A stretch of 64,000 nucleotides of DNA from an uncultured Candidatus Saccharibacteria bacterium. GTDB lineage: Bacteria; Patescibacteriota; Minisyncoccia; Phycocordibacterales; Zambryskibacteraceae. Where the stretch lies: NCBI GenBank assembly GCA_964642835.1, contig CAZXQA010000001.1, forward strand, positions 132,314 to 196,313, in the 5' to 3' direction. Made by a program: the position numbers and the translations under genes. Shown here one piece after another: positions 1 to 64,000 of this stretch (its first letter is position 1; every line of letters starts with the position of its first letter). Below the pieces are notes generated by a model, which worked only from the letters and a program-made list of their open reading frames with translations, was not told where the DNA came from and ran no database searches.

Positions 1-331
1 TAATCTCGTGGAAGACGATGCGCTTGGCGCTCTTGAGACCAGCGGCTTCGCGGACGTGCCAGGCGATTGCCTCTCCTTCGCGGTCGGGGTCGGAAGCGAG
101 GAAGATTTCGTCGGCTTTCTTGGCCAGGGCTTTAATGTCGGCGATGACACTCTCTTTGCCTTTGGAAATTTCGTAGTGGGGGATGAAGCCGCCTGGGATA
201 TCGATGGCGGCCTTGTTGCTCTTCGGCAAATCACGCACGTGACCGACGGAAGCCACGACGCGGTACTCTTTGCCCAAATATTTTTCGATCGTTTTCGCCT
301 TCGACGGCGACTCGACAATTAAGAGCTTCAT
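1..331 (-). CDS. topA: DNA topoisomerase I (TopA), N-terminal TOPRIM part; partial, continues beyond window start
   Basis: Reverse-strand translation from ATG at 331-329 reads [36 protein letters not shown], the canonical TopA N-terminus. The listed + strand ORF 8..322 is its shadow. Confidence 0.85.
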
Positions 332-378
332 TAGGGTTAACAAATAGCACGGTAAATTTTTAAACGCAAATTATTTTG

Positions 379-759
379 ACCTCACCCGGCCTTTCGGCCA
401 CCCTCTCCTAGGCGCAAGGAGAGGGTTGAAGCAATCCGCTCAATTACAACACTTACATCGTCGCGTATTTCCTCATTTTTAATTCTCAGAGTTTCGTATC
501 CGAGTTGTTTGAAATATCTATCTCTGTCTCGGTCATATTCCTTACGAAGGTTGTGAGATTTCCCATCAAGTTCGATAATCAGTCTCGCTTGAAAGCAGTA
601 GAAGTCCAGAATAAACCCTCCAAAACTGTGCTGACGTCTGAATCGAACACGGAATACTTTCTTCCTAAGAGCCTGCCACAATAACTCTTCCTCGCGGGTT
701 TGATTCTGACGCAGATCTCTTCTTCGTTGGATAAACTTCTTGTGGTTATGGATTTTCAT
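379..759 (-). CDS. DUF559 endonuclease-domain protein (Vsr-like fold)
   Basis: 125 aa, pattern HNHKKFIQRRRDLRQNQTREEELLWQALR...FRRQHSFGGFILDFYC...LIIELDG typical of DUF559 proteins. The C-terminal residues are encoded inside flanking hairpins. Confidence 0.65.
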
Positions 760-824
760 ATGTTCCCCTCTCCTTACGTCTAGGAGAGGGGTAGGGGTGA
801 GGTGTTGAAGTGTTGGTGAGGTGT

Positions 825-1685
825 TTAAAATGTTCTCCTCACCTCTCCCATCTCCTCCACTATTAATCCTTTAATCTCTAAGAGCGAAAGGATGGCGCTG
901 GCTGTCCCTGTTTCGAGTTTGCTTTTGCGGATCAACTCGCTTCTCTCCATAGGATTTTCGAGTAAGGTGAGGAACACTTTTTCCTCGGGTGTCGCGTCCT
1001 CTATATCCATAAGGGTGGGCGGAGCGTCTTTGCGCGGAAGGCCGAGGAGTTCGAGAAGGTCGTTGGTATCGCGGATAAGCGCGGCGCCGAGACGGATGAG
1101 CATGTGGGGACCTTCGGACGTCGGTGAGTGAAGAGGACCAGGAATAGCGCCAACTTCGCGGTTGTAGTCGGTGGCGAGGCGCGAGGTAATAAGCGTGCCG
1201 GATTTCTGCTCGGCTTCGATGACGAGCGTTGCGTGGCACATGCCGGCGATGAGTCGGTTGCGTCGCGGGAAGGCCCACGGCCCACTTGGCATGAGGTCAT
1301 CGTATTCGGAAAGGAGCCCGCCACCAGCCGCGACGATCTCGTCGGCCAGGGTCGCGTGCGAGCGAGGGTGAATGACGGAGCGGTCGAGCCCTGACCCAGG
1401 GAGAGCGATCGTCTGCAAACCGGCTTTGATAGCACTCCTGTGGGCAATGGAGTCGATCCCCAAGGCTAAGCCCGAGACAATCACTACTGGTTCGCCCGCG
1501 AGTCCGTGGATAAGGGCTTCGCAGATCTCGCGGCCGTACGGAGAGAACTTACGAGCCCCGACGACGGCGAGGAGTTTATGTCCAGGGTGCGGCAGGGTCC
1601 CCTCACAGCGTAGCTGGGCGGGGAGCATAGGGATCTCAGTTAAGAGAGGTGGGTATTCAACTGGTGATAAGGCGCGAATTGGCAT
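825..1685 (-). CDS. dprA: DNA processing protein DprA/Smf
   Basis: 286 aa. Rossmann-like DprA core (LLAVVGARKFSPYGREI, VIVSGLALGIDSIAHRSA, NRLIAGMCHATLVIEA) plus C-terminal winged-helix-like region. Confidence 0.9.
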   Translation of the reverse strand: MPIRALSPVEYPPLLTEIPMLPAQLRCEGTLPHPGHKLLAVVGARKFSPYGREICEALIHGLAGEPVVIVSGLALGIDSIAHRSAIKAGLQTIALPGSGLDRSVIHPRSHATLADEIVAAGGGLLSEYDDLMPSGPWAFPRRNRLIAGMCHATLVIEAEQKSGTLITSRLATDYNREVGAIPGPLHSPTSEGPHMLIRLGAALIRDTNDLLELLGLPRKDAPPTLMDIEDATPEEKVFLTLLENPMERSELIRKSKLETGTASAILSLLEIKGLIVEEMGEVRRTF

Positions 1686-1733
1686 AGTGTTGTATAATTC
1701 TAAAAAATCGGAGATTAAGAAAAGTTAAAGAAT

Positions 1734-2972
1734 ATGTTGGATATCAAATTCATCAGGGAGAATAAGGAGCTCATTAAGGAAGCTGCTCGGAAAAAGCACA
1801 TCGAATTCGATGTGGAGCGTCTGGTGGCCGTCGATGACAAGCGAAAAGAATTAACTCAAAAAATCGATGACAAGAACCGCGAGAGAAAGGAGGCCGCTGA
1901 TACTCGCGATATTGAATTAGGGAAGAGAATTAAAGGAGAACTCGACGAACTTGAAACCGCTCAGAAAGAAGTGATGCCTGAATGGCAGTCACTGATGATT
2001 CAGGTGCCAAATATTCCTGACATTTCAGTGCCGGAAGGCGAGACGGACGCGGATAATCAGGAAATTAAAAAATGGGGTGAAATCAGATCATTCGACTTTG
2101 CGCCTAAGTCGCACATTGAACTTATGACCGCGCTCGATATGGTGGACTTCGAACGAGGAACGAAAGTTTCCGGTTTCCGCGGCTACTTCCTCAAAGGCAA
2201 GGGTGTCGAGCTCCAGTTCGCTTTATGGAACTTCACGCGAGACTTCTTTGCTCGCAAGGGAGGATTCGTGCCGATGATCGTACCGTCTCTCGTGCGTCGC
2301 GAATCTCTTATTGGTACAGGGATGATTCCGCAGAGTGAAGAAGATCTCTACAAAACTCAAGATGGCGAATACCTGGCAGGCACGGGTGAAGTGGCTACGA
2401 TGGGCTACTATATGAATGAAGTGCTTGAACGCTCAGAATTCCCGAAGAAGTTCTTAGCTTTCTCTCCATGTTTTCGCCGTGAGGCTGGTTCTTACTCTAA
2501 AGATACAAAGGGTCTTATTCGAGTCCATGAATTCTATAAGATGGAACAGGTTGTGTTGTGTGAGGCGAGCCATGAAGAGTCGGTTAAGTATCACGAAGAG
2601 CTCGAACGCAATACAGAAGAGCTCACAGAAGCTCTAGGTCTTCCATATCATGTAGTGGTGAATTGTGCGGGGGATCTTGGATTAGGCCAGGTGAAGAAAT
2701 ACGACATCGAAGTCTGGATGCCTTCTGAGGGCAAGTACCGCGAAACTGGCTCGTGCTCATATTTCCATGATTTCCAGACAAGGAGACTCAATATCCGTTA
2801 CAAAGATGCCGAGGGGAAGCTCAAATTCGCCCACTCTCTCAACAACACAGCTCTCTCAGGTCGCCCTCTTATCGCCATTATCGAGAACTATCAGCAGGCT
2901 GACGGCTCTGTGAAGATTCCAGACGTGCTCGTGCCGTACATGAACGGGCTCACCGAGATTAAGGCCAACTAA
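1734..2972 (+). CDS. serS: seryl-tRNA synthetase
   Basis: 412 aa. N-terminal coiled-coil tRNA-binding arm, class II motifs (FRREAGSYSKDTKGLIRVHEF, GDLGLGQVKKYDIEVWMP). Confidence 0.95.
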   Translation: MLDIKFIRENKELIKEAARKKHIEFDVERLVAVDDKRKELTQKIDDKNRERKEAADTRDIELGKRIKGELDELETAQKEVMPEWQSLMIQVPNIPDISVPEGETDADNQEIKKWGEIRSFDFAPKSHIELMTALDMVDFERGTKVSGFRGYFLKGKGVELQFALWNFTRDFFARKGGFVPMIVPSLVRRESLIGTGMIPQSEEDLYKTQDGEYLAGTGEVATMGYYMNEVLERSEFPKKFLAFSPCFRREAGSYSKDTKGLIRVHEFYKMEQVVLCEASHEESVKYHEELERNTEELTEALGLPYHVVVNCAGDLGLGQVKKYDIEVWMPSEGKYRETGSCSYFHDFQTRRLNIRYKDAEGKLKFAHSLNNTALSGRPLIAIIENYQQADGSVKIPDVLVPYMNGLTEIKAN

Positions 2973-2976
2973 GGCG

Positions 2977-3801
2977 ATGAAGATCGTTTCTAAGGGCAAC
3001 ACGATTTCGACTCCGGAATTCCGCACGAAGAAGATGAAGGCGCGTCGCAAGCGCACCACTCTTCTCGGCGGTGCTGCTGCCCTCATCCTCGTGGGGATTA
3101 TCGCCCTTCTCCATCTTGAGAGTTTGCGAATTCACACGGTCACAGTGACGGGCGCCGCCGCCACAGGGGCGGAGACGATCGAGACTCTCGTGAGAGAAAA
3201 GATCGCCGGAAGTTATCTCTGGCTCTTCCCGAAGAACAGCACCTTTCTCTATCCGCACGGTGCCATCGAAGCGGAAATTCTCACGACCTTCCCACGATTG
3301 AGCGTGGCCACTGTTTCCCTCGACGGGTTCTCGGCTCTCAGGGTGGAAGTGACGGAGCGTCAGCCTTTCGCGCTCTCGTGCGCCGAGACCTGCGCCTTCC
3401 TCGACGAGTCGGGCTTTATTTTCGACGAGGCGCCCATGTTCTCAGATGGTGTCTACTTTATATATAGAGACAAGCGGAGCGAGCCTGCTCGACTCGGCGC
3501 CCCGCTCCTTCCTCCTGACGTCTTCAAGAACGTGGCGGCCTTCGTGCGCAAGATCGCGAACCTCAATATAATGCCGGTCTCGCTTACGGTGGGAGAAAAT
3601 TATAACGAACTTCTTCTCGCGGCCGGCGGCGTGTTGGTGTGGCGCGGCGAAGCCGATGTGGCGGGAGTGTATGCGGACCTCGCTGCTTTCTTGGGAAGCG
3701 AGGCCATTCGCGCGGAGAAAGATTTCTGGAGTCGAGTGGCTCAGGTGGATCTGAGGACCCCAAATAAGGTATTTTATACGTTCAAGGAACGTGAGGAGTA
3801 G
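2977..3801 (+). CDS. ftsQ: cell division protein FtsQ/DivIB-like (POTRA domain, N-terminal TM anchor)
   Basis: 274 aa. Basic N-terminus, one TM helix, POTRA-like block IHTVTVTGAA...VSLDGFSALRVEVTERQPFA. Starts 4 nt after the serS stop. Confidence 0.55.
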   Translation: MKIVSKGNTISTPEFRTKKMKARRKRTTLLGGAAALILVGIIALLHLESLRIHTVTVTGAAATGAETIETLVREKIAGSYLWLFPKNSTFLYPHGAIEAEILTTFPRLSVATVSLDGFSALRVEVTERQPFALSCAETCAFLDESGFIFDEAPMFSDGVYFIYRDKRSEPARLGAPLLPPDVFKNVAAFVRKIANLNIMPVSLTVGENYNELLLAAGGVLVWRGEADVAGVYADLAAFLGSEAIRAEKDFWSRVAQVDLRTPNKVFYTFKEREE

Positions 3802-3813
3802 CGAGTAGAAGAG

Positions 3814-4794
3814 ATGCAGAAAAATTTCTGGAATACATTACAAAAGCCAATCTTTGTCTTGGCGCCGATGGCCGATGTCACCGACGCGGCCTTTCGCCGT
3901 CTTATCGCGAGCAAGGGTAAGCCAGATGTGATGTGGACGGAGTTCGTCTCTGCTGACGGTCTCGCCCGCGCGCCCGAAGAGGGGAGGAAGAAGTTACTTC
4001 TTGATCTGCTCTACACCGAGGAGGAGCGACCGATCGTCGCGCAATTCTTTACCTCCAATCCCGACCATACGCGCGAGGCGGCTTCTCTGGCCAAGGATCT
4101 CGGCTTCGATGGCGTGGACATCAACATGGGTTGCCCCGATAAATCGATCGAGAAGCAAGGGGCGGGAGCGGCGATGATGAAGAACCCGGCGCTCGCTCGC
4201 GCAATCATTCACGCCGCTAAGGAGGGTGCTCGCGGCTTGCCCGTCTCCGTGAAGACGAGAATCGGCTACAACAAAGTAGAACTCGAAACATGGCTGCCGG
4301 AAATCTTGAAGGAAGAACCGGCTGTCGTGACGATCCACGCGCGCACTCGCAAGGAAATGTCGAAGGTAGTCGCCCGCTGGGAGTACGTGCGACGTGCCGT
4401 CGAGATCAGGAACGAGATGAAGAGTGAGACGCTTATCTTTGGCAATGGTGACGCGCTCGATCTCTCAGACGCGAGAGAGAAGGTGCGAGAGACGGGGTGC
4501 GACGGCGTCATGCTCGGCCGAGCCATCTTTGGTAACCCGTGGTTGTTCAAAGAAGGATACGCGCCATCTATGGAAGAGAAGCTCCTAACGCTCGCGGAGC
4601 ATATTGAACTTTTCGATACCTTGCTTGGACACGAGAAGAGCTTCGCCATTATGAAGAAGCATTTCAAAGCGTATGTAAAAGATTTCGAGGGGGCAGTGGA
4701 TCTCCGTGCGGCTCTTATGGCCTGCGAAGATGCGGCTGGAGCGGTTCAAACTATCCAAGAATATTTAAAGAAAGAAAAGAGCGCGGTCGTGTAA
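3814..4794 (+). CDS. dus: tRNA-dihydrouridine synthase
   Basis: 326 aa. FVLAPMADVTDAAFRRL, DGVDINMGCP, TIHARTR motifs of the Dus TIM-barrel flavoenzymes. Confidence 0.85.
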   Translation: MQKNFWNTLQKPIFVLAPMADVTDAAFRRLIASKGKPDVMWTEFVSADGLARAPEEGRKKLLLDLLYTEEERPIVAQFFTSNPDHTREAASLAKDLGFDGVDINMGCPDKSIEKQGAGAAMMKNPALARAIIHAAKEGARGLPVSVKTRIGYNKVELETWLPEILKEEPAVVTIHARTRKEMSKVVARWEYVRRAVEIRNEMKSETLIFGNGDALDLSDAREKVRETGCDGVMLGRAIFGNPWLFKEGYAPSMEEKLLTLAEHIELFDTLLGHEKSFAIMKKHFKAYVKDFEGAVDLRAALMACEDAAGAVQTIQEYLKKEKSAVV

Positions 4795-4909
4795 GGAAGC
4801 TTGACATTTCCCGTCGTTTGTGATAGGAAATAGGGCAGTAAAGCCTTGTTCTTTGAGGCTTAGAAGCATTCAACGACCTGTCACAGGGTCATTTCTGGAG
4901 GGCATGCTA

Positions 4910-6481
4910 ATGCTCGGACGTGTATATCTCGCGGGGGCAATTGGTGCCCTCATTCTGCTGACTTCGGTCGGTTGCAACAAGAACACGGCGACGGCCATTG
5001 CCAACGCTTCGGTCAACGTCACGGGACCCAACACGGCTGTCACGGGGATCTCAATCGATCCCAACTCGGATCAGAACCTGATCCGAGAATCCCAAAACGG
5101 GATTTGCATCGCAAGGAAAACCTTTGTGGTGAAAGTGCTCCCTGACGGCGGCGGCTATTCGTCCTCGATCTTGCCCTCAACAGGGGCAACGTTCGCGGCC
5201 GGGGAGTTCGCAGCGACCGTGAACGGAACATATGTTCTCACGGTCTCGACCCCTGGCAACGAATACAAAGCCAGTGTCAGGATTAACGTCACTGGCGATT
5301 GCGGCGGCGGAAACGGAGAAAATCCGAATCCACCAACGAACCCACCAACCAACCCGCCTCAGGTGCCGGCAGCAACTGCCGCGCTCACAGCCTCTCCCTC
5401 AACGATCAACGTGGGGCAGGGATCTGACCTGACGTGGAGTTCTGCAAATGCGGGCTACTGTTCCTGGATCCAGGGTCTCTCCGGAGATGTTGGAAGCTCG
5501 GGCACCGTGCGGGTGACGCCAGGTGTTACCACGAACTACAGGATCCGATGTTTCGGATCTGGCGGCTCGGGTGATGCTCCTGCGACGGTGACGGTGAACG
5601 GACAGCCTCCGCCCCCGTCGACGGTGACTTCAATCATTGTGACACCAGCGAACGCGACGATCGCGTTGTCTGGCACACCCGGCTCCTGCTCTGCTTCACA
5701 GCAGTTCAGTGCCACGGTGTACGGAACGGGTTCGTACTCGTCTGCAGTTACGTGGTCAGCATCCGGTGGGAGCATCAGCTCTTCCGGAGTCTTCACGCCT
5801 ACGGCGGTGGGTACCTACATCATCACGGCTCGATCAGTGCAAAACCCGGCAGTATCGGGTATCACACAGATCACTGTCACTGCTGGTTCCTGTGTCACGC
5901 CACCAAGCGTTGTTTCTATCTCTGTGCAACCGAAGACGTTTACGTGCGTCGTCGGCGGTGAGTTCACTCTCGGTGCCAATGTTACTGTAACGGCGGGAAG
6001 CAATCTTTCCACCGCCGTAACATGGTCGCTCTCAGACCAGACTGTCGCTTCACTTAGAAGCACTACTCAAAATCAGGCAGTGTTCAATTGTCTGAAGGTG
6101 GGTACGGTCACAGCAACGGCACGGGCAATGGCAGATCCGTCGAAATCGGATTCCGCCACGGGCACGGTGACGCCTAACGGACCCCAGTGCACGTTTACCC
6201 CCAGCATTGCTCCGCAGCCTGACGGGAAAACGTTCATCATCAATACAGGACAGACCTTTACGGGTACTGCGTCTTGCACGGGTGGAAATGGGTTGCCCGC
6301 GGGGTACTCCTCGGATCCTTCGCGGGTCGGCATTACGGGAAATCAGCCTACGGGTGGTATCTACCAGACCGGTACGGTATTCACCATCAAGGGGCTTTTC
6401 ACCGGCCAGGCCACCGTAGGGATCCAGGCCTCACTCACGCAAACCAGTCCGTCAGTCTCGTGGACTGTCATTGTGAAGTAA
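4910..6481 (+). CDS. secreted/lipoprotein-like surface protein with bacterial Ig-like (Big_2-type) repeats
   Basis: Signal peptide with a possible lipobox (LLTSVGC), PTNPPTNPP tandem motif, several about 90-aa repeats containing ITVTA.../VTWS... Start uncertain (ATG 4904 or 4910; GGAGGG box at 4897-4902). Confidence 0.55.
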   Translation: MLGRVYLAGAIGALILLTSVGCNKNTATAIANASVNVTGPNTAVTGISIDPNSDQNLIRESQNGICIARKTFVVKVLPDGGGYSSSILPSTGATFAAGEFAATVNGTYVLTVSTPGNEYKASVRINVTGDCGGGNGENPNPPTNPPTNPPQVPAATAALTASPSTINVGQGSDLTWSSANAGYCSWIQGLSGDVGSSGTVRVTPGVTTNYRIRCFGSGGSGDAPATVTVNGQPPPPSTVTSIIVTPANATIALSGTPGSCSASQQFSATVYGTGSYSSAVTWSASGGSISSSGVFTPTAVGTYIITARSVQNPAVSGITQITVTAGSCVTPPSVVSISVQPKTFTCVVGGEFTLGANVTVTAGSNLSTAVTWSLSDQTVASLRSTTQNQAVFNCLKVGTVTATARAMADPSKSDSATGTVTPNGPQCTFTPSIAPQPDGKTFIINTGQTFTGTASCTGGNGLPAGYSSDPSRVGITGNQPTGGIYQTGTVFTIKGLFTGQATVGIQASLTQTSPSVSWTVIVK

Positions 6482-6549
6482 GCAAGTTCTTTCGAACACG
6501 CACCCGTTCAGCTACATGCTGGGCGGGTGTTTTTTGTTGTTCTGGTATA

Positions 6550-7608
6550 ATGCTCTCAATGGTAAAACAGGAGAGTAAAAGTGAAGGGGTGCTTTACCGG
6601 AAGTACCGGCCGCAAACCTTCGAGGATGTGATCGGTCAGGACCATATTGTGAAGGTCTTGAAGGGCGCTATCGCGCTCGGTAACGTTGCCCACGCCTATC
6701 TCTTCTCCGGGACGCGCGGTACGGGGAAGACCTCGATGGCTCGCATTCTTGCCCGCGCTATTGGCACCTCGGCCAATGACCTCACCGAGATGGACGCCGC
6801 GTCGAACCGTGGGATCGACGATGTCCGTGAGATTCGCGACTCGGTGAATACCTTGCCGTTCGAAAGTAAGTATAAGGTTTACATTATCGACGAGGTGCAC
6901 ATGCTCACGAAGGATGCTTGGAACGCGTTTCTGAAGACCTTGGAGGAACCGCCGGCGCATGTTGTCTTTATTCTCGCGACCACCGAGCTTGAGAAGGTGC
7001 CGGAGACCGTGGTCTCACGCTGCCAGACCTTCACCTTCAAGTCACCGAACCTCGCGACCCTTAAGGACTTCGCGCTCGCTATTGCAAAGAAAGAGGGCGC
7101 GACGCTTGAACCAGCGGCAGCTGAACTCGTGGCGCTTCTCGGAGATGGATCCTTCCGCGACACGCACGGGATCTTGGAGAAGATTGTGAGCTCAACGGCC
7201 GAGAAGACCATCACCCGCGCAGATGTTGAGGTGGTGACTGGCGCGCCGAAGGCCGAGCTTGTCTCCGCGATTCTGGAAGCAGTAGTGGGGAAGGACTTCG
7301 CGAAGGGCGCCGCCGCCGTCCAGGCGGCGGCGCAGGCGAACGCGGACATGAAGCTCTTTGCCAAACTCATTCTCGAGCGACTCCGCTTCCTCTTCCTCCT
7401 GCGTCTCAAGGCGGGGATGGAGGATTATATTTCCAAACAAATTTCCGAAGACGATTTCTCTTTCTTAAAGACGCTTGCCGCCAAGGCCGGCCCCCATCTT
7501 ACCTCGGAGACTCTCATCCGATTTATCGAAGCGTACGAAAATTCCGGCCGCACCTCGATCCCCGAACTCGCTCTCGAGATTGCGTTAGCAGATTCCACCC
7601 AGAAGTAA
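6550..7608 (+). CDS. dnaX: DNA polymerase III subunit gamma/tau (short form)
   Basis: YRKYRPQTFEDVIGQ, GTRGTGKTS Walker A, DEVHML Walker B, SRCQTF sensor. Start could be 6550, 6559 or 6589. Upstream TGGTATAAT at 6544-6552. The ORF-track extension back to 6274 is not coding. Confidence 0.85.
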   Translation: MLSMVKQESKSEGVLYRKYRPQTFEDVIGQDHIVKVLKGAIALGNVAHAYLFSGTRGTGKTSMARILARAIGTSANDLTEMDAASNRGIDDVREIRDSVNTLPFESKYKVYIIDEVHMLTKDAWNAFLKTLEEPPAHVVFILATTELEKVPETVVSRCQTFTFKSPNLATLKDFALAIAKKEGATLEPAAAELVALLGDGSFRDTHGILEKIVSSTAEKTITRADVEVVTGAPKAELVSAILEAVVGKDFAKGAAAVQAAAQANADMKLFAKLILERLRFLFLLRLKAGMEDYISKQISEDDFSFLKTLAAKAGPHLTSETLIRFIEAYENSGRTSIPELALEIALADSTQK

Positions 7609-7609
7609 C

Positions 7610-8872
7610 GTGTCTTCCTCTTCACCAGATTGGGACGTCATTGTCGTCGGCGGTGGACCGGCGGGGATGATGGCGGCCGGACGAGCAGCCGAGCGCGGGG
7701 GCAAGGTACTTCTTCTCGAGAAGAATCGTGGCTTGGGCAAGAAGCTTCTTATTACCGGTGGTGGACGATGCAACGTGACGAACGCCGAGCCCGACGTGCG
7801 CAAACTCCTCGCGCGTTTTAAGGAAAGTACGGAGTATCTCTTCTCCGCGTTCTCGCAGTGGGGTGTGAAAGAAACGCTTGCCTTCTTTAACGACCGAGGG
7901 ATGGAGACCAAGGTGGAGAACGAGCAGAGAGTTTTCCCGGTCAGTAACTCCGCTCAGTCGGTTTGGGACGTCGTCGTGGGATACATGAAGAAGCATGGCG
8001 TTGCTGTGGAGTCCGGAGCCGCGGTGGCAGGTCTTGTAACAGATGAGGGTAAGGTGACCGGTGTGGCGCTTAAAGACAAAAGAGTGCTCCAGGCTCACTC
8101 CGTTATCCTCGCGACAGGTGGCATCTCGCACCCGGAGACTGGCTCGACCGGGGACGGCTTCCGTTGGCTTAAGGAGATCGGGCATACGGTGAAGCGGCCA
8201 GAAGCTTCGCTCGTGCCTATTGCCGTCCTGGAGCCCTGGGTGGCTCGTGTGGCGGGTCTTACGCTACCAGAGGTAAAGATCACTGTTCTCCATGAAGGGG
8301 TGAAGCAAGAGAAGGTGGCAGGGAAGATCCTTTTCACTCACGTGGGCTTGAGTGGGCCGACTATTTTGAATCTGAGCCGGAGCGTGGGAGAGCTCTTGAA
8401 GTATGGCAAGGTTACTCTCTCACTCGACGTTGCGCCCACCATGGACTATGGCGTTTTGAACCTGAAGCTCCAAGAAATTTTTGCCATAGAAGATAAGAAA
8501 AAGTTTAAAAACTCTCTTTCCTCACTCGTGCCCTCGTCACTTGCTCCGGTTATCATCATGCTCTCCGGCATCGATCCCGACAAGCAGTGCAACGGCGTCA
8601 CTCGCGAAGAGCGCTTGAAGCTCGTGACGCTCTTGAAGCACTTGGACCTTACCGTCGCGGGTCTCTTGGGGGAAGACAAGGCCATTACCACCTCGGGCGG
8701 CATCTCTCTCGACGAGGTCGACTTTAGAACCATGCGTTCGCGTCTGTTCCCGAATCTCTATGTCGTGGGGGACGTCCTCAATATCGACCGTCCTTCTGGT
8801 GGCTATAGCTTGCAGTTGTGTTGGACCACTGGCTTTGTGGCGGGCAATGCCGTCCCTGTGGACAAAGGATAA
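7610..8872 (+). CDS. HI0933-like FAD-dependent oxidoreductase (BaiN / aminoacetone-oxidase family flavoprotein)
   Basis: GTG start. DVIVVGGGPAGMMAA dinucleotide-binding motif, ITGGGRCNVTN family signature, C-terminal GD...LNIDRPSGGY. Confidence 0.8.
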   Translation: MSSSSPDWDVIVVGGGPAGMMAAGRAAERGGKVLLLEKNRGLGKKLLITGGGRCNVTNAEPDVRKLLARFKESTEYLFSAFSQWGVKETLAFFNDRGMETKVENEQRVFPVSNSAQSVWDVVVGYMKKHGVAVESGAAVAGLVTDEGKVTGVALKDKRVLQAHSVILATGGISHPETGSTGDGFRWLKEIGHTVKRPEASLVPIAVLEPWVARVAGLTLPEVKITVLHEGVKQEKVAGKILFTHVGLSGPTILNLSRSVGELLKYGKVTLSLDVAPTMDYGVLNLKLQEIFAIEDKKKFKNSLSSLVPSSLAPVIIMLSGIDPDKQCNGVTREERLKLVTLLKHLDLTVAGLLGEDKAITTSGGISLDEVDFRTMRSRLFPNLYVVGDVLNIDRPSGGYSLQLCWTTGFVAGNAVPVDKG

Positions 8873-8956
8873 TCCTTTGCACGATTAGCATTTCTTGCCC
8901 AACTACGTGATAATGGTCGGGTGAAGTTTATTCAGTAACTCGTAACTCTTACACAC

Positions 8957-9178
8957 ATGAAGACAATGACCTGCGCTCAGATGGGTGGAGCTTGTGACGC
9001 CGCTATCACTGGCAGCACCAAGGAAGAAATGCTCGCAAATGGCATGAAGCACCTTGAAGAGGCTCATCCGGAAATGGCCGCCGACGTGAAGGCTACTCCG
9101 ATGGATGATCCGAAGATGATTGAGTGGAATCAGAAGTTTGAAGCAGACTTCGCCGCCGCTCCTGAAGCAGCAATGTAA
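8957..9178 (+). CDS. DUF1059 small metal-binding protein
   Basis: 73 aa, MKTMTCAQMGGACDAAITGSTKEEMLANGMKHL matches the DUF1059 pattern. Followed by a hairpin plus T-run. Confidence 0.55.
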   Translation: MKTMTCAQMGGACDAAITGSTKEEMLANGMKHLEEAHPEMAADVKATPMDDPKMIEWNQKFEADFAAAPEAAM

Positions 9179-9203
9179 TTCTCTTCGCTTTGGCGAACGT
9201 AAA

Positions 9204-9230
9204 GGCTCCCCACTGGGGAGTTTTTATGTT
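9204..9230 (+). terminator. rho-independent terminator after the DUF1059 gene
   Basis: GGCTCCCCACTGGGGAG followed by TTTTTAT. Confidence 0.5.
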
Positions 9231-9248
9231 ACGTTTATGGAGAAAGAT

Positions 9249-9321
9249 TGCCCGATCGTCTAATGGTAGGACAGAGGCCTTTGAAGCCTTTAATTGGGGT
9301 TCGAATCCCTGTCGGGCAGCA
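9249..9321 (+). tRNA. tRNA-Gln (anticodon UUG)
   Basis: Cloverleaf folded by hand: acceptor TGCCCGA/TCGGGCA with U1-A72 and G73 (Gln identity elements), D-arm GTCT/GGAC, anticodon stem GAGGC/GCCTT with loop CTTTGAA, T-arm TGGGG-TTCGAAT-CCCTG. The 3' CCA is not encoded (gene ends GCA then A). Confidence 0.8.
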
Positions 9322-9375
9322 ACACAAAATTTTACGCATGTCCAGTTAGACATGTGTGAAAATTTTGTTGTCTCT
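9322..9375 (+). terminator. long inverted repeat (hairpin) immediately 3' of tRNA-Gln
   Basis: ACAAAATTTTACGCATGTC...GACATGTGTGAAAATTTTGT, about 19-bp stems. Confidence 0.45.
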
Positions 9376-9461
9376 GCCCAGAAGCGAGCAACATTTTGCT
9401 CGCGCCAGGGATTCGAAAGGATTTTCGTTATTGTGCGAAGCGAAATCGAAAATCACCCGCG

Positions 9462-9575
9462 ACGGTAGTCGAGAATCCCTGTCGGGCAGCCAAGTCGTGC
9501 GACGCACGAGACGCGTCAAAACAACAATATTTTAGGTCTGCATAGAGCGCACCCGTTTAGGACAGGGAAACCTGG
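9462..9575 (+). repeat. tRNA-Gln-derived intergenic repeat, copy 1 (3'-end+CCA module, hairpin, 5'-half-like module)
   Basis: TCGAGAATCCCTGTCGGGCAGCCAAGTCGTGCGACGCACGAGACGCGTCAAAACAACAATATTTTAGGTCTGCATAGAGCGCACCCGTTTAGGACAGGG. The first 17 nt equal the tRNA-Gln 3' end plus CCA. The last part matches the tRNA-Gln D-arm/anticodon stem (TAGGACAG) with the D-loop deleted. Confidence 0.7.
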
Positions 9576-9707
9576 GTGAGCTTCACATATTGAAAATAAC
9601 CAGATTTCATGTTAATTTAAATCCATAGTATTCAATAATTAGATTGCCCAATGAAGACACAAGGCTAACTTTATAAGTTAATTATCCGTTCAAGCGGAGC
9701 TTTGTGT

Positions 9708-11132
9708 ATGCAATCTAAAACTCCCATCAAAAGACCGGTTATTCTCTCATGCCGGCACCTAAAAAAGACATTTAACACCGTAGATGTTCTGAAAGACATT
9801 ACGTTTTCAATTCGCCAAGGCGAAAAGATTGGTGTTGTTGGACCAAACGGCTCAGGAAAGAGTACGCTTTTTGCGATGCTCGCCAATCTGATTGAAAAAG
9901 ATTCTGGACTCATTACATATGGTAAGGGAATAAATGTGGCTTACTTACCCCAAATCCATGAGCAGGAGGAATTAAGTGGTGGAGAAATGGCCAGGAAGGT
10001 ATTGAAGCCGATTATGGGTTCCGATGCAGATCTGTTTCTATTGGACGAACCAACTAATAACTTGGATGTGGATGGGTTAGAAATGGTTGAGAAATTCGTA
10101 AGAGAAAACTCCAGCGCTTTTCTAATCATTTCGCACGATCGTACATTTCTAGATCGTACCGTCTCCAAAATTATTGAGCTAGACCCATACTCCAAAACAG
10201 CCTACGTATATGAGGGTAATTATTCCTCATATATAGAAGAGAAAACAGCAAGAATTGAACGAGCCTGGCATAAATACAGCGACGCTCAAGAGAAGACTCA
10301 AAAACTTTCTAAAGAAGTTGACCAGAGACTTTCTTGGATGAAAAAGATTGAGCAAAAACGGCTCGATATCAAAAAGATTCCAAAGAACATAACTGAAAAG
10401 CCTCACGCTGCGGTTTTGCGTGACAAAGAAGCCAAGGCGGGCAGAAGGGCACGTCTCCTTAAGGATAGGCTTGAAGCTCATAAAGAAGAAGTTAAAGCAG
10501 AGATTGAAAAGCCTGCTCGCGAGCTTCCATTGAAAATTAACTTTGAACCAGTGCGAGGCAGTACCAAGGTTCTGAGTCTCACTAAAGTTGTAAAAAAGCT
10601 GGGTTCAAAAGTAATTGGACCAATCGATGTCTTTATCCAGTATGGGGATAGGGTTCACATAACAGGTAAAAATGGAGTTGGAAAAACAACACTTCTTAAG
10701 CTTATGTTAGGTGAAATGGTGCCAGATAAAGGAGAATTTGTTGTAGGGGAAAACGTTCGCACTGGGTATGTAGAACAATTGAAGGATAGAAATTCTCTAT
10801 CTCAAACAGCCTTAGAGCATTTCCTTGAAAAGACGAAACTCGATCAAACAAATGCTCGCAAAATTCTCAATCGTTTCCGTATTACAACGGAAGATATTGG
10901 TAAAAAAGTTGGCGAATTAAGTCCAGGAGAGTATTCAAGGTTGGTGATAAGCGAATTGGTTGCGATTCAGCCAAATTGCATCATTCTCGATGAACCAAGC
11001 AACCATCTTGATCTTGAGGTTCTGGAAGAGCTTGAAAAGGGGTTGGTAAATTTCCCAGGTACGTTGATTGTGGTGAGCCACGATAGATATTTTGTCGAGA
11101 AAATTAAACTCACCAGAGAAATTTCTCTGTAA
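9708..11132 (+). CDS. ABC-F family ATPase (tandem ABC domains, no TMD; EttA/Uup-like translation factor class)
   Basis: Two Walker A motifs (GPNGSGKST, GKNGVGKTT), two signature/Walker B sets, charged inter-domain linker. GGAG box 8 nt upstream of ATG 9708. Confidence 0.9.
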   Translation: MQSKTPIKRPVILSCRHLKKTFNTVDVLKDITFSIRQGEKIGVVGPNGSGKSTLFAMLANLIEKDSGLITYGKGINVAYLPQIHEQEELSGGEMARKVLKPIMGSDADLFLLDEPTNNLDVDGLEMVEKFVRENSSAFLIISHDRTFLDRTVSKIIELDPYSKTAYVYEGNYSSYIEEKTARIERAWHKYSDAQEKTQKLSKEVDQRLSWMKKIEQKRLDIKKIPKNITEKPHAAVLRDKEAKAGRRARLLKDRLEAHKEEVKAEIEKPARELPLKINFEPVRGSTKVLSLTKVVKKLGSKVIGPIDVFIQYGDRVHITGKNGVGKTTLLKLMLGEMVPDKGEFVVGENVRTGYVEQLKDRNSLSQTALEHFLEKTKLDQTNARKILNRFRITTEDIGKKVGELSPGEYSRLVISELVAIQPNCIILDEPSNHLDLEVLEELEKGLVNFPGTLIVVSHDRYFVEKIKLTREISL

Positions 11133-11164
11133 AATCTAGCTTCTCATGGAGTTAGACTGATCTC

Positions 11165-11335
11165 GGGCGCCTTAAGAGCTACCCATCTTGAGCAGGGAAC
11201 TTTTTAGCTATTTTCAATGGTTCGCTCGTTGTAAAATAAGACTATTCTGGGACTCGGTTCGATTCCAAGACCCGCAGCCAAGTCGAGCTTAGCTCGAGAT
11301 GTGTTAAAACAACGATATCAGATACATATAGAATC
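11165..11335 (+). repeat. tRNA-Gln-derived intergenic repeat, copy 2 (long form with 5' AGCAGGGAACTTTTTAGCTATTTT module)
   Basis: Shares about 130 nt with copies at 18630 and 25753 (…CCCATCTYGAGCAGGGAACTTTTTAGCTATTTT…AAAATAAGRSTATTCTGGGACTCGGTTCGATTMC…GCAGCCAAGTCGAGC…). Confidence 0.65.
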
Positions 11336-11352
11336 TATCGCTACACTTTTGA

Positions 11353-13800
11353 TCAATTATTTTGTGTTTGAGTTGTCGTGACGGATGCACTTGGTGCGAT
11401 ACGAAGAAAGAGAATTAGGAGCAGGCTGAATTCGAAAGCGCCAATGATCGGAGCGCTCCATGCGAGTCCTAAGAGGCCAAATGGGATACCAAGCCCGAAC
11501 AAGGCGAGGAATTTTGCCGTATGCGTGCTGATTTCACTGATGTAGAGCGTGCGGGTCTTTCCGAATGCGGTGAGCGCCGCCCGCAGAAGTCCGACCGGTG
11601 CAAAGGCGACACACATGAACATGATCTGAAAGTAAATAACGGATTCTGGATAGTTTGGAAAGAGGATGCTGTATACAAAAGGAGCGCACGCTATTCCGAA
11701 TATGACCATCGGTATCGTGAGAAGGAAAAGAGCCCCCGTTTTACGGAGTATCGAGCGCTTAAGTTCGGGGGTGTGTAGGTGCGTGCTTAGGTGCGGCAAC
11801 GTAATCGTGCCGATGGGGAGAAGCTGGAATACTTTCATGATTGGCGTTGCGGCGAATGTCTGGATGGCGGTGGCGGTAGGGCCAAGAAGCCACCATACAA
11901 AGATTTTATCGAGGTTTTCCGAAATGGTACGCAATATCTGCATGGCGGTAAGATGGAACCCGAGGGAAAGGGAAGAATCGCTCTCGGGACCGACTGCCTG
12001 CCGACGTACGGTCAGAAATACGAGTATCCCGACAATCGTTTGGACACCCAGGACCCCTGCGACAATAACGATAAGGTTGTTTGAAAGAAGAAGTATCGGG
12101 ATGCTCCCGAGCGCGAGCCCGACGAAATATATGACGGTTACGGATGCGCTCACTCCAAAGCGCTTTTTGCCCTGCCAATAGTTCATGGCAAAGACGCTGA
12201 AGGTGTCGGTGAGCGGTACAAACGGAGCGGAAACAACAAATGCCCAGCCAAGTGAAGAGTTTCCGCTAAGGAGAAACCATGCGCCGATGACCGAGGCGGC
12301 GAGCGTCCCGAGCATGCCCCATCGTAAGCGCGCCCGTAGCATCGGCCACACACTACCGTCATTGCCTTGGGCCACCGCGCGTACGAGCGCGTTGTTCATA
12401 CCGGGAAGCGTGGAGAGGCTGAGTATGCTAAGCGTGGCTATAAGATAGTTGTACGACCCAACCACTTCGCGCGGCACGCGGGCCGCCATCGTCGTCACTA
12501 CCGCGAGCGAAGCGAGCAAGGCTCCGAAACGGCCGATCGTAATGTAGAGCGCGTTGTGCGTCGATTCCTTTAGCGGCATGGCGTCGGGGGTGCGGAGGCG
12601 TTCGCGAGAGCCGCGTATGCCGAACATGGTTCGAAGGCGAATCGCATACTTTCGGGCGGCAAACTTTATAAATTGCCGCAGGTTAGAAACACCATATGTC
12701 TGCATGAGATATGCGACAAATCCGAGCGGGCTACGGTTTGTCTCATGTTTCCAGTATGCATACCAAAGAGTTGGTACGTTGCCGATAGGCGAATAGCGTT
12801 CCTCGTGTATGGTATTCGCGTAGTTTTCGTACGCTCGCCGCTCATTCCTTGAAAAGGGGACGGCTTCTAACTGTTCAAGAAACCAGGCGGGAATCGGCGC
12901 TTGCCAGCGCTCTTTGAGGTAGCGGGCGGCAAGGAAAACTTCAAGGCTGAATCCAAATCGCCGCGCCGATGCCGCTACCGCTTCCCAGTCGACTGGGAAG
13001 GCCTCCATAGCACGAAGTGCGTCTGCAACCCAACGTAGCGTACGCTGGCTGTTTCCTTCGGTGCCATGAATCATGAGATGGATAAGAAAATACTCATTCG
13101 AGAGCCGGAAGCACGGTATGCCGTCGATATCCATGCGTACAGCCGTTTGCCACAGAACTGTGCGAAGAGCTTCGGATGAAGGGGTTTTTAGAAGAAAAAG
13201 ATCGATAGTAGGCGTGTGGTGCGAAAGTGAGAAGATGTTCCAATGGACGTCAACTTCGAGATCACCAGGCCCTATGAAGAGCGTCTCCTTAATGACCTGG
13301 TAAATGCTCGAGACGGGATGGAGTGCGTCGGGCGCATAGGGGATACCATGATGAAAGCCATGTTGATGCAAGAGGGTTGTCATCTGGTATCCGTATTCCG
13401 GCGGTATGAGAATATCGGCATCGCCCAAAAAGCGTGAACCCCGGTCGCGATAGACTTCCAATAGGAGTGGTGTACCCTTTAGGACGAGAATGGGGATGTG
13501 GTGTTTGTCGCAGAGCGTGGCGATACTCTTGGTGATTGCAAGAATGCGTTGGTTGCGCACCCAGGCGCTACGGTATGCACCTTTGATACGATCGTAATAC
13601 TCGTCTTTTATACCCAAACGCTGCATGCGCAGATAGATGAGGGGTACAAGACGGAGATAAACGCCATCGATGCTCTCGAATGTATTGTGCTGAATCCAGA
13701 TCCGCCAAAGGCTCGGGAAATCGCTGTCGCGACATAAAACAAGTTCAAGAAAGGCTTCTTCGTCGAGTGTGGGAAAGCTGTCTGGGTATGGAAGAGGCAT
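11353..13800 (-). CDS. fusion protein: N-terminal uncharacterised nucleotidyltransferase (NTP_transf_5-like) + C-terminal Wzx-like polysaccharide flippase (about 12 TM helices)
   Basis: 815 aa. N-terminal half has LGDADILIPPEY (GDxD nucleotidyltransferase motif) and is soluble. C-terminal about 400 aa is polytopic with oligosaccharide-flippase-like helices. Confidence 0.6.
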   Translation of the reverse strand: MPLPYPDSFPTLDEEAFLELVLCRDSDFPSLWRIWIQHNTFESIDGVYLRLVPLIYLRMQRLGIKDEYYDRIKGAYRSAWVRNQRILAITKSIATLCDKHHIPILVLKGTPLLLEVYRDRGSRFLGDADILIPPEYGYQMTTLLHQHGFHHGIPYAPDALHPVSSIYQVIKETLFIGPGDLEVDVHWNIFSLSHHTPTIDLFLLKTPSSEALRTVLWQTAVRMDIDGIPCFRLSNEYFLIHLMIHGTEGNSQRTLRWVADALRAMEAFPVDWEAVAASARRFGFSLEVFLAARYLKERWQAPIPAWFLEQLEAVPFSRNERRAYENYANTIHEERYSPIGNVPTLWYAYWKHETNRSPLGFVAYLMQTYGVSNLRQFIKFAARKYAIRLRTMFGIRGSRERLRTPDAMPLKESTHNALYITIGRFGALLASLAVVTTMAARVPREVVGSYNYLIATLSILSLSTLPGMNNALVRAVAQGNDGSVWPMLRARLRWGMLGTLAASVIGAWFLLSGNSSLGWAFVVSAPFVPLTDTFSVFAMNYWQGKKRFGVSASVTVIYFVGLALGSIPILLLSNNLIVIVAGVLGVQTIVGILVFLTVRRQAVGPESDSSLSLGFHLTAMQILRTISENLDKIFVWWLLGPTATAIQTFAATPIMKVFQLLPIGTITLPHLSTHLHTPELKRSILRKTGALFLLTIPMVIFGIACAPFVYSILFPNYPESVIYFQIMFMCVAFAPVGLLRAALTAFGKTRTLYISEISTHTAKFLALFGLGIPFGLLGLAWSAPIIGAFEFSLLLILFLRIAPSASVTTTQTQNN

Positions 13801-13807
13801 GGAAATA

Positions 13808-14497
13808 TTAACGCATTGAACGTCTACGATCGATACTGGCCTTCATGATCTTGAGATAGTCGCTATGTCCGGCGAGGTTGAGAGTTGTATTAGTTTGGTG
13901 AACACGCCGTAGATAGAGTACTTCTTGAAGCATGATATGTTTCAGACCAAATTCTTCCGCTCGCATTGTCCAGTCAATAAATTCTCCGATACGATACGCC
14001 TCGTTGAAAGGTCCGACTTTCTTCATGCTCGCTGCCCGTCCAAGAAATGTGGCGGATATTCTGTTGGCAAGAGGCCCCTCAAGAAAGCGTTTTGTGGTGC
14101 GAACAGAATCAGGCAATTCGGGGCTGATAAAATTTTCTAACATACAGTGAACAATGTCGAGATCTGGATGTGTATCGAACATTTCCATTTGTCGTGCAAG
14201 CTTATTTGGTTTCCAAATATCATCAGCGTCGGCGAGCGCGATGAAGGAGCCTCGTGCGATGCGGATGCCCGAGTTGCGTCCAGCGGCAATGCCGCGATTG
14301 GCACGGTGAGATATTACGGTGATTCGGTCGCCGAACGTCTTGAGGGTGGCAGAGGTGGCGTCTGTCGAACAGTCGTCTACCACGATAAGCTCAAGAGGGG
14401 TATATGTTTGGTCAAGAATGCTGTTAATGCTTTCGGCAAGATACGGTTCGCCATTGAGTACTGTCATAACTACGGAGACAAGAGGATTCATACTCAT
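13808..14497 (-). CDS. glycosyltransferase family 2
   Basis: 229 aa. VSVVMTVLNGEPYLAESINSILDQTY, DDCSTDAT, ADADD (DxD). 4-nt overlap with the upstream kinase gene. Confidence 0.85.
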   Translation of the reverse strand: MSMNPLVSVVMTVLNGEPYLAESINSILDQTYTPLELIVVDDCSTDATSATLKTFGDRITVISHRANRGIAAGRNSGIRIARGSFIALADADDIWKPNKLARQMEMFDTHPDLDIVHCMLENFISPELPDSVRTTKRFLEGPLANRISATFLGRAASMKKVGPFNEAYRIGEFIDWTMRAEEFGLKHIMLQEVLYLRRVHQTNTTLNLAGHSDYLKIMKASIDRRRSMR

Positions 14498-15624
14498 AGA
14501 GAGGGAGCGAGAGACGCCGGCCGGGCGTCAAGAAAGGCGCGTATCGTTTCGGGTACGGCGCGCACGTGAGGGCCCAACTCAAGAATAAAGCACGGTGTCT
14601 TCCCAATGATATCGGCGAGAGAAGAGGTCTTCGATGAGGGTGCGAGCGGAAGTTGAAAAAGGGTAGTCGGCACCAGGGCAAGCATGGCTTCAAGTTTTGT
14701 GGCGGGGATAATGCGCGTATGCGAGGCGATGCGCGGAATGAAAATCGCCGCAAGCGGCGCGCACTCCTTTAATTGCCGGGGAAATAGTTCGGATAGAAAC
14801 ACGATCGCTTTTTCAGCCTCTTTTTTCCCGACGCCCTCCGCATTCCAGATAGAGGTGCGAAATTCGGGGAAGTTGGGGAGTTGCTCGGGCTTTATTTTGA
14901 CGGAATTATAAAGGCTGTGCACGCTATTTTGCTCAATGAGAACATAATCGTCCCCGATATAATCCATACCCGACATGAGGCAGGAGAGCGCGGTGGTTGA
15001 TTTTCCCGAGCCGCCCACGGCAGATAACAGCACGGCTCCATTCTCTGTGCCCACCGCGGCTCCATGAACAAAGTGAATGTCGTGATGGGAGAAAAACCAA
15101 TGCAATATAGTGCGCAACGGCGCCGCATGCATCCACTCGGGCACGGCGGCGGCATCATGAATCCAAAAGTAGGCTGTCTGCGAGGCGTAATCGTAGAGAT
15201 ATAGTATGTCCTCGCCGCGCACGAATACGCCCCGGAACGTCGGGTCTGACTCCTTTGCTTTGTCGGGAGTTTCCAGGTTGCCGTATGCAGGATCAGACCA
15301 AGGGCCGCCTAGCGGTACGCCGGAGGAAACACTATCGAGCAGATGAATGGTAAGATCGGGTTCGGCATTACTTGCGGTGGGCAGGTGCGCGAAGGCGCGC
15401 GCGGCGAATTCTGCAAAACGCGGGGCATGCGCACGTATTCGGACGGTTTTACCGGCGATGCGGCGTGTCGTATCGATCGAAGATTTTGCCGAAATGACGG
15501 CTTCAAATGCGGGGACAAATACTTCATCGAGATAATCTCGATGAATAGTGGCGTAATGTTGCATTACGACGGTGTGTGCGTTCTGAGCCATGCGGTAAGT
15601 TTTTGTTTTTCCGACTCGCACCAA
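14494..15624 (-). CDS. HPr kinase/phosphorylase-related P-loop kinase (HprK-related kinase family)
   Basis: 376 aa. GAVLLSAVGGSGKSTTAL Walker A of the HprK C-terminal-domain type, upstream HGAAV block. Lacks the HprK N-terminal domain. Confidence 0.65.
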   Translation of the reverse strand: MVRVGKTKTYRMAQNAHTVVMQHYATIHRDYLDEVFVPAFEAVISAKSSIDTTRRIAGKTVRIRAHAPRFAEFAARAFAHLPTASNAEPDLTIHLLDSVSSGVPLGGPWSDPAYGNLETPDKAKESDPTFRGVFVRGEDILYLYDYASQTAYFWIHDAAAVPEWMHAAPLRTILHWFFSHHDIHFVHGAAVGTENGAVLLSAVGGSGKSTTALSCLMSGMDYIGDDYVLIEQNSVHSLYNSVKIKPEQLPNFPEFRTSIWNAEGVGKKEAEKAIVFLSELFPRQLKECAPLAAIFIPRIASHTRIIPATKLEAMLALVPTTLFQLPLAPSSKTSSLADIIGKTPCFILELGPHVRAVPETIRAFLDARPASLAPSL

Positions 15625-15637
15625 ATTAGAGAATCCG

Positions 15638-16003
15638 TTAGTCCGCCTTTCGCTTCGGCCAGCCCATAGCGTCCACGTCGTGAATGGGGTCGGTGAGAAT
15701 CATTTCCTGCATGTCGGTATAGATTTCGACCGCGGGCGCCTGAAATACCGCTTCGTCCGCAAGATCCCCCGCCTGCTCGGTCTCTCTGATCAGCCCTTCG
15801 GAGAGGAGGGTAGCGACGAATGCGGAGATAGTAGAATTCCCGAGAGGAATAGCTTTGCCGTTGCCTATGGCCGCCCATAACGCAGTCCCGTCTTGGTTCA
15901 TGCTGTAATACGAGCCGGTTTCGATATTGATGACGATCGTCTCATTCTCAAGCGTCTCGCTGATAGCGGTTTTCGAATTTATGGCGTAGGTTTTTGCACT
16001 CAT
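15638..16003 (-). CDS. PqqD-family protein (RiPP recognition element-type peptide chaperone)
   Basis: 121 aa. ETLENETIVINIETGSYYSMNQDGTALWAAIGNGKAI matches the PqqD/RRE pattern (…L.n..tg.yy.LN..g..iW..l…). Confidence 0.65.
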   Translation of the reverse strand: MSAKTYAINSKTAISETLENETIVINIETGSYYSMNQDGTALWAAIGNGKAIPLGNSTISAFVATLLSEGLIRETEQAGDLADEAVFQAPAVEIYTDMQEMILTDPIHDVDAMGWPKRKAD

Positions 16004-16041
16004 GAGTAGTTATTATACTTATCTTTGAGAAATGGAAAAGA

Positions 16042-17292
16042 TTATGGCCGTATTATCTCTCCTCTCTTCTCCGCGTTGCGCACCAAGTTCGTCGCAGAGA
16101 CAGCGTCGCGCACGGCCTGAGAGGAATGATGCTTCCGCACCCACGAAGCGGCCTCGGCGCAAAGCCGCTCGGCCAACCCCGGATCATTTAAAAGGTTGAC
16201 GCAGGCCTCAGCAAACGCTTCGGGTTCATCGGCGATGAGAAGGTGGCGATTGTGCTCAACTCCCAGTCCTTCTGCGCCGATGGCGGTTGAAACCACCGGG
16301 CGGCCAAGCCCGAACGCTTCAAGAATTTTTACGCGGGTGCCGCCTCCGGATCGAATCGGTACAAGGCAGATAGAAGCATTTTGATACACCGGCATGAGGT
16401 CCGCGCGGTTGCGGTCAAAAATGATACCGGGAGTGCCATCGGGGCGAAAGGACGAAGGCGGATTAGCGCCTACCAAATGAAGTTGCAAGGCGCCCTCGTG
16501 CAGCGCTTGTATGCGCGGCCATATTTTATCTACCAGAAACTTTGCGCCGTCGAGATTGGGGAAGTAGTCCATTTTGCCGACGAACATGAGGGTGCGCGGC
16601 AGACTGTCGGGCGGAGGAGGCAGGCGCGAGGCCTGATGCGTTGCATTAGGAATCGCTACGACGCGCTCCGGTTCGGTAAGCGCGCTTATGTTCTCCTTTT
16701 CGCGCGTAGAGGCTACGTAGATTTCTTGGAACTGAGGAAGTAAAACGCGTTCCATCATGCGAAAGAGATGAAGCCCACGCTGCAGTTCCTCGACCTTTTC
16801 GGGCGGAAGACCCGGAGTTTTGAGAAACCGCAGCTGCCGTTTCGAAAGCATCTCATCTAAATCCAGATACACCGGCTGGAGACGGTCGAGTATCAGACGG
16901 ACAAAAACGGCGGTGTCGAATGCAAAGAGTAACGTAGCGTCGATGGCTTTTTCGGCATGAAGCTTTGCAATGAGCTCGGGGGCTTCTTGGGTGGTCGCAT
17001 ATACGGATGAGGGCGAGGCTCCGGCGGAAGCTCGGCGCTCATCGAGCGTATCACTCATATGCAGGTAGGTTATTGAGGCGAAACGAGCAAGGAGCGGCGC
17101 ATCAGGCTGTCCCGATAGAGCATCCGCGTAGATAATTACTACGTGTATGTTAAAGGAATCAGCCAGCGCGTCGAGGATGTGAGCGGCGCGTTGCTGACTG
17201 CCCGTGCCGAGGCGAGTGGGTTGATCGCGCCATATCCATAAAAGATTCGGGCGAGAATCTGCAGATTTTGAGGTAGCGTACATTGCGACCAT
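16042..17292 (-). CDS. glycosyltransferase family 1 (GT-B, GT4-like)
   Basis: 416 aa. C-terminal GGGTRVKILEAFGLGRPVVSTAIGAEGL, the E-x7-E nucleotide-sugar binding region. Confidence 0.85.
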   Translation of the reverse strand: MVAMYATSKSADSRPNLLWIWRDQPTRLGTGSQQRAAHILDALADSFNIHVVIIYADALSGQPDAPLLARFASITYLHMSDTLDERRASAGASPSSVYATTQEAPELIAKLHAEKAIDATLLFAFDTAVFVRLILDRLQPVYLDLDEMLSKRQLRFLKTPGLPPEKVEELQRGLHLFRMMERVLLPQFQEIYVASTREKENISALTEPERVVAIPNATHQASRLPPPPDSLPRTLMFVGKMDYFPNLDGAKFLVDKIWPRIQALHEGALQLHLVGANPPSSFRPDGTPGIIFDRNRADLMPVYQNASICLVPIRSGGGTRVKILEAFGLGRPVVSTAIGAEGLGVEHNRHLLIADEPEAFAEACVNLLNDPGLAERLCAEAASWVRKHHSSQAVRDAVSATNLVRNAEKRGEIIRP

Positions 17293-17323
17293 CTCATTAT
17301 ACTATGGGGTGTGGAATTTGATC

Positions 17324-17369
17324 TCGTTGCATAGAGCGGTCCCTCTTAGGACTCGAACTTTGGTATAAT
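17324..17369 (+). promoter_or_regulatory. conserved promoter module (extended -10, TGgTATAAT) for the NUDIX operon
   Basis: CGTTGCATAGAGCGGTCCCTCTTAGGACTCGAACTTTGGTATAAT. Nearly identical modules precede the genes at 39066 and 58127. ATG lies 12 nt after the TATAAT. Confidence 0.6.
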
Positions 17370-17381
17370 TTCGATATTGTT

Positions 17382-17825
17382 ATGGAATATAGAAAAGCCA
17401 ACTCTTTCGGAGTTATTCCAGTCTGCAAAGACGCCAATGTCTATAAAATATTGATAGTTAAAAATAGTAAGGGTTGTCACTGGGGTTTACCAAAAGGCAC
17501 ACCCGAAGGTAACGAAATTCCGTTAGAGACAGCTGAAAGAGAGCTTAGGGAAGAAACTGGCATTGGATCAAGTGGTATTAGAATACAAGAGTCTCCTGTT
17601 TTCCTGGAATCATATTCTTTCAAACAGGGTGATCTTGTTTATGATAAAACGAATACTTATTATCTTGGATTTGTTTCTGAAATGAGTATTGGAAAGAACC
17701 TTGATGAAATAGATGAAGTTAGGTGGATTCCAATCGATGAAGCTGTAAATATCTTAAGTCATCAAAGTGTTATTGATGTTATATCTAAACTAAGAAGTTA
17801 CTTAAATACTCATAATTTGGTATAA
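17382..17825 (+). CDS. NUDIX hydrolase
   Basis: 147 aa. NUDIX box GLPKGTPEGNEIPLETAERELREETGI. Confidence 0.85.
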   Translation: MEYRKANSFGVIPVCKDANVYKILIVKNSKGCHWGLPKGTPEGNEIPLETAERELREETGIGSSGIRIQESPVFLESYSFKQGDLVYDKTNTYYLGFVSEMSIGKNLDEIDEVRWIPIDEAVNILSHQSVIDVISKLRSYLNTHNLV

Positions 17826-17837
17826 TCAACTTTTCTT

Positions 17838-18377
17838 ATGGACACATATAAAAAATTAGGCACCTTCTACCAACGGGACATTTTCCCACAAATGGAAGAT
17901 ACTCCGTGTGATTTTGAGGATCGTGTAACTGGTAAAAGCATCATTACTAATGAGAGAGGCGGTGTTGCTCTTGTTGGAACCGCAGTTAACTATATCTATA
18001 CCTTGCCTGGTGGCGGAGTAGACGCTGGGGAAAGTATTGAGGAAGGAATTTGTCGTGAAGCCAAAGAAGAAACTGGGTATGATACTGAATGGGTTCGCAA
18101 GATTGGTGTAATTGATGACTTTAGAAATCGAGACAAAAAGCACTGTATAAGCTATTGTGCCTTGCTTAAGGCTACGAGCGAAGTCCAAGAGCTAAACTTA
18201 ACTGATGATGAAAAGAAGAATGGTTTGCATGTAAAGTGGTTTGGTTTGGAAGATGCTAAAAAAGTACTCAGTGAAGAGAATGAACAAGTTAAGAAAGGAG
18301 AGATTTCTTTCTACAATACAGCTTTTAATGTGGTCAGAGACTATGAGTTTCTTAAAGAGTATCAGAAAACTATTTAA
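17838..18377 (+). CDS. NUDIX hydrolase (second, tandem)
   Basis: 179 aa. NUDIX box GGGVDAGESIEEGICREAKEETGY. Confidence 0.85.
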   Translation: MDTYKKLGTFYQRDIFPQMEDTPCDFEDRVTGKSIITNERGGVALVGTAVNYIYTLPGGGVDAGESIEEGICREAKEETGYDTEWVRKIGVIDDFRNRDKKHCISYCALLKATSEVQELNLTDDEKKNGLHVKWFGLEDAKKVLSEENEQVKKGEISFYNTAFNVVRDYEFLKEYQKTI

Positions 18378-18629
18378 GATATAAAAAGAGGGGAAGCCGT
18401 CTGTGCTTCCCCGGATCGGATGTTGAAGCTTCCTGAACATCCGTTAATTAAAAAATACTTATCGGTACATTGCACTCGAAAAGCTATTGAGAGGTTTTTA
18501 AATGGCGATGTTGCTAATAGCAACTTCTTGTTTACACTAGTTAGCTTAACGGCTTGGTGGGACATTTTTATTGAGCCTTCAAAATCCGAATATTTTAGAT
18601 AATTTAAGAAATAGGTTTTTGCATTGTTC

Positions 18630-18790
18630 TAGATGCTACCCATCTCAAGCAGGGAACTTTTTAGCTATTTTTACACTCGGGCTCATTGCAAAATAAGGCT
18701 ATTCTGGGACTCGGTTCGATTACTAGACCTGCAGCCAACTCATGATAGGTTATCGCGCTCGAGACGCATTAAAACAAGGACACCGTAGCA
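18630..18790 (+). repeat. tRNA-Gln-derived intergenic repeat, copy 3 (long form)
   Basis: CTAGATGCTACCCATCTCAAGCAGGGAACTTTTTAGCTATTTTT…GGACTCGGTTCGATTACTAGACCTGCAGCCAACTCATGATAGGTTATCGCGCTCGAGACGCATTAAAACAAGG. Confidence 0.65.
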
Positions 18791-18839
18791 GTTAATATCT
18801 GGAGCTTTTGTTTAAAATAATATTTTATAAATAAGGGTT

Positions 18840-20270
18840 TTAGTCTAATCGACTAAAAAGATTATGAGGCTTAGCATTAGCCAGAACGGCCTTCTTAATA
18901 AGGTTGCTGGTTTCGGTCATAATCGGATTCAAAAAAAAACCGATGGAGTATAGTTCTTGCACAAGTTGAATAATGATCTCCTGGGCGGCAGATTTATCTT
19001 CTTTCACTAATTTGAATGGCTCGGTTTCTGCTATCTTTTCATCAAGTTCACCGACCTTCTGCCACACAAAATCGCAAGCCGCACGAAAATCATACACTGA
19101 AAGCGCATCCTTAAACTCGGCAGGAAACTCATCGGCAAGGCCTTCCTTGATTGGACCATCAAGATGAGTTTCGGCCATCTTCATTATTCGCGCGGTAAGG
19201 TTACCAAGCCCATTGACCAAATTGGCGGTATAGAATTCGTCCATCTTCTCCCAAGTCAAATCAGAATCGTCAGTAGGGTGAACATGCCGAAGCATAATGT
19301 ACCTCGTTGCATCTGTGCCATAGCGCTTTATCAAATCATACGGATCGATAACATTGCCGATGCTTTTACTCATTTTATGACCACCACTGTTTATAAAACC
19401 GTGATAGAAAACCTGGTCTGTCGAGGGAAGATTGGCGCTTCTAAGCATTGCTTGCCAGATAATAGACTGGAACCTAACTTGATCTTTTCCGGCTAATTGA
19501 AACGTCTCATTTTCTACCCAAAACTTTCGGAACATACCCTCTTTATCTTCAGGCCACCCAAGACATGAAATGTAGTTCACCAGCGCATCGAACCAGACAT
19601 AGACTACGTGCGCATCATCGTCGGGTACCGGGATACCCCAATCCATTCGTGACTTCTCGCGCGAGATAGATAGATCCTCGAGGCCCTGTTTAACAAAATT
19701 CAATGCTTCGTGACGGCGAAAATCAGGTAGAATGACACCCTCTTGTGAGAGATACTGCTCTAGAAAATTTTGATATTTGGAAAGTCGGAAAAAGTAATTC
19801 TCCTCCTCTATTTCCTCCGGTTCGATCTGGTGCTCCGGGCATTTGCCGTCGACCAGGTCGCTTAAATTCTTAAAGGCTTCGCAACCTACACAGTAGAGAC
19901 CTTTATACTTTTTTTTGTAAATATCACCCGCTTCTTCCCACAATTTCCAGATGTGCTGAACGGCGCTTGTGTGGGCGGGGCTTGTGGTGCGGATAAAACT
20001 ATCGTAAGAAAGATCGAGTGCGTCCTTGAGAGTCGTAAACTCTTTTGCGTATTTATCAACGTACTCTTGGCGGTCGATACCTTCCTCATCGGCTTTGCGA
20101 GCTATTTTCTGACCATGCTCATCCACGCCTGTATTAAAGAAGACTTCGTGTCCCAGGGCGCGCCAAAAACGAGCCAGGGTGTCGGCTTGCACAAATTCGA
20201 GCGCATGGCCCATATGCGGCGAAGCATTGACATACGGCAGAGTCGTAGTTATATATCGCGGCTTGTTCAT
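18840..20270 (-). CDS. metG: methionyl-tRNA synthetase (short form)
   Basis: 476 aa. PYVNASPHMGHALEF (HIGH-type), KMSKSIGNV (KMSKS), Zn knuckle CxxC…CPEH. Confidence 0.95.
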   Translation of the reverse strand: MNKPRYITTTLPYVNASPHMGHALEFVQADTLARFWRALGHEVFFNTGVDEHGQKIARKADEEGIDRQEYVDKYAKEFTTLKDALDLSYDSFIRTTSPAHTSAVQHIWKLWEEAGDIYKKKYKGLYCVGCEAFKNLSDLVDGKCPEHQIEPEEIEEENYFFRLSKYQNFLEQYLSQEGVILPDFRRHEALNFVKQGLEDLSISREKSRMDWGIPVPDDDAHVVYVWFDALVNYISCLGWPEDKEGMFRKFWVENETFQLAGKDQVRFQSIIWQAMLRSANLPSTDQVFYHGFINSGGHKMSKSIGNVIDPYDLIKRYGTDATRYIMLRHVHPTDDSDLTWEKMDEFYTANLVNGLGNLTARIMKMAETHLDGPIKEGLADEFPAEFKDALSVYDFRAACDFVWQKVGELDEKIAETEPFKLVKEDKSAAQEIIIQLVQELYSIGFFLNPIMTETSNLIKKAVLANAKPHNLFSRLD

Positions 20271-20337
20271 TGGTATATGAGAATAATATCAGACTATCAC
20301 AATATGCAGTAGTCAAAAATATTGTAGAATATCGGAC

Positions 20338-22062
20338 ATGCAAGTCTTAGGAATAAATACCGGACACGACGCGAGTGTCGCCTTGGTACGAGATGGGATT
20401 TTTGTGGAGGTGGTCAATGAGGAACGCTTTAGTCGTTATAAAAATCACCACGGATTTCCGAATCGTTCGGTTGCCTACATAAAGGAAAAATATCTGATAG
20501 ACTCCTTTGACCGAGTCGTGCTTGTATCTGCTAACGGTCGATATGACACGCCGCTTTTTGGTGATAAGGAAAATGAGGTTTTGCGCAAGCGTACCGGCGA
20601 ACCGCTTTTTATCAAGGCGGCATTCTTTAAATTAGGATTGCTCCAGGTGTGGCGTAATGTTCGGTATTGGTTCCATATCCGTTTCAAACAACCCGCGCTC
20701 AGAAAAAAAATACACGATCTCGTTCGCAAGCATTTCCCGACAGAAGAGATAATACATCTGGATCATCATTTAGCTCATGCTTGGTCAGCACTCGCATTCA
20801 CTGAACAACCGGAAGAGGCCCTCATAATCACTCTCGATGGCGAGGGTGATGGTTTGTGCGGATCGGTAAATTGCTACAAGAACAATCGATTGTCTCGGGA
20901 AATAGCTATCCCCGCCGGAGTCGGTATCGGAACATTGTATGGCAAGGTGACCGAATTTATGGGAATGCGACGCAATGAGCACGAGTTTAAGGTAATGGGC
21001 CTGGCTCCTTACGCTAAGTCGGATGCCGCTGAGCCTTTTCTTATACATTTGCGATCTCTTATCAGCTTTTCGCCGAAATCGCTCTCTTTTTCAACGCCTT
21101 TCCATATGCAGTATGCCAAATATTTTTTTATGTCAAAAACCTTCTCAAACTATCGTTTCGAAGCCTTAGCCAGCGGGATTCAGAAATTTACTGAAGAATT
21201 AGTTACGCAATTTTTAAAGGCGATATTGGACGAGTATCCATCAAAACATGTTTGTGTCGGCGGCGGTGTCTTCATGAATATTAAACTCAATCAGGTTATA
21301 CAGAGGAATTTTCCCGATATAGATCTTACCTTTACACCATCATGCGGAGATGATTCGCTATCAATCGGCGCCGCGAAGTACGGATATGACACTGCCGTTA
21401 ACGGACGTACGAAGCCGATTGAAACTCTATATTTGGGTTCTGAATACACGGATGAAGAAATCGGAGCCACAATCAATGAGTTTTCTGATAGAGATTTTAA
21501 AATCCGACACTTTTCAACGGACGGTGAGATCGAGGACGAGATATCGCGTCTTCTGGCTAAAGGTCATATCGTTGCGCGTTTTGCCGGCCGAATGGAGTGG
21601 GGTTCGCGAGCCCTCGGAAATCGCTCTATTCTGGCAAACCCGTCCGACCCACGGATTATTAGGAAAATTAATGAAGCCATCAAAAATCGTGATTTTTGGA
21701 TGCCGTTCGCGCCTACGATTCTCGATGAGGTAGTGGATGAATATTTGATAAATCCCAAAGCCTCACCGTTTATGATGGTTGGATTTGAAACGACCCCTCT
21801 GGCACAGGAACAAATACCTGCCGCTTTGCATCAGTATGATTTCAGTTGCAGGCCGCAAATTCTCAAGAAGAACGACAATCCGGAATTCCATCACCTGATC
21901 TCGCTCTTTAAGAAAAGAACGGGTATCGGCGCAGTGCTTAACACCAGCTTTAATTTACACGGCAGTCCGATCGTTGAGGGCCCGAAGACTGCTATTACCA
22001 CATTCACGCAATGCGGCCTCACACATCTTGCTATTGGAAACTATCTTTTAGTTAAAGTTTAG
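20338..22062 (+). CDS. carbamoyltransferase (NodU/CmcH family; Kae1/HypF-like ASKHA fold)
   Basis: 574 aa. LGINTGHDASVAL N-terminus and HHLAHA motif typical of NodU/CmcH O-carbamoyltransferases. Confidence 0.8.
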   Translation: MQVLGINTGHDASVALVRDGIFVEVVNEERFSRYKNHHGFPNRSVAYIKEKYLIDSFDRVVLVSANGRYDTPLFGDKENEVLRKRTGEPLFIKAAFFKLGLLQVWRNVRYWFHIRFKQPALRKKIHDLVRKHFPTEEIIHLDHHLAHAWSALAFTEQPEEALIITLDGEGDGLCGSVNCYKNNRLSREIAIPAGVGIGTLYGKVTEFMGMRRNEHEFKVMGLAPYAKSDAAEPFLIHLRSLISFSPKSLSFSTPFHMQYAKYFFMSKTFSNYRFEALASGIQKFTEELVTQFLKAILDEYPSKHVCVGGGVFMNIKLNQVIQRNFPDIDLTFTPSCGDDSLSIGAAKYGYDTAVNGRTKPIETLYLGSEYTDEEIGATINEFSDRDFKIRHFSTDGEIEDEISRLLAKGHIVARFAGRMEWGSRALGNRSILANPSDPRIIRKINEAIKNRDFWMPFAPTILDEVVDEYLINPKASPFMMVGFETTPLAQEQIPAALHQYDFSCRPQILKKNDNPEFHHLISLFKKRTGIGAVLNTSFNLHGSPIVEGPKTAITTFTQCGLTHLAIGNYLLVKV

Positions 22063-22750
22063 ATTCCTGGTGAGTAAATGGGGTATTTATTTCTGATACA
22101 TCCGGGAAAAGCTCTTTTGCGCGCTCGTAATCTTCCGGAGTGTCAATCTCGATCCACTTGGCATCCGAAACGATTGGCGCGACACGAGGTCGCAATTTAC
22201 CTTCGCCGACTCCGACTCCCCACCATTTGAGATGGTCTAGATCCTCGTAGATCGCTTGTAATGCGTCGGAGGTGACTAGAGTACAGACCTCGGCCCCGTA
22301 ACCGTGCTCTTTTGAATACTCAACAATTCTGCCTTCCTTAACTACCACCTTCATCGCTTCCGGATCATCGAAATCAGGGTCGATCAAGGAAACGGATTCA
22401 TGGTATTGATTGTAATTGTCTAACAGGGGCAATAATGCTCCAGGCGAAAGCACCAGGTCGGCATCTATAATTAAAGTATCGGCATATCCGATTGCATCAA
22501 GCGCGATTTTTAAGCCTTGAGCATTATCACCATGCTGATAATCTGGATTTGGAATAAGGGTAACTTCCGTAGATAAACTCGCAAACAGTTCGGACTGATG
22601 GCCTATGACAACATAGATCTGGTTGATGCCGTAACCATGAAGTTGTTTGAGCATGCGCCCAATAATCGACTCCCCTTGGATTTTCAAAAAAGGCTTGGAT
22701 ATCCCATTAAATCGCGAAGCCACCCCAGCCGCCATGATCAGTGCTCTCAT
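22052..22750 (-). CDS. sugar-/alcohol-phosphate nucleotidyltransferase (LicC/MobA-like NTP_transferase fold)
   Basis: 232 aa. LIMAAGVASRF (GxGxR nucleotide-binding loop). Confidence 0.7.
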   Translation of the reverse strand: MRALIMAAGVASRFNGISKPFLKIQGESIIGRMLKQLHGYGINQIYVVIGHQSELFASLSTEVTLIPNPDYQHGDNAQGLKIALDAIGYADTLIIDADLVLSPGALLPLLDNYNQYHESVSLIDPDFDDPEAMKVVVKEGRIVEYSKEHGYGAEVCTLVTSDALQAIYEDLDHLKWWGVGVGEGKLRPRVAPIVSDAKWIEIDTPEDYERAKELFPDVSEINTPFTHQESKL

Positions 22751-22790
22751 AATGCTATTCCTTGTATAAGATTTATACTATAAATATATC

Positions 22791-24125
22791 ATGAGAATTC
22801 AGGCTGGATTAACGGATGCTACGCCTTTTCTACCCCCGTTAGATATAAGGAGTTTTGATGAGTTGGCATCAAATCAAGTTGCCGCCACTCTAGACAAGGC
22901 GGCAGGATTACAGAAATCCGGCATCATTCACATTTCCGCCTCCAGATTGAGAGAGGATAAGGAGACTGGAAAGAAGTATATCGGTGGAGGTGGGCTGGCC
23001 GAAACTCTACGGGACCAGATCCCCCTAGAATCTTCATGCGGATTAAGAAGTTCGCTCTATTTACCGAATGCTCAATCGTCTTACTATCCAATTTGTCAAA
23101 AAATCTTTTCGCAGATTATCGGAGAGACAGACCGCTGTTTGTTACCCTCTGACATCGAAGAATACACGATGACCTGCACAGATCTCCGGCCGCAATTACA
23201 AAAAACGCTTATGCAAGAGCGCCCGGAGATCGTAATAATGCACGACTTTGAATTTTTACCACTGATCAGCGCCGTACCCGATTCTTTAATAAAGATCCTT
23301 CACTGGCATGTTGATTTTCCATCCAACCCTTCTGACTGTATTCCTGTCTTAATGCCATATTTAAAACAATTCGACGTGGCAATAGCTGCCGATAAAGAAA
23401 TTGCCGATAAATTGGCGTCAGTAATCCCAAACACGCGAGTCATATCGCCGAGCGTAAACCCGCAAACGATAAAACTTTCGACACCCACATCATCAAATAG
23501 AAAGAAAATTCTGGAGAAGTTGAGCATCGATTACAATCGTCCCATACTTTCTCAAATCGGAAGAATCTCAAACCAGAAAGACCCCGTATCGGTCGTGAAT
23601 ATCTTCAAGCGTGTGCGCGAAAGATTTCCGGGAACACAACTTGTCTTGGCGGGAATGTTTAATTTACCCGGTGAGGATTTCACGCTTACTTTACAAGAGT
23701 TGAGGAAACAAATCGGTCAAGACCGGGATATACACCTAATTACAAGCCCTTTAGAGATCAGCCCTTTTTCCAATGATGAATTCCTTGCCACCCTCTACTC
23801 TTCGAGTGACATTCTGATAAATATCGGCAAAAACGAAGGATTCGGATTAGTGATGACAGAAGCTATGTGGCATGGCAATATAGTGGTCGCGATGGATTCG
23901 CCTGGCGCCCGCACACAGATTGATTCTGGTCATAATGGCTTTATTATTTCCGACTTGACCCAAGCGGTTGAAAAAATCAGTGATATATTGCGGGAGCCCG
24001 ATAAATTCAAGGGTATAAAAGAGCGCGCGAAACAATCAGTGCGGGACAGGTTCTTAATCACGAATTATATGGAAGATATGATAGATTTGTACAAATCACT
24101 GCAAAAAAACCATGAGTTCAGATAG
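22791..24125 (+). CDS. glycosyltransferase family 1 (GT-B)
   Basis: 444 aa. C-terminal NEGFGLVMTEAMWHGNIVVAMDSPGARTQI donor-binding region. True start may be downstream of 22791. Confidence 0.7.
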   Translation: MRIQAGLTDATPFLPPLDIRSFDELASNQVAATLDKAAGLQKSGIIHISASRLREDKETGKKYIGGGGLAETLRDQIPLESSCGLRSSLYLPNAQSSYYPICQKIFSQIIGETDRCLLPSDIEEYTMTCTDLRPQLQKTLMQERPEIVIMHDFEFLPLISAVPDSLIKILHWHVDFPSNPSDCIPVLMPYLKQFDVAIAADKEIADKLASVIPNTRVISPSVNPQTIKLSTPTSSNRKKILEKLSIDYNRPILSQIGRISNQKDPVSVVNIFKRVRERFPGTQLVLAGMFNLPGEDFTLTLQELRKQIGQDRDIHLITSPLEISPFSNDEFLATLYSSSDILINIGKNEGFGLVMTEAMWHGNIVVAMDSPGARTQIDSGHNGFIISDLTQAVEKISDILREPDKFKGIKERAKQSVRDRFLITNYMEDMIDLYKSLQKNHEFR

Positions 24126-25752
24126 GATAAGCAAGCTTTCCAAACCGCTCTCGGAACATTCAAATCTTACAAGGTTGTTTTCTGATAATCTTTTGGATGA
24201 AGCCAATCTGTTTCTTGCCTCAGTAAATGATGCAGTGTTGAAGGGGCAAGCCAGAATTACGGGTGATGGCGTATCTGAAAGCCACAATGAGCTACTGAAA
24301 CGATTCTCTTTCTTACCAGAAGATACGACAAAAGACCCGTCTTCCGTTTTTCGTAATATCACGAACCATTTATTCTCCAGAGCTCCTCTTTGGAGAAGCC
24401 CCAGTCTCCAATACAATGTAGGAGCTCCGGTAAATGCCGTATCGTCCATACTCTATGGGACGGCAATGGACTTAAATATATTTAATATCAATGATGGACT
24501 GTCCGGAAATGCAATTGTGGCAGAGCATGCTGTCATCCGAATTCTTGCAGAATTGGCCGGGCTCGATCCAAATTCAGTGGCGGGATTCTTCACGTTCGGG
24601 GGCACTGCAACCAATCTATATGCCCTTAAACTGGCTCTGCAAAAAAACATACCTGGCTTGCGTACCGGCGGTCTATCGACCAAAGTAAAAGTCGCCCTGA
24701 CTGCCGACGCACATTTTTCTCATTTCCGCATTCTTGACTGGTTGAGTATTGGAACTGACAACGCATTAGTTTTAGCCGCGCAGAATGATCACACCACCGA
24801 TGTGCTGCCATCTCGCGCGGAACTTGAAGAGGCGCTATCTAACGGTTTCCGCATACCTCTAATAATCCTCAATGGGGGCACCACCTATGACCATGCCATA
24901 GATAATATCGCTGACTTTGTGCAACTTCGGAACGATCTGGTTGAGAAGTACAAATTAGATTACGTGCCACATATACACGCAGACTCGGTAATTGGATGGC
25001 CGTGGTTATTCTTCCGTACTTACGATTTCGAAAAAAACCCGCTTGAAATCGAGGAGCACACACTCAAGCTGATCAATCAGCAGGTCGGATATATCGAGCA
25101 AATTCGCCTGGCTGACAGTTGGGGTGTCGATTTCCACAAAGGAGTCGGCTCCTGTCCCATACCGGCAAGCGTAATTATGATAAACGATCGCCGCGATCTT
25201 CAATCACTCACCACAAAAAAACTCGGACTGCATCAATTAGCCAGTGAATACAGTACCTTTTCACCTGTAGATTTTACGCTAGAGTCATCGCGGCCGGCCG
25301 GCGCACCATTAGCGGCCTTGGGTGCACTTCATGCTCTCGGAACCAAAGGCTTCCAAACACATCTTGCCATTCTGATACAGTCGAGCCAGTTGTTTAGAGA
25401 GCTTATAGCATCACTTGGTCGCGAGGATATTCAAATATTAAACCCCGACTCAAGGGGTTATGTCACAATGCTACGACTGCACCCAGCAATTAATACACAA
25501 GAAAAGGACAACACTTACTTAAAATCCTTCTTTGAATTTGATAAAGAAAATCGGATGAAGCAAGGCGATGGTGTTGAGTATTCGTATACATCTCAATACA
25601 CAGTCGACGCAAGTGGAAAAAATTCGGATGCAATTAAGTTTTATCCGACTTCTCCTTTGATAACATCCCAGCATGTCGAAAAGGCGGTTGAAACTCTCGT
25701 AAAACAAAAAGAACTTTTTGATCAGACCTTCTTTAATTACCAACCTTGTTAG
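24112..25752 (+). CDS. PLP-dependent group II decarboxylase (MfnA/serine-decarboxylase-like)
   Basis: 546 aa. FTFGGTATNLYALKLA, HIHADSVIGW (H-x-D-A-A-x-G type), DFHKGVGSCPIPASV (PLP-Lys loop, cf. DPHKMG..P.P). Confidence 0.75.
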   Translation: MSSDRISKLSKPLSEHSNLTRLFSDNLLDEANLFLASVNDAVLKGQARITGDGVSESHNELLKRFSFLPEDTTKDPSSVFRNITNHLFSRAPLWRSPSLQYNVGAPVNAVSSILYGTAMDLNIFNINDGLSGNAIVAEHAVIRILAELAGLDPNSVAGFFTFGGTATNLYALKLALQKNIPGLRTGGLSTKVKVALTADAHFSHFRILDWLSIGTDNALVLAAQNDHTTDVLPSRAELEEALSNGFRIPLIILNGGTTYDHAIDNIADFVQLRNDLVEKYKLDYVPHIHADSVIGWPWLFFRTYDFEKNPLEIEEHTLKLINQQVGYIEQIRLADSWGVDFHKGVGSCPIPASVIMINDRRDLQSLTTKKLGLHQLASEYSTFSPVDFTLESSRPAGAPLAALGALHALGTKGFQTHLAILIQSSQLFRELIASLGREDIQILNPDSRGYVTMLRLHPAINTQEKDNTYLKSFFEFDKENRMKQGDGVEYSYTSQYTVDASGKNSDAIKFYPTSPLITSQHVEKAVETLVKQKELFDQTFFNYQPC

Positions 25753-25945
25753 CTCTAGACGCTCCCCGTCTCGAGCACGGGAACTTTTAAGCTATTTCTA
25801 GGTTTGGGCTATCGTAAAATAAGGGTATTCTAGGACTCGGTTCGAGTCCCTGTCGGGCAGCCAACTCGTGAGGCGCACAAAACGCGTCAAAACAACGATA
25901 TTTTAGGTCTGCATAGAGCGCACCCGTCTAGGACTCGAATTTTTG
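25753..25945 (+). repeat. tRNA-Gln-derived intergenic repeat, copy 4 (long form, full tRNA 3' module)
   Basis: …GGACTCGGTTCGAGTCCCTGTCGGGCAGCCAACTCGTGAGGCGCACAAAACGCGTCAAAACAACGATATTTTAGGTCTGCATAGAGCGCACCCGTCTAGGACTCGAA. Confidence 0.7.
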
Positions 25946-26488
25946 TGTGTTATTTTTCTCAATCAACTCCTTCATGTGAGAAGCAATTGGTCCTCTAATT
26001 ACATTCTCTAATTTTAAAAGCTCTTCCAATCGTTTAAGACCTTCAACGGTATTCGACTTAAACTCAACCGTATAAAAATCTTTTAGATCGTCCACCCTCT
26101 CTAGATCTATTTGGTCCTCGCCCAGGTCGTATTGCCAGCCAGTACGGTTAAACTCAAATTCATATCGGTATTGATTTAAAAGATTTTCTTCTACAAATTT
26201 AAGAGCTTCTTCTTCAGTTTCAAAACCTTTCTTGAGAGGCACTACAGTATCTACCCCAATTTCTTTCTGTTCGTGAATTTTCACCGCCACCATTACATTT
26301 GAGTCATTCCAAATATTTTTCTGGTAGATTCTCACCCTCAGAAATTCGTCATCTAAACCCTTAGGGGGGTTGTAAGAGGAATAAATCTTGTCTCGTAAAA
26401 TATATTCACCCTTAAAGACGGCTCCATTTTCCTCAAGGGTTTTCCTTGTTGAATCTATTTCGGAAGAAAATGTTCTAGCTTCAATCAT
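25928..26488 (-). CDS. hypothetical protein, possibly CYTH-like (class IV adenylate cyclase / triphosphate tunnel fold), weak
   Basis: Start taken at MIEARTF (ATG 26488-26486; TTATAAT 9 nt upstream on the minus strand). The ORF-track N-terminal extension to 26656 looks non-coding. Acidic beta-rich composition. Confidence 0.3.
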   Translation of the reverse strand: MIEARTFSSEIDSTRKTLEENGAVFKGEYILRDKIYSSYNPPKGLDDEFLRVRIYQKNIWNDSNVMVAVKIHEQKEIGVDTVVPLKKGFETEEEALKFVEENLLNQYRYEFEFNRTGWQYDLGEDQIDLERVDDLKDFYTVEFKSNTVEGLKRLEELLKLENVIRGPIASHMKELIEKNNTQKFES

Positions 26489-26711
26489 GGGAGAATTATA
26501 ACAAATTTCTCTAAATAACAGTGTTCCGAGGAGGGTCCGAATGTTAGAATAAAAAGTGTCAAAAAAGCCTTGCGAGGTCTCGCGGTGGTGGTTCCGAGAC
26601 CGAGAAGGCCAGCAAACTTGAGCTAGCACGAGATGCTTACAAAATAAGCTCTCCAACTAGCCGAGGTCTATCCTGTAATTGCATACCTGCTGAGAGCAGT
26701 ATCCAGAACAA

Positions 26712-26745
26712 AAAGCACCCAGTCGGGTGCTTTTTGTTTTTGACT
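26712..26745. terminator. bidirectional rho-independent terminator
   Basis: AAAAAGCACCCAGTCGGGTGCTTTTTGTTTTT, T/A runs on both sides. Confidence 0.6.
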
Positions 26746-26751
26746 TGCCCT

Positions 26752-26769
26752 ATACCCCCTAGGGGGTAT
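26752..26769 (+). promoter_or_regulatory. putative CsoR operator (perfect 18-bp GC-core palindrome) overlapping the csoR-copA promoter
   Basis: ATACCCCCTAGGGGGTAT between TTGACT (26740-26745) and TATAAT (26769-26774). Resembles known CsoR operators (ATACCC…GGGTAT type). Confidence 0.6.
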
Positions 26770-26774
26770 ATAAT

Positions 26775-27056
26775 ATGTTCATGAAATATATGGAAGATAA
26801 AAGTAAGGGGAAAATTATTCGTCGCCTTAGACTCATTGAGGGTCAGATTCGAGGTTTGCAAAAGATGGTTGAAAGTGACACATACTGTATTGATGTGATC
26901 ACCCAAACTTCTGCAGTCAAACAAGGACTCTCTAGTATTGAAGACTTATTGCTCGAAAATCATCTTGGTGGATGCATTCTGAATCAGGTGAAAGCTGGGC
27001 AGACTGAAAAGGCGAAGCAAGAGATTTTAAAAGTTTATAAGCTAAAGAGAAAATAA
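26775..27056 (+). CDS. csoR: CsoR/RcnR-family copper-sensing transcriptional repressor
   Basis: 93 aa. RLRLIEGQIRGLQKMVESDTYCIDVITQ…ENHL..C: the Cys-His-Cys metal site of CsoR. Start may be 26781 or 26790. Confidence 0.8.
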   Translation: MFMKYMEDKSKGKIIRRLRLIEGQIRGLQKMVESDTYCIDVITQTSAVKQGLSSIEDLLLENHLGGCILNQVKAGQTEKAKQEILKVYKLKRK

Positions 27057-27059
27057 TTT

Positions 27060-29354
27060 ATGCATACACAAACATACAACGTAAAAGGAATGCATTGTGC
27101 CTCATGCTCATCTGTTATTGAAAAAACATTCAAGAAAGTCGAAGGTGTGCATTCTGCAGAAGTGAACTATGGTACTGAAAAAGCGAAAGTTTCTTTTGAT
27201 CCTTCCAAAACTAGTCCTCATGATCTCTCTAAGCACATCGAACCCCTTGGATATTCGCTCGAAGTACCTGAAACAGCGATGGAAATGGGTATGTCCGAAA
27301 GTGAGCATGCAGCCCATCTTGGACTTAATCAGTCAAAAAAGGAAAAGCTCGCCGAAGTCGCGGACATGCGAACAAAGGTGCTCTCTGCAATTCCTTTGGC
27401 AATCTTTGCAGCTCTCATTATGGGCTGGGACATTCTCGCTGAGTACAGCATTGTCCCTGCGATGAGCTATACACTCAAGGAATTTTTTCACCATCTCCTT
27501 CCAATATTTGCTACCTACATTCTTTTTGTAGTAGGTAAGCCATACCTTCTTGGTTTTTATAGATTTCTCCGATATGGCAAAGCGAATATGGATACGCTTA
27601 TTGGTATTGGTACGGTAGCCGCTTTTTTATACAGTTTCGCCGTCAGTGCTTTTGAGGATGTTCTTAAGCCATTTATTAACGTCGAATATCAATACTACGA
27701 TGTAACAATTGTAGTCATTACCTTTATCGCGCTTGGTAAATACCTTGAGGCAAGGTCTAAAATTAAAACAGGAGATGCCATCGAAAAGCTTCTCAATCTT
27801 CAAGCGAAAACGGCATTGGTTGTTCGTGATGGAAAGGAAATCGAGATTTCAGTAAATGATGTAAAGCACGGAGATTTGATCATTGTAAAGCCAGGAGCAA
27901 AAATTCCTGTTGATGGTGTGATCATTGAAGGCTCATCTTTTATTGATGAATCGATGGTTACAGGAGAGCCAATGCCTGCTCAGAAAAAGATTGGTGACAA
28001 TGTCGTATCTGGGACAATAAATACAAGTGGATCATTCACTTTTAAAGCCACTAAGGTTGGTTCAGAGACATTGCTCGCACAGATTATAAAGATGGTTGAA
28101 GATGCTCAAGGAAGTAAAGCACCAATACAGGCGCTGGCAGACAAGATATCAGCAATCTTTGTACCTATAGTTCTAATAGTCGCTTTTCTTTCCCTTGGTG
28201 CGTGGCTTATTATTGGGTCGCAATATTTGGGCTTTTCCCAAGCACTTTCATTCGGTCTTGTATCCTTTGTTGGAATCCTGGTAATAGCCTGTCCGTGTGC
28301 GCTTGGTCTCGCTACTCCAACTGCAATAATCGTCGGAGTTGGCAAAGGTGCTAAGGAAGGAATTCTTATCAAAGATGCGGCTACTCTCGAAAAACTCCAC
28401 AAGGTAAACACAGTTGTGGTCGACAAGACAGGAACAATCACCAAGGGAAAGCCGACACTTGTCGATATACAAAACTTCTCAAACTTGAAAGAGGATGAAT
28501 TTGTTTCAATTCTCGCTTCGCTTGAGAAAAAATCAGAGCATCCGATCGCACACGCAATCGTAAGCTACGCACAAGAGAAAAATATCTCAATATCTGATGT
28601 TCCAAACTTTGAAGGAATACAAGGAAAGGGTCTTAAGGGAAAGATTACAGACACTGAATATTTTGTAGGCAATGCAAAACTTGTGAGTGATCTCAAGATT
28701 TCATTTGACGCTAATAAGTTAGATGAGTTTACTTCACAAGGAAAAACACCAGTCATTCTTGCCACAAATGAAAAAGTTCTTGGTTTCGTGATGGTGGCAG
28801 ATGAAATCAAGACCGAGTCAGTAGAGGCTATTAAAAATCTTCACGCTCTCGGCATAAAGGTAGTTATGCTTACAGGAGATGATGAAAAGACTGCAAAGTA
28901 TATCGGGTCACTCGTCGGTATCGATGATGTTGTAGCTCATGTGTTACCGCAGGATAAGCTTGAAAAAATAAAAGAACTTCAATCGCAAGGTCGTATTGTT
29001 GCTATGGCTGGTGATGGAGTGAACGATGCACCTGCGCTTGCTCAGGCTGATGTAGGGATTGCGATGGGTACGGGTACGGATGTTGCGATCGAGTCTGCAG
29101 GCATCACACTTCTTGGCGGTGATATTTCAAAGCTTGTAAAAGCTATCAAGCTTTCCAAGATCACTATGCGAGGAATCAAGCAAAATCTTTTCTGGGCATT
29201 CGTCTACAACATTGTCGGTATACCACTCGCCGCAGGTGTTTTCTATCCAATCTTTGGTTGGCTTTTGAATCCTATCTTTGCTGGGTTAGCTATGGCGATG
29301 TCGTCAGTCTCCGTAGTGTCGAATTCGCTTCGCATTAAAGCTAAGAAATTATAA
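27060..29354 (+). CDS. copA: copper-translocating P1B-type ATPase
   Basis: 764 aa. N-terminal HMA (GMHCASCSSV), CPC (ACPCALGLATP), DKTGTIT, GDGVNDAP. Confidence 0.95.
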   Translation: MHTQTYNVKGMHCASCSSVIEKTFKKVEGVHSAEVNYGTEKAKVSFDPSKTSPHDLSKHIEPLGYSLEVPETAMEMGMSESEHAAHLGLNQSKKEKLAEVADMRTKVLSAIPLAIFAALIMGWDILAEYSIVPAMSYTLKEFFHHLLPIFATYILFVVGKPYLLGFYRFLRYGKANMDTLIGIGTVAAFLYSFAVSAFEDVLKPFINVEYQYYDVTIVVITFIALGKYLEARSKIKTGDAIEKLLNLQAKTALVVRDGKEIEISVNDVKHGDLIIVKPGAKIPVDGVIIEGSSFIDESMVTGEPMPAQKKIGDNVVSGTINTSGSFTFKATKVGSETLLAQIIKMVEDAQGSKAPIQALADKISAIFVPIVLIVAFLSLGAWLIIGSQYLGFSQALSFGLVSFVGILVIACPCALGLATPTAIIVGVGKGAKEGILIKDAATLEKLHKVNTVVVDKTGTITKGKPTLVDIQNFSNLKEDEFVSILASLEKKSEHPIAHAIVSYAQEKNISISDVPNFEGIQGKGLKGKITDTEYFVGNAKLVSDLKISFDANKLDEFTSQGKTPVILATNEKVLGFVMVADEIKTESVEAIKNLHALGIKVVMLTGDDEKTAKYIGSLVGIDDVVAHVLPQDKLEKIKELQSQGRIVAMAGDGVNDAPALAQADVGIAMGTGTDVAIESAGITLLGGDISKLVKAIKLSKITMRGIKQNLFWAFVYNIVGIPLAAGVFYPIFGWLLNPIFAGLAMAMSSVSVVSNSLRIKAKKL

Positions 29355-29356
29355 TT

Positions 29357-30364
29357 ATGAAAGCATACACATTACACGTATCGGGTACCCACTGTGCGTC
29401 ATGCAAAATCTTAATCGAAGATGTTTTAAATGATCAATATTATATTAGTAGTGCACAAGTAGATTTAAAAAATCAAACCTTACATATAGAAACTGTGAGT
29501 GAGAAATCTCCAGAAGAATTAGCAGTTTTACTTACTGAGAAGATAAGGCCAAACGGTTATACAGTATCAGTAGAAAAGGTTTTGATAGAAAAACAAAAAG
29601 ATGATGTTATCTGGAAAGCACTACCTATAGGGTTAGTATTCTTAATACTTTTCTTTGTATTACAAAAGTCAGGGCTATTAAATCTTGGTATCGGTGGTAC
29701 AACCACGCCTGCCACAAGTTTCATCATTGGGTTAATCGCATCTGTATCAAGTTGTCTTGCGGTGGTTGGAGGACTTGTTCTATCACTCTCAGCAAAAATC
29801 TCTCAAGACGATGTAAGTGATACAAAAACTTTCATACTTTTCCATATCGGAAGACTCGTTAGTTTTGCGCTCCTTGGCGGAGTGCTTGGCTTAGTTGGGA
29901 GTGCTATAGGAATCAGTTTTACTTTTACTGCAATCCTAGGGATTGTTGCGTCAACAGTAATGCTCCTATTGGGACTTAATCTAGTCGGAGTGTTCAAAAA
30001 GAATAAAGTTGCGTTACCTTCAGGAATTTTTAACTTCTTCCGCAAAATCGAACACAAGACTCTAACTCCTTTAATAATTGGATTTGCTACATTCTTCTTA
30101 CCTTGTGGCTTTACTCAGTCGATGCAAGTAGTAGCACTATCTAGCGGTTCATTTATTTCAGGATTACTTATTATGCTTGCGTTTGCTCTCGGTACGCTCC
30201 CAATGCTTTTGCTCCTGTCGTTTGGGGGAGCATCACTTGCTCATGGGAAACATGCACCACTTTTCTTTAAATCTGCTGGAGTGGTAGTGATAGGTCTTGG
30301 AATATTTGCACTGCTTGCAGGTCTGGCAGGACTCGGAATTATTAATCCTTTATTTAATATATAA
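29357..30364 (+). CDS. HMA-domain fused membrane protein (TauE/SafE- or DsbD_2-like 6-8 TM permease), putative copper handling
   Basis: 335 aa. N-terminal GTHCASCKILIE HMA domain, then a polytopic region with conserved Cys pairs (SSCLAV, LPCGF). Confidence 0.65.
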   Translation: MKAYTLHVSGTHCASCKILIEDVLNDQYYISSAQVDLKNQTLHIETVSEKSPEELAVLLTEKIRPNGYTVSVEKVLIEKQKDDVIWKALPIGLVFLILFFVLQKSGLLNLGIGGTTTPATSFIIGLIASVSSCLAVVGGLVLSLSAKISQDDVSDTKTFILFHIGRLVSFALLGGVLGLVGSAIGISFTFTAILGIVASTVMLLLGLNLVGVFKKNKVALPSGIFNFFRKIEHKTLTPLIIGFATFFLPCGFTQSMQVVALSSGSFISGLLIMLAFALGTLPMLLLLSFGGASLAHGKHAPLFFKSAGVVVIGLGIFALLAGLAGLGIINPLFNI

Positions 30365-30372
30365 TTAACTTT

Positions 30373-30768
30373 ATGAATAAAATCGCTTTATCAATTATTA
30401 CTATCGGACTCATTGTTGGAATTGGTGTTATTTTTGTAGGATCGAAGGATGGCGACAAAACTGCATTAACACAGTCTATGCAAAATGTTGAAGTAAAAGA
30501 TGGGATTCAATACATAACTATCGACGCTAAAGGTGGATATTCTCCAAAACTCTCTAATGCAAAGGCTGACATTCCTACCAAGTTGATCGTGAAAACAAAC
30601 GGAACTTATGACTGCTCTTCTTCACTTGTAATCAAGTCATTGGGATATCAAAAGATATTAGCGCAAACTGGAGAAGAGATGATTGATGTTGGAACACCTA
30701 AAGCAGGAGAACCACTTCAAGGAGTTTGTGGTATGGGGATGTATAGCTTCGTAGTTAATTTTAGCTAA
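30373..30768 (+). CDS. membrane-anchored cupredoxin-like copper-binding protein
   Basis: 131 aa. N-terminal TM, C-terminal C…GVCGMGMYSF Cys/Met cluster as in Cupredoxin_1-type proteins of cop operons. Confidence 0.45.
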   Translation: MNKIALSIITIGLIVGIGVIFVGSKDGDKTALTQSMQNVEVKDGIQYITIDAKGGYSPKLSNAKADIPTKLIVKTNGTYDCSSSLVIKSLGYQKILAQTGEEMIDVGTPKAGEPLQGVCGMGMYSFVVNFS

Positions 30769-32050
30769 TGCATATATTTTTTTCTTTTAGCAGTATTTTG
30801 CTTTTAAAACAGGTAAGCAGTTCTCGTTTCTCTTCAACTGTTCCATCTTTCAGTATGAATTTAGCGTAATCTCTAATATCCACGTCTTTAACTTGTATTT
30901 GCTGTTTAATACCTAAGATAGATTGCTGGAACTTCTTTATGCGCTCGACCTCATATTTTATTTTCTCTCTCATGCCTATTTCATTAAGATTTATATGAGT
31001 AAGGATCTTCACAAACTGTTGTATTAGGTCAGTTTCCTTGATATAACCACATTTGCAATCCTTGTCTTTAGATTTCGTGCATCCATAATAAACATGTCTG
31101 TTCACTGATCCGTCTTTCAGCTTCTTAAACTTTTCATCAGCACATATTCCAGAGCCACACAAAGCGCATGTCATTATTTTGGTGAACGCAAATTCTTTTG
31201 GTTCCTGTACCCGTAATATCTGACTTTTAATTTGCTGTTGAACTTGGTCAAATAACTCTTTTGAAATTATTGCTTCATGAACTCCTTTGTACCAAAGCCC
31301 ACTCTTTCTAGGATATTCAAATGAACCGTAATAGAAGTCGTTTTGTAAAAGAAGATAGATGTTGCTCAAAGTCAGACCCTTGTTTCCGTTAGGTGTTTTA
31401 AAGTTCAACTCGAACTTGAGCCAGTTATAAATTTTGCGACCGCTCCATTTCTCATAGGCAACTTTCTCAAACATCTTCCTTATGATTGGCCCTCGTTCTG
31501 GATCTATGTAAACATGACCTTTGCGGTCGACTCGCTTTTCATTGAGATACCCCATCGGAGCGGGGGCGGGCCATAAACCCATCTCGCAACGAGTCCTCAG
31601 CCCACGCTTCACGTTGATGCTCTTGTTGTCATTCTCAAGCTTTGCCTGAGAACAGAGAATCATTAATAGGAACTTCTCGCTTGGAGTATTCGTAAACGTC
31701 TGACCATAAGTGCGTATCTGAACCAGAAGTTTCTGATCCATTAAGTCCACTAGAGAACCTAGATCTCCCGCATTTCTACTCAACCTATCTGGATGCCAAA
31801 CAATGATTCCATTAAATCGCTGTCTTCTTAAGTCTTCCAAGATTTCTTTGAAGACTGGTCTTTGTCCTGAATCTTTTGCAGAGTGCGCCTCTCTTCGTAT
31901 GTCTATAACATCAAGATTTTCTCTTTCGGCTATGGCTAGCATTTCCTTAACTTGGGATTCGATTGAAAGGGCTTGCTTCTCGTCTTGTTCAGTGGATTTA
32001 CGAGCATAGAGAACGTACTTAACTCTTGGGGCTGGTTGTGTGGTTTCCAT
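30761..32050 (-). CDS. large serine recombinase (integrase/resolvase family)
   Basis: 429 aa. N-terminal resolvase catalytic domain (YVLYARKSTEQDEKQALSIESQ, catalytic Ser), recombinase domain, C-terminal Cys-rich zinc ribbon (CALCG…CTKSKDKDCKC). Confidence 0.9.
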   Translation of the reverse strand: METTQPAPRVKYVLYARKSTEQDEKQALSIESQVKEMLAIAERENLDVIDIRREAHSAKDSGQRPVFKEILEDLRRQRFNGIIVWHPDRLSRNAGDLGSLVDLMDQKLLVQIRTYGQTFTNTPSEKFLLMILCSQAKLENDNKSINVKRGLRTRCEMGLWPAPAPMGYLNEKRVDRKGHVYIDPERGPIIRKMFEKVAYEKWSGRKIYNWLKFELNFKTPNGNKGLTLSNIYLLLQNDFYYGSFEYPRKSGLWYKGVHEAIISKELFDQVQQQIKSQILRVQEPKEFAFTKIMTCALCGSGICADEKFKKLKDGSVNRHVYYGCTKSKDKDCKCGYIKETDLIQQFVKILTHINLNEIGMREKIKYEVERIKKFQQSILGIKQQIQVKDVDIRDYAKFILKDGTVEEKRELLTCFKSKILLKEKNICIS

Positions 32051-32365
32051 GTATATATTGGTGCCAGACCAGTAAACCCTGCATAGCTATGCAGACTAGG
32101 GAATTCGTCGCATACTCGCTATGGGCCTTAGCAAGATTGACCCACTAAGATATAATGTTATGGTGTGAAAGTTTAAGTGCTGTGGCCTAAACTCTTGGTG
32201 CGAATCAGGAGCATGGTCAAAAATCATAGGACATAAAGAACCCATCATTAGGGCATGTCCTATGTTATAGGGGGAAACTCCTATAGGGGGCTTCGGCCTC
32301 TCCTAGTGGTGGGCTTTTTGTTACAAAAAAACCACCATTAATTATTACTTTAATCTTAATAATTT

Positions 32366-32668
32366 ATGGAATTTTGGATCTGGGCACTACTAATTATCGC
32401 TCTGTACTTTGCGCCAACAATTACTGCTTACGATAAGAAAAAGAAGAATACTGGGGCAATATTTGCCCTCAACTTCTTTCTTGGTTGGACTTTGGTAGGT
32501 TGGGTGGTCGCGTTAGTTTGGGCTACTACCGTTGAGAAAGAAGAAAGGGTAGAGGTTGTAAGGGGATCATCAAGTATTGATGATTTACACAAGTTAGCAG
32601 AACTAAAAGAGAAAGGACTTATCAGCGAAGAAGAGTTCAACAAAAAGAAGCAACAAGTGCTTGGTTAG
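32366..32668 (+). CDS. superinfection immunity protein (Imm_superinfect) fused to SHOCT domain
   Basis: 100 aa. YFAPTITAYDKKKKNTGAIFALNFFLGWTLVGWVVALVWA matches the phage superinfection-immunity family. C-terminal SIDDLHKLAELKEKGLISEEEFNKKK is a SHOCT motif. Confidence 0.75.
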   Translation: MEFWIWALLIIALYFAPTITAYDKKKKNTGAIFALNFFLGWTLVGWVVALVWATTVEKEERVEVVRGSSSIDDLHKLAELKEKGLISEEEFNKKKQQVLG

Positions 32669-33216
32669 TTTTTCTGGGGCTTGTTTCTTTTCTCCTCATA
32701 TTCTTTCTTCCATTCCTCAAAGAGTTCTCTTGCCCTCTTCTCTCTATCGTGATCCATAACCTTTTTCCACTTGTCCATCCATTTTTGTGCCTGATTTGCA
32801 GCTTCTTCGTTTCTTATGCGATTTTTTTCTGTGATCGTATATTTTATTTCCTCTTCAATCTGGCGTTTCTTTACTCCTTCCAAGGTGGAGCGGAAGTGAG
32901 AGATCAGATCATCAGAATCAACCTTAAAGACGTATGGCCTTCTGAAATCAGGGTGCCTGTGACTCAACCAATACTTTGTGTACATAGGATCCTTTTTCTT
33001 GATGCCATCAAGAACATTACTTACGGCCACATCACTCACTAACCCAGTGCCAAGAGACAAGGCCTCGTTAACCTGGGAGAGAAATTCTTTATCTTCTTTC
33101 ATCCAGCGATAGAAGGTATTTCTTGAGACACCCACCTTTTCGCAAGCTCCCAGAATAAGGCCTGTTTTCTCAAGCTCCTCTATAAGTCTATTCACTAGTG
33201 CCTTTGTCTTTTTCAT
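32665..33216 (-). CDS. HTH-domain protein, possible phage terminase small subunit
   Basis: 183 aa. N-terminal ACEKVGVSRNTFYRWMKEDKEF homeodomain-like HTH, highly charged C-terminal coiled region. No large terminase subunit nearby. Confidence 0.35.
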   Translation of the reverse strand: MKKTKALVNRLIEELEKTGLILGACEKVGVSRNTFYRWMKEDKEFLSQVNEALSLGTGLVSDVAVSNVLDGIKKKDPMYTKYWLSHRHPDFRRPYVFKVDSDDLISHFRSTLEGVKKRQIEEEIKYTITEKNRIRNEEAANQAQKWMDKWKKVMDHDREKRARELFEEWKKEYEEKRNKPQKN

Positions 33217-34474
33217 AGAGGGCTTTTTCTCCAGTTAATTTTTCCCATCTCCGCACAATCAGGTCGCAGAACTTTGGTTCCAGTTCACAACCATATACTC
33301 GTCGTTTAAGGATCTCTCCCGCAATCAAAGTGCTGCCAGATCCCAAGAAGCTGTCTAAGATGATGTCATTAGGCCTTGTACAGCGTTTAATAGCCTTCTC
33401 ATGGAGTTCTGGTGGCTTTGAGGTGGCGTGTTCGTATTCTTTGGCACCAAGGCGTTTAACTGCCCAGATATCGCCGATTTCATCGAGCATGTCGTTGCCG
33501 CTGGTTACTTCCTTGTTCATGACCTCATTGAGATCTTGTCTCAAATCAGAAAGGAATGGAGATCCGCGAGTGCCGTAAGTGCACGGTTCATAGCATTTGT
33601 TGAAAGCGGAAGTTGGGGTGGGGTTGTGTCCGTTCTTAATCCAGAGACAAACTCTCTTGTTTGCGATACCAAGCTCCTGATACAGGGTTTGCATGAGCCA
33701 GATATAACGCTGGTCAGACCAGTAGAAGATATGAAGATCGTTCTTAGAGACTGACAAGGCATTCTCAAGAGACTGCCTGATGAGATTTTTATAATCCCCC
33801 TCTTTTTGATTGTCGTTTACTTTGCCTCCGTAGCCTTTCTTCTTGCTTATGCCTTTGTCGTAGTCGATGCCGATGTTGTAGATCGGATCGGAGTAGATCA
33901 TGGATGCTTTATCTTTCCCTAAGAGTTTCTTAAGGTTTTCTTTATCAGTTGAATCTCCACAGAGAACTCGGTGCTTACCGAGTATGATAAGGTCGCCTAA
34001 CTTTGTTGTAGGCTCTTTAATATTCTTAAGTTCCTTCTCAACGTCGAAGTCTTCTTCTGCAACTTCCTTTTCTCTATCGAAGATGTTGGCGAGCTCAAGT
34101 CCATCAAAGCCTGCGAATTCGAGGGTATCGAAATCGAAGGATTTAAGGAGTTCAAAGTCCCAATCACCGCCGAGCTTGTTTGAGGCAATCAGGTATTCTT
34201 TCGATTCTTCCACTGTGAGCTTGCGATTGGGGACACGGACGTCGATTAATTCTTCTCCACGCCCAAGAAGCTGAAGAGCTTTAATGCGCTGATGTCCGGC
34301 AAGGATAGTGCCATCAGTATCAACCGCAGGAATCTCTACAAGATTGTATTTCTTGAGACTTCTTTTAAGATCCGACATCTGTTTGTCGGTAATTGTGCGA
34401 GGATTTACCTCTTGGGGAACAAGGTCGTTAACACGGTAACAATCTGTACGCCATTCTAACTTTAAGTTTTTCAT
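33188..34474 (-). CDS. ParB-like nuclease domain fused to DNA N6-adenine/N4-cytosine methyltransferase (beta class)
   Basis: Start taken at MKNLKLEW (ATG 34474). ParB/Srx motif LAGHQRIKAL. MTase motif IV SDPIYNIG (DPPY-like) precedes motif I ILDSFLGSGSTLIAGE (beta-class order). Typical phage/plasmid orphan methylase. Confidence 0.85.
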   Translation of the reverse strand: MKNLKLEWRTDCYRVNDLVPQEVNPRTITDKQMSDLKRSLKKYNLVEIPAVDTDGTILAGHQRIKALQLLGRGEELIDVRVPNRKLTVEESKEYLIASNKLGGDWDFELLKSFDFDTLEFAGFDGLELANIFDREKEVAEEDFDVEKELKNIKEPTTKLGDLIILGKHRVLCGDSTDKENLKKLLGKDKASMIYSDPIYNIGIDYDKGISKKKGYGGKVNDNQKEGDYKNLIRQSLENALSVSKNDLHIFYWSDQRYIWLMQTLYQELGIANKRVCLWIKNGHNPTPTSAFNKCYEPCTYGTRGSPFLSDLRQDLNEVMNKEVTSGNDMLDEIGDIWAVKRLGAKEYEHATSKPPELHEKAIKRCTRPNDIILDSFLGSGSTLIAGEILKRRVYGCELEPKFCDLIVRRWEKLTGEKALYEKDKGTSE

Positions 34475-34823
34475 GACTTTAAAACCTATTTTGTTAATGC
34501 GTACAAACAAAAACACCAACTTTTTGAATTGGTGTTTTTGCGGGATAACGAAAGCAATAACAACAACCAAAAAGGCTGTAACTATTACTTCCGTCAAAAA
34601 GAATCGTACCTAGACGCACTTTCGTGCCGGTAATTAACGTTCTACGGCTTTTGACTTATAACCGAATCGATGCCGGAGCAGACCCACTTTCCGTGTAAGG
34701 GTCTCAAAGAAGACAATTGATGTTTTGTGAATGTACTACTGTAATTATAAGACATGTATTTACTAGTTAGTAACTAGAGTTGTTGATAAAGAAGGTGTAT
34801 GCTAATCCCAAGAAAAACTTAAT

Positions 34824-36500
34824 ATGTCAATAAAGATTGTCCACGAAGAAATAAAACGTTTCTTGGAAAATGACGAACCAGAGGTTCTTTGTCTTAAGGG
34901 AAAGTGGGGCGTAGGTAAGACATATGCTTGGAATTACTTTCTTAAGGAAGCTGCAAGGAAAAAAGGTTTGGGTATGAATAAGTACGCGTATGTTTCTCTT
35001 TTTGGGCTTAAAAGTTTAGAAGAAGTTAAGTATGCATTATTTGAATCAACCGTTGCTGATGAGGCAATAGTAGATGGGCCAAGTGCAACAACCTTAGATA
35101 AGGGATTCACTTGGGTGAAAAAGAACTTGAGAAAGGGAGCTGGCTTGGTTAGTCAGAATCCTCTGGTTAAATCTTATATAGGGGAAACAGAGAAAAGCCT
35201 TTTCTTTCTAGTTAGAAATCAAGTTATTTGTATTGATGACTTAGAGCGAGCTAGTGAAGGTCTCGATATTAAAGATGTGTTTGGCCTAATTTCTTATTTA
35301 AAAGAGCAAAGGAGATGTAAGGTTGCCTTGCTTCTTAATGAAGAGAAGATTGCAGATAAAAGTGTTTATGATGAATTACTAGAAAAAGTGGTAGACACCA
35401 AGCTTGATTTCAGCCCAACTCCCTCAGAAGCATCTGATATTGTATTTCCATCACCTTCGGACAATCAAAAGTTGATACATGATAACTGCGTTAAATTAGG
35501 TATTACGAATATCAGAATCATCAAAAAGATTGAAAGGATTATTAAAAGATTTGAGGAAATTTTTGGAAAGAGTAGTTTACTAATGCCCCAAGTCGTTCGT
35601 TCAGGAACATTATTTGCATGGTCTATATATCAACCAAAAGAAGCTCCTCCTTTAGAATTTCTTGGTGATTTTGGGAGATTGAACAATTTGGGTCTGGAAA
35701 CAGACAAAGTTCCTGAATCTGAAAAGGAATGGCAACAGCTAATGAGAGAATATGGCCACTTTCAAATTGATGATTTTGACAAACAGATACTAGAAACCAT
35801 TAAAAGTGGGTACTTTAACAAAGATGTCTTACTGATTGCCGGGAAAAAACAGCTTGATGAATTCGATGAGGCGCAGGTAAAAAATGAATTTAGCCAAGCT
35901 TGGGACTTGTATCACAATTCTTTCGATCGCAACGAAAAAGAGGTGCTGGATGCAATTTATTCTTCTGCTAAGAAAGCTGCAAAGTTTATTGAGCCGTCAA
36001 ATATGGATGCAACAGTCGTATTTCTTAGAGAATTCGATAGAAAAGAGGAAGCTGAAGATTTGATTAAAACCTTCATCGAAGCTAGAGGAACTGACAAGGA
36101 AGTGGTTGATTTTGAAAACTCTTTCTTTTCAAGAGAGCTGAAAGATCAAAACTTCGCCACAGCATTAAAAAATAATGCAGAATCATTTAAGGATTCTCGT
36201 AGTCCTGCTCAGGTTCTAGAAGATGTGTATTTAAAAAGAGGTTGGAATCCAGAAGATGTACATCTTATTAACACTTTAACGAGTGCTGATTTCTATAACC
36301 TTTTTAAAAAAGCTAAAGGCATTGAAATGCATAGAATGGTGAAGATGGCTTTGGATTTTGGGAAATATACTGATGCCTCTGTAGAAATGAAAAGCATTGC
36401 CGAAAAAGCAATGCAGGCTTTGGAGAAAATTGGAAAAGAGACTCGGCTTAATGCCAAACGAGTGTCGCTTCGTGGAATTAAGGTTACCCCTGAAAAATGA
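34824..36500 (+). CDS. KAP-family P-loop NTPase
   Basis: 558 aa. LKGKWGVGKTYAWNYF Walker A and VICIDDLERA Walker B with KAP-type spacing, long helical C-terminal region. Confidence 0.7.
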   Translation: MSIKIVHEEIKRFLENDEPEVLCLKGKWGVGKTYAWNYFLKEAARKKGLGMNKYAYVSLFGLKSLEEVKYALFESTVADEAIVDGPSATTLDKGFTWVKKNLRKGAGLVSQNPLVKSYIGETEKSLFFLVRNQVICIDDLERASEGLDIKDVFGLISYLKEQRRCKVALLLNEEKIADKSVYDELLEKVVDTKLDFSPTPSEASDIVFPSPSDNQKLIHDNCVKLGITNIRIIKKIERIIKRFEEIFGKSSLLMPQVVRSGTLFAWSIYQPKEAPPLEFLGDFGRLNNLGLETDKVPESEKEWQQLMREYGHFQIDDFDKQILETIKSGYFNKDVLLIAGKKQLDEFDEAQVKNEFSQAWDLYHNSFDRNEKEVLDAIYSSAKKAAKFIEPSNMDATVVFLREFDRKEEAEDLIKTFIEARGTDKEVVDFENSFFSRELKDQNFATALKNNAESFKDSRSPAQVLEDVYLKRGWNPEDVHLINTLTSADFYNLFKKAKGIEMHRMVKMALDFGKYTDASVEMKSIAEKAMQALEKIGKETRLNAKRVSLRGIKVTPEK

Positions 36501-36512
36501 TATAATTTAACT

Positions 36513-36761
36513 ATGGCAAAAAAGGGAAATTATCATATAGTTCCTGACTCAAATAACGGCTGGGCGGTAAAAAGAGAAGGTGCTGAAAAAGTTAGTGCTT
36601 TCGCCGCTACTCAGAGAGGCGCAGAGAAGTTGGCTAAAAACTTTTCTGCCAATCATGGTGGAGGTGAGGTAGTGATACATCGTAGAGATGGAAAGATCCG
36701 AGATAAGGATACTGTTTATCCTGCCTCAGACCCATTTCCTCCAAGAGATCGACGACACTAA
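36513..36761 (+). CDS. DUF2188 domain protein
   Basis: 82 aa. YHIVPDSNNGWAVKREGAEKVSAFAATQRGAEKLAKNFS…EVVIHRRDGKIRDKDTVY matches the DUF2188 consensus across the whole length. Confidence 0.7.
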   Translation: MAKKGNYHIVPDSNNGWAVKREGAEKVSAFAATQRGAEKLAKNFSANHGGGEVVIHRRDGKIRDKDTVYPASDPFPPRDRRH

Positions 36762-36772
36762 TTCTAGTTTAG

Positions 36773-37660
36773 ATGAAAAAAGCTCTTGGTTTTGTTCCTG
36801 AATTAAAGTTTGGTAGAAATATAAATCGCAGGATAAAACTTACTGATAACATCTATCTGTTGCCAGATGAGAGCACTTTGGCTGTCGATTTTCGTTCTGA
36901 GATAGAGAAGAAGGGATATAAGCTTTCAGATGGCTCAGTTCTCTATTTTCAAGGGAGCTTAAAAGCAGATGGTACTTTGTATGAAATATTTCAAGGCTAT
37001 GCTCTTGCTCTAACTTTTTTCAACCCAAAAGGTCAAGCAACATGCAGAGCCTTTAAAGATTTAGATACTGAGGAAGGTATTCAGCTATTTATTGATGAAT
37101 ACGACAAATTTGGTTATGAGAAAGAAGATGTAATCACCCTTAAACCTTCCAAGGTAAAAGATGTTAAGTCTATTTATTCCAAAGTAGAGAAGCAATTGGA
37201 GATTAAAGATTTTAACCCCTTGAGAAACTCGCTAGAGTTCTTTATTTTGTTTTTAAATGAGAGAAAAATTAGAACTCGCTTATTGTATCTAAGTATTTGC
37301 TTAGAAAGTGTCTTGTTGGAAGGGGCGACTGAAGGTCTTTCTTATAAGCTGAGTATGCGTTGTGCAAATCTTTTAAATGCTTTCTATAAAGGTGTAAATA
37401 TGGAATCCGTTTTCGGTGAGATCATGAGCGGGTATGAACTTCGCAGTAAGATTATTCATGGAGATGATTACAACAAAGCATCGGAAAAAATCATAAGAAG
37501 AAGAGGTGGCAATTCTACTGAGCTGGATCATGTTATAAATCTTGAAGCGGTAGTGAAGGACGTGCTTTCAGTAATTTTCTCAAATCAGAGCTTGTATGAT
37601 TCTTCAATAGAAAGTGGATTGGGTAAAATGATTGATCAAAAATATATATTAGATTGTTAG
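36773..37660 (+). CDS. hypothetical protein with C-terminal HEPN-like motif (Rx4H) - candidate Abi/RNase component
   Basis: 295 aa. All-helical C-terminal half with YELRSKIIHGDDY (R-x4-H). Confidence 0.4.
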   Translation: MKKALGFVPELKFGRNINRRIKLTDNIYLLPDESTLAVDFRSEIEKKGYKLSDGSVLYFQGSLKADGTLYEIFQGYALALTFFNPKGQATCRAFKDLDTEEGIQLFIDEYDKFGYEKEDVITLKPSKVKDVKSIYSKVEKQLEIKDFNPLRNSLEFFILFLNERKIRTRLLYLSICLESVLLEGATEGLSYKLSMRCANLLNAFYKGVNMESVFGEIMSGYELRSKIIHGDDYNKASEKIIRRRGGNSTELDHVINLEAVVKDVLSVIFSNQSLYDSSIESGLGKMIDQKYILDC

Positions 37661-37695
37661 TTGTAACAGTGTATCTTTTTTGATAATACTTAAGA

Positions 37696-38211
37696 ATGAT
37701 CAAAAAAATATTACTCATTAGCTTCCTGGTTTTATCTCCAGCTTTTGCTTTTGCCGCAAGCGGAGCATGTTCAGGTCATGGAGGGGTAAGTTGCAGTGCG
37801 GGAGCAGATTCGGACGGAAGTGTGATTTGTAATGACGGTTGGAGGAATAGTAGTGTCTCATATTCTTCAATGGTTATGTGTGGCGCACCTTCAAGTTCAA
37901 AACCTAAGGAAATTGTTCCTGTGGTTAAGCCTGAACCAAGGCCAGAGCCAATAACTGTTCCAACTCCTAAGCAAGAAATCCCGAAGCCTAAAGAGATCCC
38001 AGTTGTTCAGCCTCAAGTTTCAAAACCCGAGGTTGTTAAGCCGGTTGAGAAGAAAGTAACTCCAACACAAGTGGTTCAACCTAAAGCCACTACAACCCCT
38101 GTAAAAACAGTGGAATCAAAGCCTATTCAGGAAGAGGTAAAACCTGTTGAGGTGCCTGCACAGGTTAAAAAGAGAGGGATTATCTCAAGATTCTTTAGCT
38201 TCTTTTTCTAA
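37696..38211 (+). CDS. secreted Cys-/Pro-rich repeat protein
   Basis: Signal peptide, Cys-rich head (GACSGHGGVSCSAGADSDGSVICNDGW), then PKPEP/PVVKP repeats. Confidence 0.45.
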   Translation: MIKKILLISFLVLSPAFAFAASGACSGHGGVSCSAGADSDGSVICNDGWRNSSVSYSSMVMCGAPSSSKPKEIVPVVKPEPRPEPITVPTPKQEIPKPKEIPVVQPQVSKPEVVKPVEKKVTPTQVVQPKATTTPVKTVESKPIQEEVKPVEVPAQVKKRGIISRFFSFFF

Positions 38212-38222
38212 AACCTAACCAC

Positions 38223-38241
38223 TGTCACTTTTGTCACTTTT
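38223..38241 (+). repeat. TGTCACTTTTGTCACTTTT direct-repeat motif (left boundary of repeat copy 5)
   Basis: Identical 19-mer recurs at 55154-55174, directly abutting repeat copy 7. Confidence 0.5.
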
Positions 38242-38874
38242 ATGAAGTCAACTTTTCGTCCGTTAACTGAATTGGCAGAAAGTAAGGAACGTCTGAATGC
38301 TCTGCTCTTCCTAACTCTTGGTTCAAAGTATTTGAATTTGGTGCACAACGTTTTAGGAGAGAGTATAAAGTCTGGTAACCCTCATATGATTGTTTCAGAT
38401 GGCGATTCATCTTGGGAAGAGTACTACCAGAAAACCAAATGGAGTGATTTCTTTATTATTGAGCCCACCTTATTTTGTCTTTATCACGGACTCGAGCTCA
38501 CCATTAAGGGCCTTACTCTTTTGGTAAAAGAAGAGGATATGGAGCCAGTTCATAGTCTTTCTAAACTTTATAACAAGCTACTGGCTTTAGAAGAAGTTCC
38601 TAACGATATAAAAGATGTTATAGGTAAATACATTAGTGCTAGTGAAAAAGAAAACTTCATTTCCAGCTTTCTACTAGAAAATGGCAAGGACATTGATGGC
38701 CTCTACGAATCTTTAAGGTACCCAGCGGATAAAAATCTTCAGAGTTTGAATAGCTACTTTCAGCTACATTATAAGGAGGCTCAGGCACTAGAGGAGTACC
38801 AATCAATCCTTCAAGACATAAGGAGCTTGCAATCCTCAGCTACTAAATTTTACAAAGCATATTCCCAGGAATAA
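38242..38874 (+). CDS. hypothetical protein nested inside repeat copy 5 (candidate cargo / mobility protein)
   Basis: 210 aa, helical, no recognisable motifs. Sits exactly where the cargo-free copy (55154-55305) has TTTTGAAGCGCTCGAGACCC. Here TTTT-ATGAAG…(gene)…TAATATGCGCTCGAGACCC. Confidence 0.5.
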   Translation: MKSTFRPLTELAESKERLNALLFLTLGSKYLNLVHNVLGESIKSGNPHMIVSDGDSSWEEYYQKTKWSDFFIIEPTLFCLYHGLELTIKGLTLLVKEEDMEPVHSLSKLYNKLLALEEVPNDIKDVIGKYISASEKENFISSFLLENGKDIDGLYESLRYPADKNLQSLNSYFQLHYKEAQALEEYQSILQDIRSLQSSATKFYKAYSQE

Positions 38875-38877
38875 TAT

Positions 38878-39062
38878 GCGCTCGAGACCCGTCGTTTTAG
38901 ATGCTAAAATTAAGCTAATTCCGTCAAGCGGGGCTTAACCGTTTACGGTTCGAGCTCGAGTCGGCCAGCCAACTCGTGCGATGCTCGAGACGCGTCTGCA
39001 CATCGTTTTCTTAGCTCTGCATAGAGCGCACCCTCTTGGGACTCGAACTTTGGTATACTTTT
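38878..39062 (+). repeat. tRNA-Gln-derived intergenic repeat, copy 5 (GCTCGAGACCCGTCGTTTTAGATGCTAAAATTAAGCTAATTCCGTCAAGC form + promoter module)
   Basis: …CGGTTCGAGCTCGAGTCGGCCAGCCAACTCGTGCGATGCTCGAGACGCGTCTGCACATCGTTTTCTTAGCTCTGCATAGAGCGCACCCTCTTGGGACTCGAACTTTGGTATACT. Confidence 0.7.
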
Positions 39063-39065
39063 GTT

Positions 39066-39986
39066 ATGGAAGCTAAAACTGTCGTCACGAGCTACACAGA
39101 ACCCGATCTAGACGGGTATTCTGGTGCCGTTGCCTATGCCGAATTTTTGAATAAAACAGGCACTCCAGCGATCGTTAGGCTTTTTGGTAAACCTCATATT
39201 GAAGCCACACATTTGGTAGAAAAGTATGGTCTCAAGGTTGAACAAGATGATCAGGCACCTTTAGAGAAAGTTGTATTGGTTGATGCGAGTGAAATAAAGA
39301 ATCTAAATCCACTCATTGATTTTAAAAATGTGGTTGAGGTTATTGATCACCGCAAAATGAATGATGCTCCGATGTTTGTAAACGCAAAGATTCTGATAGA
39401 GTTCGTAGGTGCCGCAGCCACTCTTATTGCCGAGAAATTTCACCAAAGCAATATCGAAATTTCAAAGGCATCAGCTATCTTGCTCTACGGGGCTATTGTC
39501 TCAAATACCCTTAATTTTAAAGCCAAGGTTACTACGGAGCGGGATCAAATCATGGCTAAGTGGCTCAATGAACAGCTCGGGTTTACCAAAGAATTTACTG
39601 ATGATATGTTCCGTGCCAAGTCGGATGTAACAGGAGAAAAGCTTATGGAGCGAATTAATGCAGATTTCGCCATCTTCCCGTTTGAAAAAAAGAAATTAGG
39701 TTTTGGTCAGCTTGAGATCACGGATGTTAAGTCTTTAATAGATACTCGAAAAGATGAGTTATTCTCCATATTAAAAACACTTAAAACAAATGATAGCCTC
39801 GATACAGTTTTCATCTCCTTTATTGATCTCAGTGACGGATTCAATGCCTTTGTTACCGAAGACATCGAATTGCAATCTATTTTGAGCGAAATACTAGATA
39901 TTAAATTTGAAGATGGGGTAGCTTTCAGAGATGGATATATTATGCGTAAAGAATTAGCACCTTTTCTTAAAGAGAAGTTTTCATAA
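39066..39986 (+). CDS. DHH/DHHA2-family phosphoesterase (family-II inorganic pyrophosphatase PpaC-like, divergent active site)
   Basis: Start at MEAKTV (ATG 39066, 7 nt after TGGTATACT). TEPDLDGYSGAVAYAEFLNK resembles PpaC NPDTDTICSAIAYA. DHH motif reads IDHRK. C-terminal DHHA2-like GFGQLEITD. Confidence 0.7.
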   Translation: MEAKTVVTSYTEPDLDGYSGAVAYAEFLNKTGTPAIVRLFGKPHIEATHLVEKYGLKVEQDDQAPLEKVVLVDASEIKNLNPLIDFKNVVEVIDHRKMNDAPMFVNAKILIEFVGAAATLIAEKFHQSNIEISKASAILLYGAIVSNTLNFKAKVTTERDQIMAKWLNEQLGFTKEFTDDMFRAKSDVTGEKLMERINADFAIFPFEKKKLGFGQLEITDVKSLIDTRKDELFSILKTLKTNDSLDTVFISFIDLSDGFNAFVTEDIELQSILSEILDIKFEDGVAFRDGYIMRKELAPFLKEKFS

Positions 39987-39992
39987 ATATCC

Positions 39993-40508
39993 ATGCTACT
40001 TCTTAACCAAGAAAAGTATCTAGAAACAGTTCCTGAAGACAAGATTGCTAAAGTGGTTCCCTTTGATCCTGCAACTCAAACAACTGCCCAGGAAATTATC
40101 TCTGAAATCCGAGAAGTTCTTCCAGGAGCAGAAGTTTTCTATATAGGCTCTTCAGCTTTAGGGATAGCAGGAGAAAACGATATAGATATGACAGTTATGG
40201 CCTATGATCGCTTTGATGAATACATGCAAGTTATGGGAAAAATGTATGGTGAGCCAGTTCATTCAAACCCAAGTGATGGATACATAAAATGGGAACTAGA
40301 GAGGAACGGTTTTCCAGTGGAACTTCATTTGAATGATGTAATTTCCCCCAACTTCCAAGAACAACTTGATACTCAAAAGATACTTGAAGGAAGTGAAAGT
40401 TTAAGGCAAGAATATGAACGAATAAAGTTTGAGGCCAATGGTTTGTCTTGGAAGGAATATTTGAGAAGAAAATATGAGTTTTGGAATAGAATTTTAGGAA
40501 TAAATTAA
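39993..40508 (+). CDS. GrpB/UPF0157-family nucleotidyltransferase-fold protein
   Basis: 171 aa. VFYIGSSALGIAGENDIDMTV matches the GrpB core (…HIGSTSVPGL.AKP.IDI…). Confidence 0.7.
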   Translation: MLLLNQEKYLETVPEDKIAKVVPFDPATQTTAQEIISEIREVLPGAEVFYIGSSALGIAGENDIDMTVMAYDRFDEYMQVMGKMYGEPVHSNPSDGYIKWELERNGFPVELHLNDVISPNFQEQLDTQKILEGSESLRQEYERIKFEANGLSWKEYLRRKYEFWNRILGIN

Positions 40509-40512
40509 ATTC

Positions 40513-41073
40513 ATGCTAATTGAGTCACAGGATACCATTGAGGCTTTTAATAAAGGAAAGGAATTTCTTCTTACTCTCCCTGGTTCTCTTGACCCAGAGA
40601 TATTAAAAGAAAGTCCCATAATTTTTGTTTTCAGTGATTTATCTGGGGATTCATCAATCCCATATTTTGATGGTAGTAAACTCTCGGCTAATTTCGATTA
40701 TCCAGAAAGTATTCAAAATCAGTCAGTGATTGAAGAATTTAGGCACTACGAAAAGTTATTAGTTCCTAAGATTCAAGAGATAGTCGGATATTTAAAAGAA
40801 AACCCTTTCTCTAAAAGAGCAATAATCAATATCTGGGACGATGCTCAAAGAGCTTTAAATAATAAAGCCGAATGTTTAGTCTATTTAAATTTTAGAAAAT
40901 CAAACAACGGTCTTGACATGAATGTACACATGAGGGCCAACGACGCGGAAAATAAGATATTGTTGAATTTTCATATATTTGCGGCAGTACACAGATTTGT
41001 ATCAAGGGAACTGGGAGAAAGGGTGGGAGTGTATACTCACTTTGTTGATTCCTATCATATTTATAGAGGATGA
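40513..41073 (+). CDS. truncated thymidylate-synthase-superfamily protein (TS/dNMP-hydroxymethylase-like catalytic core, 186 aa)
   Basis: KRAIINIW…AECLVYLNF…LDMNVHMRANDA…NFHIFAAV…HFVDSYHIY aligns block-for-block with E. coli ThyA RRIIVSAWNP…PCHAFFQFYV…LSCQLYQRSCDV…NIASYALL…GDTHLYSNH (catalytic Cys, Arg and Asp retained). The protein ends about 55 residues before a normal TS C-terminus. Confidence 0.55.
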   Translation: MLIESQDTIEAFNKGKEFLLTLPGSLDPEILKESPIIFVFSDLSGDSSIPYFDGSKLSANFDYPESIQNQSVIEEFRHYEKLLVPKIQEIVGYLKENPFSKRAIINIWDDAQRALNNKAECLVYLNFRKSNNGLDMNVHMRANDAENKILLNFHIFAAVHRFVSRELGERVGVYTHFVDSYHIYRG

Positions 41074-41795
41074 ACCATTCAAAAGAGTATTTTTCCATAC
41101 AGTTAGAATTTGCTAAAAAAGTTTCTGAATTAGCAGGAATAAGTCTAAGTGATGCTATCTTAAATTACACTACCTGTTATAAGAAATTTGAAATCGAAGG
41201 ATGGGATTTTAACCCAAATCATCCAGTCTGGTCTGACTTCTCTAAACAGCTAGAAAGCTCTAGTGATCCTTTGTCTACCGTATACGACTTCTATCTAGAA
41301 AGGCAGAAAACTCAAACTAAGGACGCGCCATCTCCTTTTGGCTGTTTTTCCTACGAATATGATAGCGAAGAGAAACATATTCAAATTCACTTTAAACAGA
41401 AAGATAAATCTGGGATTAGTCCATTAAGTTCAGAAAGAATTGAAGTACGCAAAGATGAGTTAAGGAGAATGTTTTCTGAAATTAGGACTAAATACCCAGA
41501 AGCTAAAACGGTAGGAGGATTTTCTTGGCTCTACAACATTGGGGCATATAGAAGGCTTTTCCCGTCCTTATATACCGAAAGTGCTAAAGTCAATCAAACA
41601 TGGTTTAAGTCGTATGCCCTATGGGGTCAGTTCGTAAACTCTAAGAAAGAATTGAAGCAAGACATGTCCCGCTCTTTTCTATCCTGCGTAGAAAGTAAAA
41701 ATACCGTTGAAGAACTAAGAAAATGTTTCCCATATTTAGTTTTAGAACCTGAGGTGAATATCGACGCTTTTTATAATTTTTACAATATAAAATAA
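41070..41795 (+). CDS. hypothetical protein (4-nt ATGA overlap with upstream gene)
   Basis: 241 aa, no recognisable motifs. Translationally coupled inside the 39066-42351 operon. Confidence 0.45.
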   Translation: MNHSKEYFSIQLEFAKKVSELAGISLSDAILNYTTCYKKFEIEGWDFNPNHPVWSDFSKQLESSSDPLSTVYDFYLERQKTQTKDAPSPFGCFSYEYDSEEKHIQIHFKQKDKSGISPLSSERIEVRKDELRRMFSEIRTKYPEAKTVGGFSWLYNIGAYRRLFPSLYTESAKVNQTWFKSYALWGQFVNSKKELKQDMSRSFLSCVESKNTVEELRKCFPYLVLEPEVNIDAFYNFYNIK

Positions 41796-41799
41796 TAAT

Positions 41800-42351
41800 A
41801 TGAACGAACGAGGCGTACTGAATCTGATAAGGAATGATAAATGGATGATGAATGTCTTGGAGACTGCTGAGAAACTTCGACTGCCTCAATGGGTTATTGG
41901 GGCGGGGTTCGTGCGTAATAAAGTCTGGAACCATCTAAGTGGAAAAAATGATGCACAACACTCAACCGACATAGATCTCGTTTACTTTGACCCTATTGAT
42001 ATTGAAGAATCTACCGAAAAAGCGTTAGAGAAAAAGTTGAAAGAGGTGTTGAAGCTAGATTGGTCTGTTAAAAATCAGGCTAGGATGCACCTAGTAAATG
42101 GAGATAGTCCTTATCTTTCTACAGAAGACGCATTGGCACATTGGCCTGAAACAGCTACGGCGATCGGAGTAAATAAGGAGGGAGAAAACCTTCGTCTCGT
42201 TAAACCGTATGGCATCGAAGATTTAGTAAATATGATTGTCAGATCATCTTTAAAATTCAAAGGAGGCCTAGAAGGAGTTAAAATTCGAGCAGCAAAGAAG
42301 AGATGGTTAGAGATGTGGCCAGAGTTAGTAATTCAAAATGAAGATAATTAA
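41800..42351 (+). CDS. nucleotidyltransferase family protein (NTP_transf_6/DUF925-like)
   Basis: 183 aa. WVIGAGFVRNKVWN…STDIDLVYFD matches the DUF925 nucleotidyltransferase signature. Confidence 0.6.
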   Translation: MNERGVLNLIRNDKWMMNVLETAEKLRLPQWVIGAGFVRNKVWNHLSGKNDAQHSTDIDLVYFDPIDIEESTEKALEKKLKEVLKLDWSVKNQARMHLVNGDSPYLSTEDALAHWPETATAIGVNKEGENLRLVKPYGIEDLVNMIVRSSLKFKGGLEGVKIRAAKKRWLEMWPELVIQNEDN

Positions 42352-42481
42352 ATTATTTAGGCCGATTGTAAAAGATGGCTATGGTCTTAAACACACGTTT
42401 CCAGGGGTAACTTAGTAGCTGATTCTAATTTGATCTTTTCTTTAGAGTTATTTACTAGTTTTTTGGAGTATAATTACAGAC

Positions 42482-42739
42482 ATGAATTTCCTATCGCGCC
42501 CGAACACATGGATCGTACTTAGCATCTCTTCTCTTGTGTGTTCGAACGCTTTTTTCCTCTCCCTTAATGATCCAGAGGGGTCGAATCTTCTCGTCATTGC
42601 GGCCTTGGCAGTGGTGACAGGGGGTGTCTCATTCTTGGTGTATAGAGCGGCGCTTGGGTTGAGTGTTGTGAGAAGGTTGCTCCTCGCTCTTGCGGCACAA
42701 ATAATTTTCGTGACGCTTCTCGCCTTCTTTCTAGGTTAA
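42482..42739 (+). CDS. small membrane protein (2-3 TM)
   Basis: 85 aa, hydrophobic. ATG 8 nt after GGAGTATAAT (near-leaderless). 7 nt upstream of the M23 gene. Confidence 0.35.
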   Translation: MNFLSRPNTWIVLSISSLVCSNAFFLSLNDPEGSNLLVIAALAVVTGGVSFLVYRAALGLSVVRRLLLALAAQIIFVTLLAFFLG

Positions 42740-42746
42740 GAACATC

Positions 42747-44180
42747 ATGAAGAAACCTCTTCTCTTCGTACTTGTTTTGACCGCGTTGGCCGTCTATTTG
42801 AGTTACCCGGCGGCGCCAACAGCTATTTCGAGCACCCCCACGGCTACTACGACTCCTCCTGCGATGTGGCTCTCAGTGACTCCAGAAGAACCTATGCAAG
42901 GGGAACCATTCCTTGTACGCGTTGACGGGGCGACGAGCCTCGTGGAGGTGGAGAAACTTACCTTCAATGGCAAAGCCCTGCCAATCTTTATGATGGGAGG
43001 AGAAGTCGTGAGCCTCGCTGGGCTCGATTTGCGTCAGGCGACCGGTACGTATTCCGTGCACGCGGTGCTTTCTGACGGCCGAACATTAAGTGAGGATGTG
43101 GTAGTAAAGGCACGCAAGATTGAGACCGCGCCCTTAGGGATCCCAGAAACACTCGGCGGCAATACGCCCGAGAGCGAGAAGGAACTTGTGAGTACACTAG
43201 TTGAAGAGGGGAAAATTATCTCCGCTATCCCGGTAACAGACGAGAAGCTTTGGAGTGAATCTTTTAGCTACCCACTTGCCACTCCTGTTGTGACTGATGC
43301 TTATGGTTATAGCCGCGAGACGGGTGCCACGACAATCGCTCACAAGGGGACGGACTTCCGCGCGGCGGTTGGCACGCGGGTCAGTGCCATCAATGTGGGG
43401 AAGGTGGCGTACACGGGGTTCCTCCGAAATTACGGCAATGTTATCGCGATCGATCATGGCGCGCGGGTCCTCTCCATTTATATGCATCTCTCGAAGATCT
43501 CGGTAGCTGTCGGTCAGTCGGTGGTACGAGGAGAGACGCTCGGGTTCTCGGGAGACACGGGTTACGTGCTCGGCGCGCATCTTCATCTCACGATTCGTAT
43601 TGGCGGTATCTCCGTTGATCCACTGGCGTTCTTGAAGCTCTTGGGGCCCGATGCTTCCGTTCCGCTCGCGAAGACTGTGGTCGCTTTCGGAGACAGTTTG
43701 ACCTACGGAATTGGTTCAACTGGAGGTGGCGGGTATGTCTCGATTCTCGCGGACGAGCTCGGCATGCCTATCCGTAACCTCGGTGTAAGTGGTAATACAA
43801 CGACTCAGGCTTTGGCGCGACTTCCCGAAGCAACGGCAGAGAAAGCCAGTGTCGCCATCGTGCTTTTGGGCGGGAATGATTTCCTCCAAGGCGTGCCTGC
43901 TGCCACCACGTTTAAAAATTTGGCGGCGATTATCGAAGGATTCAAGAAGGCGGGGACGAAGGTGCTTCTGCTCGGCCTTACCTCAGAGGTGGCGGGCAAT
44001 CGGGACCGGGAATATTTTGATGCTTTAGCAAGAGAGGAAGGAGTGGCATACATACCGGATATTTTGCGTGATATATATGGCGTGCCGGCGATGATGTCGG
44101 ACGCGCTTCACCCCAACGACGCGGGTTACGCACTCATGGCGAGCCGAATCGCACCCGTGCTCAAAAATATGATGAAGTAA
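42747..44180 (+). CDS. secreted fusion: M23 (LytM-type) metallopeptidase + SGNH/GDSL hydrolase
   Basis: 477 aa. Signal peptide. HKGTDFRAAVGTRV…GNVIAIDHG…YMHLS (M23 Zn site) then VVAFGDSLTYG (GDS block), LLGGNDF, DALHPN (SGNH block V). Confidence 0.85.
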   Translation: MKKPLLFVLVLTALAVYLSYPAAPTAISSTPTATTTPPAMWLSVTPEEPMQGEPFLVRVDGATSLVEVEKLTFNGKALPIFMMGGEVVSLAGLDLRQATGTYSVHAVLSDGRTLSEDVVVKARKIETAPLGIPETLGGNTPESEKELVSTLVEEGKIISAIPVTDEKLWSESFSYPLATPVVTDAYGYSRETGATTIAHKGTDFRAAVGTRVSAINVGKVAYTGFLRNYGNVIAIDHGARVLSIYMHLSKISVAVGQSVVRGETLGFSGDTGYVLGAHLHLTIRIGGISVDPLAFLKLLGPDASVPLAKTVVAFGDSLTYGIGSTGGGGYVSILADELGMPIRNLGVSGNTTTQALARLPEATAEKASVAIVLLGGNDFLQGVPAATTFKNLAAIIEGFKKAGTKVLLLGLTSEVAGNRDREYFDALAREEGVAYIPDILRDIYGVPAMMSDALHPNDAGYALMASRIAPVLKNMMK

Positions 44181-44283
44181 GCGACAGGATTAGACCACAT
44201 TTCACACGTAAGAGGTACACTCACGCATCGTTAACCACTCCTGTACCCGGCCGGGTCACTTTATTGGCTCATCACAAACATAT

Positions 44284-44484
44284 ATGGCTATCGAAAATGG
44301 GAATGAAGAGCGCGGTGGGCGTGGTTTCGCGGGCATGGACCCCAAGAAACAGCGCGAAATCGCCTCTGAAGGCGGCAAGGCCGCTCACGCAAGCGGGAAT
44401 GCAAACCAGTTTGACTCGGAAAGTGGTCGCGAAGCGGGTCGCAAGGGCGGCTTGAGTCGTGGCATCAATAGCGAAGAAGTCTAA
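44284..44484 (+). CDS. KGG-repeat general stress protein
   Basis: 66 aa. GGRGFAGMDPKKQREIASEGGKAAH and EAGRKGGLSRG KGG motifs. Hairpin terminator GAACAGGAGCCGTTTTGCGGCTCCTGTTC at 44507-44535. Confidence 0.65.
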   Translation: MAIENGNEERGGRGFAGMDPKKQREIASEGGKAAHASGNANQFDSESGREAGRKGGLSRGINSEEV

Positions 44485-44684
44485 TTCTCTTTTCTTCTCC
44501 GCGCGAGAACAGGAGCCGTTTTGCGGCTCCTGTTCGCGTGCTGCTCCTGTCGTGCTTGCAGTTAGCCGTTCGCCATCTGTAAGATGGATGGATCAAAATT
44601 AAAGCAAACATCAAGAATATTCTCTGGCACCAAGCGGAGAAGAGTATCGTCACACCGACGCGGACGATTGAGTGGTTTGGCGGC

Positions 44685-45164
44685 GTGAGTCATGACAATG
44701 TGCGACACGCGTTAGGCGAGTGCAAGCGTTTGCTAGCGGAAAGCGCGGAGCCTGTTTCGCTTCTCGTGAACTCCCATGGAGGTCCCACGGGGATTGCTAT
44801 GAGCTTTTACGATACCGTCCGGACGGTGTTGCCGGTTGATCTCACGACGATCGGTACGGGGGACGTGGACTCCTCGGGCATCATCATTTTCCTCGCTGGC
44901 CGTCGCCGGTATCTCACCAAGAACACGACGCTCCTCTTCCACTTGGCCGGCCGCACCTTCGGCACTGACCGCCGCTTCTCGACGGCGGATCTCGAAGATA
45001 TGTTGAAGGAGGACAAACTGAAGGATTATCAATACGCCTGCGTTGTTTCTGATGCGACTGGTGGACGCTCCACGCCGGAGAAGATTCTCGACATGATGGC
45101 GAAGACGACGGTGCTCACGGCCGAAGAGGCGGTTAGCCTCGGGTTGGCGCACGGCGTGCTCTAG
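44685..45164 (+). CDS. ClpP-like (S14-family fold) protein; start codon unresolved
   Basis: LLVNSHGGPTGIAMSFYDTVR…GDVDSSGIIIFLAG…LLFH aligns with ClpP INSPGG…GQAASMG…HQP blocks. ClpP-like homology continues upstream to 44583 in the same frame without any ATG; only GTG 44685. A +1-frame ATG ORF (44584-44688) overlaps. Confidence 0.5.
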   Translation: MSHDNVRHALGECKRLLAESAEPVSLLVNSHGGPTGIAMSFYDTVRTVLPVDLTTIGTGDVDSSGIIIFLAGRRRYLTKNTTLLFHLAGRTFGTDRRFSTADLEDMLKEDKLKDYQYACVVSDATGGRSTPEKILDMMAKTTVLTAEEAVSLGLAHGVL

Positions 45165-45267
45165 GGGGGGGCCTTGTTGCGTTGTTATCGTTTACAAACA
45201 AGTAAAAATTCGTATATTGGAGGGCAGAGAAAGTTCCTTTTCTGCTCAATACAAATCGAGGTGACAC

Positions 45268-46227
45268 GTGGCAAAAAAGTTACAGGAAATACCCATGCTT
45301 ATCCTCGACGATGACCGAGACGTGTGCATGGCGCATGCTAGTTATTTCCAGGAGATGGAAGGTATCTCCGCTGTGGCGACAGGGACCATCCGCGAGGCGC
45401 GGCGCGCTCTTAACGAGCTTTTGAAGAAGCACGAGCGTCTCATTGCTGTCGTCGATTACCATCTGATGGGTGACCCTGATGGCACTAGTCTCGACTTCAT
45501 CAAGTACCTGAGACGATACTTCTCTCGGGAATCTCTCATCTATGTCTGTACGGGAGATAACCAAGAGAATACGGAGAAAGAGGTTGCTGACGCCGGGGCC
45601 AATCGCTTCTTTGTGAAGCCCCTTCGCTACGGCTGCCTCCTCGCGTGGGCTCAAGTGGATTTAACAGAGCGTGAAATGAACGAGGAAGAACGCGCTACCG
45701 ATGAAATGACGGGACTATGGCGACTCCCTAGATTTGAGAAGGAGACCCTTGCTCTGTGTAAGGAAATGAGTGATGAGTCGGAACTCGCATTCTTCTCCAT
45801 TGACGTTGATCACTTTAAGGACGTCAATGATCAGTATGGCCACTTCACCGGGGACAAAGTTCTTCAAGCTACAGCTCAGGTTCTGAGAATGTGGGCTCGC
45901 GCTACGGACAGTATCTCTCGATCGGGAGGTGATGAATTCGTGGCTCTTCTGCCGGGCATTACGAAAAAGATGGCTAGGCAGAAAGGGGAAGAACTCAAGG
46001 AATTGATCTCTCGGACGAAAGTGTTCGGTCCGAGCGGAGAGAGAGTCCCTTTCTCTATATCTGTTGGGGTGGTTCACATCACTGGTAAGAAGTTGCGCGC
46101 CACTCCCGATCCAGTGAAGTTCTTGCGAGATTCATCAGAGCTAGACGAAGATGGGATGTACACGAGACGTCGGCGTGAACGACGAGAAGGCGCTGACCGA
46201 CGAATCCACAAGAGACGTTCTTCGTAG
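45268..46227 (+). CDS. response-regulator receiver domain + GGDEF diguanylate cyclase
   Basis: 319 aa. GTG start with GAGGTGA box. REC fold (MLILDDD…VVDYHLMGDPDG) and RSGGDEFVALL active-site motif. Confidence 0.85.
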   Translation: MAKKLQEIPMLILDDDRDVCMAHASYFQEMEGISAVATGTIREARRALNELLKKHERLIAVVDYHLMGDPDGTSLDFIKYLRRYFSRESLIYVCTGDNQENTEKEVADAGANRFFVKPLRYGCLLAWAQVDLTEREMNEEERATDEMTGLWRLPRFEKETLALCKEMSDESELAFFSIDVDHFKDVNDQYGHFTGDKVLQATAQVLRMWARATDSISRSGGDEFVALLPGITKKMARQKGEELKELISRTKVFGPSGERVPFSISVGVVHITGKKLRATPDPVKFLRDSSELDEDGMYTRRRRERREGADRRIHKRRSS

Positions 46228-46310
46228 GGTGCGAAGGCGGGGACTCGTTCCTCGCCTTTTGTTATATACTAAAGAAGAAAGTCTTTAACTGTTGTTGCGT
46301 TTATACTCTT

Positions 46311-46760
46311 ATGAAAAGCTGGTTCAAATTACTTCTCGCCGTTTTCTTCCTTCTTTCTATCTCGCTTATTGCGTGGTGGGGATTAAGGAAGAGCCCGGTA
46401 ACGCCCGAAGAGCCGACGCCGGTAGCCTCCACCACTCCCGAGGCATCGCTTGAGGTCATGAGCCTTCAAGAGAATGCGCTTATCTCGAGTCCGCTTACGG
46501 TCACGGGTCGGGCACGAGGTATGTGGTACTTCGAAGGCAGTTTCCCAGTGCGCGTACTTGATGCTGAGGGTGTTGAGCTTGGCGTTGTGGCGGCGCAGGC
46601 ACAGGGAGAGTGGATGACAACGGAGTTCGTGCCATTCTCGGCGACGCTCACCCTTGCCACTTCGACGACTGCCACGGGCACGATCGTCTTCGAGAAAGAT
46701 AATCCATCTGGTTTACCAGAATATGCTGCTGAAGTACGGATTCCTGTAAGATTTAAATAA
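46311..46760 (+). CDS. Gmad2 (GerM-associated Ig-like) domain secreted protein
   Basis: 149 aa. TM/signal anchor then VTGRARGMWYFEGSFPVRVLDAEGVELG, the Gmad2 hallmark. Confidence 0.6.
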   Translation: MKSWFKLLLAVFFLLSISLIAWWGLRKSPVTPEEPTPVASTTPEASLEVMSLQENALISSPLTVTGRARGMWYFEGSFPVRVLDAEGVELGVVAAQAQGEWMTTEFVPFSATLTLATSTTATGTIVFEKDNPSGLPEYAAEVRIPVRFK

Positions 46761-46969
46761 TGAAAGTTGATACCCGTATGATTATTGTGGGAGCCGTTCT
46801 CCTGGTGCTCTTTGCTCTTATTTCTCGATACGCTGTGATTCACCAAAAGGATCCTGCGCAAGAAACTCCTGGTAGTTGGTCTTGCACGGCCGATACTCAG
46901 ACGTGCTCTGACGGGTCTGTTGTTGGTCGGGTTCCGCCGTATTGTCTCTTCGCCGCGTGTCCTCGTTAA
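46760..46969 (+). CDS. small Cys-containing membrane-anchored protein (TAATG-coupled to upstream gene)
   Basis: 69 aa. One TM helix, four Cys in C-terminal tail. Confidence 0.3.
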   Translation: MKVDTRMIIVGAVLLVLFALISRYAVIHQKDPAQETPGSWSCTADTQTCSDGSVVGRVPPYCLFAACPR

Positions 46970-47060
46970 GAGAAAGAAAACTTAACCATATACGTTAATT
47001 CTCTTGAGGCTCTCTGGATTTTACTCGAGACCTCTCTTTAATTCTCTTACACCATAGAAT

Positions 47061-47729
47061 ATGAGCAAACACTACGCGTATACTCTGTCTGGCTTCGCTC
47101 TTGCCGGAGTGCTTGCCGTCAGCTCGCTTGCTTCCGCGGCAACACTTCTTGATGTTAACCTGAGCGGTTCGGCTTCGAGTACGGCTACAAGTCCAGCTAA
47201 CTCCTCGAGCACGAATATAGACACGACTCTTAACACCACTCTGGAAATTAACCGCGCCAATGTTGGAACTTCTCAATCCGGTGAGGGGAGCATGAGCTCT
47301 TCCGCTGTTTCCACTCAAGATGAATTGCATTCCTACGCTCGAGCCGCTCTCCGCGCTGATGCGAGTGTGGAAGCTATGAACTTCACCAAGGATAAGGTGG
47401 AAGTGAAATATAAGGAGAAAGGTCGCCTCCTCGCTCTCTTACCGGTCACCTTCACTGTTTCTGCCCGCACACACGCGAACGGCGAGGTTGAGATTGATTA
47501 CCCGTGGTACTCCTTCCTTACCGTTGATAACCACGATAAGGTAGAGACCGAGATGAAGGTGGCGGTAGATAATGCCCTTCGTGCTCGTCTCGTTGGTTCC
47601 GTGAAGGCAGAAGGCGAGTCCAAGAACCCTGTCTTTACCGCTTCTGAATCCGCCATGCTTGCCGCTGAAATGCAGCGTGTTCTCAAGGCAAACATTGCCA
47701 CGAACGCGAGTGCTTCAGCCGCAAGATAA
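47061..47729 (+). CDS. secreted hypothetical protein
   Basis: 222 aa. Signal peptide, Ser/Thr-rich linker, beta-rich C-terminal domain. Confidence 0.45.
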   Translation: MSKHYAYTLSGFALAGVLAVSSLASAATLLDVNLSGSASSTATSPANSSSTNIDTTLNTTLEINRANVGTSQSGEGSMSSSAVSTQDELHSYARAALRADASVEAMNFTKDKVEVKYKEKGRLLALLPVTFTVSARTHANGEVEIDYPWYSFLTVDNHDKVETEMKVAVDNALRARLVGSVKAEGESKNPVFTASESAMLAAEMQRVLKANIATNASASAAR

Positions 47730-47937
47730 TAGCAGGGAATCTGTGAACATGAAGAACAGCGCGACCTTGTGAGTTGCGCTGTTCGGGTGTATACTATGGG
47801 TGTACCGTTTTCTACCTCTGAACGACTGACTGACGTAATTGACCGACCGCTGACAAGCCAGAATTGACTGTCCTAAAGGTTTGTGAATAGTTTGTAACCT
47901 TTATCAGTTAGTTTTGGCGTATTTTACGTCTCTCAAT

Positions 47938-48507
47938 ATGATCACACGCACAACTCGTGCCGTGGAGAATGGTTTGAAGTTACTCGAAGAAGCATTCCGT
48001 GAGACTTACAAGAAAGAAGCTGGCGCGATTTTCCGTTTCTGTCTCCTTCGCACCTCAGATCGCGAAGTGGCACTCGACTTCACTCAGGACACGTTCATGC
48101 GTTTCTGGAACACGATGAAGAGTGAGAAGGACATCAAGAACCACCGCACCTTCCTCTTTACCATCGCGAGAAATGTCGTGATTGACTGGTATCGCAAGAA
48201 GAAATCTTTTTCGCTCGAGAAGATGACGGAGAATGCCGAAGATCAAGGCCTCGCTTCTTTCCAGCCAGCTAGTAGTGATAATGTGGAGAATAACGTGGAA
48301 GCACGCTTCCTGATAAGAAAGATCAGAGAGCTTCCTGAGCCTTATAGTCGCGCGGTGTACATGCGCTGTGTCGAAGAGTTGAAGCCCCGGGAGATCTCGG
48401 AGATGTTGGGAGAATCGGCAAACGTCATCTCAGTGCGGATTAGTCGTGGACTCGAGCAATTACGTCGTCTTCTCCACATTGAACCGCGCAAGTCGATTCG
48501 CGTCTAA
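47938..48507 (+). CDS. ECF (sigma-70 family group 4) sigma factor
   Basis: Region 2 (FRFCLLRTSDREVALDFTQDTFMRFW, VIDWYRK) and region 4 HTH (EISEMLGESANVISVRISRGLEQLR). Start at ATG 47938 preferred over 47914. Upstream TGTAAC-N19-CGTA ECF-type promoter candidate. Confidence 0.8.
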   Translation: MITRTTRAVENGLKLLEEAFRETYKKEAGAIFRFCLLRTSDREVALDFTQDTFMRFWNTMKSEKDIKNHRTFLFTIARNVVIDWYRKKKSFSLEKMTENAEDQGLASFQPASSDNVENNVEARFLIRKIRELPEPYSRAVYMRCVEELKPREISEMLGESANVISVRISRGLEQLRRLLHIEPRKSIRV

Positions 48508-48523
48508 CTTAGTGCTTCGATAG

Positions 48524-48555
48524 AACAAACAGGACCCGACCGGGTCCTGTTTGTT
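48524..48555. terminator. bidirectional hairpin terminator between convergent genes
   Basis: AACAAACAGGACCCGACCGGGTCCTGTTTGTT. Confidence 0.6.
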
Positions 48556-48564
48556 GTAGTGTAT

Positions 48565-49200
48565 TTATTTGAACATTGCTTCGACGTCGTCCCACCAACC
48601 GTCCTGATCCGCGTCGCGGGTGGCTGGATCGGTGTTTATGCACTGATCCTGAGTTGTTTCTTCTCCGACGCAGAAGCGCACGCCGAGGAATTTAGTGTCG
48701 AGAGCGCTCGTGCGAACAAAGTAGAAGACAGTCTTAATTAGATCCGTGGCGCCGTCGAGCATGATGTAGTCCGTGGTGATGATCGACTGCCTGTCGTCAT
48801 AAGCGACGTGAGTGAAGTCGGATTGCTTGAAGTCTCCCGTAAAGAAGACGACGCTGTCCATGAGTCCGTAGCATTCTTCGCGGCGAGCGGGGTCCTTGCA
48901 GGCAGGAGAGAGTTGGTAGGAGAGAGCCGAGAGGGTTGGAAGGTCATGTGCCTTGGCGGCGGCAATGTAGTTCTGGAACGTGGCCCACGCCTGAGCGATA
49001 GCCGGAGCATCCTTGAGACTGGTGAGAGAAGGGAGAACGGGAGCGGCGAAGGAAAGGCCGCCAGTCGCGTCACCTGTCGGCGTCGAAGTGGCGGTAGGAA
49101 GATGAAATGAAGGAATATAACTCTTCCACGGGAGGAACAAAGCTCCGAGTACGAGTGCGACCCCCAACGCGACGGCAATATATGTGTTCTTGGTATTCAT
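48565..49200 (-). CDS. membrane-anchored/secreted hypothetical protein
   Basis: Start taken at MNTKNTYIAVALGV (ATG 49200). Four Cys, Trp/Asp-rich C-terminus. Confidence 0.45.
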   Translation of the reverse strand: MNTKNTYIAVALGVALVLGALFLPWKSYIPSFHLPTATSTPTGDATGGLSFAAPVLPSLTSLKDAPAIAQAWATFQNYIAAAKAHDLPTLSALSYQLSPACKDPARREECYGLMDSVVFFTGDFKQSDFTHVAYDDRQSIITTDYIMLDGATDLIKTVFYFVRTSALDTKFLGVRFCVGEETTQDQCINTDPATRDADQDGWWDDVEAMFK

Positions 49201-49276
49201 GAGTCGTATTTTACCACATGGAGAGAGGTGGCTGTGCTTTATCCTCAGCGGCAACCTATGCTAAAATAATGAGGCT

Positions 49277-49957
49277 ATGATCCTTTTCGACCGCGTTTCC
49301 AAACGGTACCCCGACGACTCTGTCGCGGTAGACGATGTGAGCTTCAGTATTGACCAGGGCGAGTTCGTCTCGATCGTCGGTCCTTCCGGCGCTGGCAAAA
49401 CGACGCTTCTCAAACTCTTTCTCGGCGAAGAAAAGCCGACCGCTGGTGTCATCTCCTACAACAACGTCGACGTCAACGAGCTCCGCAAGAAGGACATCGA
49501 CGAATTCCGCCGGAATATCGGTATGGTCTTCCAGGATTTCCGCCTTCTCCCGAACAAGACTATTTACGAGAACATTGCCTTCACCATGGAGGTTTCTGGT
49601 AAAACTGACGAGGAGATTGAGCAGGATGTGCCTCACGTGCTTGAGCTCGTTGACCTTCTCCCAAAGATTTGGAACTTCCCGAAGGAGCTCTCTGGCGGAG
49701 AGAAGCAGCGCGTGGCTATCGCTCGCGCTCTGGTGAACGAGCCCGACATTATTATCGCGGATGAGCCAACGGGGAACTTGGATCCCGTGAACACCTACGA
49801 CGTCGTGCAGATCCTTAAGCGTATTAATGACCTAGGGACGACCGTCATTCTTACCACGCACAACAAGGGCATCATCGACTCACTCGGTCGCCGGGTTATT
49901 GCCATGGAGCGGGGTCGCGTTGTCCGTGATGACCGCAGTGGAAAATACTTTATCTAA
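49277..49957 (+). CDS. ftsE: cell division ATP-binding protein FtsE
   Basis: 226 aa. [36 protein letters not shown]. Confidence 0.9.
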
Positions 49958-49962
49958 ATCAT

Positions 49963-50904
49963 ATGAAGCAAAAAGAACAACTCTGGACTAAGTTGAGGCG
50001 TATCACCCGGACGGGGTTCTTTAATTTCTGGAGGAACGGTACGGTCTCGGCCGCCTCGGTGCTGGTCATGCTCGTGACGCTTCTTACCATCGGTGCCATT
50101 TCGCTCGGCGGCGCTCTTCTCGACACCTCACTTGCGGAATTGCGCGACAAGATTGACATCAACGTCACCTTCGTGACGACCGCTCAGGAAGCGGATGTGC
50201 TTGGTATCAAACATTCTCTTGAATCCTTGCCGGAAGTTCTTCTCGTGACCTATGTCTCTCCGGAAGAAGCTTTAAACCAGTTTAAGGAGCGCCACGCGAA
50301 TGACCAGTCGATTCTCGCCGCTCTTGATGAGTTGGGTGAGAATCCGCTCGGCGCAGTCCTCAACGTGAAGGCGCGCGATCCTTCCCAATATGCTTCTGTG
50401 GCCACCTTTCTCGAGAGTGACAGCGCTCTTTCGAGCTCTGGTATCACTATTATTGATCGAGTGAACTACTTCCAGAACAAGACAGCTATCGACCGCCTCT
50501 CAGCTATCATCGGTTCGGCGGACAAACTCGGCTTCGGTCTCACACTCGTTCTCGCGGCCATCTCCATGCTTATTGCCTTCAACACGATCCGCCTCACGAT
50601 CTACATTGCCAAGGATGAGATCAGCGTCATGCGTCTCGTTGGTGCCTCTACTGGCTATATCCAGGGCCCATTCGTGGTGGTCGGCGTCATTTATGGCGTT
50701 GTGGCGGCGGCGCTCGCGCTCCTCATCTTCTTGCCAGCCACGTACTACTTAGGCGATGTGACAGCGGGCTTCTTCTCGAACTTCAATCTCTTCTCGTATT
50801 ACATTCGCCACTTCCTAGAGATTGCTTGGATCATCCTCGTCTCAGGTGTCCTCATCGGCGCTCTCTCGAGCACCTTCGCCATCCGCCGATACTTGAAGAT
50901 TTAA
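49963..50904 (+). CDS. ftsX: cell division permease FtsX
   Basis: 313 aa. 4 TM with large periplasmic loop, MRLVGAS motif. Followed by hairpin AATAAAACCCGCGAAGGATTCGCGGGTTTTATT (50925-50957). Confidence 0.9.
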   Translation: MKQKEQLWTKLRRITRTGFFNFWRNGTVSAASVLVMLVTLLTIGAISLGGALLDTSLAELRDKIDINVTFVTTAQEADVLGIKHSLESLPEVLLVTYVSPEEALNQFKERHANDQSILAALDELGENPLGAVLNVKARDPSQYASVATFLESDSALSSSGITIIDRVNYFQNKTAIDRLSAIIGSADKLGFGLTLVLAAISMLIAFNTIRLTIYIAKDEISVMRLVGASTGYIQGPFVVVGVIYGVVAAALALLIFLPATYYLGDVTAGFFSNFNLFSYYIRHFLEIAWIILVSGVLIGALSSTFAIRRYLKI

Positions 50905-50972
50905 TATCTCAACGCGAGACACAATAAAACCCGCGAAGGATTCGCGGGTTTTATTGTCATCGAGAGAGCGGG

Positions 50973-51126
50973 TTATTTGATCGGGTTCTCACCGCGGATG
51001 AGGCGGACGAGGATCATGACAATCGCCACGACGAGGAGGATGTGGATGAATCCGCCAAGCGTGTAGGACGTTACGAAGCCCAAGAGCCAGAGGATAAGCA
51101 GGACGATAGCAATGGTGGTAAGCATG
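50973..51126 (-). pseudogene. lmo0937-family small membrane protein gene, apparently frameshifted at a T3 run
   Basis: Minus-strand frame 2 encodes …FTTIAIVLLILWLLGFVTSYTLGGFIHILLVVAIVMILVRLIRGENPIK*, matching the about 50-aa lmo0937 family (MLWTII…LWLLGF…HILLV). The only ATG (51126-51124) is in frame 1. Removing one T of TTT at 51118-51120 restores MLTTIAIV…. Confidence 0.5.
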
Positions 51127-51190
51127 ATCTTTAATTTATAGAGGTAACGCTAGGGTAGACGCAGCAGGAGAAAGAATCTGTCAGATGCGT

Positions 51191-51967
51191 TTACGCGGTG
51201 GCGGGCAGAGGGAACCGCACGGTAAAGACGGTGCCCGTCTGAGGACCATAGTGGTAGGTAAGCGTACCCCTGAAGGTCTTCTCCACAATATCCTTGGTAG
51301 TCGAGAGGCCGAGTCCGATGCCGTACTCTTTGGTGGTAAAGAAGGGAGTAAATATTTCCCGCCCTATGTCCTCGGGAATCCCTTTCCCATAGTCGGTAAC
51401 GCAGAGGACGAGATGTGTCGCGCGCTTCCCTAACGTGATGAGAACGGGGCGACGAGGAAGAGGAGAATTTTCATAGGCTTCAAGAGCATTGCCGATAAGG
51501 TTCGATAGGATTTGATTCCATTTAAAGATATTCTGGGTGAGGAATATTTCTTCTTCAGCTTCGAAAACTATTGCCACCTTCAGGTTTCGCGCTTTGCCTT
51601 GGAAGACCTCGATGGCGTCTTCTATTTCATGGTTCGCGGAGAAACGAACTACTTCTTCTCCGGCTTTGAGTTGTTTACGCAAGATATGCATGAACTCTTC
51701 AACCCGCCGGCTTGCCGCCAGGGCCGCTTTCGCGGAACGCAGAGCTTCCGCCTTGCTTTTGCTCTTTGCCGTTAACTTCGAGACTGAGAGAGTGAGTGCG
51801 GTGAGTGGGTTCGCGAGGTCGTGGAAGAGCCCGGCAGAGAGTTTGCCGAACTCCGCGAAGCGATAGAGTCGACTGAGTCGTTCTCGTTCAGCTGATCTTA
51901 AAATCTTAATACGGGGGACAATGATGAGATGGTAGAGGCGTCGGAGTTTGTGGTAGAGAGGCCTCAT
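51191..51967 (-). CDS. sensor histidine kinase (cytoplasmic, HisKA + HATPase_c)
   Basis: 258 aa. H-box FHDLANPLTAL, N-box NLIGNALEAY, G1 DYGKGIP, G2 GIGLGL. Confidence 0.85.
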   Translation of the reverse strand: MRPLYHKLRRLYHLIIVPRIKILRSAERERLSRLYRFAEFGKLSAGLFHDLANPLTALTLSVSKLTAKSKSKAEALRSAKAALAASRRVEEFMHILRKQLKAGEEVVRFSANHEIEDAIEVFQGKARNLKVAIVFEAEEEIFLTQNIFKWNQILSNLIGNALEAYENSPLPRRPVLITLGKRATHLVLCVTDYGKGIPEDIGREIFTPFFTTKEYGIGLGLSTTKDIVEKTFRGTLTYHYGPQTGTVFTVRFPLPATA

Positions 51968-51972
51968 GATAG

Positions 51973-52644
51973 TTAGTGATGAAGGGCGAGCTTGTATCCT
52001 CGACCCGGTATGGTCTGGATACAGCTTCGTCTGCGACTCGAGAGTTTTCTCCTGAGGTTAAAGACGTGAGCCTCGATGGTCTTCGAGAAGGGATCACTCT
52101 CCCTGTCCCAGACATGTTCCATGATCATGCCACGGCTCACAACCTCTCCGTGATGACGGGCGAAATACTCAAGGAGAGCGAACTCTTTGCGCGTGAGATA
52201 AATCGGTTTCTGGCTCAGCCATACTTCTTGGGTGAGAGAGTCGATCTTGAGGTCGCCGATATGGATATTCACCGGCTCCTGGCGGAGAGGGCGGCGTTTG
52301 AGGGCGCGCACGCGAGCGACCAGTTCATCGTAGGAGAAGGGCTTAGTAATGTAATCATCGGCGCCCAGATTCAAGAGCGTTACCTTGTCGGCCACGTTGA
52401 CGCGCGCGGAGATGATGAGGATGGGAACGGTCTTTCCTGAAGCGCGGAGTTCGGCGCAGATAGTCGGGCCGTCTTTCTTGGGGAGGACGCAGTCGAGGAT
52501 AATGAGGTCGTATTCGCTGGTTCGAGCGAGGAAGGAGCCATGCTCGCCGTCGTCGGTGGAGTCGACCGCAAAGGATTCGGTCTTTAAATTCCTCACGAGC
52601 ATCTCACGAATACTCGTATCGTCTTCGACGATCAGTATGCGCAT
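51973..52644 (-). CDS. OmpR-family response regulator
   Basis: 223 aa. REC (MRILIVEDD…DLIILD…K) + winged-helix trans_reg_C (LTRKEFALLEYF…GRGY). Confidence 0.9.
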   Translation of the reverse strand: MRILIVEDDTSIREMLVRNLKTESFAVDSTDDGEHGSFLARTSEYDLIILDCVLPKKDGPTICAELRASGKTVPILIISARVNVADKVTLLNLGADDYITKPFSYDELVARVRALKRRPLRQEPVNIHIGDLKIDSLTQEVWLSQKPIYLTRKEFALLEYFARHHGEVVSRGMIMEHVWDRESDPFSKTIEAHVFNLRRKLSSRRRSCIQTIPGRGYKLALHH

Positions 52645-52700
52645 GGAAGTGTGCCGTTATTATAACGCTTTCGGAGCCGCAGATGTCAAGGGCGTCCTCC

Positions 52701-53249
52701 TTACCCGTCTAAGGCACTGATGTGCTCGGCGGCGCGCTCGATATGAGCTTCTTCCTTGGCAATTTGTTCAACATGAGCCTCGACATCTCCTTGAGCGGTG
52801 CGGGTGACGCGATAGACGCTGTGGATTTCAAAGATGGTACCGATAGCTCGCCCCAAGAGAGCGCCGAAGAGACCCGCCAAGGCATAGACTGCCGAAGAGG
52901 TGGGGAAGAGATTATTCAAAAGGGTGTGGAGCATGAGCTCGTAGAGCGCGTAGAGAGCGAGCGAGGCGTACCCCACTCGGTCCGTGCGCGAGACCTTCAC
53001 CACTTCTTCCACCTCACTCCACTCAATGGCATTCATGCGGAAGAAGATGTAGTAGCCCAAGATGAAGCCAATGAGGAAAATGGCGAGCGCGATAAGGTAG
53101 CTCGCCGGGCGGAGGAAGAGGTTAATAAGAGTGATCACGCCGAAGACAGCCGCGATCGTAAAGAGCACCCAGAGTCGTTTGAGGAGTGTCTGGTGAATAC
53201 GCCCTTCTTCCTGAAGGGTGGTCAATTCGAGGATAAGCCGGTTGAACAT
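52701..53249 (-). CDS. membrane hypothetical protein
   Basis: Start taken at MFNRLILE (ATG 53249). 3-4 TM helices then acidic/His-rich tail. Confidence 0.4.
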   Translation of the reverse strand: MFNRLILELTTLQEEGRIHQTLLKRLWVLFTIAAVFGVITLINLFLRPASYLIALAIFLIGFILGYYIFFRMNAIEWSEVEEVVKVSRTDRVGYASLALYALYELMLHTLLNNLFPTSSAVYALAGLFGALLGRAIGTIFEIHSVYRVTRTAQGDVEAHVEQIAKEEAHIERAAEHISALDG

Positions 53250-53344
53250 GGGCAATATTTTAACATAAGGCGAAAAGCACTTATATAAATCAGTCATTCA
53301 TTTAAATTGAAAATGGTTAAGAAATACTGTATTCTGAGCGAGAT

Positions 53345-53417
53345 TGCCCGATCGTCTAATGGTAGGACGCCCGCCTCTGGAGCGGTTAATTGGGGTTCGA
53401 GTCCCTGTCGGGCAGCA
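53345..53417 (+). tRNA. tRNA-Gln (anticodon CUG)
   Basis: Identical to the 9249 tRNA except the anticodon arm (CCCGC-CTCTGGA-GCGGT). U1-A72, G73. Same 6-nt upstream and 10-nt downstream flanks as the other copy. Confidence 0.8.
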
Positions 53418-53460
53418 AGCACAAAATAAAACACCCTATAATGGGTGTTTTATTTTGTGC
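53418..53460 (+). terminator. perfect 18-bp-stem hairpin immediately 3' of tRNA-Gln(CUG)
   Basis: GCACAAAATAAAACACCC-TATAAT-GGGTGTTTTATTTTGTGC. Confidence 0.5.
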
Positions 53461-53545
53461 TCTGAAATCCGATAGACAGGGACGAGAAAGCCGGAGTGCG
53501 ACGGCACGAGGCGGGGTCGCGAGCTTTTTCAGCAGAAAAAGACTT

Positions 53546-53653
53546 GTGACCGAGAGCGTACTCGCGGTCCCTGTCGGGCAGCCAACTCGTGCGAGGTTAT
53601 TGCGCACGAGACGCGTATGGAACACAAAACCGCCGTCTAGGCGGTTTTGTGCC
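53546..53653 (+). repeat. tRNA-Gln-derived repeat, copy 6 (GTGACCGAGAGCGTACTCGCGG + tRNA 3' module with loop-containing hairpin) + downstream hairpin
   Basis: GTGACCGAGAGCGTACTCGCGGTCCCTGTCGGGCAGCCAACTCGTGCGAGGTTATTGCGCACGAGACGCGT. The first 49 nt are identical to copy 9 (56136). Followed by CACAAAACCGCCGTCTAGGCGGTTTTGTG. Confidence 0.7.
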
Positions 53654-53673
53654 AAAAGCGATATAATTAAATT

Positions 53674-54438
53674 ATGAAAATTATCAGCTTAAATACATGG
53701 GGTGGACGTGCAGGAAAGGAAGGCCTACTTTCTTTTTTTGAGAAGCATAAGGATGATACGGACATCTTTTGTCTTCAGGAGATTTGGTCAGCACCCTATA
53801 GCCATTTAGAGGGATACAAGGCGGGAGGAAAGGAAATTGATCATTCGGAGATCATGGTACATGGGCTTCAGGAAATTACTGAACTCCTGTCTGATTTTGT
53901 TCCATATTTTCGGCCTCACCACGGTGACCATTACGGTCTTCTTATGCTCGTAAGAAAAGGTCTTGGAGTTAAGGTTGAAGGAGAAATTTTCGTACACAAG
54001 CACAAGGGCTATATGCCTGAGGGTGATATTGGAAACCATGCGCGCAATATTCAGTTCATTACAACAGAGTTTAATGGTTCGCCTTTAACAGTTATTAACT
54101 TTCATGGCCTTTGGAATGGACAAGGCAAGGGTGACTCGGAAGATCGTTTGAATCAATCGAATAAGATAAAAGAATTCATTGAAACTTTGCAGGGAAATGT
54201 AGTGATGTGTGGAGATTTTAATCTTCTTCCTAACACCAAAAGTATTCAGATTCTTGAAGATATTGGCTTGAAGAACCTTATTAAAGAAACTGGCATTACT
54301 TCTACAAGAACTTCTCACTACACCAAGCCAGAGAAGTTTGCTGACTACACCTTTGTTTCTAAGGATATAGAAGTGAAAGATTTTAAAGTTCTGCCTGATG
54401 AAGTTTCAGATCATTCACCAATGATGCTCAAGTTTTAG
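53674..54438 (+). CDS. endonuclease/exonuclease/phosphatase (EEP) family protein
   Basis: 254 aa. ISLNTWGG, CLQEI, GDFNLLPN, SDHSPM. Confidence 0.8.
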   Translation: MKIISLNTWGGRAGKEGLLSFFEKHKDDTDIFCLQEIWSAPYSHLEGYKAGGKEIDHSEIMVHGLQEITELLSDFVPYFRPHHGDHYGLLMLVRKGLGVKVEGEIFVHKHKGYMPEGDIGNHARNIQFITTEFNGSPLTVINFHGLWNGQGKGDSEDRLNQSNKIKEFIETLQGNVVMCGDFNLLPNTKSIQILEDIGLKNLIKETGITSTRTSHYTKPEKFADYTFVSKDIEVKDFKVLPDEVSDHSPMMLKF

Positions 54439-54442
54439 ATTT

Positions 54443-54766
54443 ATGAAAAAACGTTACAAAATAGTTGTATATGTTCCTGAAGATCATGCAGATAAGCTAC
54501 GCGAGGCCATGGGTAATGCGGGTGCTGGCCAGATAGGAAATTATTCTCATTGCACTTTTACCCTTAAAGGCACTGGTCGTTTTAAACCCGAAGAAGGAGC
54601 GAACCCTACTATCGGGTCAGTAGGTAAACTTGAAGAGGTTTCTGAAGATCGTATTGAGACTGTGTGCGAAGCTGACAAGCTCAAGGCAGTACTTAAGGCA
54701 ATCAAAGATACTCACCCTTATGAAGAGCCTGCCACTGATGTATATCCTATAGAGATTTTCGAATAA
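54443..54766 (+). CDS. small conserved protein, possibly PII/CutA-like fold (HPYEEP motif)
   Basis: 107 aa. …YSHCTFT.KGTGRF.P…AIKDTHPYEEPATDVYPIE, reminiscent of the CutA/NIF3-insert HPYE.P motif. Weak. Confidence 0.35.
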   Translation: MKKRYKIVVYVPEDHADKLREAMGNAGAGQIGNYSHCTFTLKGTGRFKPEEGANPTIGSVGKLEEVSEDRIETVCEADKLKAVLKAIKDTHPYEEPATDVYPIEIFE

Positions 54767-54768
54767 AC

Positions 54769-55047
54769 ATGTCAGTGAATCTTCATCAAAAATGCATATC
54801 ACTTCTAGAAGCCTTTAAATCAGGAAAGCTTGGTCAAACTGTGATGCCAGAAGATTCTAATCCTGGCTTCTCAGATAAAGAGTCTGAAATGCGAATAGCA
54901 TATTTCACTCTTCCAATGGCGCTCAATTATCAGCGTGATAGCTATAAGCTTTGGGAAGCCGCCCTAAAAACTTTTAATGATCCAGAAACAAGATTTGTAT
55001 TTGATACGGTAAAAGTCTCTTTCCCGACGCTCTACCCGAAGGAGTAG
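54769..55047 (+). CDS. hypothetical protein
   Basis: 92 aa ORF, 3 nt after the previous stop. No motifs. Confidence 0.35.
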   Translation: MSVNLHQKCISLLEAFKSGKLGQTVMPEDSNPGFSDKESEMRIAYFTLPMALNYQRDSYKLWEAALKTFNDPETRFVFDTVKVSFPTLYPKE

Positions 55048-55153
55048 ATCAAATATGGTATGCAGACGCTACGATCCCTCCGCATATCGAATTTCACGAT
55101 CTGACTGCCTTGGGTGAGCTGATCAAAAAGGAGGAAGTGGAATAACCTAGGGG

Positions 55154-55305
55154 ACTGTCACTTTTGTCACTTTTTGAAGCGCTCGAGACCCGTCGTTTTA
55201 GATGCTAAAATTAAACTAATTCCGTCAAGCAGGGCTTGGTCCACTAGGGTTCGAGCACGAGACGGCCAGCCAACTCATGATAGGTTATCGCGCTCGAGAT
55301 GCATC
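55154..55305 (+). repeat. tRNA-Gln-derived repeat, copy 7 (cargo-free counterpart of copy 5)
   Basis: CTGTCACTTTTGTCACTTTTTGAAGCGCTCGAGACCCGTCGTTTTAGATGCTAAAATTAAACTAATTCCGTCAAGCAGGGCTTGG…GGGTTCGAGCACGAGACGGCCAGCCAACTCATGATAGGTTATCGCGCTCGAGATGCATC. Confidence 0.7.
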
Positions 55306-55502
55306 TGGGCTGTACCAGATTAATTCTGCATGAAGCGTGTTGTTTAGAATTTGAATATAAAAAGAAAAAGACCCAGCATATTTCAGCTGAGTCTACTTAC
55401 ACATTCATAAGATTTCTCCAATCTCGCCCGCCGTCGCGCGCCTCTTTCTGCGCCGCGACGGGCTTGCCGTTCCAGAAGGGTCGAACGGCTGACCTTGGCG
55501 CG

Positions 55503-55928
55503 CTATTGCGCCGACCGAGTGGGTCCGAGAACACCGAGCAGGTAGCTCGGCACTTCTTCGACAGGTTCGCGATTCGGGTCTTCCTTGTAGCCCTGGCACT
55601 TGATGTAGCCGTCTGCGTCCACGCTGGAGCGCAAGCAAGCTTCCGTCATCGGCCAGGCGCGCCTCGGTTCGTCCTCGAAGACGATCCAGAAGCACTCGCC
55701 CTCGGACTGCTGACTCGTGGCGCCGTATTTGCGGCACACCGAGATGACAGCGTTGGGGCGAACCCGTTCGTTTGTCGTGATGACTGCGACGACGGGCGTT
55801 GGAGCCATGAGGCCCCCTTCAAGCGGTGGGAAGAAATCCTTGTACATTGCATACCCCTCTTTATGGGTTACGAAAGCCAGGAATTGGCTATCTACTACCA
55901 TCTTATCATACTTAACTTGAATTGTCAA
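55503..55928 (-). CDS. hypothetical protein flanked by repeat copies 7 and 8
   Basis: 141 aa (TTG) or 131 aa (ATG 55901). Aromatic-rich globular composition. The overlapping + strand ORF 55299..55958 reads through repeat sequence and is rejected. Confidence 0.45.
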   Translation of the reverse strand: MTIQVKYDKMVVDSQFLAFVTHKEGYAMYKDFFPPLEGGLMAPTPVVAVITTNERVRPNAVISVCRKYGATSQQSEGECFWIVFEDEPRRAWPMTEACLRSSVDADGYIKCQGYKEDPNREPVEEVPSYLLGVLGPTRSAQ

Positions 55929-56022
55929 GTGCTCGAGATCCGTCGTTTTGAGTGCTAAAATAGTCTTAATTCCGTCAATCTGGCTTGGCCGATTAAGGTT
56001 CGATCACGAGACGGTCAGCCGA
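55929..56022 (+). repeat. tRNA-Gln-derived repeat, copy 8 (diverged GCTCGAGATCCGTCGTTTTGAG form)
   Basis: GCTCGAGATCCGTCGTTTTGAGTGCTAAAATAGTCTTAATTCCGTCAATCTGGCTTGGCCGATTAAGGTTCGATCACGAGACGGTCAGCCGA. Confidence 0.6.
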
Positions 56023-56135
56023 TTTTAAGTTTTTTGCAAGCGAAGCGCTCCTATACAAAAAAGCGTAAAATCGCTTCGCCGCGTCTCGCCAGAGACGCAA
56101 GAAGGTATTGGTATTTTTTGCACCTGGAAATATCT

Positions 56136-56200
56136 GTGACCGAGAGCGTACTCGCGGTCCCTGTCGGGCAGCCAACTCGTGCGACGCTCGAGATACGTCA
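56136..56200 (+). repeat. tRNA-Gln-derived repeat, copy 9
   Basis: GTGACCGAGAGCGTACTCGCGGTCCCTGTCGGGCAGCCAACTCGTGCGACGCTCGAGATACGTC. Confidence 0.7.
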
Positions 56201-56244
56201 ATACAAAGCTTTTATAAGCTCGTAAAGAGCGATATACTTTTGCC

Positions 56245-56898
56245 ATGAATCCCGAAAATAAAGCTCTGGATAGAACTTACTTCATTGCGGGCCCGCCAAG
56301 AGTTGGAAAAACAACCCTCTCATACAAACTCGCCGAAAAGATTAAAGGCCACGTTGTCTCAACAGATGCTATAAGAAGCGCGGCAAAGAAAGCGCGAGAG
56401 AATAAAACTGGCGACCTCTTTAGAACTAATTTCTACAATTCTCTTTCCGAAGAAGAATGGTTTGAAAGACATCTCAAACGACCAGAGGTGGTTGTTGAAG
56501 ACCATAACAAAGAATCCGCCGCCTTTTGGACTTCAATCGTCTCTTTTTGCAATACATTCTGTGAAGATTCTGCAATTCACATTGTTGAAGGTGCTCATCT
56601 TATTCCAGAACTAGTCGCAAGTATGGAAGATAAACCTTCTCATATTGTATATGTGGGTAACACCAATCCAGACCACTTTAAACACATGCTTGAATACAGC
56701 CGAAATAACCCCGAGCAGGATTGGATGGCTTCATTGGGATATGGAGAAGAGAAGATTCAAGCAATGGCAAATTTTGTAAGAGAGATGAGTTTGTATTTCA
56801 AGGCGGAAGCGGAGAAATACGGCTTTCCCTACTTTGAAATTTCAGATGAGGATTTCGAGGGATCGCTTGAAAAAGTTTGTAACTTTCTGTTGAAATGA
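56245..56898 (+). CDS. P-loop kinase-like ATPase (AAA_33/zeta-toxin/2-phosphoglycerate-kinase-like)
   Basis: 217 aa. FIAGPPRVGKTTLSYKLA Walker A near N-terminus, hhhhE Walker B (IHIVEGAH). Confidence 0.6.
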   Translation: MNPENKALDRTYFIAGPPRVGKTTLSYKLAEKIKGHVVSTDAIRSAAKKARENKTGDLFRTNFYNSLSEEEWFERHLKRPEVVVEDHNKESAAFWTSIVSFCNTFCEDSAIHIVEGAHLIPELVASMEDKPSHIVYVGNTNPDHFKHMLEYSRNNPEQDWMASLGYGEEKIQAMANFVREMSLYFKAEAEKYGFPYFEISDEDFEGSLEKVCNFLLK

Positions 56899-57287
56899 AG
56901 CAAGATATTCCTCAAATAATCAAAGATGTTGGTTTTGACTTCCGTTGGGATGAAAAGAAAGTCTGGGCTCTAGAGTATCCATCTGAAGAAATGGATATTA
57001 AAGAGCTGGTTTGGCATTTCAATATTCCTTTTCACTGGCACGGAGGAGAGGTATATAACCTTAAATCCAGAGAGATTATTGATAACCCAGAAAAGTATAA
57101 GGATGAATATGAAAGAACAATGAAAGCTGATACTTCGCATCCGATAGATATTATGGAAAATAAAGGTCGTTGGCTTATCCTTGATGGTCTGCATAGACTT
57201 ATGAAGTTATATATTCAGGGGCAAAAGAAAGTAACAGTTCGTAAGATACCAAGAGGGCGGATACCAGATATAACTACTGAAGAATGA
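56895..57287 (+). CDS. small protein with ParB/sulfiredoxin-like DGxHR motif
   Basis: 130 aa. RWLILDGLHRLMKL. ATGA overlap with upstream kinase and with downstream VanX-like gene. Confidence 0.4.
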   Translation: MKQDIPQIIKDVGFDFRWDEKKVWALEYPSEEMDIKELVWHFNIPFHWHGGEVYNLKSREIIDNPEKYKDEYERTMKADTSHPIDIMENKGRWLILDGLHRLMKLYIQGQKKVTVRKIPRGRIPDITTEE

Positions 57288-57946
57288 CGCAACAAATAAA
57301 GAATGGTTTACCTCTAGAAGAGATAAAGAAAATAAGAATAAACGAGACCAATGAGCCTTTAGTTGAAATTACCGAAACCGAGAAAGTTAAGCTACTCAGA
57401 GACCATAAATACTTATACCCGCATCTCAGGAAGGGAGCACAGGAGCTTCTGTATGTAGCCTCTGATAATCTTCCAGATGGACATAAACTTCTTGTTGTAA
57501 CCGCCTATAGACCTATTTGGATGCAGAAAGAGCTATACAGAAGAAGAGAGAAGCAAATGGCTAAAGCTCATCCTTTCTTGATGATTTTCCAATATCCAAA
57601 ATGGAGAAAAATGGTTAATAGATATACCTCACCTCCAGGCGGTTCATCTCATCAATATGGTGGAGCTGTTGATGTAACAGTAATAGACCCTGCTGGCAAT
57701 AGATTAGATATGGGAACAACCTTGACTGACTACGGAGTAAAAGTCCATACAGAAAATGATTTGATTACAGAAGAACAGAGGAGCAACAGGAAACTTTTAT
57801 ATAACGCTATGACTAAGGCTGGGTTCGTAAACTATCCTTTGGAATGGTGGCATTATTCTTATGGAGATAGGATGTGGGCAGCATACAGCTCACGAGAAGA
57901 TTGTTTCTATGGACCGCTTAATGAGCAAGCGAAAGGATACCACTAA
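57284..57946 (+). CDS. D-alanyl-D-alanine dipeptidase (VanX/DdpX, M15D)
   Basis: 220 aa. SSHQYGGAVDVTV (SxHxxGxAxD Zn ligands) and EWWHYSYGD. Confidence 0.8.
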   Translation: MTQQIKNGLPLEEIKKIRINETNEPLVEITETEKVKLLRDHKYLYPHLRKGAQELLYVASDNLPDGHKLLVVTAYRPIWMQKELYRRREKQMAKAHPFLMIFQYPKWRKMVNRYTSPPGGSSHQYGGAVDVTVIDPAGNRLDMGTTLTDYGVKVHTENDLITEEQRSNRKLLYNAMTKAGFVNYPLEWWHYSYGDRMWAAYSSREDCFYGPLNEQAKGYH

Positions 57947-58082
57947 ACTCTAATTCTCGTGTTATTCTGGACCAATTAAGAGTTCTGAATACGTCCACAA
58001 AGGACAGCCAACGTGAGGTAGGTTCGGACTCCGAGGAGCTTCATATTTAGAGCCATTTTTTAAATTCGTGTTTTTCCTAAAA

Positions 58083-58108
58083 CTGAGCACCCTCTTAGGA
58101 ATCGAACT
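58083..58108 (+). promoter_or_regulatory. conserved promoter module (CCCTCTTAGGAATCGAACTTTGGTATAAT) for the 58127 operon
   Basis: Third copy of the module. TATAAT 58103-58108, ATG 18 nt later. Confidence 0.6.
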
Positions 58109-58126
58109 TTGGTATAATTACTAAAC

Positions 58127-58669
58127 ATGAAATTCTTCATCGGCATTGTTCCACCTCTGGCAACCAAAGAGAAAGTCTTGGAATTCCAGAAAAGTTTTCC
58201 TTCAAATAAAATTCCTTTCTTTCACGAACCACACATTACCCTCAAAGCTCCCAGTGGTCTCACAGAAGATAAGTCTTGGCTTGCTCCCGTCATGGCACTA
58301 GTCGGAGATTATCCTCGATTTCAGATCAAGCTAGAAGGACTTGGCGGTTTTGAGGATAGGGTGTTATTCCTCAACCCTGTTTTTTCTCAAGAACTGTTAG
58401 ATCTACATATGAAATTAGTTAATCTGCTTTACCCAAATACTGAAAGTGATAATAAATTTTACGAGAGGTCTTTATTCTACCCTCATTTAACTCTAGGAGA
58501 GACAACATGGGGAGGAATGACTCCTGAGGAGTTGGTGGAAATGAAGAAGAAGGCAGAAATAGAGTTCTATAGTATCCCACCGTTTCAGGTAGATTTTGTT
58601 CGAGCCTTTCAAAAGGAAAAAGATGGTGAGCCATATCGCAAGCTTTTAGATATCCCTTTAAAAATATGA
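58127..58669 (+). CDS. 2H phosphoesterase (LigT-like 2'-5' RNA ligase / cyclic phosphodiesterase family)
   Basis: 180 aa. Two H-x-T/S-x motifs (HITLK, HLTLG) at the expected spacing. Confidence 0.8.
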   Translation: MKFFIGIVPPLATKEKVLEFQKSFPSNKIPFFHEPHITLKAPSGLTEDKSWLAPVMALVGDYPRFQIKLEGLGGFEDRVLFLNPVFSQELLDLHMKLVNLLYPNTESDNKFYERSLFYPHLTLGETTWGGMTPEELVEMKKKAEIEFYSIPPFQVDFVRAFQKEKDGEPYRKLLDIPLKI

Positions 58670-58710
58670 GTCGTTAGAACTTTATACAGTTCCCTGATAA
58701 CATTTCTTTT

Positions 58711-60486
58711 ATGGAACAGCAGACAATTAAGCAATTTGGCTGGCTAGACATCCCCAATTCAATCTGGCACTTTTTAGACAAAGACAAGCCGAGGTGGGTG
58801 TTCTTGAATGTTTTGCTATTTGTAATTTTATTTTATGACCTAGTTCCTGCATTTGTAGTAGGTAAGATAATCGACTTCTTTACTAAATACCAAGCAGGTG
58901 ATTCTCTCCGCACTTTCTACTCATATGTGATTTTCCTAGGAGTTGCTCATACTATTATCTCTCTTATTAGATTAGGAACTAAGAATAGACTTTCAAAGAT
59001 AAGTATTTCTACCAGAAGTCGTGCACGAGTATCTGGTTTTGAGAATCTAATCAACCTACCCCTTCAATGGCACGCCCAAGAAAATACTGGGAACAAGATT
59101 GAGCGTGTATTTTCAGGCAGCCAAGCTCTTAGAGAATGGGCTAGTTTTAGTAATAATACGCTATTTCCCGTCACAGTCTCTTTCATTGGTGTCTTAACAG
59201 TATTTATTTTCTTGAGCCCGATATTTTTTATTTTCCTTGTCGGATACACTGCTTTATTCTTTGGAACGGAATGGTATTTCAATAGAAAAATTGCGGAACT
59301 TAATGAGGCACACAATCGCTCTAAGCAAGAATCAACGGGAGCTTATGTAGAGAGCACTGGCAACCTTTTGTCTATCAAAGCTATGGGTTCTGAAAAACAT
59401 CTTAATTTACGAATCAAGAAAACTGAGGAATCTGCTAGAGATATCCAGTACATAATAGCTGATACAGGTAGTCGTAAATGGTATACATTCCAGACCATAA
59501 ATGGAATTTCTTTTATTTTATTCTTCTTTTTGTTAGGTCATCAATTAGTTGCTGGCATCCTCACTGTCGGTTCAATTATGGTGTATTACACTTATTTCAA
59601 TAAACTTCGTGAGGCGGCCAGCGATGCCACTGATGCCGTTACAAGAGTAATCGGACTTAAATCTGATTTAGCAAATATGATGCCTATATTCTTGGAGCAA
59701 TCGACTGTAAAGACAGGACATCAAAAATTCCCTAGAAGATGGGATAAGGTTGAGATTAGGAATGGCGATTTCTCTTATCCATCAGGCAAAAAAGCTCTTA
59801 GTAATGTAAATCTATCTTTGGGCAGAAATGAGAAGCTTGGTATAGCAGGAGCGTCTGGAAGCGGTAAATCAACATTGGTGAAGATGTTGCTTGGACTGTA
59901 TGCCTTAGAAGGAGGTGAATTTAGAATCGGAGATCGAAATTACTACGATATTGCTCATGATGACTTAATTCACAACATAGCTGTTGTATTGCAGGAAACT
60001 GAATTATTCAACCTGTCTCTTCGGGATAACATCACTGGATTAAAGAGTGTAGATGCAGACATCCTTGAGCTCGCAATAGATATATCTCAACTCAAAGATG
60101 TTTTGAAGAAGTTGCCTGATGGTTTGGACACCTTGGTTGGTGAAAAGGGTTACAAACTTTCAGGAGGCGAGAGACAGAGGTTGGGTATCGCGAGAGCTGT
60201 TTGTAAAAATGCCCCAATTCTTCTTCTTGATGAAGCCACATCCGCTCTGGATAGTAAAACTGAAAAGAAAATTATGGATAAGCTATTATCCAAATTTAGT
60301 AACGAGAAAACTCTTATAATCATTGCTCACCGTATTTCCACGCTTAAGGATACTGACAGGGTAGTTGTTTTTGAAGAGGGTTCTATCATTGAAGAAGGCA
60401 CTTATGATAGCTTGGTGGCAAATCCTAATTCCCACCTTGGGCAACTCTACGCTCTGCAAAGTGGAAGTGCCCAAAATGAGAATTAG
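58711..60486 (+). CDS. ABC exporter, fused TMD-NBD (type I exporter half-transporter)
   Basis: 591 aa. 6 TM, GASGSGKST, LSGGERQRLGIARA, LLLDEATSALD. Confidence 0.9.
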   Translation: MEQQTIKQFGWLDIPNSIWHFLDKDKPRWVFLNVLLFVILFYDLVPAFVVGKIIDFFTKYQAGDSLRTFYSYVIFLGVAHTIISLIRLGTKNRLSKISISTRSRARVSGFENLINLPLQWHAQENTGNKIERVFSGSQALREWASFSNNTLFPVTVSFIGVLTVFIFLSPIFFIFLVGYTALFFGTEWYFNRKIAELNEAHNRSKQESTGAYVESTGNLLSIKAMGSEKHLNLRIKKTEESARDIQYIIADTGSRKWYTFQTINGISFILFFFLLGHQLVAGILTVGSIMVYYTYFNKLREAASDATDAVTRVIGLKSDLANMMPIFLEQSTVKTGHQKFPRRWDKVEIRNGDFSYPSGKKALSNVNLSLGRNEKLGIAGASGSGKSTLVKMLLGLYALEGGEFRIGDRNYYDIAHDDLIHNIAVVLQETELFNLSLRDNITGLKSVDADILELAIDISQLKDVLKKLPDGLDTLVGEKGYKLSGGERQRLGIARAVCKNAPILLLDEATSALDSKTEKKIMDKLLSKFSNEKTLIIIAHRISTLKDTDRVVVFEEGSIIEEGTYDSLVANPNSHLGQLYALQSGSAQNEN

Positions 60487-60516
60487 ACACTATCGTATTT
60501 ACAAATTTTTAAACCT

Positions 60517-61026
60517 ATGACCGATTGGGATACATACTACAAAGTGCATATGAGTCGCCCGCCAAGGGACTTACTAGTTAAGGCTGTGGCCCTATGTAAA
60601 GAAAAAGATATAGCTCTTGATCTTGGAGCCGGCACTCTTGTTGAATCTAACTACTTGATCAAATCTGGGTTCAATAAAGTTGTAGCGATAGATAGTTCTG
60701 AAGAAGTAACCACTTTTGCTAAAGGTCTAAATGAGAATAGGTTGGAGGTAAAAATATCTCAATTTAAGGATTTAACTTTAGAGCCAGAAACTTACGATCT
60801 GACAACAGCTCAGTATGCCCTACCTTTCTATGGTAAGGAGGGATTCAGTGAGTTTATGGCCAAGATCGTATCTTCTCTTAAACAAGAAGGTGTTTTTGTC
60901 GGACAGCTATTTGGAGAAAGAGATGGATGGAATGGAACGAAGGATATGGCTTTTCAGAGCAAAGATGAAGCACTGGAACTTCTTAAGAAATTAATCGTTC
61001 CAGACGGCCAGCTCGTGATATTCTAG
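60517..61026 (+). CDS. class I SAM-dependent methyltransferase (small, TehB-like)
   Basis: 169 aa. Motif I ALDLGAGTL, acidic motif II VAIDSSEE. Confidence 0.7.
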   Translation: MTDWDTYYKVHMSRPPRDLLVKAVALCKEKDIALDLGAGTLVESNYLIKSGFNKVVAIDSSEEVTTFAKGLNENRLEVKISQFKDLTLEPETYDLTTAQYALPFYGKEGFSEFMAKIVSSLKQEGVFVGQLFGERDGWNGTKDMAFQSKDEALELLKKLIVPDGQLVIF

Positions 61027-61030
61027 ATAT

Positions 61031-61534
61031 ATGAAGTTATATTTTCTGATCGGTGCTTCTGGCGCAGGCAAGACTACGGTTATAAAGGAGGTTGAGAAGA
61101 TGGATCTCAAGGATCTAGAAATTTTCTACTTTGACAGTATCGGAGTTCCGCCATTTGAAGACATGGTGAAAGAATATGGGAGTGCAGACGAATGGCAGCG
61201 TGTGAAAACACATGAATGGGTACAAAAAATGAGTGAGGTTTCAGCCAAGGATGTGATTCTTGATGCTCAGGCGAGACCGTCTTTCATTGAAGAGGCATGC
61301 AAAGAAAGGGGTATCAATAATTATGAAATCATTCTTTTTGACTGCTCCGACGAGAAAAGGAAAGAAAGACTTATCGGAAGAGGACAGCCAGAATTGGCCG
61401 ATGAACGCATGATGAATTGGGCAAAGCATATACGAGAAGGCTGTGGTAATGGAGTCTGTAAGATTATCGACAATACAGAGTTAAGTCTTGAAGAAACCAC
61501 AAAGTCTCTCCTTGCCTTACTTGGTAAGGCGTAA
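61031..61534 (+). CDS. P-loop NTPase/kinase-like protein
   Basis: 167 aa. LIGASGAGKTT Walker A at the N-terminus (nucleoside/nucleotide-kinase-like size). Confidence 0.55.
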   Translation: MKLYFLIGASGAGKTTVIKEVEKMDLKDLEIFYFDSIGVPPFEDMVKEYGSADEWQRVKTHEWVQKMSEVSAKDVILDAQARPSFIEEACKERGINNYEIILFDCSDEKRKERLIGRGQPELADERMMNWAKHIREGCGNGVCKIIDNTELSLEETTKSLLALLGKA

Positions 61535-61538
61535 AACT

Positions 61539-61595
61539 GTTCGAATATCATCCCAGACGGCCAGCCAAGTCGTGCGACGCTCGAGATGCGTTAAT
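61539..61595 (+). repeat. tRNA-Gln-derived repeat, copy 10 (short form)
   Basis: GTTCGAATATCATCCCAGACGGCCAGCCAAGTCGTGCGACGCTCGAGATGCGTT. Confidence 0.65.
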
Positions 61596-61656
61596 GCAAC
61601 GCTTATCTAATTCTGTATAGTCTTAGCAAAGAACACGGGAGGCGTTAAAATATGAT

Positions 61657-62367
61657 ATGGCAGATAAATCTATTCGGATTGGACTTGGTTCAATTGATTC
61701 ACCGAAATCAGCTTTGTGGACAGTTGTAGTAGGAAACTCGCAGGTGTACTTTTCGCAAAGATCTGGAATGCAAATTTCAAAATTCAGTTTGCATGACTCA
61801 GGAAAATGGCGCTATGCGGTCAATGACTCAAACTGGTCCAAAGCAGAAGATAGGGCACTTAAAAAATGGGATAGACCAAATCCCATCTACAAGTCGTTGG
61901 TGCTAGGCCCAGCAATTGTTTTTCCTCCCATCGAGGCAGATTTACCTCTAGGTTATCCTGATACGTATACCAAAGAAACATTTTGGTTAATTCCACCAAA
62001 TTCTGAGCAGGTGCGGGTAATAATGTTATTTTTCTCTCTTGGAAATTCTCACCCAAAAGAACACTTTGAAAAACATAATATAAAACTAGACTGGTCATAT
62101 ACATTTCCAATAAAAAATAATTCAAGGCTGGGCGCAGATACTGTAACTGTTGCATCATGGCTTCAGCTTTATTCAAAAGGTGATCGCAAGCTTGTGACAG
62201 AGACATTATCGGGTGTGAAAATACATTATGATGGCGATGTAGAACCTGACATCAAAAGCACGGCCCTTCAAATTGTGACTCCTTCTGCTGAGGAGGTGTC
62301 TCAAGGTAAAACCATAACAATTTTTGAGGTAATGTTAGGTAGAGACAATCTTAGTAAAAACACCTAG
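61657..62367 (+). CDS. hypothetical protein
   Basis: 236 aa, Trp-rich, no motifs. Bounded by repeat copies 10 and 11. Confidence 0.4.
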   Translation: MADKSIRIGLGSIDSPKSALWTVVVGNSQVYFSQRSGMQISKFSLHDSGKWRYAVNDSNWSKAEDRALKKWDRPNPIYKSLVLGPAIVFPPIEADLPLGYPDTYTKETFWLIPPNSEQVRVIMLFFSLGNSHPKEHFEKHNIKLDWSYTFPIKNNSRLGADTVTVASWLQLYSKGDRKLVTETLSGVKIHYDGDVEPDIKSTALQIVTPSAEEVSQGKTITIFEVMLGRDNLSKNT

Positions 62368-62487
62368 CGCCCGAGACGCTTCGAAATTGAATTCTAAGAT
62401 ATAACAAAATCGCCAAGCAGGGCTTAACTGATTATGGTTCTATCTCGAGACGGCCAGCCAAGTCGTGCGACGCACGAGACGCGTTGA
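62368..62487 (+). repeat. tRNA-Gln-derived repeat, copy 11
   Basis: GCGCCCGAGACGCTTCGAAATTGAATTCTAAGATATAACAAAATCGCCAAGCAGGGCTTAACTGATTATGGTTCTATCTCGAGACGGCCAGCCAAGTCGTGCGACGCACGAGACGCGTT. Confidence 0.65.
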
Positions 62488-62532
62488 TACAACGCTTTTC
62501 TAAGTCCGTAAAGCATGTATCATAGTGCGTAT

Positions 62533-63069
62533 ATGTCGCTATATTTCATCACTGGAAACAAAGGTAAGCTCGCCGAAGTTCAAAGCGTCTTAAAAGATAT
62601 AGAAGCTCTTGATATTGATCTGCCTGAAATCCAAAGTTTAGATGCGCACGAGATTATCAAAGCTAAACTCCTAGAAGCGCAAAAACACCAGACTGGAGAA
62701 TTTATCGTAGAAGATAACTCACTCTATCTTGAAGGTATTAAGGGTTTGCCAGGCCCGCTTATCAAGTGGTTTCTAAAAACAGTTGGCAATGAGGGCCTTT
62801 ATAAAATGGCTGAAGCTTTCGGAAACTTTAACGCTGAAGCTAAGGTCGTTATTGGTTACTCCGATCCTGCAGGAGAAATTTCTTTCTATGAAGGAAGCAC
62901 AAAAGGAACGATCGTAGCCTCAAGAGGAGGTCAAGGTTTCGGCTGGGATCCGATCTTTCAACCTGAAGGGTACGACAAAACTTTCGCAGAGATGGGTGTT
63001 GAGGAAAAGAATAAGTTTAGTATGAGGAGGATTGCGGTGGAGAAACTGAAAGAAGCTCTCAATAAATAA
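62533..63069 (+). CDS. rdgB: non-canonical purine NTP pyrophosphatase (RdgB/HAM1, ITPase)
   Basis: Start at MSLYFITGN. FITGNKGKLAE, GFGWDPIFQPEGYDKTFAEM, K..SMR. Confidence 0.9.
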   Translation: MSLYFITGNKGKLAEVQSVLKDIEALDIDLPEIQSLDAHEIIKAKLLEAQKHQTGEFIVEDNSLYLEGIKGLPGPLIKWFLKTVGNEGLYKMAEAFGNFNAEAKVVIGYSDPAGEISFYEGSTKGTIVASRGGQGFGWDPIFQPEGYDKTFAEMGVEEKNKFSMRRIAVEKLKEALNK

Positions 63070-63085
63070 ATAAATAAGTAAGTAA

Positions 63086-63508
63086 ATGGAACAGCGACAT
63101 CTGAACAGTGCCATAAAGATTCTCAAAGAATTGAAATATATGACTCTTGCCACAGTCTGCGAAGATGGCTCACCTTGGAATTCTCCCGTTGCTCATTCGC
63201 CCCTTAAGGATCTCGTTTTCTACTGGGGTTCGACTGAAGATAGTATTCATTCTCAAAATATCAGAAGGGATAAACGAGTTTTTGTAGTTATATACGATTC
63301 CACCGCACCAGCAGGTATGGGCGAAGGAGTATATATGAAAGGTGAAGCAGAGCAATTAGATGAGGTTGAGGGATTGGTTCGAATGTACCGATTTGTCCCA
63401 AAACAAATCTGGGTTAATGATGCAGAGAAGGATGCTAAAGGTAATTATCTAAAGGACTTTAGAATCGAGATTGATATCGAAGAGCTTAAGAAATCTCTGA
63501 GCAAATGA
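63086..63508 (+). CDS. pyridoxamine 5'-phosphate oxidase-like FMN-binding split-barrel protein
   Basis: 140 aa. MTLATV…GSPW.SPV…VFVV pattern of PNPOx-like/general stress protein 26 family. Confidence 0.65.
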   Translation: MEQRHLNSAIKILKELKYMTLATVCEDGSPWNSPVAHSPLKDLVFYWGSTEDSIHSQNIRRDKRVFVVIYDSTAPAGMGEGVYMKGEAEQLDEVEGLVRMYRFVPKQIWVNDAEKDAKGNYLKDFRIEIDIEELKKSLSK

Positions 63509-63671
63509 CGCCAATAAATATCGAAGAGCTGTATTGTATTCTACATCCTCTGCACCGTCGGCGGCTTTGTTTTAAATTTAATAATGGATTCTTTTTAAGC
63601 TAGTAAATAACACAACTGAGTTCAATTGACTCGATTCCCATTTGGTGAATAATGGTCGTCGGAGGTATTTA

Positions 63672-64000
63672 ATGCCAGATGATTACGAGGCACCCTCGGT
63701 GGCCAGACGCCTGCACCTCGACTTGCGAGGGAAGACGAAAGAGGAGGTTCTGAAGATTCTACGGGAACACGGATACAGGGTCTCCTTGCGCCAGGAAACG
63801 GAGTATGGGAAACCCAACATCATCAATCTCGACCCGACGTCAGAGGACAAGGAGGACGTCATCTGGTGCATTCATCTCAATTGGAGAGATGCTCACAACC
63901 TCTCCATCATTACTGAAAGAGGTGATGAGCATGTCTTGCGTGGAGGCCAGAATCCCTGCTTTTGGGAGCCTGTTCCCGGCAAGCGGCCAGGAGGGTGGGG
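63672..64000 (+). CDS. hypothetical protein, 5' part (runs off window end)
   Basis: GGAGGT 5 nt upstream of ATG 63672. Open to 64000. GC-rich, no motifs. Confidence 0.4.
   Translation, partial: MPDDYEAPSVARRLHLDLRGKTKEEVLKILREHGYRVSLRQETEYGKPNIINLDPTSEDKEDVIWCIHLNWRDAHNLSIITERGDEHVLRGGQNPCFWEPVPGKRPGGW

Follow-up and report, generated by a model that had tools for sequence, protein, structure and literature searches.

A rare nucleotidyltransferase–flippase fusion protein of CPR bacteria and its probable place in lipid-linked glycan tailoring and export

The gene studied here lies in a window of 64,000 nucleotides, the whole stretch of DNA that was analysed, and is the last of a five-gene operon encoding, in order, a GT4 glycosyltransferase, a PqqD-like protein, an HprK-like kinase, a GT2 glycosyltransferase and a protein in which a nucleotidyltransferase (NTase) is joined to a flippase (Table 1). 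The GT4 protein has a sub-threshold likeness to TIGR03087 stp1. The PqqD-like protein scores 23.0 bits on PF05402 (cut-off 23.4) and 25.6 bits on Lasso_PqqD_Bac (cut-off 80), and its orthologs in loci L001 and L020 have precomputed PqqD matches. The kinase carries the Walker A motif GGSGKST and matches Hpr_kinase_C below the Pfam cut-off (E 4e-4), does not reach the TIGR04352 (HPr-rel-A system) cut-off (31 bits versus 200), and finds HprK in the PDB only at marginal E values of 0.2-0.7. In public gene calls it starts at the ATG at 15591, giving 365 aa. A weak or faint precomputed Pfam tag on its orthologs, PF27840 'ScmC', was followed and dropped; PF27840 was absent from the Pfam scans run, and a literature search for it gave nothing relevant. 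Neither an initiating phosphoglycosyltransferase nor Wzy was found among the Pfam-scanned ORFs of the window. Scans of the operon gave fewer promoter-like sites than the shuffle mean and no clear excess of terminator-like ones (10 versus 6.6 ± 1.9 in shuffled sequence).

Table 1 Coordinates of the fusion gene, its parts and the other genes of the operon in the window
Feature	Position	Strand	Description or basis
Whole fusion gene	11353..13800	(-)	Single 815-aa ORF, ATG start
NTase half, aa 1-392	12625..13800	(-)	Pol-beta-type core and C-terminal helical region
Catalytic motif LGDADILIPPEY, aa 125-136	13393..13428	(-)	Translation
Linker FGIRGSRERLRTPDAMP, aa 393-409	12574..12624	(-)	Basic, weak conservation, low model confidence
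Wzx-type (MOP superfamily) 12-helix flippase half, aa 410-800	11401..12573	(-)	PF01943, Foldseek, helices
GT2 glycosyltransferase, 229 aa	13808..14497	(-)	Pfam; 7-nt gap upstream of the fusion gene
HprK-like P-loop kinase, longest ORF 376 aa	14494..15624	(-)	Sub-cut-off profiles, Walker A
PqqD-like (RRE-type) protein, 121 aa	15638..16003	(-)	Near-cut-off PF05402
GT4 glycosyltransferase, 416 aa, first gene of the operon	16042..17292	(-)	Glyco_trans_1_4, E 2e-23

The initial annotation had proposed that one ORF encodes a nucleotidyltransferase and, C-terminal to it, a Wzx-like domain with roughly 12 transmembrane helices, and this architecture was confirmed when each half was compared separately with its family. 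The N-terminal half, with its DxD motif intact, matches PF14907 NTP_transf_5 over aa 50-298 (120.8 bits, E 9.5e-35; gathering cut-off 31.2), spanning profile positions 16-247 of 249, and the C-terminal half matches PF01943 Polysacc_synt over aa 415-668 (39.3 bits, E 6.7e-10; gathering cut-off 28.2). The reading frame passes through the junction without a stop codon, and there is no obvious signal for an internal start, the ATG there having no Shine-Dalgarno-like sequence upstream. The gene product is probably a genuine bifunctional inner-membrane protein, with catalysis predicted for one half and flipping for the other and with the two joined by a basic, presumably disordered stretch of about 17 residues.

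The N-terminal half has a Pol-beta-type NTase fold with the conserved Gly motif and DxD carboxylates. G109, D127, D129, D184 and H186 are invariant across the fusion family, and D127 and D129, the predicted metal-binding carboxylates, are invariant in 10 fusions and 39 members of the N-half family. The core of the PF14907 domain is preceded by a helical bundle and followed by a helical extension, and the C-terminal helical region ends with a helix (aa 374-392) that is basic in every family member. A role of this pre-junction helix as a membrane anchor is unsupported because its hydrophobic moment is at background (median 0.23 versus 0.22). PDB sequence searches returned no relatives of the full protein or of the N-half family. 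A profile search with the N-half family found only standalone proteins of ~390 aa, and no lasso-B2 fusions, among its best 120 matches. PF14907 is, to our knowledge, a large family without an assigned function. Our literature search found it mentioned only in a phosphonate paper, and its only functional clue comes from one lasso-peptide cluster through PsmN, a putative member.

In the AlphaFold2 model of the 815-aa protein (mean pLDDT 80.9), the N-terminal domain is soluble and ~12 membrane helices occupy aa 410-800; confidence is low in the linker (aa 390-405), and at a pTM of 0.54 the inter-domain geometry is unreliable. The predicted inside loops contain 9, 3, 2 and 2 K/R residues, the nine lying directly before TM1, and the outside loops 0-2. 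This concentration of K/R in predicted cytoplasmic loops places the NTase in the cytoplasm. By model and K/R distribution, the C-terminal half has the Wzx layout of 12 transmembrane helices in two six-helix lobes with a cytoplasmic N-terminus. In a Foldseek search, its best matches were the WzxE structures 9g95/9g9n (TM-score 0.70-0.76, normalised to target length), with WzxE holding ranks 1-4 and 7, followed by MurJ (0.46-0.63) and MATE proteins (0.52-0.66), suggesting that the modelled half is closer in structure to Wzx than to MurJ or MATE, by a modest margin. No MatE match was obtained in the fusion protein with Pfam at E<=0.01, and the flippase homologs P0011, P0012 and P0114 score 49-86 bits on PF01943. 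By profile and fold, the assignment of this half as a putative flippase stands.

This two-part membrane protein of CPR bacteria is genuine, though rare. Ten public 90%-identity clusters (43-100% identity, 796-826 aa) contain both domains over 98-100% of the query, P0011 (790 aa) forms an eleventh, and the full-length architecture is kept across all eleven (36-100% identity). Both halves are common as standalone proteins of ~400 aa; fusion representatives number only 2 among 1.84 billion, and a metagenome scan added 3 further loci only. The nearest relatives are Patescibacteria MAGs, which are the basis of the assignment to CPR, and neighbour-joining trees of the two halves recover the same subgroups. 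That an assembly error or frameshift had joined two genes could be suspected from locus L022, where NTase and flippase are neighbouring ORFs overlapping by 28 nt in different frames at an A-rich stretch, such that a single indel would turn either form into the other. Against this, the eleven clusters come from independent assemblies (sources NCBI, ENA, JGI and Logan) and keep a single frame over diverged nucleotides, and the identical 815-aa protein is present on 3 contigs, and the chance of an artefact is very small.

In contrast to the fused form, NTase and flippase are also split in locus L010, where 1.7 kb separates the two and a Wzy_C gene is their neighbour. Members of this flippase family are also found alone with GT2 genes, fused to GT4 in P0077 and fused to a soluble NAD-dependent epimerase in P0114, indicating that fusion to this flippase need not imply substrate channelling. 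The NTase, for its part, is a fixed member of a cassette of PqqD-like protein, HprK-like kinase, GT2 and NTase, for which no description was found in the searchable literature. The cassette spans several phyla, with occurrences in CPR, Smithella, Actinomycetes and other MAGs, and GT2 and NTase are adjacent in all cassette loci. It is accompanied by a Wzx-type flippase in four independent loci (the window, L001, L010 and L022) and by an orthologous ABC exporter (an ABC_membrane + ABC_tran half-transporter) in five, whereas in L006, L017 and L020 no transporter was seen in the sequence covered. L015/L016, a fifth fusion locus, has NTase and flippase without PqqD or kinase; in this P0011 lineage no kinase or PqqD gene was found within ~4 kb upstream (L016) or 10 kb downstream (L015). 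The fusion locus L001, from a Nomurabacteria MAG, also contains Bac_transf, Wzy_C, several GT2, epimerase and cytidylyltransferase genes, while L010 and L005 have only the Wzy_C gene of the initiating transferase/Wzy pair.

Taken together, the Wzy_C and Bac_transf neighbours, the occurrence of the flippase with GT2, the GT4 and epimerase fusions and the lack of RiPP hallmarks suggest that the fusion probably acts in the tailoring and export of a lipid-linked glycan and presumably arose through fusion of a pair of neighbouring genes such as is seen in related CPR surface-glycan loci. On the cytoplasmic side of the membrane, glycosyltransferases would assemble a short glycan attached to a polyprenyl-phosphate carrier. 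In the same pathway, the kinase and the NTase domain would contribute a tailoring or activation step that depends on phosphate, and the completed lipid-linked unit would be translocated by the flippase half. The NTase might cap a phosphate installed by the kinase, as reported for PsmK/PsmN, or might activate a substituent as its NDP derivative, following the logic of LicA/LicC/LicD. The fusion itself would secure 1:1 co-expression of NTase and flippase and their co-localisation at the membrane. In this scheme the lipid-linked substrate, the NTase chemistry and any kinetic coupling to flipping are presumptive. Several observations count against this scheme. A PqqD/RRE protein is normally the sign of a peptide substrate, and ABC_membrane-type exporters also export peptides, such as lasso peptides. 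Moreover, the window operon has no Wzy or initiating phosphoglycosyltransferase nearby, and three cassette loci have no visible transporter. On the other side, the alternation of Wzx and ABC transporters in the cassette is easier to reconcile with a lipid-linked glycan than with a peptide.

A tighter link between the two halves had been put forward in the initial annotation, namely that the covalent fusion couples modification to translocation. In its strongest form, the NTase would act on a lipid-linked unit while this sits in the cytoplasmic vestibule of the attached flippase and so serve as a gatekeeper, with only modified units being flipped. The short linker, the retention of the covalent fusion down to 36-49% identity and the agreement of the half-trees are consistent with such direct coupling, and there is a precedent in trans in TacF, which flips teichoic-acid precursors only after their cytoplasmic decoration with phosphocholine (PMC13385700). 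The sister lineages with split forms (L010 and L022) speak against it, the existence of a fusion between this flippase family and a soluble NDP-sugar epimerase points to co-expression rather than channelling, and the model offers no reliable domain interface. Direct coupling is regarded as rather unlikely. As a general property of the fusion, the coupling of modification to translocation is conjectural, given the split genes, the GT4 and epimerase fusions and the P0011 lineage without kinase or PqqD. The further suggestion that the fusion is a handle on the substrate of the kinase/PqqD system is supported by inference, from the fixed place of the NTase in the cassette and from the association of the cassette with either a Wzx-type flippase or an ABC exporter.

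The cassette could instead serve a peptide or protein, which the PqqD-like protein would present, the kinase would phosphorylate on Ser, and the NTase and GT2 would decorate with sugar before export by the MOP or ABC transporter. The chemistry of pseudomycoidin is in line with this, since the uncharacterised NTase PsmN, which depends on the HprK-like kinase PsmK, attaches a hexose to the phosphate (PMC6993621), and lasso clusters of Firmicutes combine genes for PqqD, HPr-kinase, 'uncharacterized nucleotidyltransferase' and GT2 (PMC7533575, PMC8498205). In the window, too, the HprK-like kinase, the PqqD/RRE protein and the NTase are adjacent, the first two scoring below curated cut-offs. The ABC_membrane-type exporters of the cassette, a protein-arginine deiminase (PAD) gene near the cassette in L009 and the arrangement in L019, where a GT2 with a weak precomputed PqqD match (E<=1e-3) lies beside an 84-aa PqqD gene followed by a 64-aa ORF, point in the same direction. 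Yet no conserved small ORF accompanies the ten loci examined: an all-vs-all search of their 25-130-aa ORFs, which very short or divergent peptides could escape, found no precursor peptide, its only matches being the PqqD gene and shadow ORFs contained in large genes, and the gaps flanking PqqD measure just 24-64 nt in the CPR loci. Neither a lasso cyclase (Asn-synthase-like) nor a B2 protease was found in the operon, in the other scanned ORFs of the window or among the called genes of L001, L010, L017 and L020. The transporter here resembles Wzx and not MATE proteins or peptide exporters, and Wzy_C and Bac_transf accompany the fusion or the cassette in sister loci. A peptide pathway is therefore considered unlikely. 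Less likely still is a hybrid of the two schemes, in which the cassette performs a phosphodiester-forming conjugation: a Ser of a peptide or protein held by the RRE would be phosphorylated by the kinase, the NTase would turn it into an NDP-ester, and this would be joined to a glycan sugar and exported by Wzx or ABC; the joining may link either the activated phospho-peptide to a lipid-linked glycan sugar or a sugar to the peptide. If true, this improbable scheme would mean that peptide-P-glycan, a surface structure not known before, exists and that a RiPP-like recognition module operates within a Wzx/Wzy pathway. A resistance module, in which an ANT/Lnu-like NTase inactivates an antibiotic and a fused MATE-like pump expels the drug, is very improbable: WzxE outranks MATE, the Pfam match is to Polysacc_synt and not MatE, the partnership with GT2, GT4, kinase and PqqD in the operon is invariant, and the NTase has ~390 aa with an extra helical domain versus 160-290 aa for resistance enzymes.

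A lipid-linked glycan pathway thus remains the preferred explanation. The fusion serves as a Rosetta stone for the cassette: together with the alternation of ABC and Wzx transporters, it places the cassette at the cytoplasmic face beside the translocation step, probably for lipid-linked glycans. It leaves current understanding standing and may bear on the surface glycans of CPR bacteria.

Relative to the pseudomycoidin cluster of PsmN and PsmK (PMC6993621), the window lacks a precursor peptide, lasso cyclase and B2 protease, its transporter is of Wzx type and not ABC, its kinase and PqqD-like protein are only remote relatives below cut-off, and PsmN itself is only putatively a PF14907 member. 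The minimal NTases of the ANT(2'')-Ia, LnuA and MenT type are just 9-15% identical to the N-terminal half, which differs from them in its added helical bundle and helical extension and in a context that is glycan-related and concerns neither toxin nor resistance. WzxE of E. coli (PDB 9g95/9g9n; PMC11706664) shares with the C-terminal half its 12 helices and N-in topology and is its best fold match; the window flippase is only 14-15% identical to it, has a compact ~400 aa and bears a ~390-aa cytoplasmic NTase at its N-terminus. The Wzx-type setting is seen in the sister loci of the fusion, where Wzy_C and Bac_transf genes occur, whereas the window operon differs from Wzx systems in having neither a Wzy gene nor an initiating transferase. 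As in the window, P0077 (GT4::flippase) and P0114 (epimerase::flippase) combine an N-terminal cytoplasmic glycan enzyme of ~350 aa with a flippase of ~400 aa, but their enzyme domains differ and they belong to another branch of the flippase tree. For the transporters, experiments have shown that ABC-type PglK/Wzk and Wzx can substitute for each other with UndPP-linked glycans (PMC2841628), an exchange that the replacement of Wzx by ABC in five cassette loci mirrors; the cassette exporters are likened to PglK by role alone and could equally be peptide exporters. A parallel in pathway logic is offered by LicA/LicC/LicD and TacF of Streptococcus pneumoniae, where a kinase, an NTase and a transferase act on a lipid-linked glycan and the decorated unit is then taken by a MOP flippase (PMC13385700). 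There the proteins are separate polypeptides and the substituent is known to be phosphocholine, and all four enzyme families differ from those of the window, making the likeness one of analogy and not of homology.

The fusion is encoded by a single ORF with an ATG start. Its N-terminal nucleotidyltransferase (NTase) half matches PF14907 NTP_transf_5 at aa 50-298 (Pfam; E 9.5e-35, 120.8 bits against a gathering cut-off of 31.2), and its C-terminal Wzx-like half matches PF01943 Polysacc_synt at aa 415-668 (E 6.7e-10, 39.3 bits against 28.2); the protein matched no NCBIfam model. Both domains are thus unexceptional representatives of known Pfam families. In the AlphaFold2 model (ten homologs as input; mean pLDDT 80.9), the N-terminal domain is soluble, the linker at aa 390-405 is of low confidence and approximately 12 long helices follow at aa 410-800, confirming the union of an NTase and a ~12-helix flippase in one protein that the initial annotation had described. 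No Shine-Dalgarno-like sequence was found ahead of the internal ATG at the junction. Because Lys and Arg are grouped in the predicted cytoplasmic loops of the flippase half, nine of them directly ahead of the first helix, the NTase half is placed in the cytoplasm. In Foldseek searches against the PDB, the best matches of the C-terminal half were 2025 structures of the lipid III flippase WzxE (E 5e-8 to 1e-6; target-normalised TM-score 0.70-0.76), followed by MurJ and MATE transporters, in agreement with its assignment as a flippase. The NTase comparison gave MenT1 (15.2), a fungal NTase-like protein (13.2), ANT(2'') 4xje (12.7), TglT (11.3), LnuA (11.2) and FKRP (8.2). We consider a resistance module unlikely. 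PDB sequence searches with both halves found no relative.

The operon is flanked by housekeeping genes (ABC-F, NUDIX, MetRS, DprA, SerRS, Dus and DnaX), and scanning of other window ORFs turned up no initiating transferase, Wzy, lasso cyclase or B2 protease. The exact 376-aa kinase sequence was absent from the protein collection.

Coordinates of features in the window
Feature	Position	Strand	Remark
GT4	16042..17292	minus	operon member
PqqD-like	15638..16003	minus	operon member
HprK-like kinase	14494..15624	minus	longest ORF begins TTG, 376 aa; start probably 15591 (ATG, 365 aa in public gene calls)
GT2	13808..14497	minus	operon member
Fusion	11353..13800	minus	815 aa; last gene of operon
Motif LGDADILIPPEY	13393..13428		aa 125-136 of fusion
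86-92-aa ORFs	9093-9468		overlap first tRNA; probably spurious
tRNA genes	9249-9319; 53345-53415
Carbamoyltransferase	20338..22062
MobA-like NTP_transf_3	22052..22750	minus
GT4/TreT-like glycosyltransferase	22791..24125
546-aa ORF	24112..25752		no Pfam match, no TM segment
Copper/heavy-metal cluster	27060-30768		P-type ATPase with HMA, DsbD_2 membrane protein with HMA, cupredoxin-like protein
Serine recombinase	30761..32050	minus	adjoins LOOT RNA
LOOT RNA	32184-32301	plus	75.7 bits (cut-off 46.4)
Terminase-small-subunit-like ORF	32665..33216
DNA methylase	33188..34597
Peptidase_M23 + GDSL lipase/acylhydrolase	42747-44180		single protein, 477 aa

Elsewhere, the window carries a second sugar-related cluster (20338-25752) and, at 30761-42400, a probable prophage or other integrated mobile element, in which the DNA methylase gene is followed by many small same-strand ORFs with a GC content of 0.36-0.40, against ~0.50-0.56 in the flanks. 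GC is strongly mosaic over the window: 1-17 kb and 42-54 kb lie at ~0.50-0.57, and 18-42 kb and 54-64 kb at ~0.36-0.45.

When 5.8 billion proteins were searched through a word index, ten fusion clusters of 796-826 aa were recovered, all with both Pfam domains (98-100% query coverage, 43-100% identity). Their alignment contains invariant residues in both halves, including G109, D127, D129, D184 and H186 of the NTase half, and a variable linker. When 1.84 billion representatives at 50% identity were searched exhaustively with a profile, only two of the best 150, P0010 and P0011, were NTase::flippase proteins; as the list extends down to 232 bits, a fusion whose two halves both match moderately would appear among these 150. 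The others are standalone N-half (~390-410 aa, up to 496 bits) and C-half proteins (~405-425 aa, up to 504 bits), and two proteins with a GT4 glycosyltransferase (P0077, 784 aa) or an NAD-dependent epimerase (P0114, 751 aa) at the N-terminus of the same ~400-aa flippase family. The fusion is genuine yet rare, and an assembly or frameshift artefact is unlikely. The architecture is already present, unannotated, in public databases; we found no paper that describes it or that links the cassette to a flippase.

Related loci display every intermediate between split and fused forms. The halves are fused in the window and in L001, a Nomurabacteria MAG. In L022, a complete NTase ORF (3571-4782) comes after the cassette and shares 28 nt with a flippase ORF (4755-5957) that has its own ATG and lies in another frame, a layout in which one indel would interconvert the two forms. 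L010 carries PqqD-like, GT2, kinase, GT2, a standalone PF14907 NTase (405 aa), two sulfotransferases on the opposite strand (6223-7960, separating NTase from flippase), a standalone Polysacc_synt (413 aa) and Wzy_C; in lasso clusters of Firmicutes, too, sulfotransferase genes are reported as neighbours of HprK/NTase genes (PMC8498205). In rough NJ trees of each half, all fusions and the standalone proteins P0012-P0015 form one clade, and both trees share the subgroups P0001-6, P0007/8/10 and P0009/11, from which we conclude that the halves co-evolved and that fusion or fission took place more than once. L001 also holds Bac_transf, Wzy_C, extra GT2 genes, an epimerase and, directly after the fusion gene, a 145-aa CTP_transf_like cytidylyltransferase gene (12407-12844), which hints at a CDP-activated substituent in this lineage.

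The PqqD-like/(GT2)/kinase/GT2/NTase cassette with an unfused NTase recurs in several lineages: Saccharibacteria (L006), other CPR (L017), a 'Gammaproteobacteria' MAG (L007) and a Smithella MAG (L020), the last with a gene order identical to that of the window. Looser versions occur in an Actinomycetes MAG (L009) and a 3.8-Mb genome (L019). In L009 (8202-16269), PF14907 is represented by two paralogs (9809-10882 and 11792-13051), accompanied by an ABC exporter and, 1.2 kb from the cassette, a protein-arginine deiminase gene. A Wzx-type flippase is fused, adjacent or near to the cassette in the window, L001, L022 and L010, and an orthologous ABC_membrane + ABC_tran exporter (37-64% identity) lies inside it in L007, L008, L009, L023 and L024; L006, L017 and L020 have no transporter within the available locus sequence. 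Since experiments show that, for UndPP-linked glycans, ABC-type PglK/Wzk and Wzx can stand in for each other (PMC2841628), this alternation is most simply read as reflecting one shared lipid-linked substrate.

With moderate confidence, we favour the fusion as a bifunctional surface-glycan-pathway protein, in which the Wzx half would flip a lipid-linked unit, the NTase half would carry out cytoplasmic phosphate-related tailoring or activation together with the kinase, and their union would serve co-expression and co-localisation. The initial annotation went further, proposing that modification is coupled to translocation. Such direct catalytic coupling is possible, and TacF offers a precedent in trans, but it is weakened by the split forms, by the epimerase::flippase fusion and by the P0011 lineage, where the fusion follows three GT2 genes and no kinase or PqqD gene lies within ~4 kb upstream (L016) or 10 kb downstream (L015). 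A peptide-directed (RiPP-like) pathway is kept in play by the PqqD-like protein, the ABC exporters and a 398-aa GT2 of L019 with its own weak precomputed PqqD match. That GT2 lies near an 84-aa PqqD gene followed by 64-aa and 175-aa ORFs (1904-4203), of which the 64-aa ORF is a possible peptide substrate. However, a search of ten loci for a conserved small ORF found none, and in the CPR loci the gaps around the PqqD gene are too short to hold one. The fusion acts as a Rosetta stone, linking an RRE/kinase/GT2/NTase cassette that spans several phyla to the probable passage of glycans across the membrane.

The sole functional data bearing on the NTase half come from PsmN of the pseudomycoidin lasso cluster, a putative PF14907 protein. 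This 'uncharacterized NTP transferase', modelled on ANT(2'') 4xje/5cfs, is required for one or two hexoses to be attached to the phosphate that the HprK-like kinase PsmK installs on the C-terminal Ser, and its D134A/D136A mutant is inactive (PMC6993621; reviewed in PMC8498205). HPr-kinase, PqqD, 'uncharacterized nucleotidyltransferase' and GT2 genes also co-occur in Firmicutes lasso clusters (PMC7533575). In pneumococcus, LicA (kinase), LicC (cytidylyltransferase) and LicD (transferase) decorate the lipid-linked teichoic-acid precursor in the cytoplasm, and the MOP flippase TacF acts as gatekeeper for decorated units (PMC13385700), a system that the pathway of the window resembles in logic only.

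Follow-up and report, generated by a model that had tools for sequence, protein, structure and literature searches.

Repeats that may derive from tRNA-Gln and carry leaderless promoters at the boundaries of gene blocks in a Saccharibacteria genome

We analyzed 64 kb of a Saccharibacteria genome (the window, by which we mean the whole stretch of DNA under study). A 29-nt sequence, CCCTCTTAGGAMTCGAACTTTGGTATAMT, occurs three times in the window, always on the + strand, and each copy terminates in an extended -10 box (TGnTATAMT) ahead of unrelated genes. It is very probable, judging from the sequence, that the 29-mer carries the promoter of the gene directly behind it. Our preferred explanation, to which we give a probability of about 0.5, is that the 29-mer is the gene-proximal end of repeats that derive from tRNA-Gln and that mark the boundaries of low-GC blocks of genes, and that it carries the leaderless promoter of the block. 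Saccharibacteria and other CPR bacteria have tiny genomes and are hard to culture, and almost no promoters or transcript maps have been defined for them experimentally.

Three copies of a 29-mer and its putative promoter box

These are the features of the three sites:

17328-17338, + strand: site 1, module C, TGCATAGAGCG, immediately 5' of 29-mer copy 1
17341..17369, + strand: 29-mer copy 1; the ATG of NUDIX-1 is at 17382, after a gap of 12 nt
17341-17358, + strand: site 1, right arm D, CCCTCTTAGGACTCGAAC
17361-17369, + strand: site 1, extended -10, TGGTATAAT
38875..39059, + strand: full-length composite repeat whose 3' end is 29-mer copy 2
38878-38946, + strand: site 2, upstream module
38947-38971, + strand: site 2, left arm, GGTTCGAGCTCGAGTCGGCCAGCCA, which resembles the 3' end of tRNA-Gln
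38966-38996, + strand: site 2, hairpin module B
39018-39028, + strand: site 2, module C
39031-39048, + strand: site 2, right arm D
39051-39059, + strand: site 2, extended -10, TGGTATACT; the ATG of DHH/DHHA2 is at 39066, after a gap of 6 nt
58010..58118, + strand: repeat variant at site 3, which includes 29-mer copy 3 at 58090-58118
~58020-58038, + strand: site 3, degenerate left arm, GGTTCGGACTCCGAGGAGC
58043-58056, + strand: site 3, ATATTTAGAGCCA
58110-58118, + strand: site 3, extended -10, TGGTATAAT; the ATG of the LigT-like gene is at 58127, after a gap of 8 nt

The initial annotation of this DNA had described a recurring module that ends in an extended -10 and lies before three unrelated operons, and this description is correct. 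The copies at 17341-17369, 39031-39059, and 58090-58118 have 0, 1, and 0 mismatches to the IUPAC pattern. No match would be expected by chance, and none of 100 dinucleotide-preserving shuffles contained any, which rules out a chance origin. As the annotation had stated, copy 1 precedes a NUDIX pair, copy 2 precedes DHH/DHHA2, and copy 3 precedes the gene for a LigT-like protein, behind which lies an ABC exporter. Because the flanking proteins are not paralogous, we also rejected gene duplication as the source of the copies. Site 3 is about 10 nt from its annotated position (58083-58108). The distance to the ATG had been given as 12, 7, and 18 nt; the first value stands, while the -10 hexamer is 6 nt from the ATG at site 2 and 8 nt from it at site 3.

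At all three sites, a TG lies one base 5' of the TATAAT-like hexamer (TGGTATAAT, TGGTATACT, and TGGTATAAT). The annotation had seen no obvious -35, and a consensus scan for -35/-10 pairs agrees: there is no TTGACA-like -35 at a spacing of 16-18 nt at any of the three sites. In sigma-70 promoters, the TGn extension makes up for a missing -35. The start of DHH/DHHA2 at 39066 agrees with the lengths of its homologues (305-310 amino acids); the public call for this gene begins 30 nt too early, within the repeat.

The exact cassette has no match in 185,579 species-representative genomes. We therefore do not consider it to be widely distributed; its single metagenome match (L022) is an unrelated chance hit. 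One IMG/VR match to module B (L027) is also an unrelated chance hit. Within the window, we do not claim a fourth copy of the 29-mer before NUDIX-2, since its 11 mismatches are at background (3.7 chance hits are expected).

Extended -10 boxes and start codons across the window

All seven of the TGnTA[TC]A[AC]T motifs in the 64 kb have a gene-start ATG 6-12 nt downstream. The four that lie outside the 29-mers are:

6543..6551, + strand: TGGTATAAT before dnaX; ATG 6560 is 7 nt on; outside any repeat
17818..17826, + strand: TGGTATAAT before NUDIX-2; ATG 17838 is 11 nt on
26495..26503, - strand: TGTTATAAT, 6 nt from ATG 26488
36498..36506, + strand: TGATATAAT, 6 nt from ATG 36513

The initial annotation had taken the entire 29-mer to be a promoter cassette. 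This needs to be revised: these four putative promoters stand without the conserved 18 nt that precede the -10 in the 29-mer, and those 18 nt are the right arm of an inverted repeat (see below). The stop codon of NUDIX-1 falls inside the box at 17818..17826. The box before dnaX had been recognized, with coordinates that were off by one base (6544-6552).

More broadly, a -10-like box ends 4-9 nt before the start of 13 of the 69 genes, versus 3.4 ± 1.8 in shuffled sequences, and just 1% of internal ATGs have a box at that position. The annotation had suggested comparing these distances with the presence of Shine-Dalgarno sequences. The boxes are enriched, while GGAG or GAGG is found upstream of 7 of the 69 starts (10%) and of 11% of internal ATGs, so there is no enrichment of Shine-Dalgarno sequences.

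For some starts, the details differ from what had been annotated. The starts at 42482 and 26488 do lie near TATAAT boxes, but the spacing is 7 nt and 6 nt instead of 8-9 nt (at 42482, GAGTATAAT is followed by 7 nt and the ATG). On the minus strand of the 17293-17381 spacer, a TATAAT is indeed present, and 3 nt separate it from the first ATG in the GT1 open reading frame; the public gene call (P0121, 413 amino acids) instead uses the second ATG, 12 nt past the TATAAT. At site 1, the 12-nt gap implies a leader of about 5 nt. The relatives of this genome show the same geometry of -10 and ATG.

Together, the 7/7 motif-to-start geometry and the lack of Shine-Dalgarno enrichment make it well supported by the sequence that leaderless or near-leaderless starts are widespread in the window, as the annotation had proposed. 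This is a known architecture. For example, in the "group C" genomes of GeneMarkS-2 (Actinobacteria and Deinococcus-Thermus), a Pribnow box lies 6-8 nt before the starts of the first genes of operons, and Shine-Dalgarno sequences are weak or absent (PMC6028130). The window resembles genomes with leaderless transcription in having Pribnow boxes near start codons and a weak or absent Shine-Dalgarno signal; unlike in group C genomes, some of its putative promoters sit within a repeat family. In the literature that we searched, we found no report of a leaderless or extended -10 architecture for Saccharibacteria. A simple rule, TGnTATAAT at 6-12 nt upstream of the ATG and no Shine-Dalgarno sequence, could improve the calling of start codons and the design of expression constructs.

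Mosaic repeats, low-GC blocks, and alternative explanations

Module D, as we call the conserved 18 nt that are 5' of the -10 box, forms the right arm of a mosaic repeat about 100-200 nt long. The left arm copies the 3' end of tRNA-Gln (...GGTTCGAGTCCCTGTCGGGCAGCCA), and the reverse complement of D aligns to this 3' end as well. (Every tRNA T-arm has GGANTCGAAY as its reverse complement.) A full repeat consists of, in order, a variable upstream module, a left arm that corresponds to the T-loop to the CCA of tRNA-Gln, a small hairpin (B), a short conserved box (C), arm D, and a T-rich tail. D, the first 18 nt of the 29-mer, is an imperfect, inverted version of the left arm, with which it pairs. 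In three copies, the tail (TTTGGTATAMT) would be an extended -10 promoter that is independent of a -35 and lies 6-12 nt before a start codon. At that distance, the downstream gene would be transcribed as a leaderless or near-leaderless mRNA, which is probably the normal mode of gene starts in this genome.

Members of the family are present in at least 12 of the 34 spacers of the window; they are modular, and they are in direct orientation only. Besides the three sites above, the main features are:

9249..9320, + strand: genuine tRNA-Gln(TTG), no encoded CCA; heads the first repeat array
9476..9567, + strand: copy ~155 nt past the real tRNA-Gln(TTG); displaced 3' end TCCCTGTCGGGCAGCCA, then B and C
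11178..11340, + strand: copy with a long upstream module, a pseudo-acceptor end, B, and a degenerate C
18628..18775, + strand: copy with a long upstream module, a pseudo-acceptor end, and a long-loop B
25753..25951, + strand: full-length copy in a convergent spacer; modules B and C; D at 25923-25940
53345..53416, + strand: genuine tRNA-Gln(CTG), no encoded CCA; heads the second repeat array
53545..53673, + strand: copy ~150 nt past the real tRNA-Gln(CTG); displaced 3' end with CCA, then B
55179..56244, + strand: three copies (55179-55302, 55922-56021, and 56135-56231), which bracket the open reading frame 55299-55958
61540..62514, + strand: two copies (61540-61624 and 62367-62514), which bracket a single gene (61657-62367)

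Identity of 17-25 nt to the 3' end of tRNA-Gln is found at 9476, 25839, 53568, and 56153, and other copies have diverged versions. All of these 3'-end copies are in direct orientation and downstream of tRNA-Gln genes. No repeat copies were found in the 3.6 kb beyond the window. In full-length copies, D pairs imperfectly (8-18 bp) with the left arm, 65-80 nt away; the variable upstream modules lie outside these inverted arms. The pairing is kept by sequences that differ between copies, and the single difference in the D core of site 2 gives better pairing with its own left arm. In the copy at 9476..9567, a variant right arm, GACAGGGA, pairs with TCCCTGTC. Site 1 is a solo fragment, with no left arm, in a divergent spacer.

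What follows the copies varies. At 25753..25951, the left arm (25839-25863) shares 23 identical nt with the 3' end of tRNA-Gln(CTG), and the tail, TTTTTGTGTGTTATTTTT, has no -10 box and no gene behind it. After B of the copy at 53545..53673 come a canonical terminator hairpin, GCGATATAAT, 6 nt, and an ATG at 53674. The last copy of the trio at 55179..56244 ends in ...AAAGAGCGATATACT, which is followed by 6 nt and then an ATG at 56245.

The initial annotation had called the module "tRNA 5'-half-like". The tRNA covariance model (Rfam RF00005) does not support this label, as it has no match in the repeats, even at E ≤ 10 on short stretches; the only tRNAs that Rfam and ARAGORN find in the window are the two real tRNA-Gln genes. 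Given this lack of support from Rfam or ARAGORN, we rejected a tRNA, a tmRNA, a permuted or split tRNA, or another known RNA.

The genes of the window have a bimodal GC content, and it is at block borders that the repeats are located. All 12 spacers with a repeat touch a low-GC gene, versus 10 of the 21 other spacers (p = 0.002). For example, the copy at 11178..11340 sits between ABC-F (GC 0.41) and the GT operon (GC ~0.55), and the copy at 18628..18775 closes the 3' side of the low-GC NUDIX block. Since all members of the family border low-GC blocks, it seems more likely that each repeat and its block belong together than that a repeat hopped before a resident operon. The location at the borders of low-GC blocks, the single orientation, and the arrays that run from tRNA-Gln genes make it most likely that gene blocks have built up downstream of tRNA-Gln and that the repeats are their recombination or boundary elements. 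D, with its promoter, would then be the end of the repeat that goes with the following block. We infer a recombinational origin, and with it a recombining enzyme, from this arrangement.

Some observations count against the boundary-element explanation. Low-GC genes account for 58% of the coding bases in the window, so either compartment could be the native one. Most blocks have no associated recombinase, and long direct repeats are not what large serine recombinases normally leave behind. Folding of the elements as wholes gives modest z-scores (-0.9 to -1.9). Among the genes between repeats are the housekeeping genes MetRS and ABC-F, which is unusual for acquired islands, and at one border between low and high GC (42352-42481) there is no recognizable repeat. 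We do not claim that the GT operon split one ancestral element into halves (11178-11340 and 17328-17369), because both halves carry a C-like box.

One low-GC stretch, between the repeats at 25753-25951 and 38875-39059, contains the core of a mobile element:

30761..34597, no strand assigned: conserved mobile-element core
30761-32050, - strand: large serine recombinase
32184-32301, + strand: LOOT RNA
32665-33216, - strand: HTH/terminase-small-like gene
33188-34597, - strand: DNA methylase

This recombinase/LOOT-RNA element lies between two full-length sites and is related to L028, which bears the cassette. L028 is the sole IMG/VR match to the cassette, and we do not consider it a chance hit, because its serine recombinase is 60% identical to the one in the window. 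The tail of its cassette is identical to TTTGGTATAATCAACTT (17815-17831), with 17 nt in common. The cassette is not a general trait of the recombinase/LOOT family, as it is absent from nine other recombinase-bearing elements from IMG/VR. A phage or plasmid origin of the composite element was rejected, with no match by blastn. In L002, a recombinase fragment lies 136 nt after tRNA-Gln.

Homologous modules are found in relatives among the Saccharibacteria. At the corresponding genes of other species, a diverged D module is found before DHH (sister species L023) and before the ABC exporter (L033). In L023, the extended -10 (TGTTATACT) and the 6-nt gap to the ATG of DHH are conserved, while D has diverged; L023 has 7 pseudo-acceptor motifs in 5 kb, one of them directly after DHH. 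In L033, the repeat before the related ABC exporter gene ends in D and has the architecture of site 3, and another D-ending repeat is at a second locus. A third species, L038, is uninformative at the ABC-exporter locus, as is L031, because the gene overlaps its upstream neighbor there. The gene order in L024 is Dus-dnaX-tRNA-Gln-(2 kb)-DHH; the distance between tRNA-Gln and DHH in the window is 30 kb. In L024, the real tRNA-Gln-CCA runs directly into B, C, a -10 box, and an ATG, and two further types of module are next in the array. Over 45 nt, paralogous copies share 83-90% identity; copies at the corresponding genes of other species share ~75% and have indels. The near-identity of the three 29-mers would be explained if they were copied or homogenized within this genome after it split from the sister species.

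The initial annotation suggested that mobile repeats deliver promoters here. On such a view, the repeat would be a non-autonomous transposable element, similar to a MITE or REP, that inserted between genes and had an outward promoter at one end by chance, as with Correia elements. We consider this unlikely. The repeats do have imperfect inverted arms, a length of 100-200 nt, many copies, and strictly intergenic locations; assemblies break at them; and paralogous copies resemble each other more than they resemble copies at the same gene in other species. Sigma-70-type promoters within repeats are documented for Correia, MITEAba12, BrickBuilt, and QMITE1 (PMC10969869). But inspection of the flanks of the mosaic copies, whose ends are blurred, showed no target-site duplications; no presence/absence polymorphism was seen in the comparisons with other species; and the 64-kb window has no transposase or RAYT-type gene. 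A single orientation for all copies is unusual for MITEs, and the copies are mosaics with differing left modules rather than one unit. Also, for two of the three loci, other species already have a D module at the corresponding gene, and the copies keep to low-GC blocks, in arrays that follow tRNA-Gln.

The 18 nt upstream of the -10 could instead be an operator or activator site, with a transcription factor that coregulates a small regulon of housekeeping genes for nucleotides and phosphoesters. Its members would be the NUDIX pair, the operon of the DHH/DHHA2 phosphoesterase, and the ABC exporter together with the LigT-like 2H phosphoesterase. These nucleotides lie at -13 to -35 relative to the expected start, which is a typical position for a regulator, and the downstream genes share a theme of nucleotide metabolism. 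Before the ABC exporter of L033, the flanks of the D core (TAGGAMTCGAACTT) have diverged while the core itself is conserved; in L028, the D sequence is a perfect 17-bp palindrome directly 5' of the -10 in a divergent spacer, much like an operator. Yet the D core is also present at 25923, with no gene behind it, and the sister species lacks the D core at DHH but keeps the promoter. The distance from D to the -10 varies, from 5 nt in the window to 16 nt and ~45 nt in L033. In full copies, D pairs with its partner 65-80 nt away through differing sequences. Overall, coregulation through D seems quite improbable.

Even more doubtful is a role at the 3' end of the upstream transcript, as a large terminator or stabilizer or a tRNA-like processing signal, with D as the closing strand, the T-rich tail as the U-tract, and an incidental TATAAT. 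Copies do follow + strand genes, in codirectional or convergent spacers; the closing helix is followed by a T-rich run; and a good T-tract, with no promoter, is seen in the copy at 25923. Site 1 does not fit: with no left arm and a position in a divergent spacer, it has nothing to terminate. Nor did the consensus scan find a terminator-like site at the three loci, and the closing helix of the full copies has 65-80 nt inside it. Ordinary terminators are present elsewhere, such as after both tRNA-Gln genes and at 53620-53650. There is no repeat between two high-GC genes, so the repeat is not a general terminator. The repeats match no tRNA or other Rfam model, and the 7/7 rule for extended -10 boxes argues for a box that functions.

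If the boundary-element explanation is right, then the family reveals a form of intergenic organization, in which elements derived from the 3' end of a tRNA punctuate arrays of compositionally distinct blocks, and each element supplies the next block with its promoter. Should blocks be exchanged at the repeats, episymbiotic bacteria would have an undescribed route for gene flow. Genome recovery is affected as well, since metagenomic assemblies break at the repeats.

Comparison with known repeats and islands

Like Correia elements (NEMIS/CREE), MITEAba12, BrickBuilt, and QMITE1, the repeats in the window are short, multi-copy, and intergenic, with inverted arms that could form a long hairpin. 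MITEs that bear promoters carry sigma-70-type elements at one end and can drive the adjacent gene (PMC10969869). Unlike these elements, the repeats have one orientation and neither a target-site duplication nor a cognate transposase that we could find in the 64-kb window. Their arms come from the 3' end of a tRNA, they are mosaics that border compositionally distinct blocks, and their promoter is an extended -10 only, placed for leaderless starts.

The repeats are also similar to BOX elements of Streptococcus pneumoniae and to BIME/REP elements of enterobacteria, which are mosaics of boxes in variable combinations, lie after genes, and have potential secondary structure. The modules, the phylum, and the origin from the 3' end of tRNA-Gln differ, and there is no RAYT in the window. 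Unlike BOX or BIME/REP elements, these repeats are limited to low-GC blocks and are anchored at tRNA-Gln genes.

Tandem islands at tRNA genes (attL/attR) share direct repeats of a tRNA 3' end, in one orientation, downstream of the intact tRNA; blocks that differ in composition; and an island with a recombinase between two copies. As in such islands, the intact 3' end of the tRNA (no CCA) differs from the displaced one (CCA). Unlike those islands, the blocks in the window are very small (0.7-13 kb), mostly lack integrases, and sometimes contain housekeeping genes, while the repeats extend far beyond their tRNA part, with an inverted arm and a promoter. The sole recombinase in the window is of the large serine type, not a tyrosine integrase. 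It lies in the middle of the 26-39 kb block, and within the window there is no integrase at each island edge and no recombinase in the other blocks.

In the attC arrays of integrons, imperfectly palindromic sites of ~60-200 nt lie 3' of each small block, in one orientation, with conserved ends and a variable middle, and are arrayed beside a fixed anchor. The repeats share these traits. We rejected an integron as such because the window has no IntI and no attC core sites. Specifically, Pfam found no IntI or other tyrosine recombinase in the window, and on reading the copies, we saw no RYYYAAC or GTTRRRY cores; their ends are GGTTCGAG.../...CAGCCA and ...GGACTCGAAC. Also, the blocks probably carry their own promoters, unlike integron cassettes, which are mostly promoterless, and the anchor is a tRNA gene, not attI. 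It is conceivable, but improbable, that Saccharibacteria have an integron-like system of small cassettes anchored at tRNA-Gln, with structured sites, a leaderless promoter in the inverted arm, and a serine recombinase/LOOT-RNA element that supplies the machinery or descends from it. The site of a cassette would be the copy of the tRNA-Gln 3' end plus the inverted arm (the 29-mer), and each newly captured block would arrive ready for expression. Overall, the 29-mer is an interesting variant of known things, not a new kind of system.

Extended −10 boxes and probable near-leaderless starts

The initial annotation described a cassette in front of three unrelated operons, and this is confirmed. The 29-mer pattern CCCTCTTAGGAMTCGAACTTTGGTATAMT has three matches, as compared to none in 100 dinucleotide-preserving shuffles, and all-against-all BLASTP found no paralogy among the genes downstream. 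Gaps below run from the hexamer to the next ORF's ATG.

Copies of the 29-mer
17341-17369, + strand: site 1, before a NUDIX hydrolase pair (gap of 12 nt)
39031-39059, + strand, 1 mismatch: site 2, before a DHH/DHHA2 phosphoesterase, the first gene of its operon (6 nt)
58090-58118, + strand: site 3, before a LigT-like 2H phosphoesterase and then an ABC exporter (8 nt)

Every copy ends in TGGTATAAT or TGGTATACT. With a probability of about 0.75, this terminal TGGTATAMT acts as promoter for the gene that follows, whose mRNA would be leaderless or nearly so. No −35/−10 pair was found at the three sites, in agreement with the initial annotation, which had also suggested that near-leaderless starts are widespread. 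Judging from motif statistics, this is probably correct. The motif TGnTA[TC]A[AC]T occurs seven times on the two strands of the 64 kb, and in all seven cases an ORF-opening ATG lies 6-12 nt downstream (dnaX, NUDIX-1, NUDIX-2, the gene at 36513, DHH, LigT, and the minus-strand gene at 26488). Four of the seven lack the 18 nt that come before the box in the 29-mer, which are thus dispensable for a promoter of this type. More broadly, a TAnnnT box (at least 5 of 6 positions matching) ends 4-9 nt before the start of 13 of 69 genes, versus 3.4 ± 1.8 genes with shuffled upstream regions (maximum 10 in 1000) and 1% of in-frame internal ATGs. GGAG or GAGG is found ahead of 10% of gene starts, versus 11% of internal ATGs. 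The boxes that had been noted at dnaX, at 42482, at 26488, and on the minus strand at the GT1 gene were right to within a base or two.

The DHH start at 39066 is backed by the lengths of homologues (305-310 amino acids). The public gene call for this protein (P0001, 316 amino acids) takes as its start a TTG within the repeat (39036-39066 region): in-frame start codons that are carried by the repeat mislead gene callers here. At 17815-17831, the NUDIX-1 stop codon falls within the −10 box of the NUDIX-2 promoter, and this sequence (TTTGGTATAATCAACTT) shares a 17-nt identity with the cassette tail of L028, a viral-database (IMG/VR) contig. Possibly this is the remnant of another cassette copy, but similarity across the full 29 nt does not exceed background.

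Anatomy and placement of the repeat

The 29-mer forms the 3' terminus of repeats from a modular family; full members lie at, for example, 38875-39059 and 25753-25951.

Parts of a full member
Part 1: long variable upstream module, of at least five types
Part 2: left arm, a copy of the tRNA-Gln T-loop-to-acceptor end plus CCA, such as GGTTCGAGTCCCTGTCGGGCAGCCA
Part 3: hairpin B, ACTCGTGCGAYGCWCGAGACGCGTC, with a spacer after it
Part 4: box C, TGCATAGAGCG
Part 5: arm D, CACCCkyyTAGGAMTCGAAY
Part 6: T-rich tail

The left arm GGTTCGAGTCCCTGTCGGGCAGCCA matches the tRNA-Gln(CTG) gene at 23 of 23 positions, and the reverse complement of D aligns to the tRNA-Gln 3' end. Searches against Rfam, its tRNA model included, matched nothing in the repeats, so the likeness is one of local sequence identity only, and the initial label of a tRNA 5'-half-like module is not backed by the tRNA model. 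In predicted RNA folds the left arm pairs with D, in three different ways.

Predicted arm pairings
25839: GGTTCGAGTCC.../...GGACTCGAATT
38947: GGTTCGAGCTCGAG/CTTGGGACTCGAAC
9476: TCCCTGTC/GACAGGGA

The sole difference of site 2 within the D core, a G at 39038, improves the pairing to its own left arm. The left arm is degenerate at site 3 and absent at site 1. The long upstream modules are closed by CTCGAG-type palindromes, with a few compensatory changes.

Of the 34 spacers that are 40 nt or longer, 12 hold family members, always in direct orientation on the + strand. By GC skew the + strand is the leading one, and it also carries most of the genes, so repeat orientation is inseparable from both. 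Per-gene GC is bimodal (0.34-0.45 vs. 0.52-0.59; GC3 0.24-0.48 vs. 0.54-0.73), and blocks of low and high GC alternate at a scale of 1-13 kb, with low-GC genes making up 58% of the window's coding bases. Repeat positions coincide with low-GC block borders. All 12 repeat-bearing spacers touch a low-GC gene, versus 10 of 21 other spacers (Fisher p = 0.002), and the 11 spacers flanked by high-GC genes on both sides are all free of repeats. Each of the three 29-mer copies marks a low-GC block at its upstream edge (GC of 0.34-0.39 for the NUDIX pair, 0.35-0.40 for the DHH operon, and 0.39-0.42 for LigT-ABC). Housekeeping genes lie inside several blocks.

Both repeat arrays are headed by a real tRNA-Gln gene (9249 and 53345), which ends in ...GCAGCAA, without an encoded CCA, and is followed by a terminator hairpin (9249-9500 and 53345-53590 regions). 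About 150 nt past each of them is a displaced end, ...GCAGCCA (the last 17 nt plus CCA), with module B. This arrangement has the look of a small insertion by which the tRNA 3' end was replaced.

Three other features of the window deserve mention. ORF 55299-55958 (219 amino acids, GC 0.54, no Pfam match) has its ATG within module B of one repeat, and its 3' end reaches into the following one; this ORF is possibly no genuine gene. A DUF559 gene (Vsr-like endonuclease fold; 382-759, minus strand) has a GC of 0.44, while its neighbors are at 0.57-0.59, and is flanked by two 25-nt sequences, at 401-425 and 766-790; each of these is a hairpin (CCCTCTCC...GGAGAGGG), and their mutual complementarity is 92%; region 382-790 looks like a small inserted element. 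The high-GC part encodes an ECF-type sigma factor (Sigma70_r2 + r4_2; 47914-48507), and a two-component system lies at 51191-52644.

Relatives and mobile DNA

Relatives of the DHH protein are from Candidatus Saccharibacteria or Patescibacteria, and the nearest species representative is 61% identical. A search of 185,579 species-representative genomes found no cassette core, and the metagenome collection gave only one match, an unrelated AT-rich chance hit. The same genome is present in Logan assemblies, whose contigs terminate at the repeats; breakage of assemblies at the family implies many more copies genome-wide. Two of these contigs (L035 and L026) stop at 9283, in the tRNA-Gln T-arm region, and at about 38914, 152 nt upstream of DHH.

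The geometry of box and ATG is also present in relatives. In the sister species (L023; DHH 88% identical), C-D before DHH is diverged, with the extended −10 box and a 6-nt gap kept. A pseudo-acceptor motif follows DHH immediately, and seven such motifs lie within 5 kb, among small ORFs. In L024 (DHH 67% identical; GC 0.37), the real tRNA-Gln (3723-3800) encodes CCA and runs directly into B, C, and GCGATATAAT-N7-ATG, and two more module types of the family lie in the next spacers, each preceding a −10 box and ATG. L024 has the gene order Dus-dnaX-tRNA-Gln-(2 kb)-DHH, versus 30 kb from tRNA-Gln to DHH in the window. An ECF sigma factor adjoins DHH in both L024 and L025. In L033 (ABC exporter 82% identical; GC 0.39), an 85-nt two-copy repeat has the architecture of site 3 and ends in TAGGACTCGAACTT; one copy precedes the ABC exporter, and the −10 box is 16 nt or about 45 nt beyond the repeat end. 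No modules were found near relatives of the window's high-GC genes (L029).

Within the window, copies share 83-90% identity over 45 nt (27-28 of 29 positions in the 29-mer), versus about 75%, with indels, for those at the corresponding genes of other species, which implies copying or homogenization within this genome after speciation. Two relatives have a small GIY-YIG nuclease ORF near a D-bearing spacer: the one in L023 (3-335) adjoins the diverged C-D before DHH on its upstream side, and the one in L033 (8575-8826) is about 1.1 kb away from the ABC-exporter repeat, also upstream. It is conceivable that they act in local gene conversion.

Between the two best full-length copies is a low-GC stretch.

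Genes of the low-GC stretch at about 25.96-38.87 kb
30761-32050: large serine recombinase
32184-32301: LOOT RNA (RF03000; 75.7 bits), divergently adjoining the recombinase
Other genes: HTH/terminase-small-like, N6/N4 DNA methylase, superinfection-immunity gene, copper-resistance cluster

LOOT is present in 7 of 10 related recombinase-bearing contigs, so it is apparently a component of this mobile-element family. The core order recombinase-LOOT-HTH/terminase-small-like-methylase (30761-34597) is also found in IMG/VR contigs L039 and L040. L028 is the sole IMG/VR match to the cassette pattern, with the layout GTTCGAATCCCTTAGTG-TTCAT-CACTAAGGGATTCGAAC-TTTGGTATAAT-N7-ATG and a perfect 17-bp hairpin beside the −10 box. 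Its recombinase is 60% identical to the window's, and its methylase matches as well. Because this type of recombinase is in only about 10 of 2.9 million IMG/VR contigs, the match is not a coincidence. The cassette is absent from the nine other members of this element family. A tRNA-Ser adjoins two members, and at L002 a recombinase fragment lies 136 nt past tRNA-Gln. The composite repeat has no match among annotated phages and plasmids. Long direct repeats are not a usual product of large serine recombinases.

Origin of the repeat and known systems

If the promoter reading is correct, then it is somewhat more probable than not that the 18 nt ahead of the box form the right arm of a boundary repeat derived from tRNA-Gln, and that this repeat belongs to the low-GC block behind it. 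Block, arm D, and promoter would then go together as a unit, the three near-identical copies would reflect recent intragenomic copying or gene conversion, and transposition of a promoter cassette before resident operons would not be the origin. The initial annotation had mobile repeats delivering promoters: the extended −10 box as the repeat's end survives (7/7 box geometry), but a transposing cassette is not favored, given the GC-block borders.

A less probable rival explanation is a Correia-like MITE with an outward promoter; no further recombinase or transposase was found in the window. Or, less probably still, the 18 nt could be an operator for a shared regulator, or the repeat could be a 3'-end RNA structure, with the promoter incidental. 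The copy at 25923, which has the tail TTTTTGTGTGTT in place of a −10 box, points at a convergent gene's 3' end.

Repeat-borne promoters are already known (PMC10969869), as are leaderless group-C genomes (PMC6028130). The window's geometry matches group C of GeneMarkS-2, in which leaderless mRNAs have their Pribnow box 6-8 nt ahead of the start codon (PMC6028130); a full-text literature search found no published report of this architecture in Saccharibacteria. Mosaic intergenic repeats and tRNA-anchored island arrays are also known kinds. What appears to be new, as far as the literature search shows, is a putative boundary element with inverted arms that derives from the tRNA-Gln 3' end and bears an extended −10 leaderless promoter, combined with its apparent use to punctuate arrays of small gene blocks in Saccharibacteria. 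A more novel and much less likely reading is an integron-like cassette system anchored at tRNA-Gln.

Follow-up and report, generated by a model that had tools for sequence, protein, structure and literature searches.

The window, a stretch of 64,000 nucleotides from an uncultured Candidatus Saccharibacteria bacterium, carries four adjacent open reading frames which an earlier note had read as a pathway for decorating a teichoic-acid- or S-layer-glycan-like glycoconjugate. The four frames lie where that note placed them, with a convergent overlap of 11 nt between the first pair and an overlap of 14 nt between the last pair, and its domain assignments are broadly right by Pfam, PDB and AlphaFold/Foldseek comparison. 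A methionyl-tRNA synthetase (MetRS) gene adjoins them, and the region reads as follows.

18653 to 18745, no strand: left junction repeat, with a diverged footprint like a tRNA 3' end (T-arm, acceptor, CCA) and the start of a hairpin
18840 to 20270, minus strand: MetRS, type 1, 476 aa, complete
20271 to 20337, no strand: divergent intergenic region of 67 bp between the MetRS and carbamoyltransferase genes
20338 to 22062, plus strand: TobZ/NodU/CmcH-type carbamoyltransferase with Kae1-like and YrdC-like domains, 574 aa
22052 to 22750, minus strand: LicC/IPCT-like nucleotidyltransferase (NTP_transf_3), 232 aa, the slot-2 enzyme of the conserved core
22751 to 22790, no strand: divergent intergenic region of 40 bp between the nucleotidyltransferase and glycosyltransferase genes (from the ORF coordinates)
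22791 to 24125, plus strand: TreT-like GT4 glycosyltransferase, 444 aa
24112 to 25752, plus strand: divergent PLP enzyme of group-II decarboxylase fold, 546 aa, the anchor gene of the family
25780 to 25960, no strand: right junction repeat, complete copy

The five genes form a compact cassette of about 7 kb. They share a base composition (GC3 0.43-0.48; MetRS 0.48) distinct from that of the local core (0.56-0.67), the NUDIX pair (0.24-0.34) and the copper block (0.28-0.39). Both junction repeats belong to repeat family D3 and were delimited by alignment, blastn and sequence inspection; the left one separates the NUDIX block from MetRS. In the right one, positions 25839-25861 match the final 23 nt of tRNA-Gln exactly, and CCA and a hairpin come next. 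In the relative L048 the five genes occur in identical order, MetRS in the same position, with protein identities of 72, 67, 66, 52 and 61%. Shared composition, bracketing tRNA-3'-end-like footprints and recurring gene order together identify the five genes as one unit, which is horizontally acquired and mobile, and MetRS very probably belongs to it functionally. The earlier unit of four genes, although real and contiguous, was therefore drawn too small.

Spacing within the cassette is tight, with only the two short intergenic regions and two overlapping gene pairs; strands alternate among the five genes, which do not form one operon. The 67 bp region is probably a bidirectional control region for MetRS and the carbamoyltransferase; its arrangement recurs in L048, and a strong sigma-70 consensus was not found within it. 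The divergent nucleotidyltransferase-GT4 pair is kept in L048, L003 and L050 with gaps of 13-91 bp. No transmembrane segment is predicted in any cassette protein, and every product is predicted to be soluble. Domain annotation and transmembrane prediction revealed no transporter, flippase, polymerase, exporter, LicD-like or CDP-alcohol transferase, or kinase in the cassette, nor, besides MetRS itself, any recognisable aminoacyl-transferase or amide ligase.

The MetRS of the window scores 419 bits against TIGR00398 metG (cut-off 336) and 360 bits against Aquifex MetRS (2csx). Its HMGH19 and KMSKS299 motifs and the CxxC...CPxH zinc knuckle are intact. Identity to Kaiserbacteria/Parcubacteria MetRS is 68-79%, and the protein nests inside ordinary Kaiserbacteria MetRS, with no cassette-specific substitutions; it deviates in 3 of 245 conserved columns, and housekeeping controls deviate in 3-7. 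Judged by its sequence, the enzyme is ordinary and under full constraint, which sets it apart from a divergent resistance copy. As the anticodon-binding domain is retained and constraint is at the level of housekeeping copies, it may simply be the translation enzyme of the organism.

The PLP enzyme reaches only 21.1 bits against Pfam Pyridoxal_deC (cut-off 27). Its AlphaFold model (pLDDT 83, pTM 0.87) matches GAD65/67, CSAD, GADL1, DABA decarboxylase and DfoJ in Foldseek (probability 1.0, TM 0.6-0.7, identity 15-19%), and on this model the fold is that of a group-II decarboxylase. The family keeps H201, D291 and K343, the last in SW-x5-K ('DFHK' motif), without exception; its signatures are 'NGGTTY...D', 'ADSWGVDFHK' and 'TLETSR'. 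The His/Asp/Lys set and a length of about 500-560 aa are shared with known group-II enzymes, including DfoJ/DesA and MfnA; in contrast to these, the cassette enzyme belongs to a distinct subfamily and lies in a context without antiporter, siderophore or ectoine genes. It does not lie in an acid-resistance context, a finding in favour of the earlier reading.

The nucleotidyltransferase matches Pfam NTP_transf_3 at 59.5 bits. Its family profile scores highest with LicC (1jyk, 52 bits), followed by a PntC-type fusion (6pd1) and IPCT (2xme); in keeping with the LicC-like label of the earlier note, phospho-alcohol cytidylyltransferases of the LicC/IPCT type are nearer relatives of it than MobA or IspD. 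The GxGxR loop described in that note is found in relatives, as GTGTR or GKGTR, but the window protein reads G-V-A-S-R. Enzymes of this type adjoin the PLP gene in 12 loci, the window included. In most family members the slot is held by an alternative enzyme, F2, a homologue of which was sought in the window and not found. All 33 structure matches of F2 (probability 1.0) are to A-, CC- and CCA-adding enzymes, poly(A) polymerase and FAM46, in agreement with weak Pfam matches to the PolyA_pol head and RNA-binding domains. By structural modelling, F2 is a class-II tRNA-nucleotidyltransferase-type protein derived from CCA-adding enzymes; it lacks the tRNA-binding body and tail domains and the Arg of the EDxxR motif. 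A LicD-like identity for F2 was rejected, as there are zero LicD matches. F2 occurs once fused to the PLP enzyme (P0108) and also as F2-GT2 fusions; the gene order in L030 is PLP, NTP_transferase, F2.

The carbamoyltransferase matches Carbam_trans_N (107 bits) and Carbam_trans_C (198 bits), with the carbamoyltransferase 7xb6 (187 bits) and TobZ (170 bits) as closest solved structures and weak matches to TsaD and HypF. It is not NodU, scoring 104 bits against an equivalog cut-off of 1000. The glycosyltransferase, labelled GT1 earlier, is instead of GT4/TreT type: it combines Glycos_transf_1 (76 bits) with the N-terminal TreT_GT1 domain (47 bits), and its closest solved structure is TreT (2x6q, 140 bits). 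TreT uses a free sugar acceptor, and MshA/BshA-type GT4s likewise act on free small acceptors. An orthologue of TreT is ruled out (154 bits against an equivalog cut-off of 775), and the enzyme also falls far under the MshA and BshA cut-offs. Mycothiol synthesis likewise pairs a GT4, MshA, with a class-I synthetase-family enzyme, the CysRS paralogue MshC. MshC has lost its anticodon domain; the cassette synthetase, in contrast, retains it, and the cassette has no deacetylase or acetyltransferase.

As the earlier note expected, its four genes are co-conserved in the subclade of the window: L048 has the same order, and L003 and L050 carry a rearranged version with an added methyltransferase resembling amine N-methyltransferases. 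The carbamoyltransferase and TreT-like glycosyltransferase are, however, confined to this subclade, in four lineages; they are tailoring genes outside the conserved core.

The extent of the core emerges from 46 non-redundant bacterial and archaeal loci encoding this divergent decarboxylase-like PLP enzyme. A class-I aminoacyl-tRNA synthetase lies within 8 kb of the PLP gene in 36 of them (MetRS 28, CysRS 6, LeuRS 1, TyrRS 1). Where both flanks extend for 4 kb or more (28 loci), a synthetase is present in 24; the other four, L030, L034, L043 and L052, have none. The conserved core is the PLP enzyme, a nucleotidyltransferase (LicC/IPCT-like or F2) and a class-I synthetase. The synthetase, most often a normal MetRS, is the steadiest partner of the PLP enzyme. 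The CysRS-linked PLP enzymes form one clade, drawn from DPANN archaea, CPR bacteria and a proteobacterial MAG, and differ inside the active-site NGGTTY motif. In the two loci of the LicC/IPCT-like type without MetRS (L043; L045, with TyrRS nearby) the PLP genes are broken. Clustering of synthetase genes in CPR genomes raises the chance of adjacency to some synthetase, but leaves MetRS specifically unexplained. Between the window and L003/L050, identities are 63% for the nucleotidyltransferase, 55% for the carbamoyltransferase and 50% for the PLP enzyme but merely 37% for MetRS; despite transfer, therefore, the cassette has kept or regained its place beside a lineage-typical MetRS. Three sister genomes lack the cassette, and there MetRS is located in conserved housekeeping synteny instead.

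The interpretation in the earlier note is partly supported. With a LicC/IPCT-like enzyme present, decarboxylation followed by nucleotide activation and then glycosyl and carbamoyl tailoring is reasonable logic; the teichoic-acid or S-layer role is unsupported. Under such a role the four genes would decorate a teichoic-acid-, S-layer-glycan- or EPS-like glycoconjugate with a phospho-amino-alcohol and/or carbamoyl group, by a Lic-like route from decarboxylase to phospho-amine, CDP-amine and transfer, with MetRS as a neighbour or co-regulated housekeeping gene. The Lic pathway comprises the kinase LicA, the cytidylyltransferase LicC and the phosphocholine transferase LicD; related routes use TagD/TarI, PntC and IPCT/DIPPS. 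The solved relatives of the nucleotidyltransferase fit this route, and the decarboxylase could yield an amino-alcohol. More distant relatives, in Solirubrobacter, Paenibacillus and L049, lie amid GT2, WbsX, epimerase and sulfotransferase genes, which favours a glycan role at least there. The F2-GT2 fusions, the TagD/ECT-type cytidylyltransferase in L052, the sugar-1-P nucleotidyltransferases and GT2s of some relatives, the methyltransferase and betaine-type transporter that accompany the PLP enzyme in L034, and the L003/L050 methyltransferase point the same way. However, the soluble cassette lacks the LicA-like kinase, LicD-like or CDP-alcohol transferase and membrane components of such a route, F2 is not the missing LicD, the glycosyltransferase resembles an enzyme with a free acceptor, and the upstream polysaccharide-type genes (11.3-17.3 kb) belong to a block of different base composition. 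The MetRS/CysRS association, which has no Lic counterpart, and its switch with PLP clade are also left unexplained, and surface decoration is unlikely. Modification of tRNA(Met), or use of Met-tRNA, with an amine, sugar or carbamoyl group is a little less likely again. It would account for the synthetase, which recognises or charges that tRNA, and is consistent with the structure of F2 and its PLP fusion, the retained anticodon domains, the separate tRNA_bind gene that follows MetRS in L021 and L040, the Kae1/YrdC domain pair of the carbamoyltransferase, as in t6A machinery, and the MiaB-type radical-SAM enzyme in L051; SepSecS is a precedent for a PLP enzyme acting on aminoacyl-tRNA (PMC2275076). 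Yet the window has a LicC-like enzyme in place of F2, F2 itself lacks tRNA-binding domains, an esterified carboxylate is no possible substrate for a decarboxylase, and neither covariation nor other RNA evidence was found; F2-GT2 fusions and polysaccharide-type neighbours also fit poorly.

Synthetases also occur in clusters for aminoacyl-nucleosides: AbmK in albomycin (with the carbamoyltransferase AbmE and methyltransferase AbmI), AcmD/AcmF in ascamycin, SbzA in SB-203208 and AgnB2 in agrocin 84. A product mimicking methionyl-adenylate, with the cassette MetRS as self-resistance copy, is a slim prospect. Such clusters, of which Abm and Acm were compared by description, resemble the cassette in placing a full-length synthetase among small-molecule biosynthetic genes, in mobility and in a synthetase type that shifts with pathway clade; the change from MetRS to CysRS is what target-directed resistance predicts. 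Some cassette relatives share their carbamoyltransferase, methyltransferase (L003/L050), PLP enzyme, and HAD hydrolase and radical-SAM enzymes (L051). A similar mix of synthetase, carbamoyltransferase, PLP enzyme and nucleotidyltransferase is reviewed in PMC8323819, as are additional MetRS genes in actinobacterial clusters of putative agrocin type; in the Actinobacteria loci of this family the cluster MetRS is of archaeal/eukaryotic type. The window MetRS, in contrast, is undiverged, no exporter is present, and a search for AgnA, AgnC1 and other Agn homologues across the PLP loci gave none. Tiny-genome CPR/DPANN organisms make up many of the carriers, and in these the adjacent MetRS lies amid housekeeping genes of matching composition. 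The least probable alternative is that the PLP enzyme serves MetRS by producing, salvaging or destroying methionine or analogues such as homocysteine. In its favour are the active-site differences by synthetase partner, the mostly auxotrophic CPR/DPANN carriers and the Mycoplasma penetrans MetRS, in which a fused PLP aminotransferase domain supplies methionine (PMC7694997), also in a reduced-genome organism. Some loci have neighbours that resemble methionine-salvage genes: an MTR-kinase-like gene in L021 (weak match) and a PNP_UDP_1 gene in L051. That fusion is, however, an aminotransferase, and the cassette enzyme is a separate gene with a decarboxylase fold and His/Asp/Lys set, so that an amino acid would be consumed rather than supplied; the obligatory nucleotidyltransferase, PLP-F2 fusion, glycosyltransferases and carbamoyltransferase are also unexplained.

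The best explanation overall, held tentatively, is a MetRS-coupled cassette for a cytoplasmic small amine conjugate. A soluble small-molecule pathway is mildly favoured over a surface polymer. Gene content, folds, the catalytic residues present, co-conservation, fusions and mobility are observed; from these we infer all substrates, the succession of steps and what MetRS contributes. The PLP enzyme would form an amine or amino-alcohol by decarboxylating an amino acid, phosphorylated or not, with a specificity that tracks the partner synthetase and may be methionine-related in the window. The nucleotidyltransferase would turn the phospho-compound, or a sugar phosphate, into an NDP or CDP derivative, the TreT-like GT4 would add a sugar to a free small-molecule acceptor and the TobZ-type enzyme would carbamoylate the product. 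The divergently transcribed MetRS may contribute methionine in activated form (Met-AMP or Met-tRNA) as a building block, and may also match methionine charging to a pathway which draws on or perturbs the methionine pool, by analogy with the extra in-cluster synthetases AbmK, AcmD and SbzA. It is doubtful that methionine or MetRS itself is an actual chemical participant. Precedents for in-cluster synthetases which supply or install an aminoacyl group are known (PMC8323819, PMC12945691).

The product is tentatively proposed to be a small amine conjugate, nucleotide-activated, glycosylated and carbamoylated, from a cytoplasmic pathway functionally coupled to methionine activation; it might be aminoacylated and/or phospho-linked. 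The core of a group-II decarboxylase fold with a LicC-like or CCA-enzyme-like nucleotidyltransferase matches no described pathway, and a literature search found no description of such a MetRS-linked cassette. The cassette suggests an undescribed pathway linked to the activation of amino acids, rather than ordinary decoration of cell-surface glycans.

The four ORFs that the earlier note had read as a glycan head-group decoration pathway are present exactly as delimited there, with an 11-nt convergent overlap between the carbamoyltransferase (CT) and nucleotidyltransferase (NT) genes and a 14-nt overlap between the glycosyltransferase (GT) and PLP enzyme genes. A methionyl-tRNA synthetase (MetRS) gene, which was not part of that reading, is divergent from the CT gene and separated from it by 67 bp. 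The cassette and the repeat of about 180 nt that brackets it (tRNA T-arm, acceptor and CCA end, then a hairpin) are arranged as follows.

18653-18745, left copy of the bracketing repeat
18840-20270, minus strand, complete type 1 MetRS (metG model TIGR00398, 419 bits against a cut-off of 336)
20338-22062, plus strand, carbamoyltransferase
22052-22750, minus strand, nucleotidyltransferase
22791-24125, plus strand, GT4 glycosyltransferase
24112-25752, plus strand, PLP enzyme
25780-25960, right copy of the bracketing repeat

Composition, boundaries and synteny all place MetRS in the cassette; it is therefore likely that the five genes, MetRS included, form one functional unit. GC3 is 0.48 for MetRS, 0.46 for both CT and NT, 0.47 for GT4 and 0.43 for PLP. 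Elsewhere it is 0.56-0.67 in local high-GC genes, 0.24-0.34 in a NUDIX pair on the left and 0.28-0.40 in a copper-resistance/recombinase block on the right. Positions 25839-25861 match exactly the last 23 nt of the tRNA-Gln genes of the window, and the same tRNA-3'-end repeat separates other low-GC blocks throughout the window; these repeats between blocks look like traces left by site-specific integration events in series. No integrase gene lies within the 7 kb of the cassette; the nearby large serine recombinase is encoded 5 kb downstream (30761-32050, minus strand).

Synteny across genomes, which the earlier note had proposed as a check, is conserved to differing degrees. In L048, a locus of a relative, the order and orientation of the genes are those of the window (protein identities of 72, 67, 66, 52 and 61% for MetRS, CT, NT, GT4 and PLP). 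L003 and L050 retain all five genes in a rearranged order, plus an added methyltransferase, while the order in L049 is PLP, NT, MetRS, GT4, all in one direction. Clustered at 90% identity, the cassette proteins have 4-7 members (PLP has 2), which come from several contigs and samples, against 1-2 members for high-GC core proteins of the window's contig. These cluster sizes fit a cassette that circulates more widely than its current host genome. A regulatory RNA was rejected: neither a riboswitch nor a T-box was detected with Rfam in the cassette or its vicinity, and promoter and terminator scans showed no enrichment.

MetRS itself is ordinary. Its motifs are intact (HMGH19, KMSKS299, the zinc knuckle C127xxC...CPxH and the anticodon-binding domain), and it scores 360 bits against the Aquifex enzyme, aligned up to residue 461. 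Very many Kaiserbacteria/Parcubacteria MetRS share 68-79% identity with it, a match that suggests a CPR host, perhaps of the Kaiserbacteria; cassette-linked copies nest among ordinary MetRS in the tree. Of 245 highly conserved columns, 3 deviate in the window MetRS, compared with 3-7 in housekeeping controls, and cassette-linked copies have no specific substitution in common. On the tree and the column comparison, a divergent resistance paralogue was rejected for the window's clade.

In three sister genomes, MetRS is located within conserved housekeeping synteny (ArgRS-IleRS-...-class II aaRS-MetRS-TatD-VanY-S6-SSB-S18-EF-P-sigma-RecA) with no cassette genes nearby; the window MetRS lies outside this synteny, in the block bounded by putative integration footprints. 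Protein identity between the window and L003/L050 is 63, 55 and 50% for NT, CT and PLP, but only 37% for MetRS, and the type of MetRS beside the module differs by host (type 1, or the archaeal/eukaryote-like type 2). It follows that the biosynthetic genes move, and they recur beside a lineage-typical MetRS. A MetRS that is a fixed, co-transferred part of the module is ruled out by its 37% identity against 50-64% for the biosynthetic genes. The pattern argues that what is selected is a position next to a functional MetRS, not a specialised resistance variant. PLP and MetRS distances are correlated (rho 0.41; 1 of 2000 permutations), a correlation confounded by shared ancestry.

The PLP enzyme and its homologues, proteins of about 560 aa, make up a large family that has no name. 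Scanning species-representative genomes and adding the contigs that encode protein homology matches (mostly metagenomic) gave 46 non-redundant loci in CPR/Patescibacteria, DPANN archaea, Actinobacteria, Gemmatimonadota, Paenibacillus and other hosts. Most of the family's occurrences are in CPR and DPANN; Actinobacteria, Gemmatimonadota and others contribute scattered ones. Unbiased clustering of the ORFs neighbouring the PLP genes identified two constant partners: an adjoining nucleotidyltransferase and a class-I aminoacyl-tRNA synthetase within 8 kb. The synthetase is found at this distance in 36 of the 46 loci (MetRS in 28, CysRS in 6, LeuRS and TyrRS in one each). Where the PLP gene is flanked by at least 4 kb on both sides, it is present in 24 of 28 loci, and is MetRS in 19 of these 24. 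Chance adjacency of MetRS to the PLP module is effectively excluded. The conserved core is mobile and occurs in CPR, DPANN and a few other phyla; it unites a divergent decarboxylase-fold PLP enzyme, a nucleotidyltransferase and either MetRS or CysRS of canonical type.

The CysRS-linked PLP enzymes belong to a single sister clade in which archaea and bacteria are mixed, with the order PLP, F2, CysRS (L031, L032, L036, L037, L041 and L047); F2 is the alternative enzyme of about 300 aa in the nucleotidyltransferase slot. Compared with MetRS-linked enzymes, this clade has PF for TT in the 'NGGTTY...D' motif, a different flexible loop and four additional conserved cysteines (window-equivalent positions 104, 477, 490 and 511). 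These sequence changes suggest a different, perhaps sulfur- or metal-dependent, chemistry. LeuRS was not accepted as a genuine third partner; its adjacency in L017 may be incidental, as the PLP enzyme there carries Met-type residues and lies on a truncated contig. Two loci have an NT-type enzyme and no MetRS, L043 and L045; the PLP gene is broken in both, and L045 has TyrRS nearby. A neighbour family of about 343 aa (F5) was discarded as a LicA-like kinase, since it bears no relation to the L021 MTR-kinase-like protein; NHL beta-propeller repeats are present in a weak relative in L039 (21 bits to the F5 profile).

The PLP enzyme has a GAD-like, three-domain fold of fold type I (AlphaFold model, pLDDT 83, pTM 0.87). 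Foldseek matches the model to GAD65/67, CSAD, GADL1, DABA decarboxylase and DfoJ (probability 1.0, TM 0.6-0.7) at only 15-19% identity. H201, D291 and the SW-x5-K343 motif ('SWGVDFHK343') are invariant in all clades of the family; by analogy with known motifs, the Lys of 'HK' would bind PLP, the His would stack on its ring and the Asp would meet the pyridine N. The window protein scores 21.1 bits against Pfam PF00282, under the gathering cut-off of 27, which some relatives pass (e.g. P0022, at 54 bits); all NCBIfam equivalog scores are far under their cut-offs. Flexible-loop position 388 is Y, F, I or H within the family, so the chemistry of the predicted decarboxylase could differ. This position varies freely even among close relatives, and is therefore not informative on a Tyr/Phe switch to aldehyde synthase. 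A viral origin was ruled out as no homologues were found on IMG/VR viral contigs. Plasmid-borne relatives were also dropped, since the only matches (Bacillus and Brevibacillus, about 28% identical) have other partners and no synthetase.

The slot adjoining the PLP gene is filled either by a LicC-like NT, as in the window's clade, or by F2. The earlier note had described a small nucleotidyltransferase with a GxGxR loop. The enzyme class stands (NTP_transf_3, 59.5 bits, above the Pfam cut-off of 27); the loop reads GVASR in the window protein and GxGxR in most relatives. On placement, the best PDB matches of the NT family profile are LicC (52 bits), a PntC-type enzyme and, over its full length, IPCT. 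F2 has no Pfam assignment. Its predicted structure (pLDDT 91) has 33 matches at probability 1.0, all of them class-II tRNA nucleotidyltransferases: A-, CC- and CCA-adding enzymes, bacterial poly(A) polymerase and FAM46. None of these matches is of LicD type, which rules out a LicD-like F2. F2-GT2 fusions, through single-linkage clustering, gave F2 a false identity as a GT2. The natural fusions link components of the pathway:

L051 4538-7057, PLP enzyme-F2 fusion (P0108, 839 aa)
L006 2056-4071 and L019 8197-10251, F2-GT2 fusions in Actinobacteria (Solirubrobacter and a Pseudonocardiaceae MAG)

L051 also encodes MetRS and a carbamoyltransferase, and beside them three radical-SAM enzymes, one of MiaB type, as well as a HAD hydrolase and a nucleosidase-like protein (PNP_UDP_1).

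CT has a Kae1-like N-terminal and a YrdC-like C-terminal domain (Carbam_trans_N 107 bits, Carbam_trans_C 198 bits); 7xb6 (187 bits) and TobZ (170 bits) are the closest solved structures. From Pfam and NCBIfam it is assigned as a TobZ/NodU/CmcH-type enzyme, although its score against the NodU equivalog is 104 bits against a cut-off of 1000. The GT is a GT4 enzyme with a TreT_GT1 N-terminal domain (47 bits), and matches TreT (2x6q) at 140 bits. It scores 154 bits against the TreT equivalog NF041139, which has a cut-off of 775; by this measure it is TreT-like and not an orthologue of TreT. TreT-family enzymes act on free small acceptors. CT is confined to five lineages (the window, L048, L003, L050 and L051) and the TreT-like GT4 to the first four of these; given this restricted occurrence, both are tailoring additions. 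CT, NT, GT and PLP all fall below the NCBIfam equivalog cut-offs, and specific enzyme names are withheld for this reason.

The cassette adjoins other small low-GC gene blocks, many of which have borders marked by copies of a dispersed repeat, about 100-180 nt long and composed of a tRNA 3' end (T-arm, acceptor, CCA) and a conserved hairpin; several copies are identical to tRNA-Gln at the tRNA-end part. The region beside the tRNA-Gln genes looks like an array of serially integrated cassettes. Features of the surroundings are:

9249-9320 and 53345-53416, two tRNA-Gln genes
9473-9563, 11196-11318, 17328-17377, 18653-18745, 25780-25960, 38890-39070, 53567-53594, 55191-55279, 55941-56020, 56157-56231, 58087-58119, 61555-61591 and 62411-62504, copies of the dispersed repeat
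9702-11132, ABC-F-type ATPase (two ABC_tran and ABC_tran_Xtn), borne on a small low-GC cassette that immediately follows tRNA-Gln
11353-17292, minus strand, high-GC cluster
11353-13800, minus strand, fusion of an NTP_transf_5 nucleotidyltransferase and a Polysacc_synt flippase-like protein (815 aa)
13808-14497, minus strand, GT2
14494-15624, minus strand, HPr-kinase-C-like protein (weak match)
15638-16003, minus strand, PqqD-like protein (borderline match)
16042-17292, minus strand, GT1
17382-17825 and 17838-18377, tandem NUDIX hydrolase genes (GC3 0.24 and 0.34)
26775-32050, copper-resistance block through the serine recombinase
26775-27056, CsoR-type repressor
32184-32301, LOOT RNA (75.7 bits)

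The high-GC cluster combines genes in a way that we take to resemble the tailoring sets of lasso-peptide/RiPP clusters. The copper block also encodes a CopA P-type ATPase, a DsbD_2-HMA protein and a cupredoxin, and the LOOT RNA is followed by phage-like genes (superinfection immunity, a small-terminase-like protein and a DNA methylase); copper block, recombinase and phage-like genes are probably one integrative element. Cargo of the other repeat-bounded blocks includes Exo_endo_phos, LigT/2'-5' RNA ligase, VanY/M15 peptidase, AAA_18 kinases, an ABC exporter, a methyltransferase and Ham1. An ABC-F gene also adjoins the degraded PLP/NT/TyrRS locus L045.

The NUDIX pair is a repeat-bounded block of its own, adjoining the MetRS cassette. 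Two adjacent NUDIX genes also lie near the resistant LeuRS of pAgK84, the plasmid of agrocin 84; their similarity to the window pair is only at the generic Nudix-box level. CPR-type genomes have a LeuRS into which a NUDIX domain is inserted and an IleRS that carries a His_Phos_1 phosphatase domain as an insert (L003 2694-5528, L050 17690-end, L056 990-4493, L058 1-2877, L059 1812-4286), and both domains recur as separate genes adjoining the PLP/MetRS module. The inserts may share a function such as hydrolysis of adenylates or nucleotide conjugates.

Several biosynthetic clusters contain a full-length synthetase, namely AbmK (albomycin), AcmD/AcmF (ascamycin), SbzA (SB-203208) and AgnB2 (agrocin 84); these enzymes supply or install an aminoacyl moiety and/or give immunity, and their clusters also contain carbamoyl- and methyl-transferases (PMC8323819, PMC12945691). 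The agn proteins of pAgK84 were compared with the window and all loci by tblastn: only AgnB2 matched the synthetases, other matches were generic (SDR, methyltransferase, MccF-like and radical-SAM-type), and AgnA and AgnC1 had no homologue. Identity with published agrocin 84-like MetRS clusters (PMC8323819) is ruled out by the lack of AgnA and AgnC1 homologues, and agrocin 84 clusters share no specific enzymes with the PLP family loci. An anti-phage defence system was also rejected, as the only PADLOC matches, those of the NUDIX proteins and MetRS, were marginal (21 bits or less). The cassette is best classed with synthetase-containing biosynthetic clusters; its domains are ordinary, and our literature search found no description of its core, the PLP-nucleotidyltransferase-synthetase module.

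Solubility is predicted for all five cassette proteins and also for the partners that recur in relatives. Domain searches found no transporter, flippase, polymerase, LicD-like/CDP-alcohol transferase or kinase in the cassette, and no LicD-type/CDP-alcohol phosphotransferase or Lic-type kinase domain anywhere in the window. A soluble cytoplasmic small-molecule pathway is the most economical reading and is, by a little, probable. An amino acid or phospho-amino acid would be decarboxylated; nucleotide activation (probably CDP/NDP), glycosylation and carbamoylation would follow, and the pathway would be coupled to activation of methionine. We infer every substrate and the order of the steps. The composite, a cytoplasmic small-molecule pathway coupled to methionine activation, is offered tentatively as the best explanation; that methionine or MetRS is itself a chemical participant is doubtful. 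The pathway logic of the earlier note is partly right, and its four-gene limits are given up as they left out MetRS.

The Lic-like decoration of a surface glycan put forward in that note draws on the resemblance of NT to LicC and on the polysaccharide-type neighbours of distant relatives. It is unlikely: a transferase to a polymer and a membrane component are both missing, F2 is no LicD, and the link to a synthetase is left unexplained. The ancestry of F2 and its fusion to the PLP enzyme favour instead a system directed at tRNA or aminoacyl-tRNA, as do the persistence of anticodon and tRNA_bind domains, the Kae1/YrdC layout of CT and the MiaB-like neighbour gene; since the window has a LicC-like NT and F2 is without the tRNA-binding body and tail, we consider this quite unlikely. 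An aaRS-inhibitor cluster with MetRS as the self-resistance copy is very unlikely given an ordinary MetRS and no exporter. Amino-acid supply or quality control for the synthetase, for which the MetRS-aminotransferase fusion of M. penetrans may be compared, leaves the nucleotidyltransferase, GT and CT unexplained and is highly improbable.

Beside the small-molecule pathway preferred here, there is a small chance that the PLP enzyme, nucleotidyltransferase and canonical class-I synthetase form an undescribed synthetase-coupled system acting on aminoacyl-adenylate, aminoacyl-tRNA or tRNA. Its nucleotidyltransferase would be derived from CCA-adding enzymes in most lineages and LicC-like in the window, and its synthetase would be MetRS, or CysRS in the sister clade. 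If true, this would mean new tRNA-dependent biosynthetic or tRNA/aminoacyl-modifying chemistry, with the window carrying a mobile, sugar- and carbamoyl-tailored version.

The neighbouring 'housekeeping' synthetase is easily overlooked under generic 'glycan decoration' labels, which calls for caution in using them. Five soluble genes in 7 kb are a concrete, testable handle, which could lead to a new class of aminoacyl/nucleotide conjugates, possibly translation-targeting; the alternative outcome would be a new use for a scaffold derived from CCA-adding enzymes. If the coupling to MetRS/CysRS is functional, a widespread module with no description found in the literature, mobile between phyla and domains, would link amino-acid activation to small-molecule or RNA chemistry in CPR and DPANN, the least understood prokaryotic lineages.
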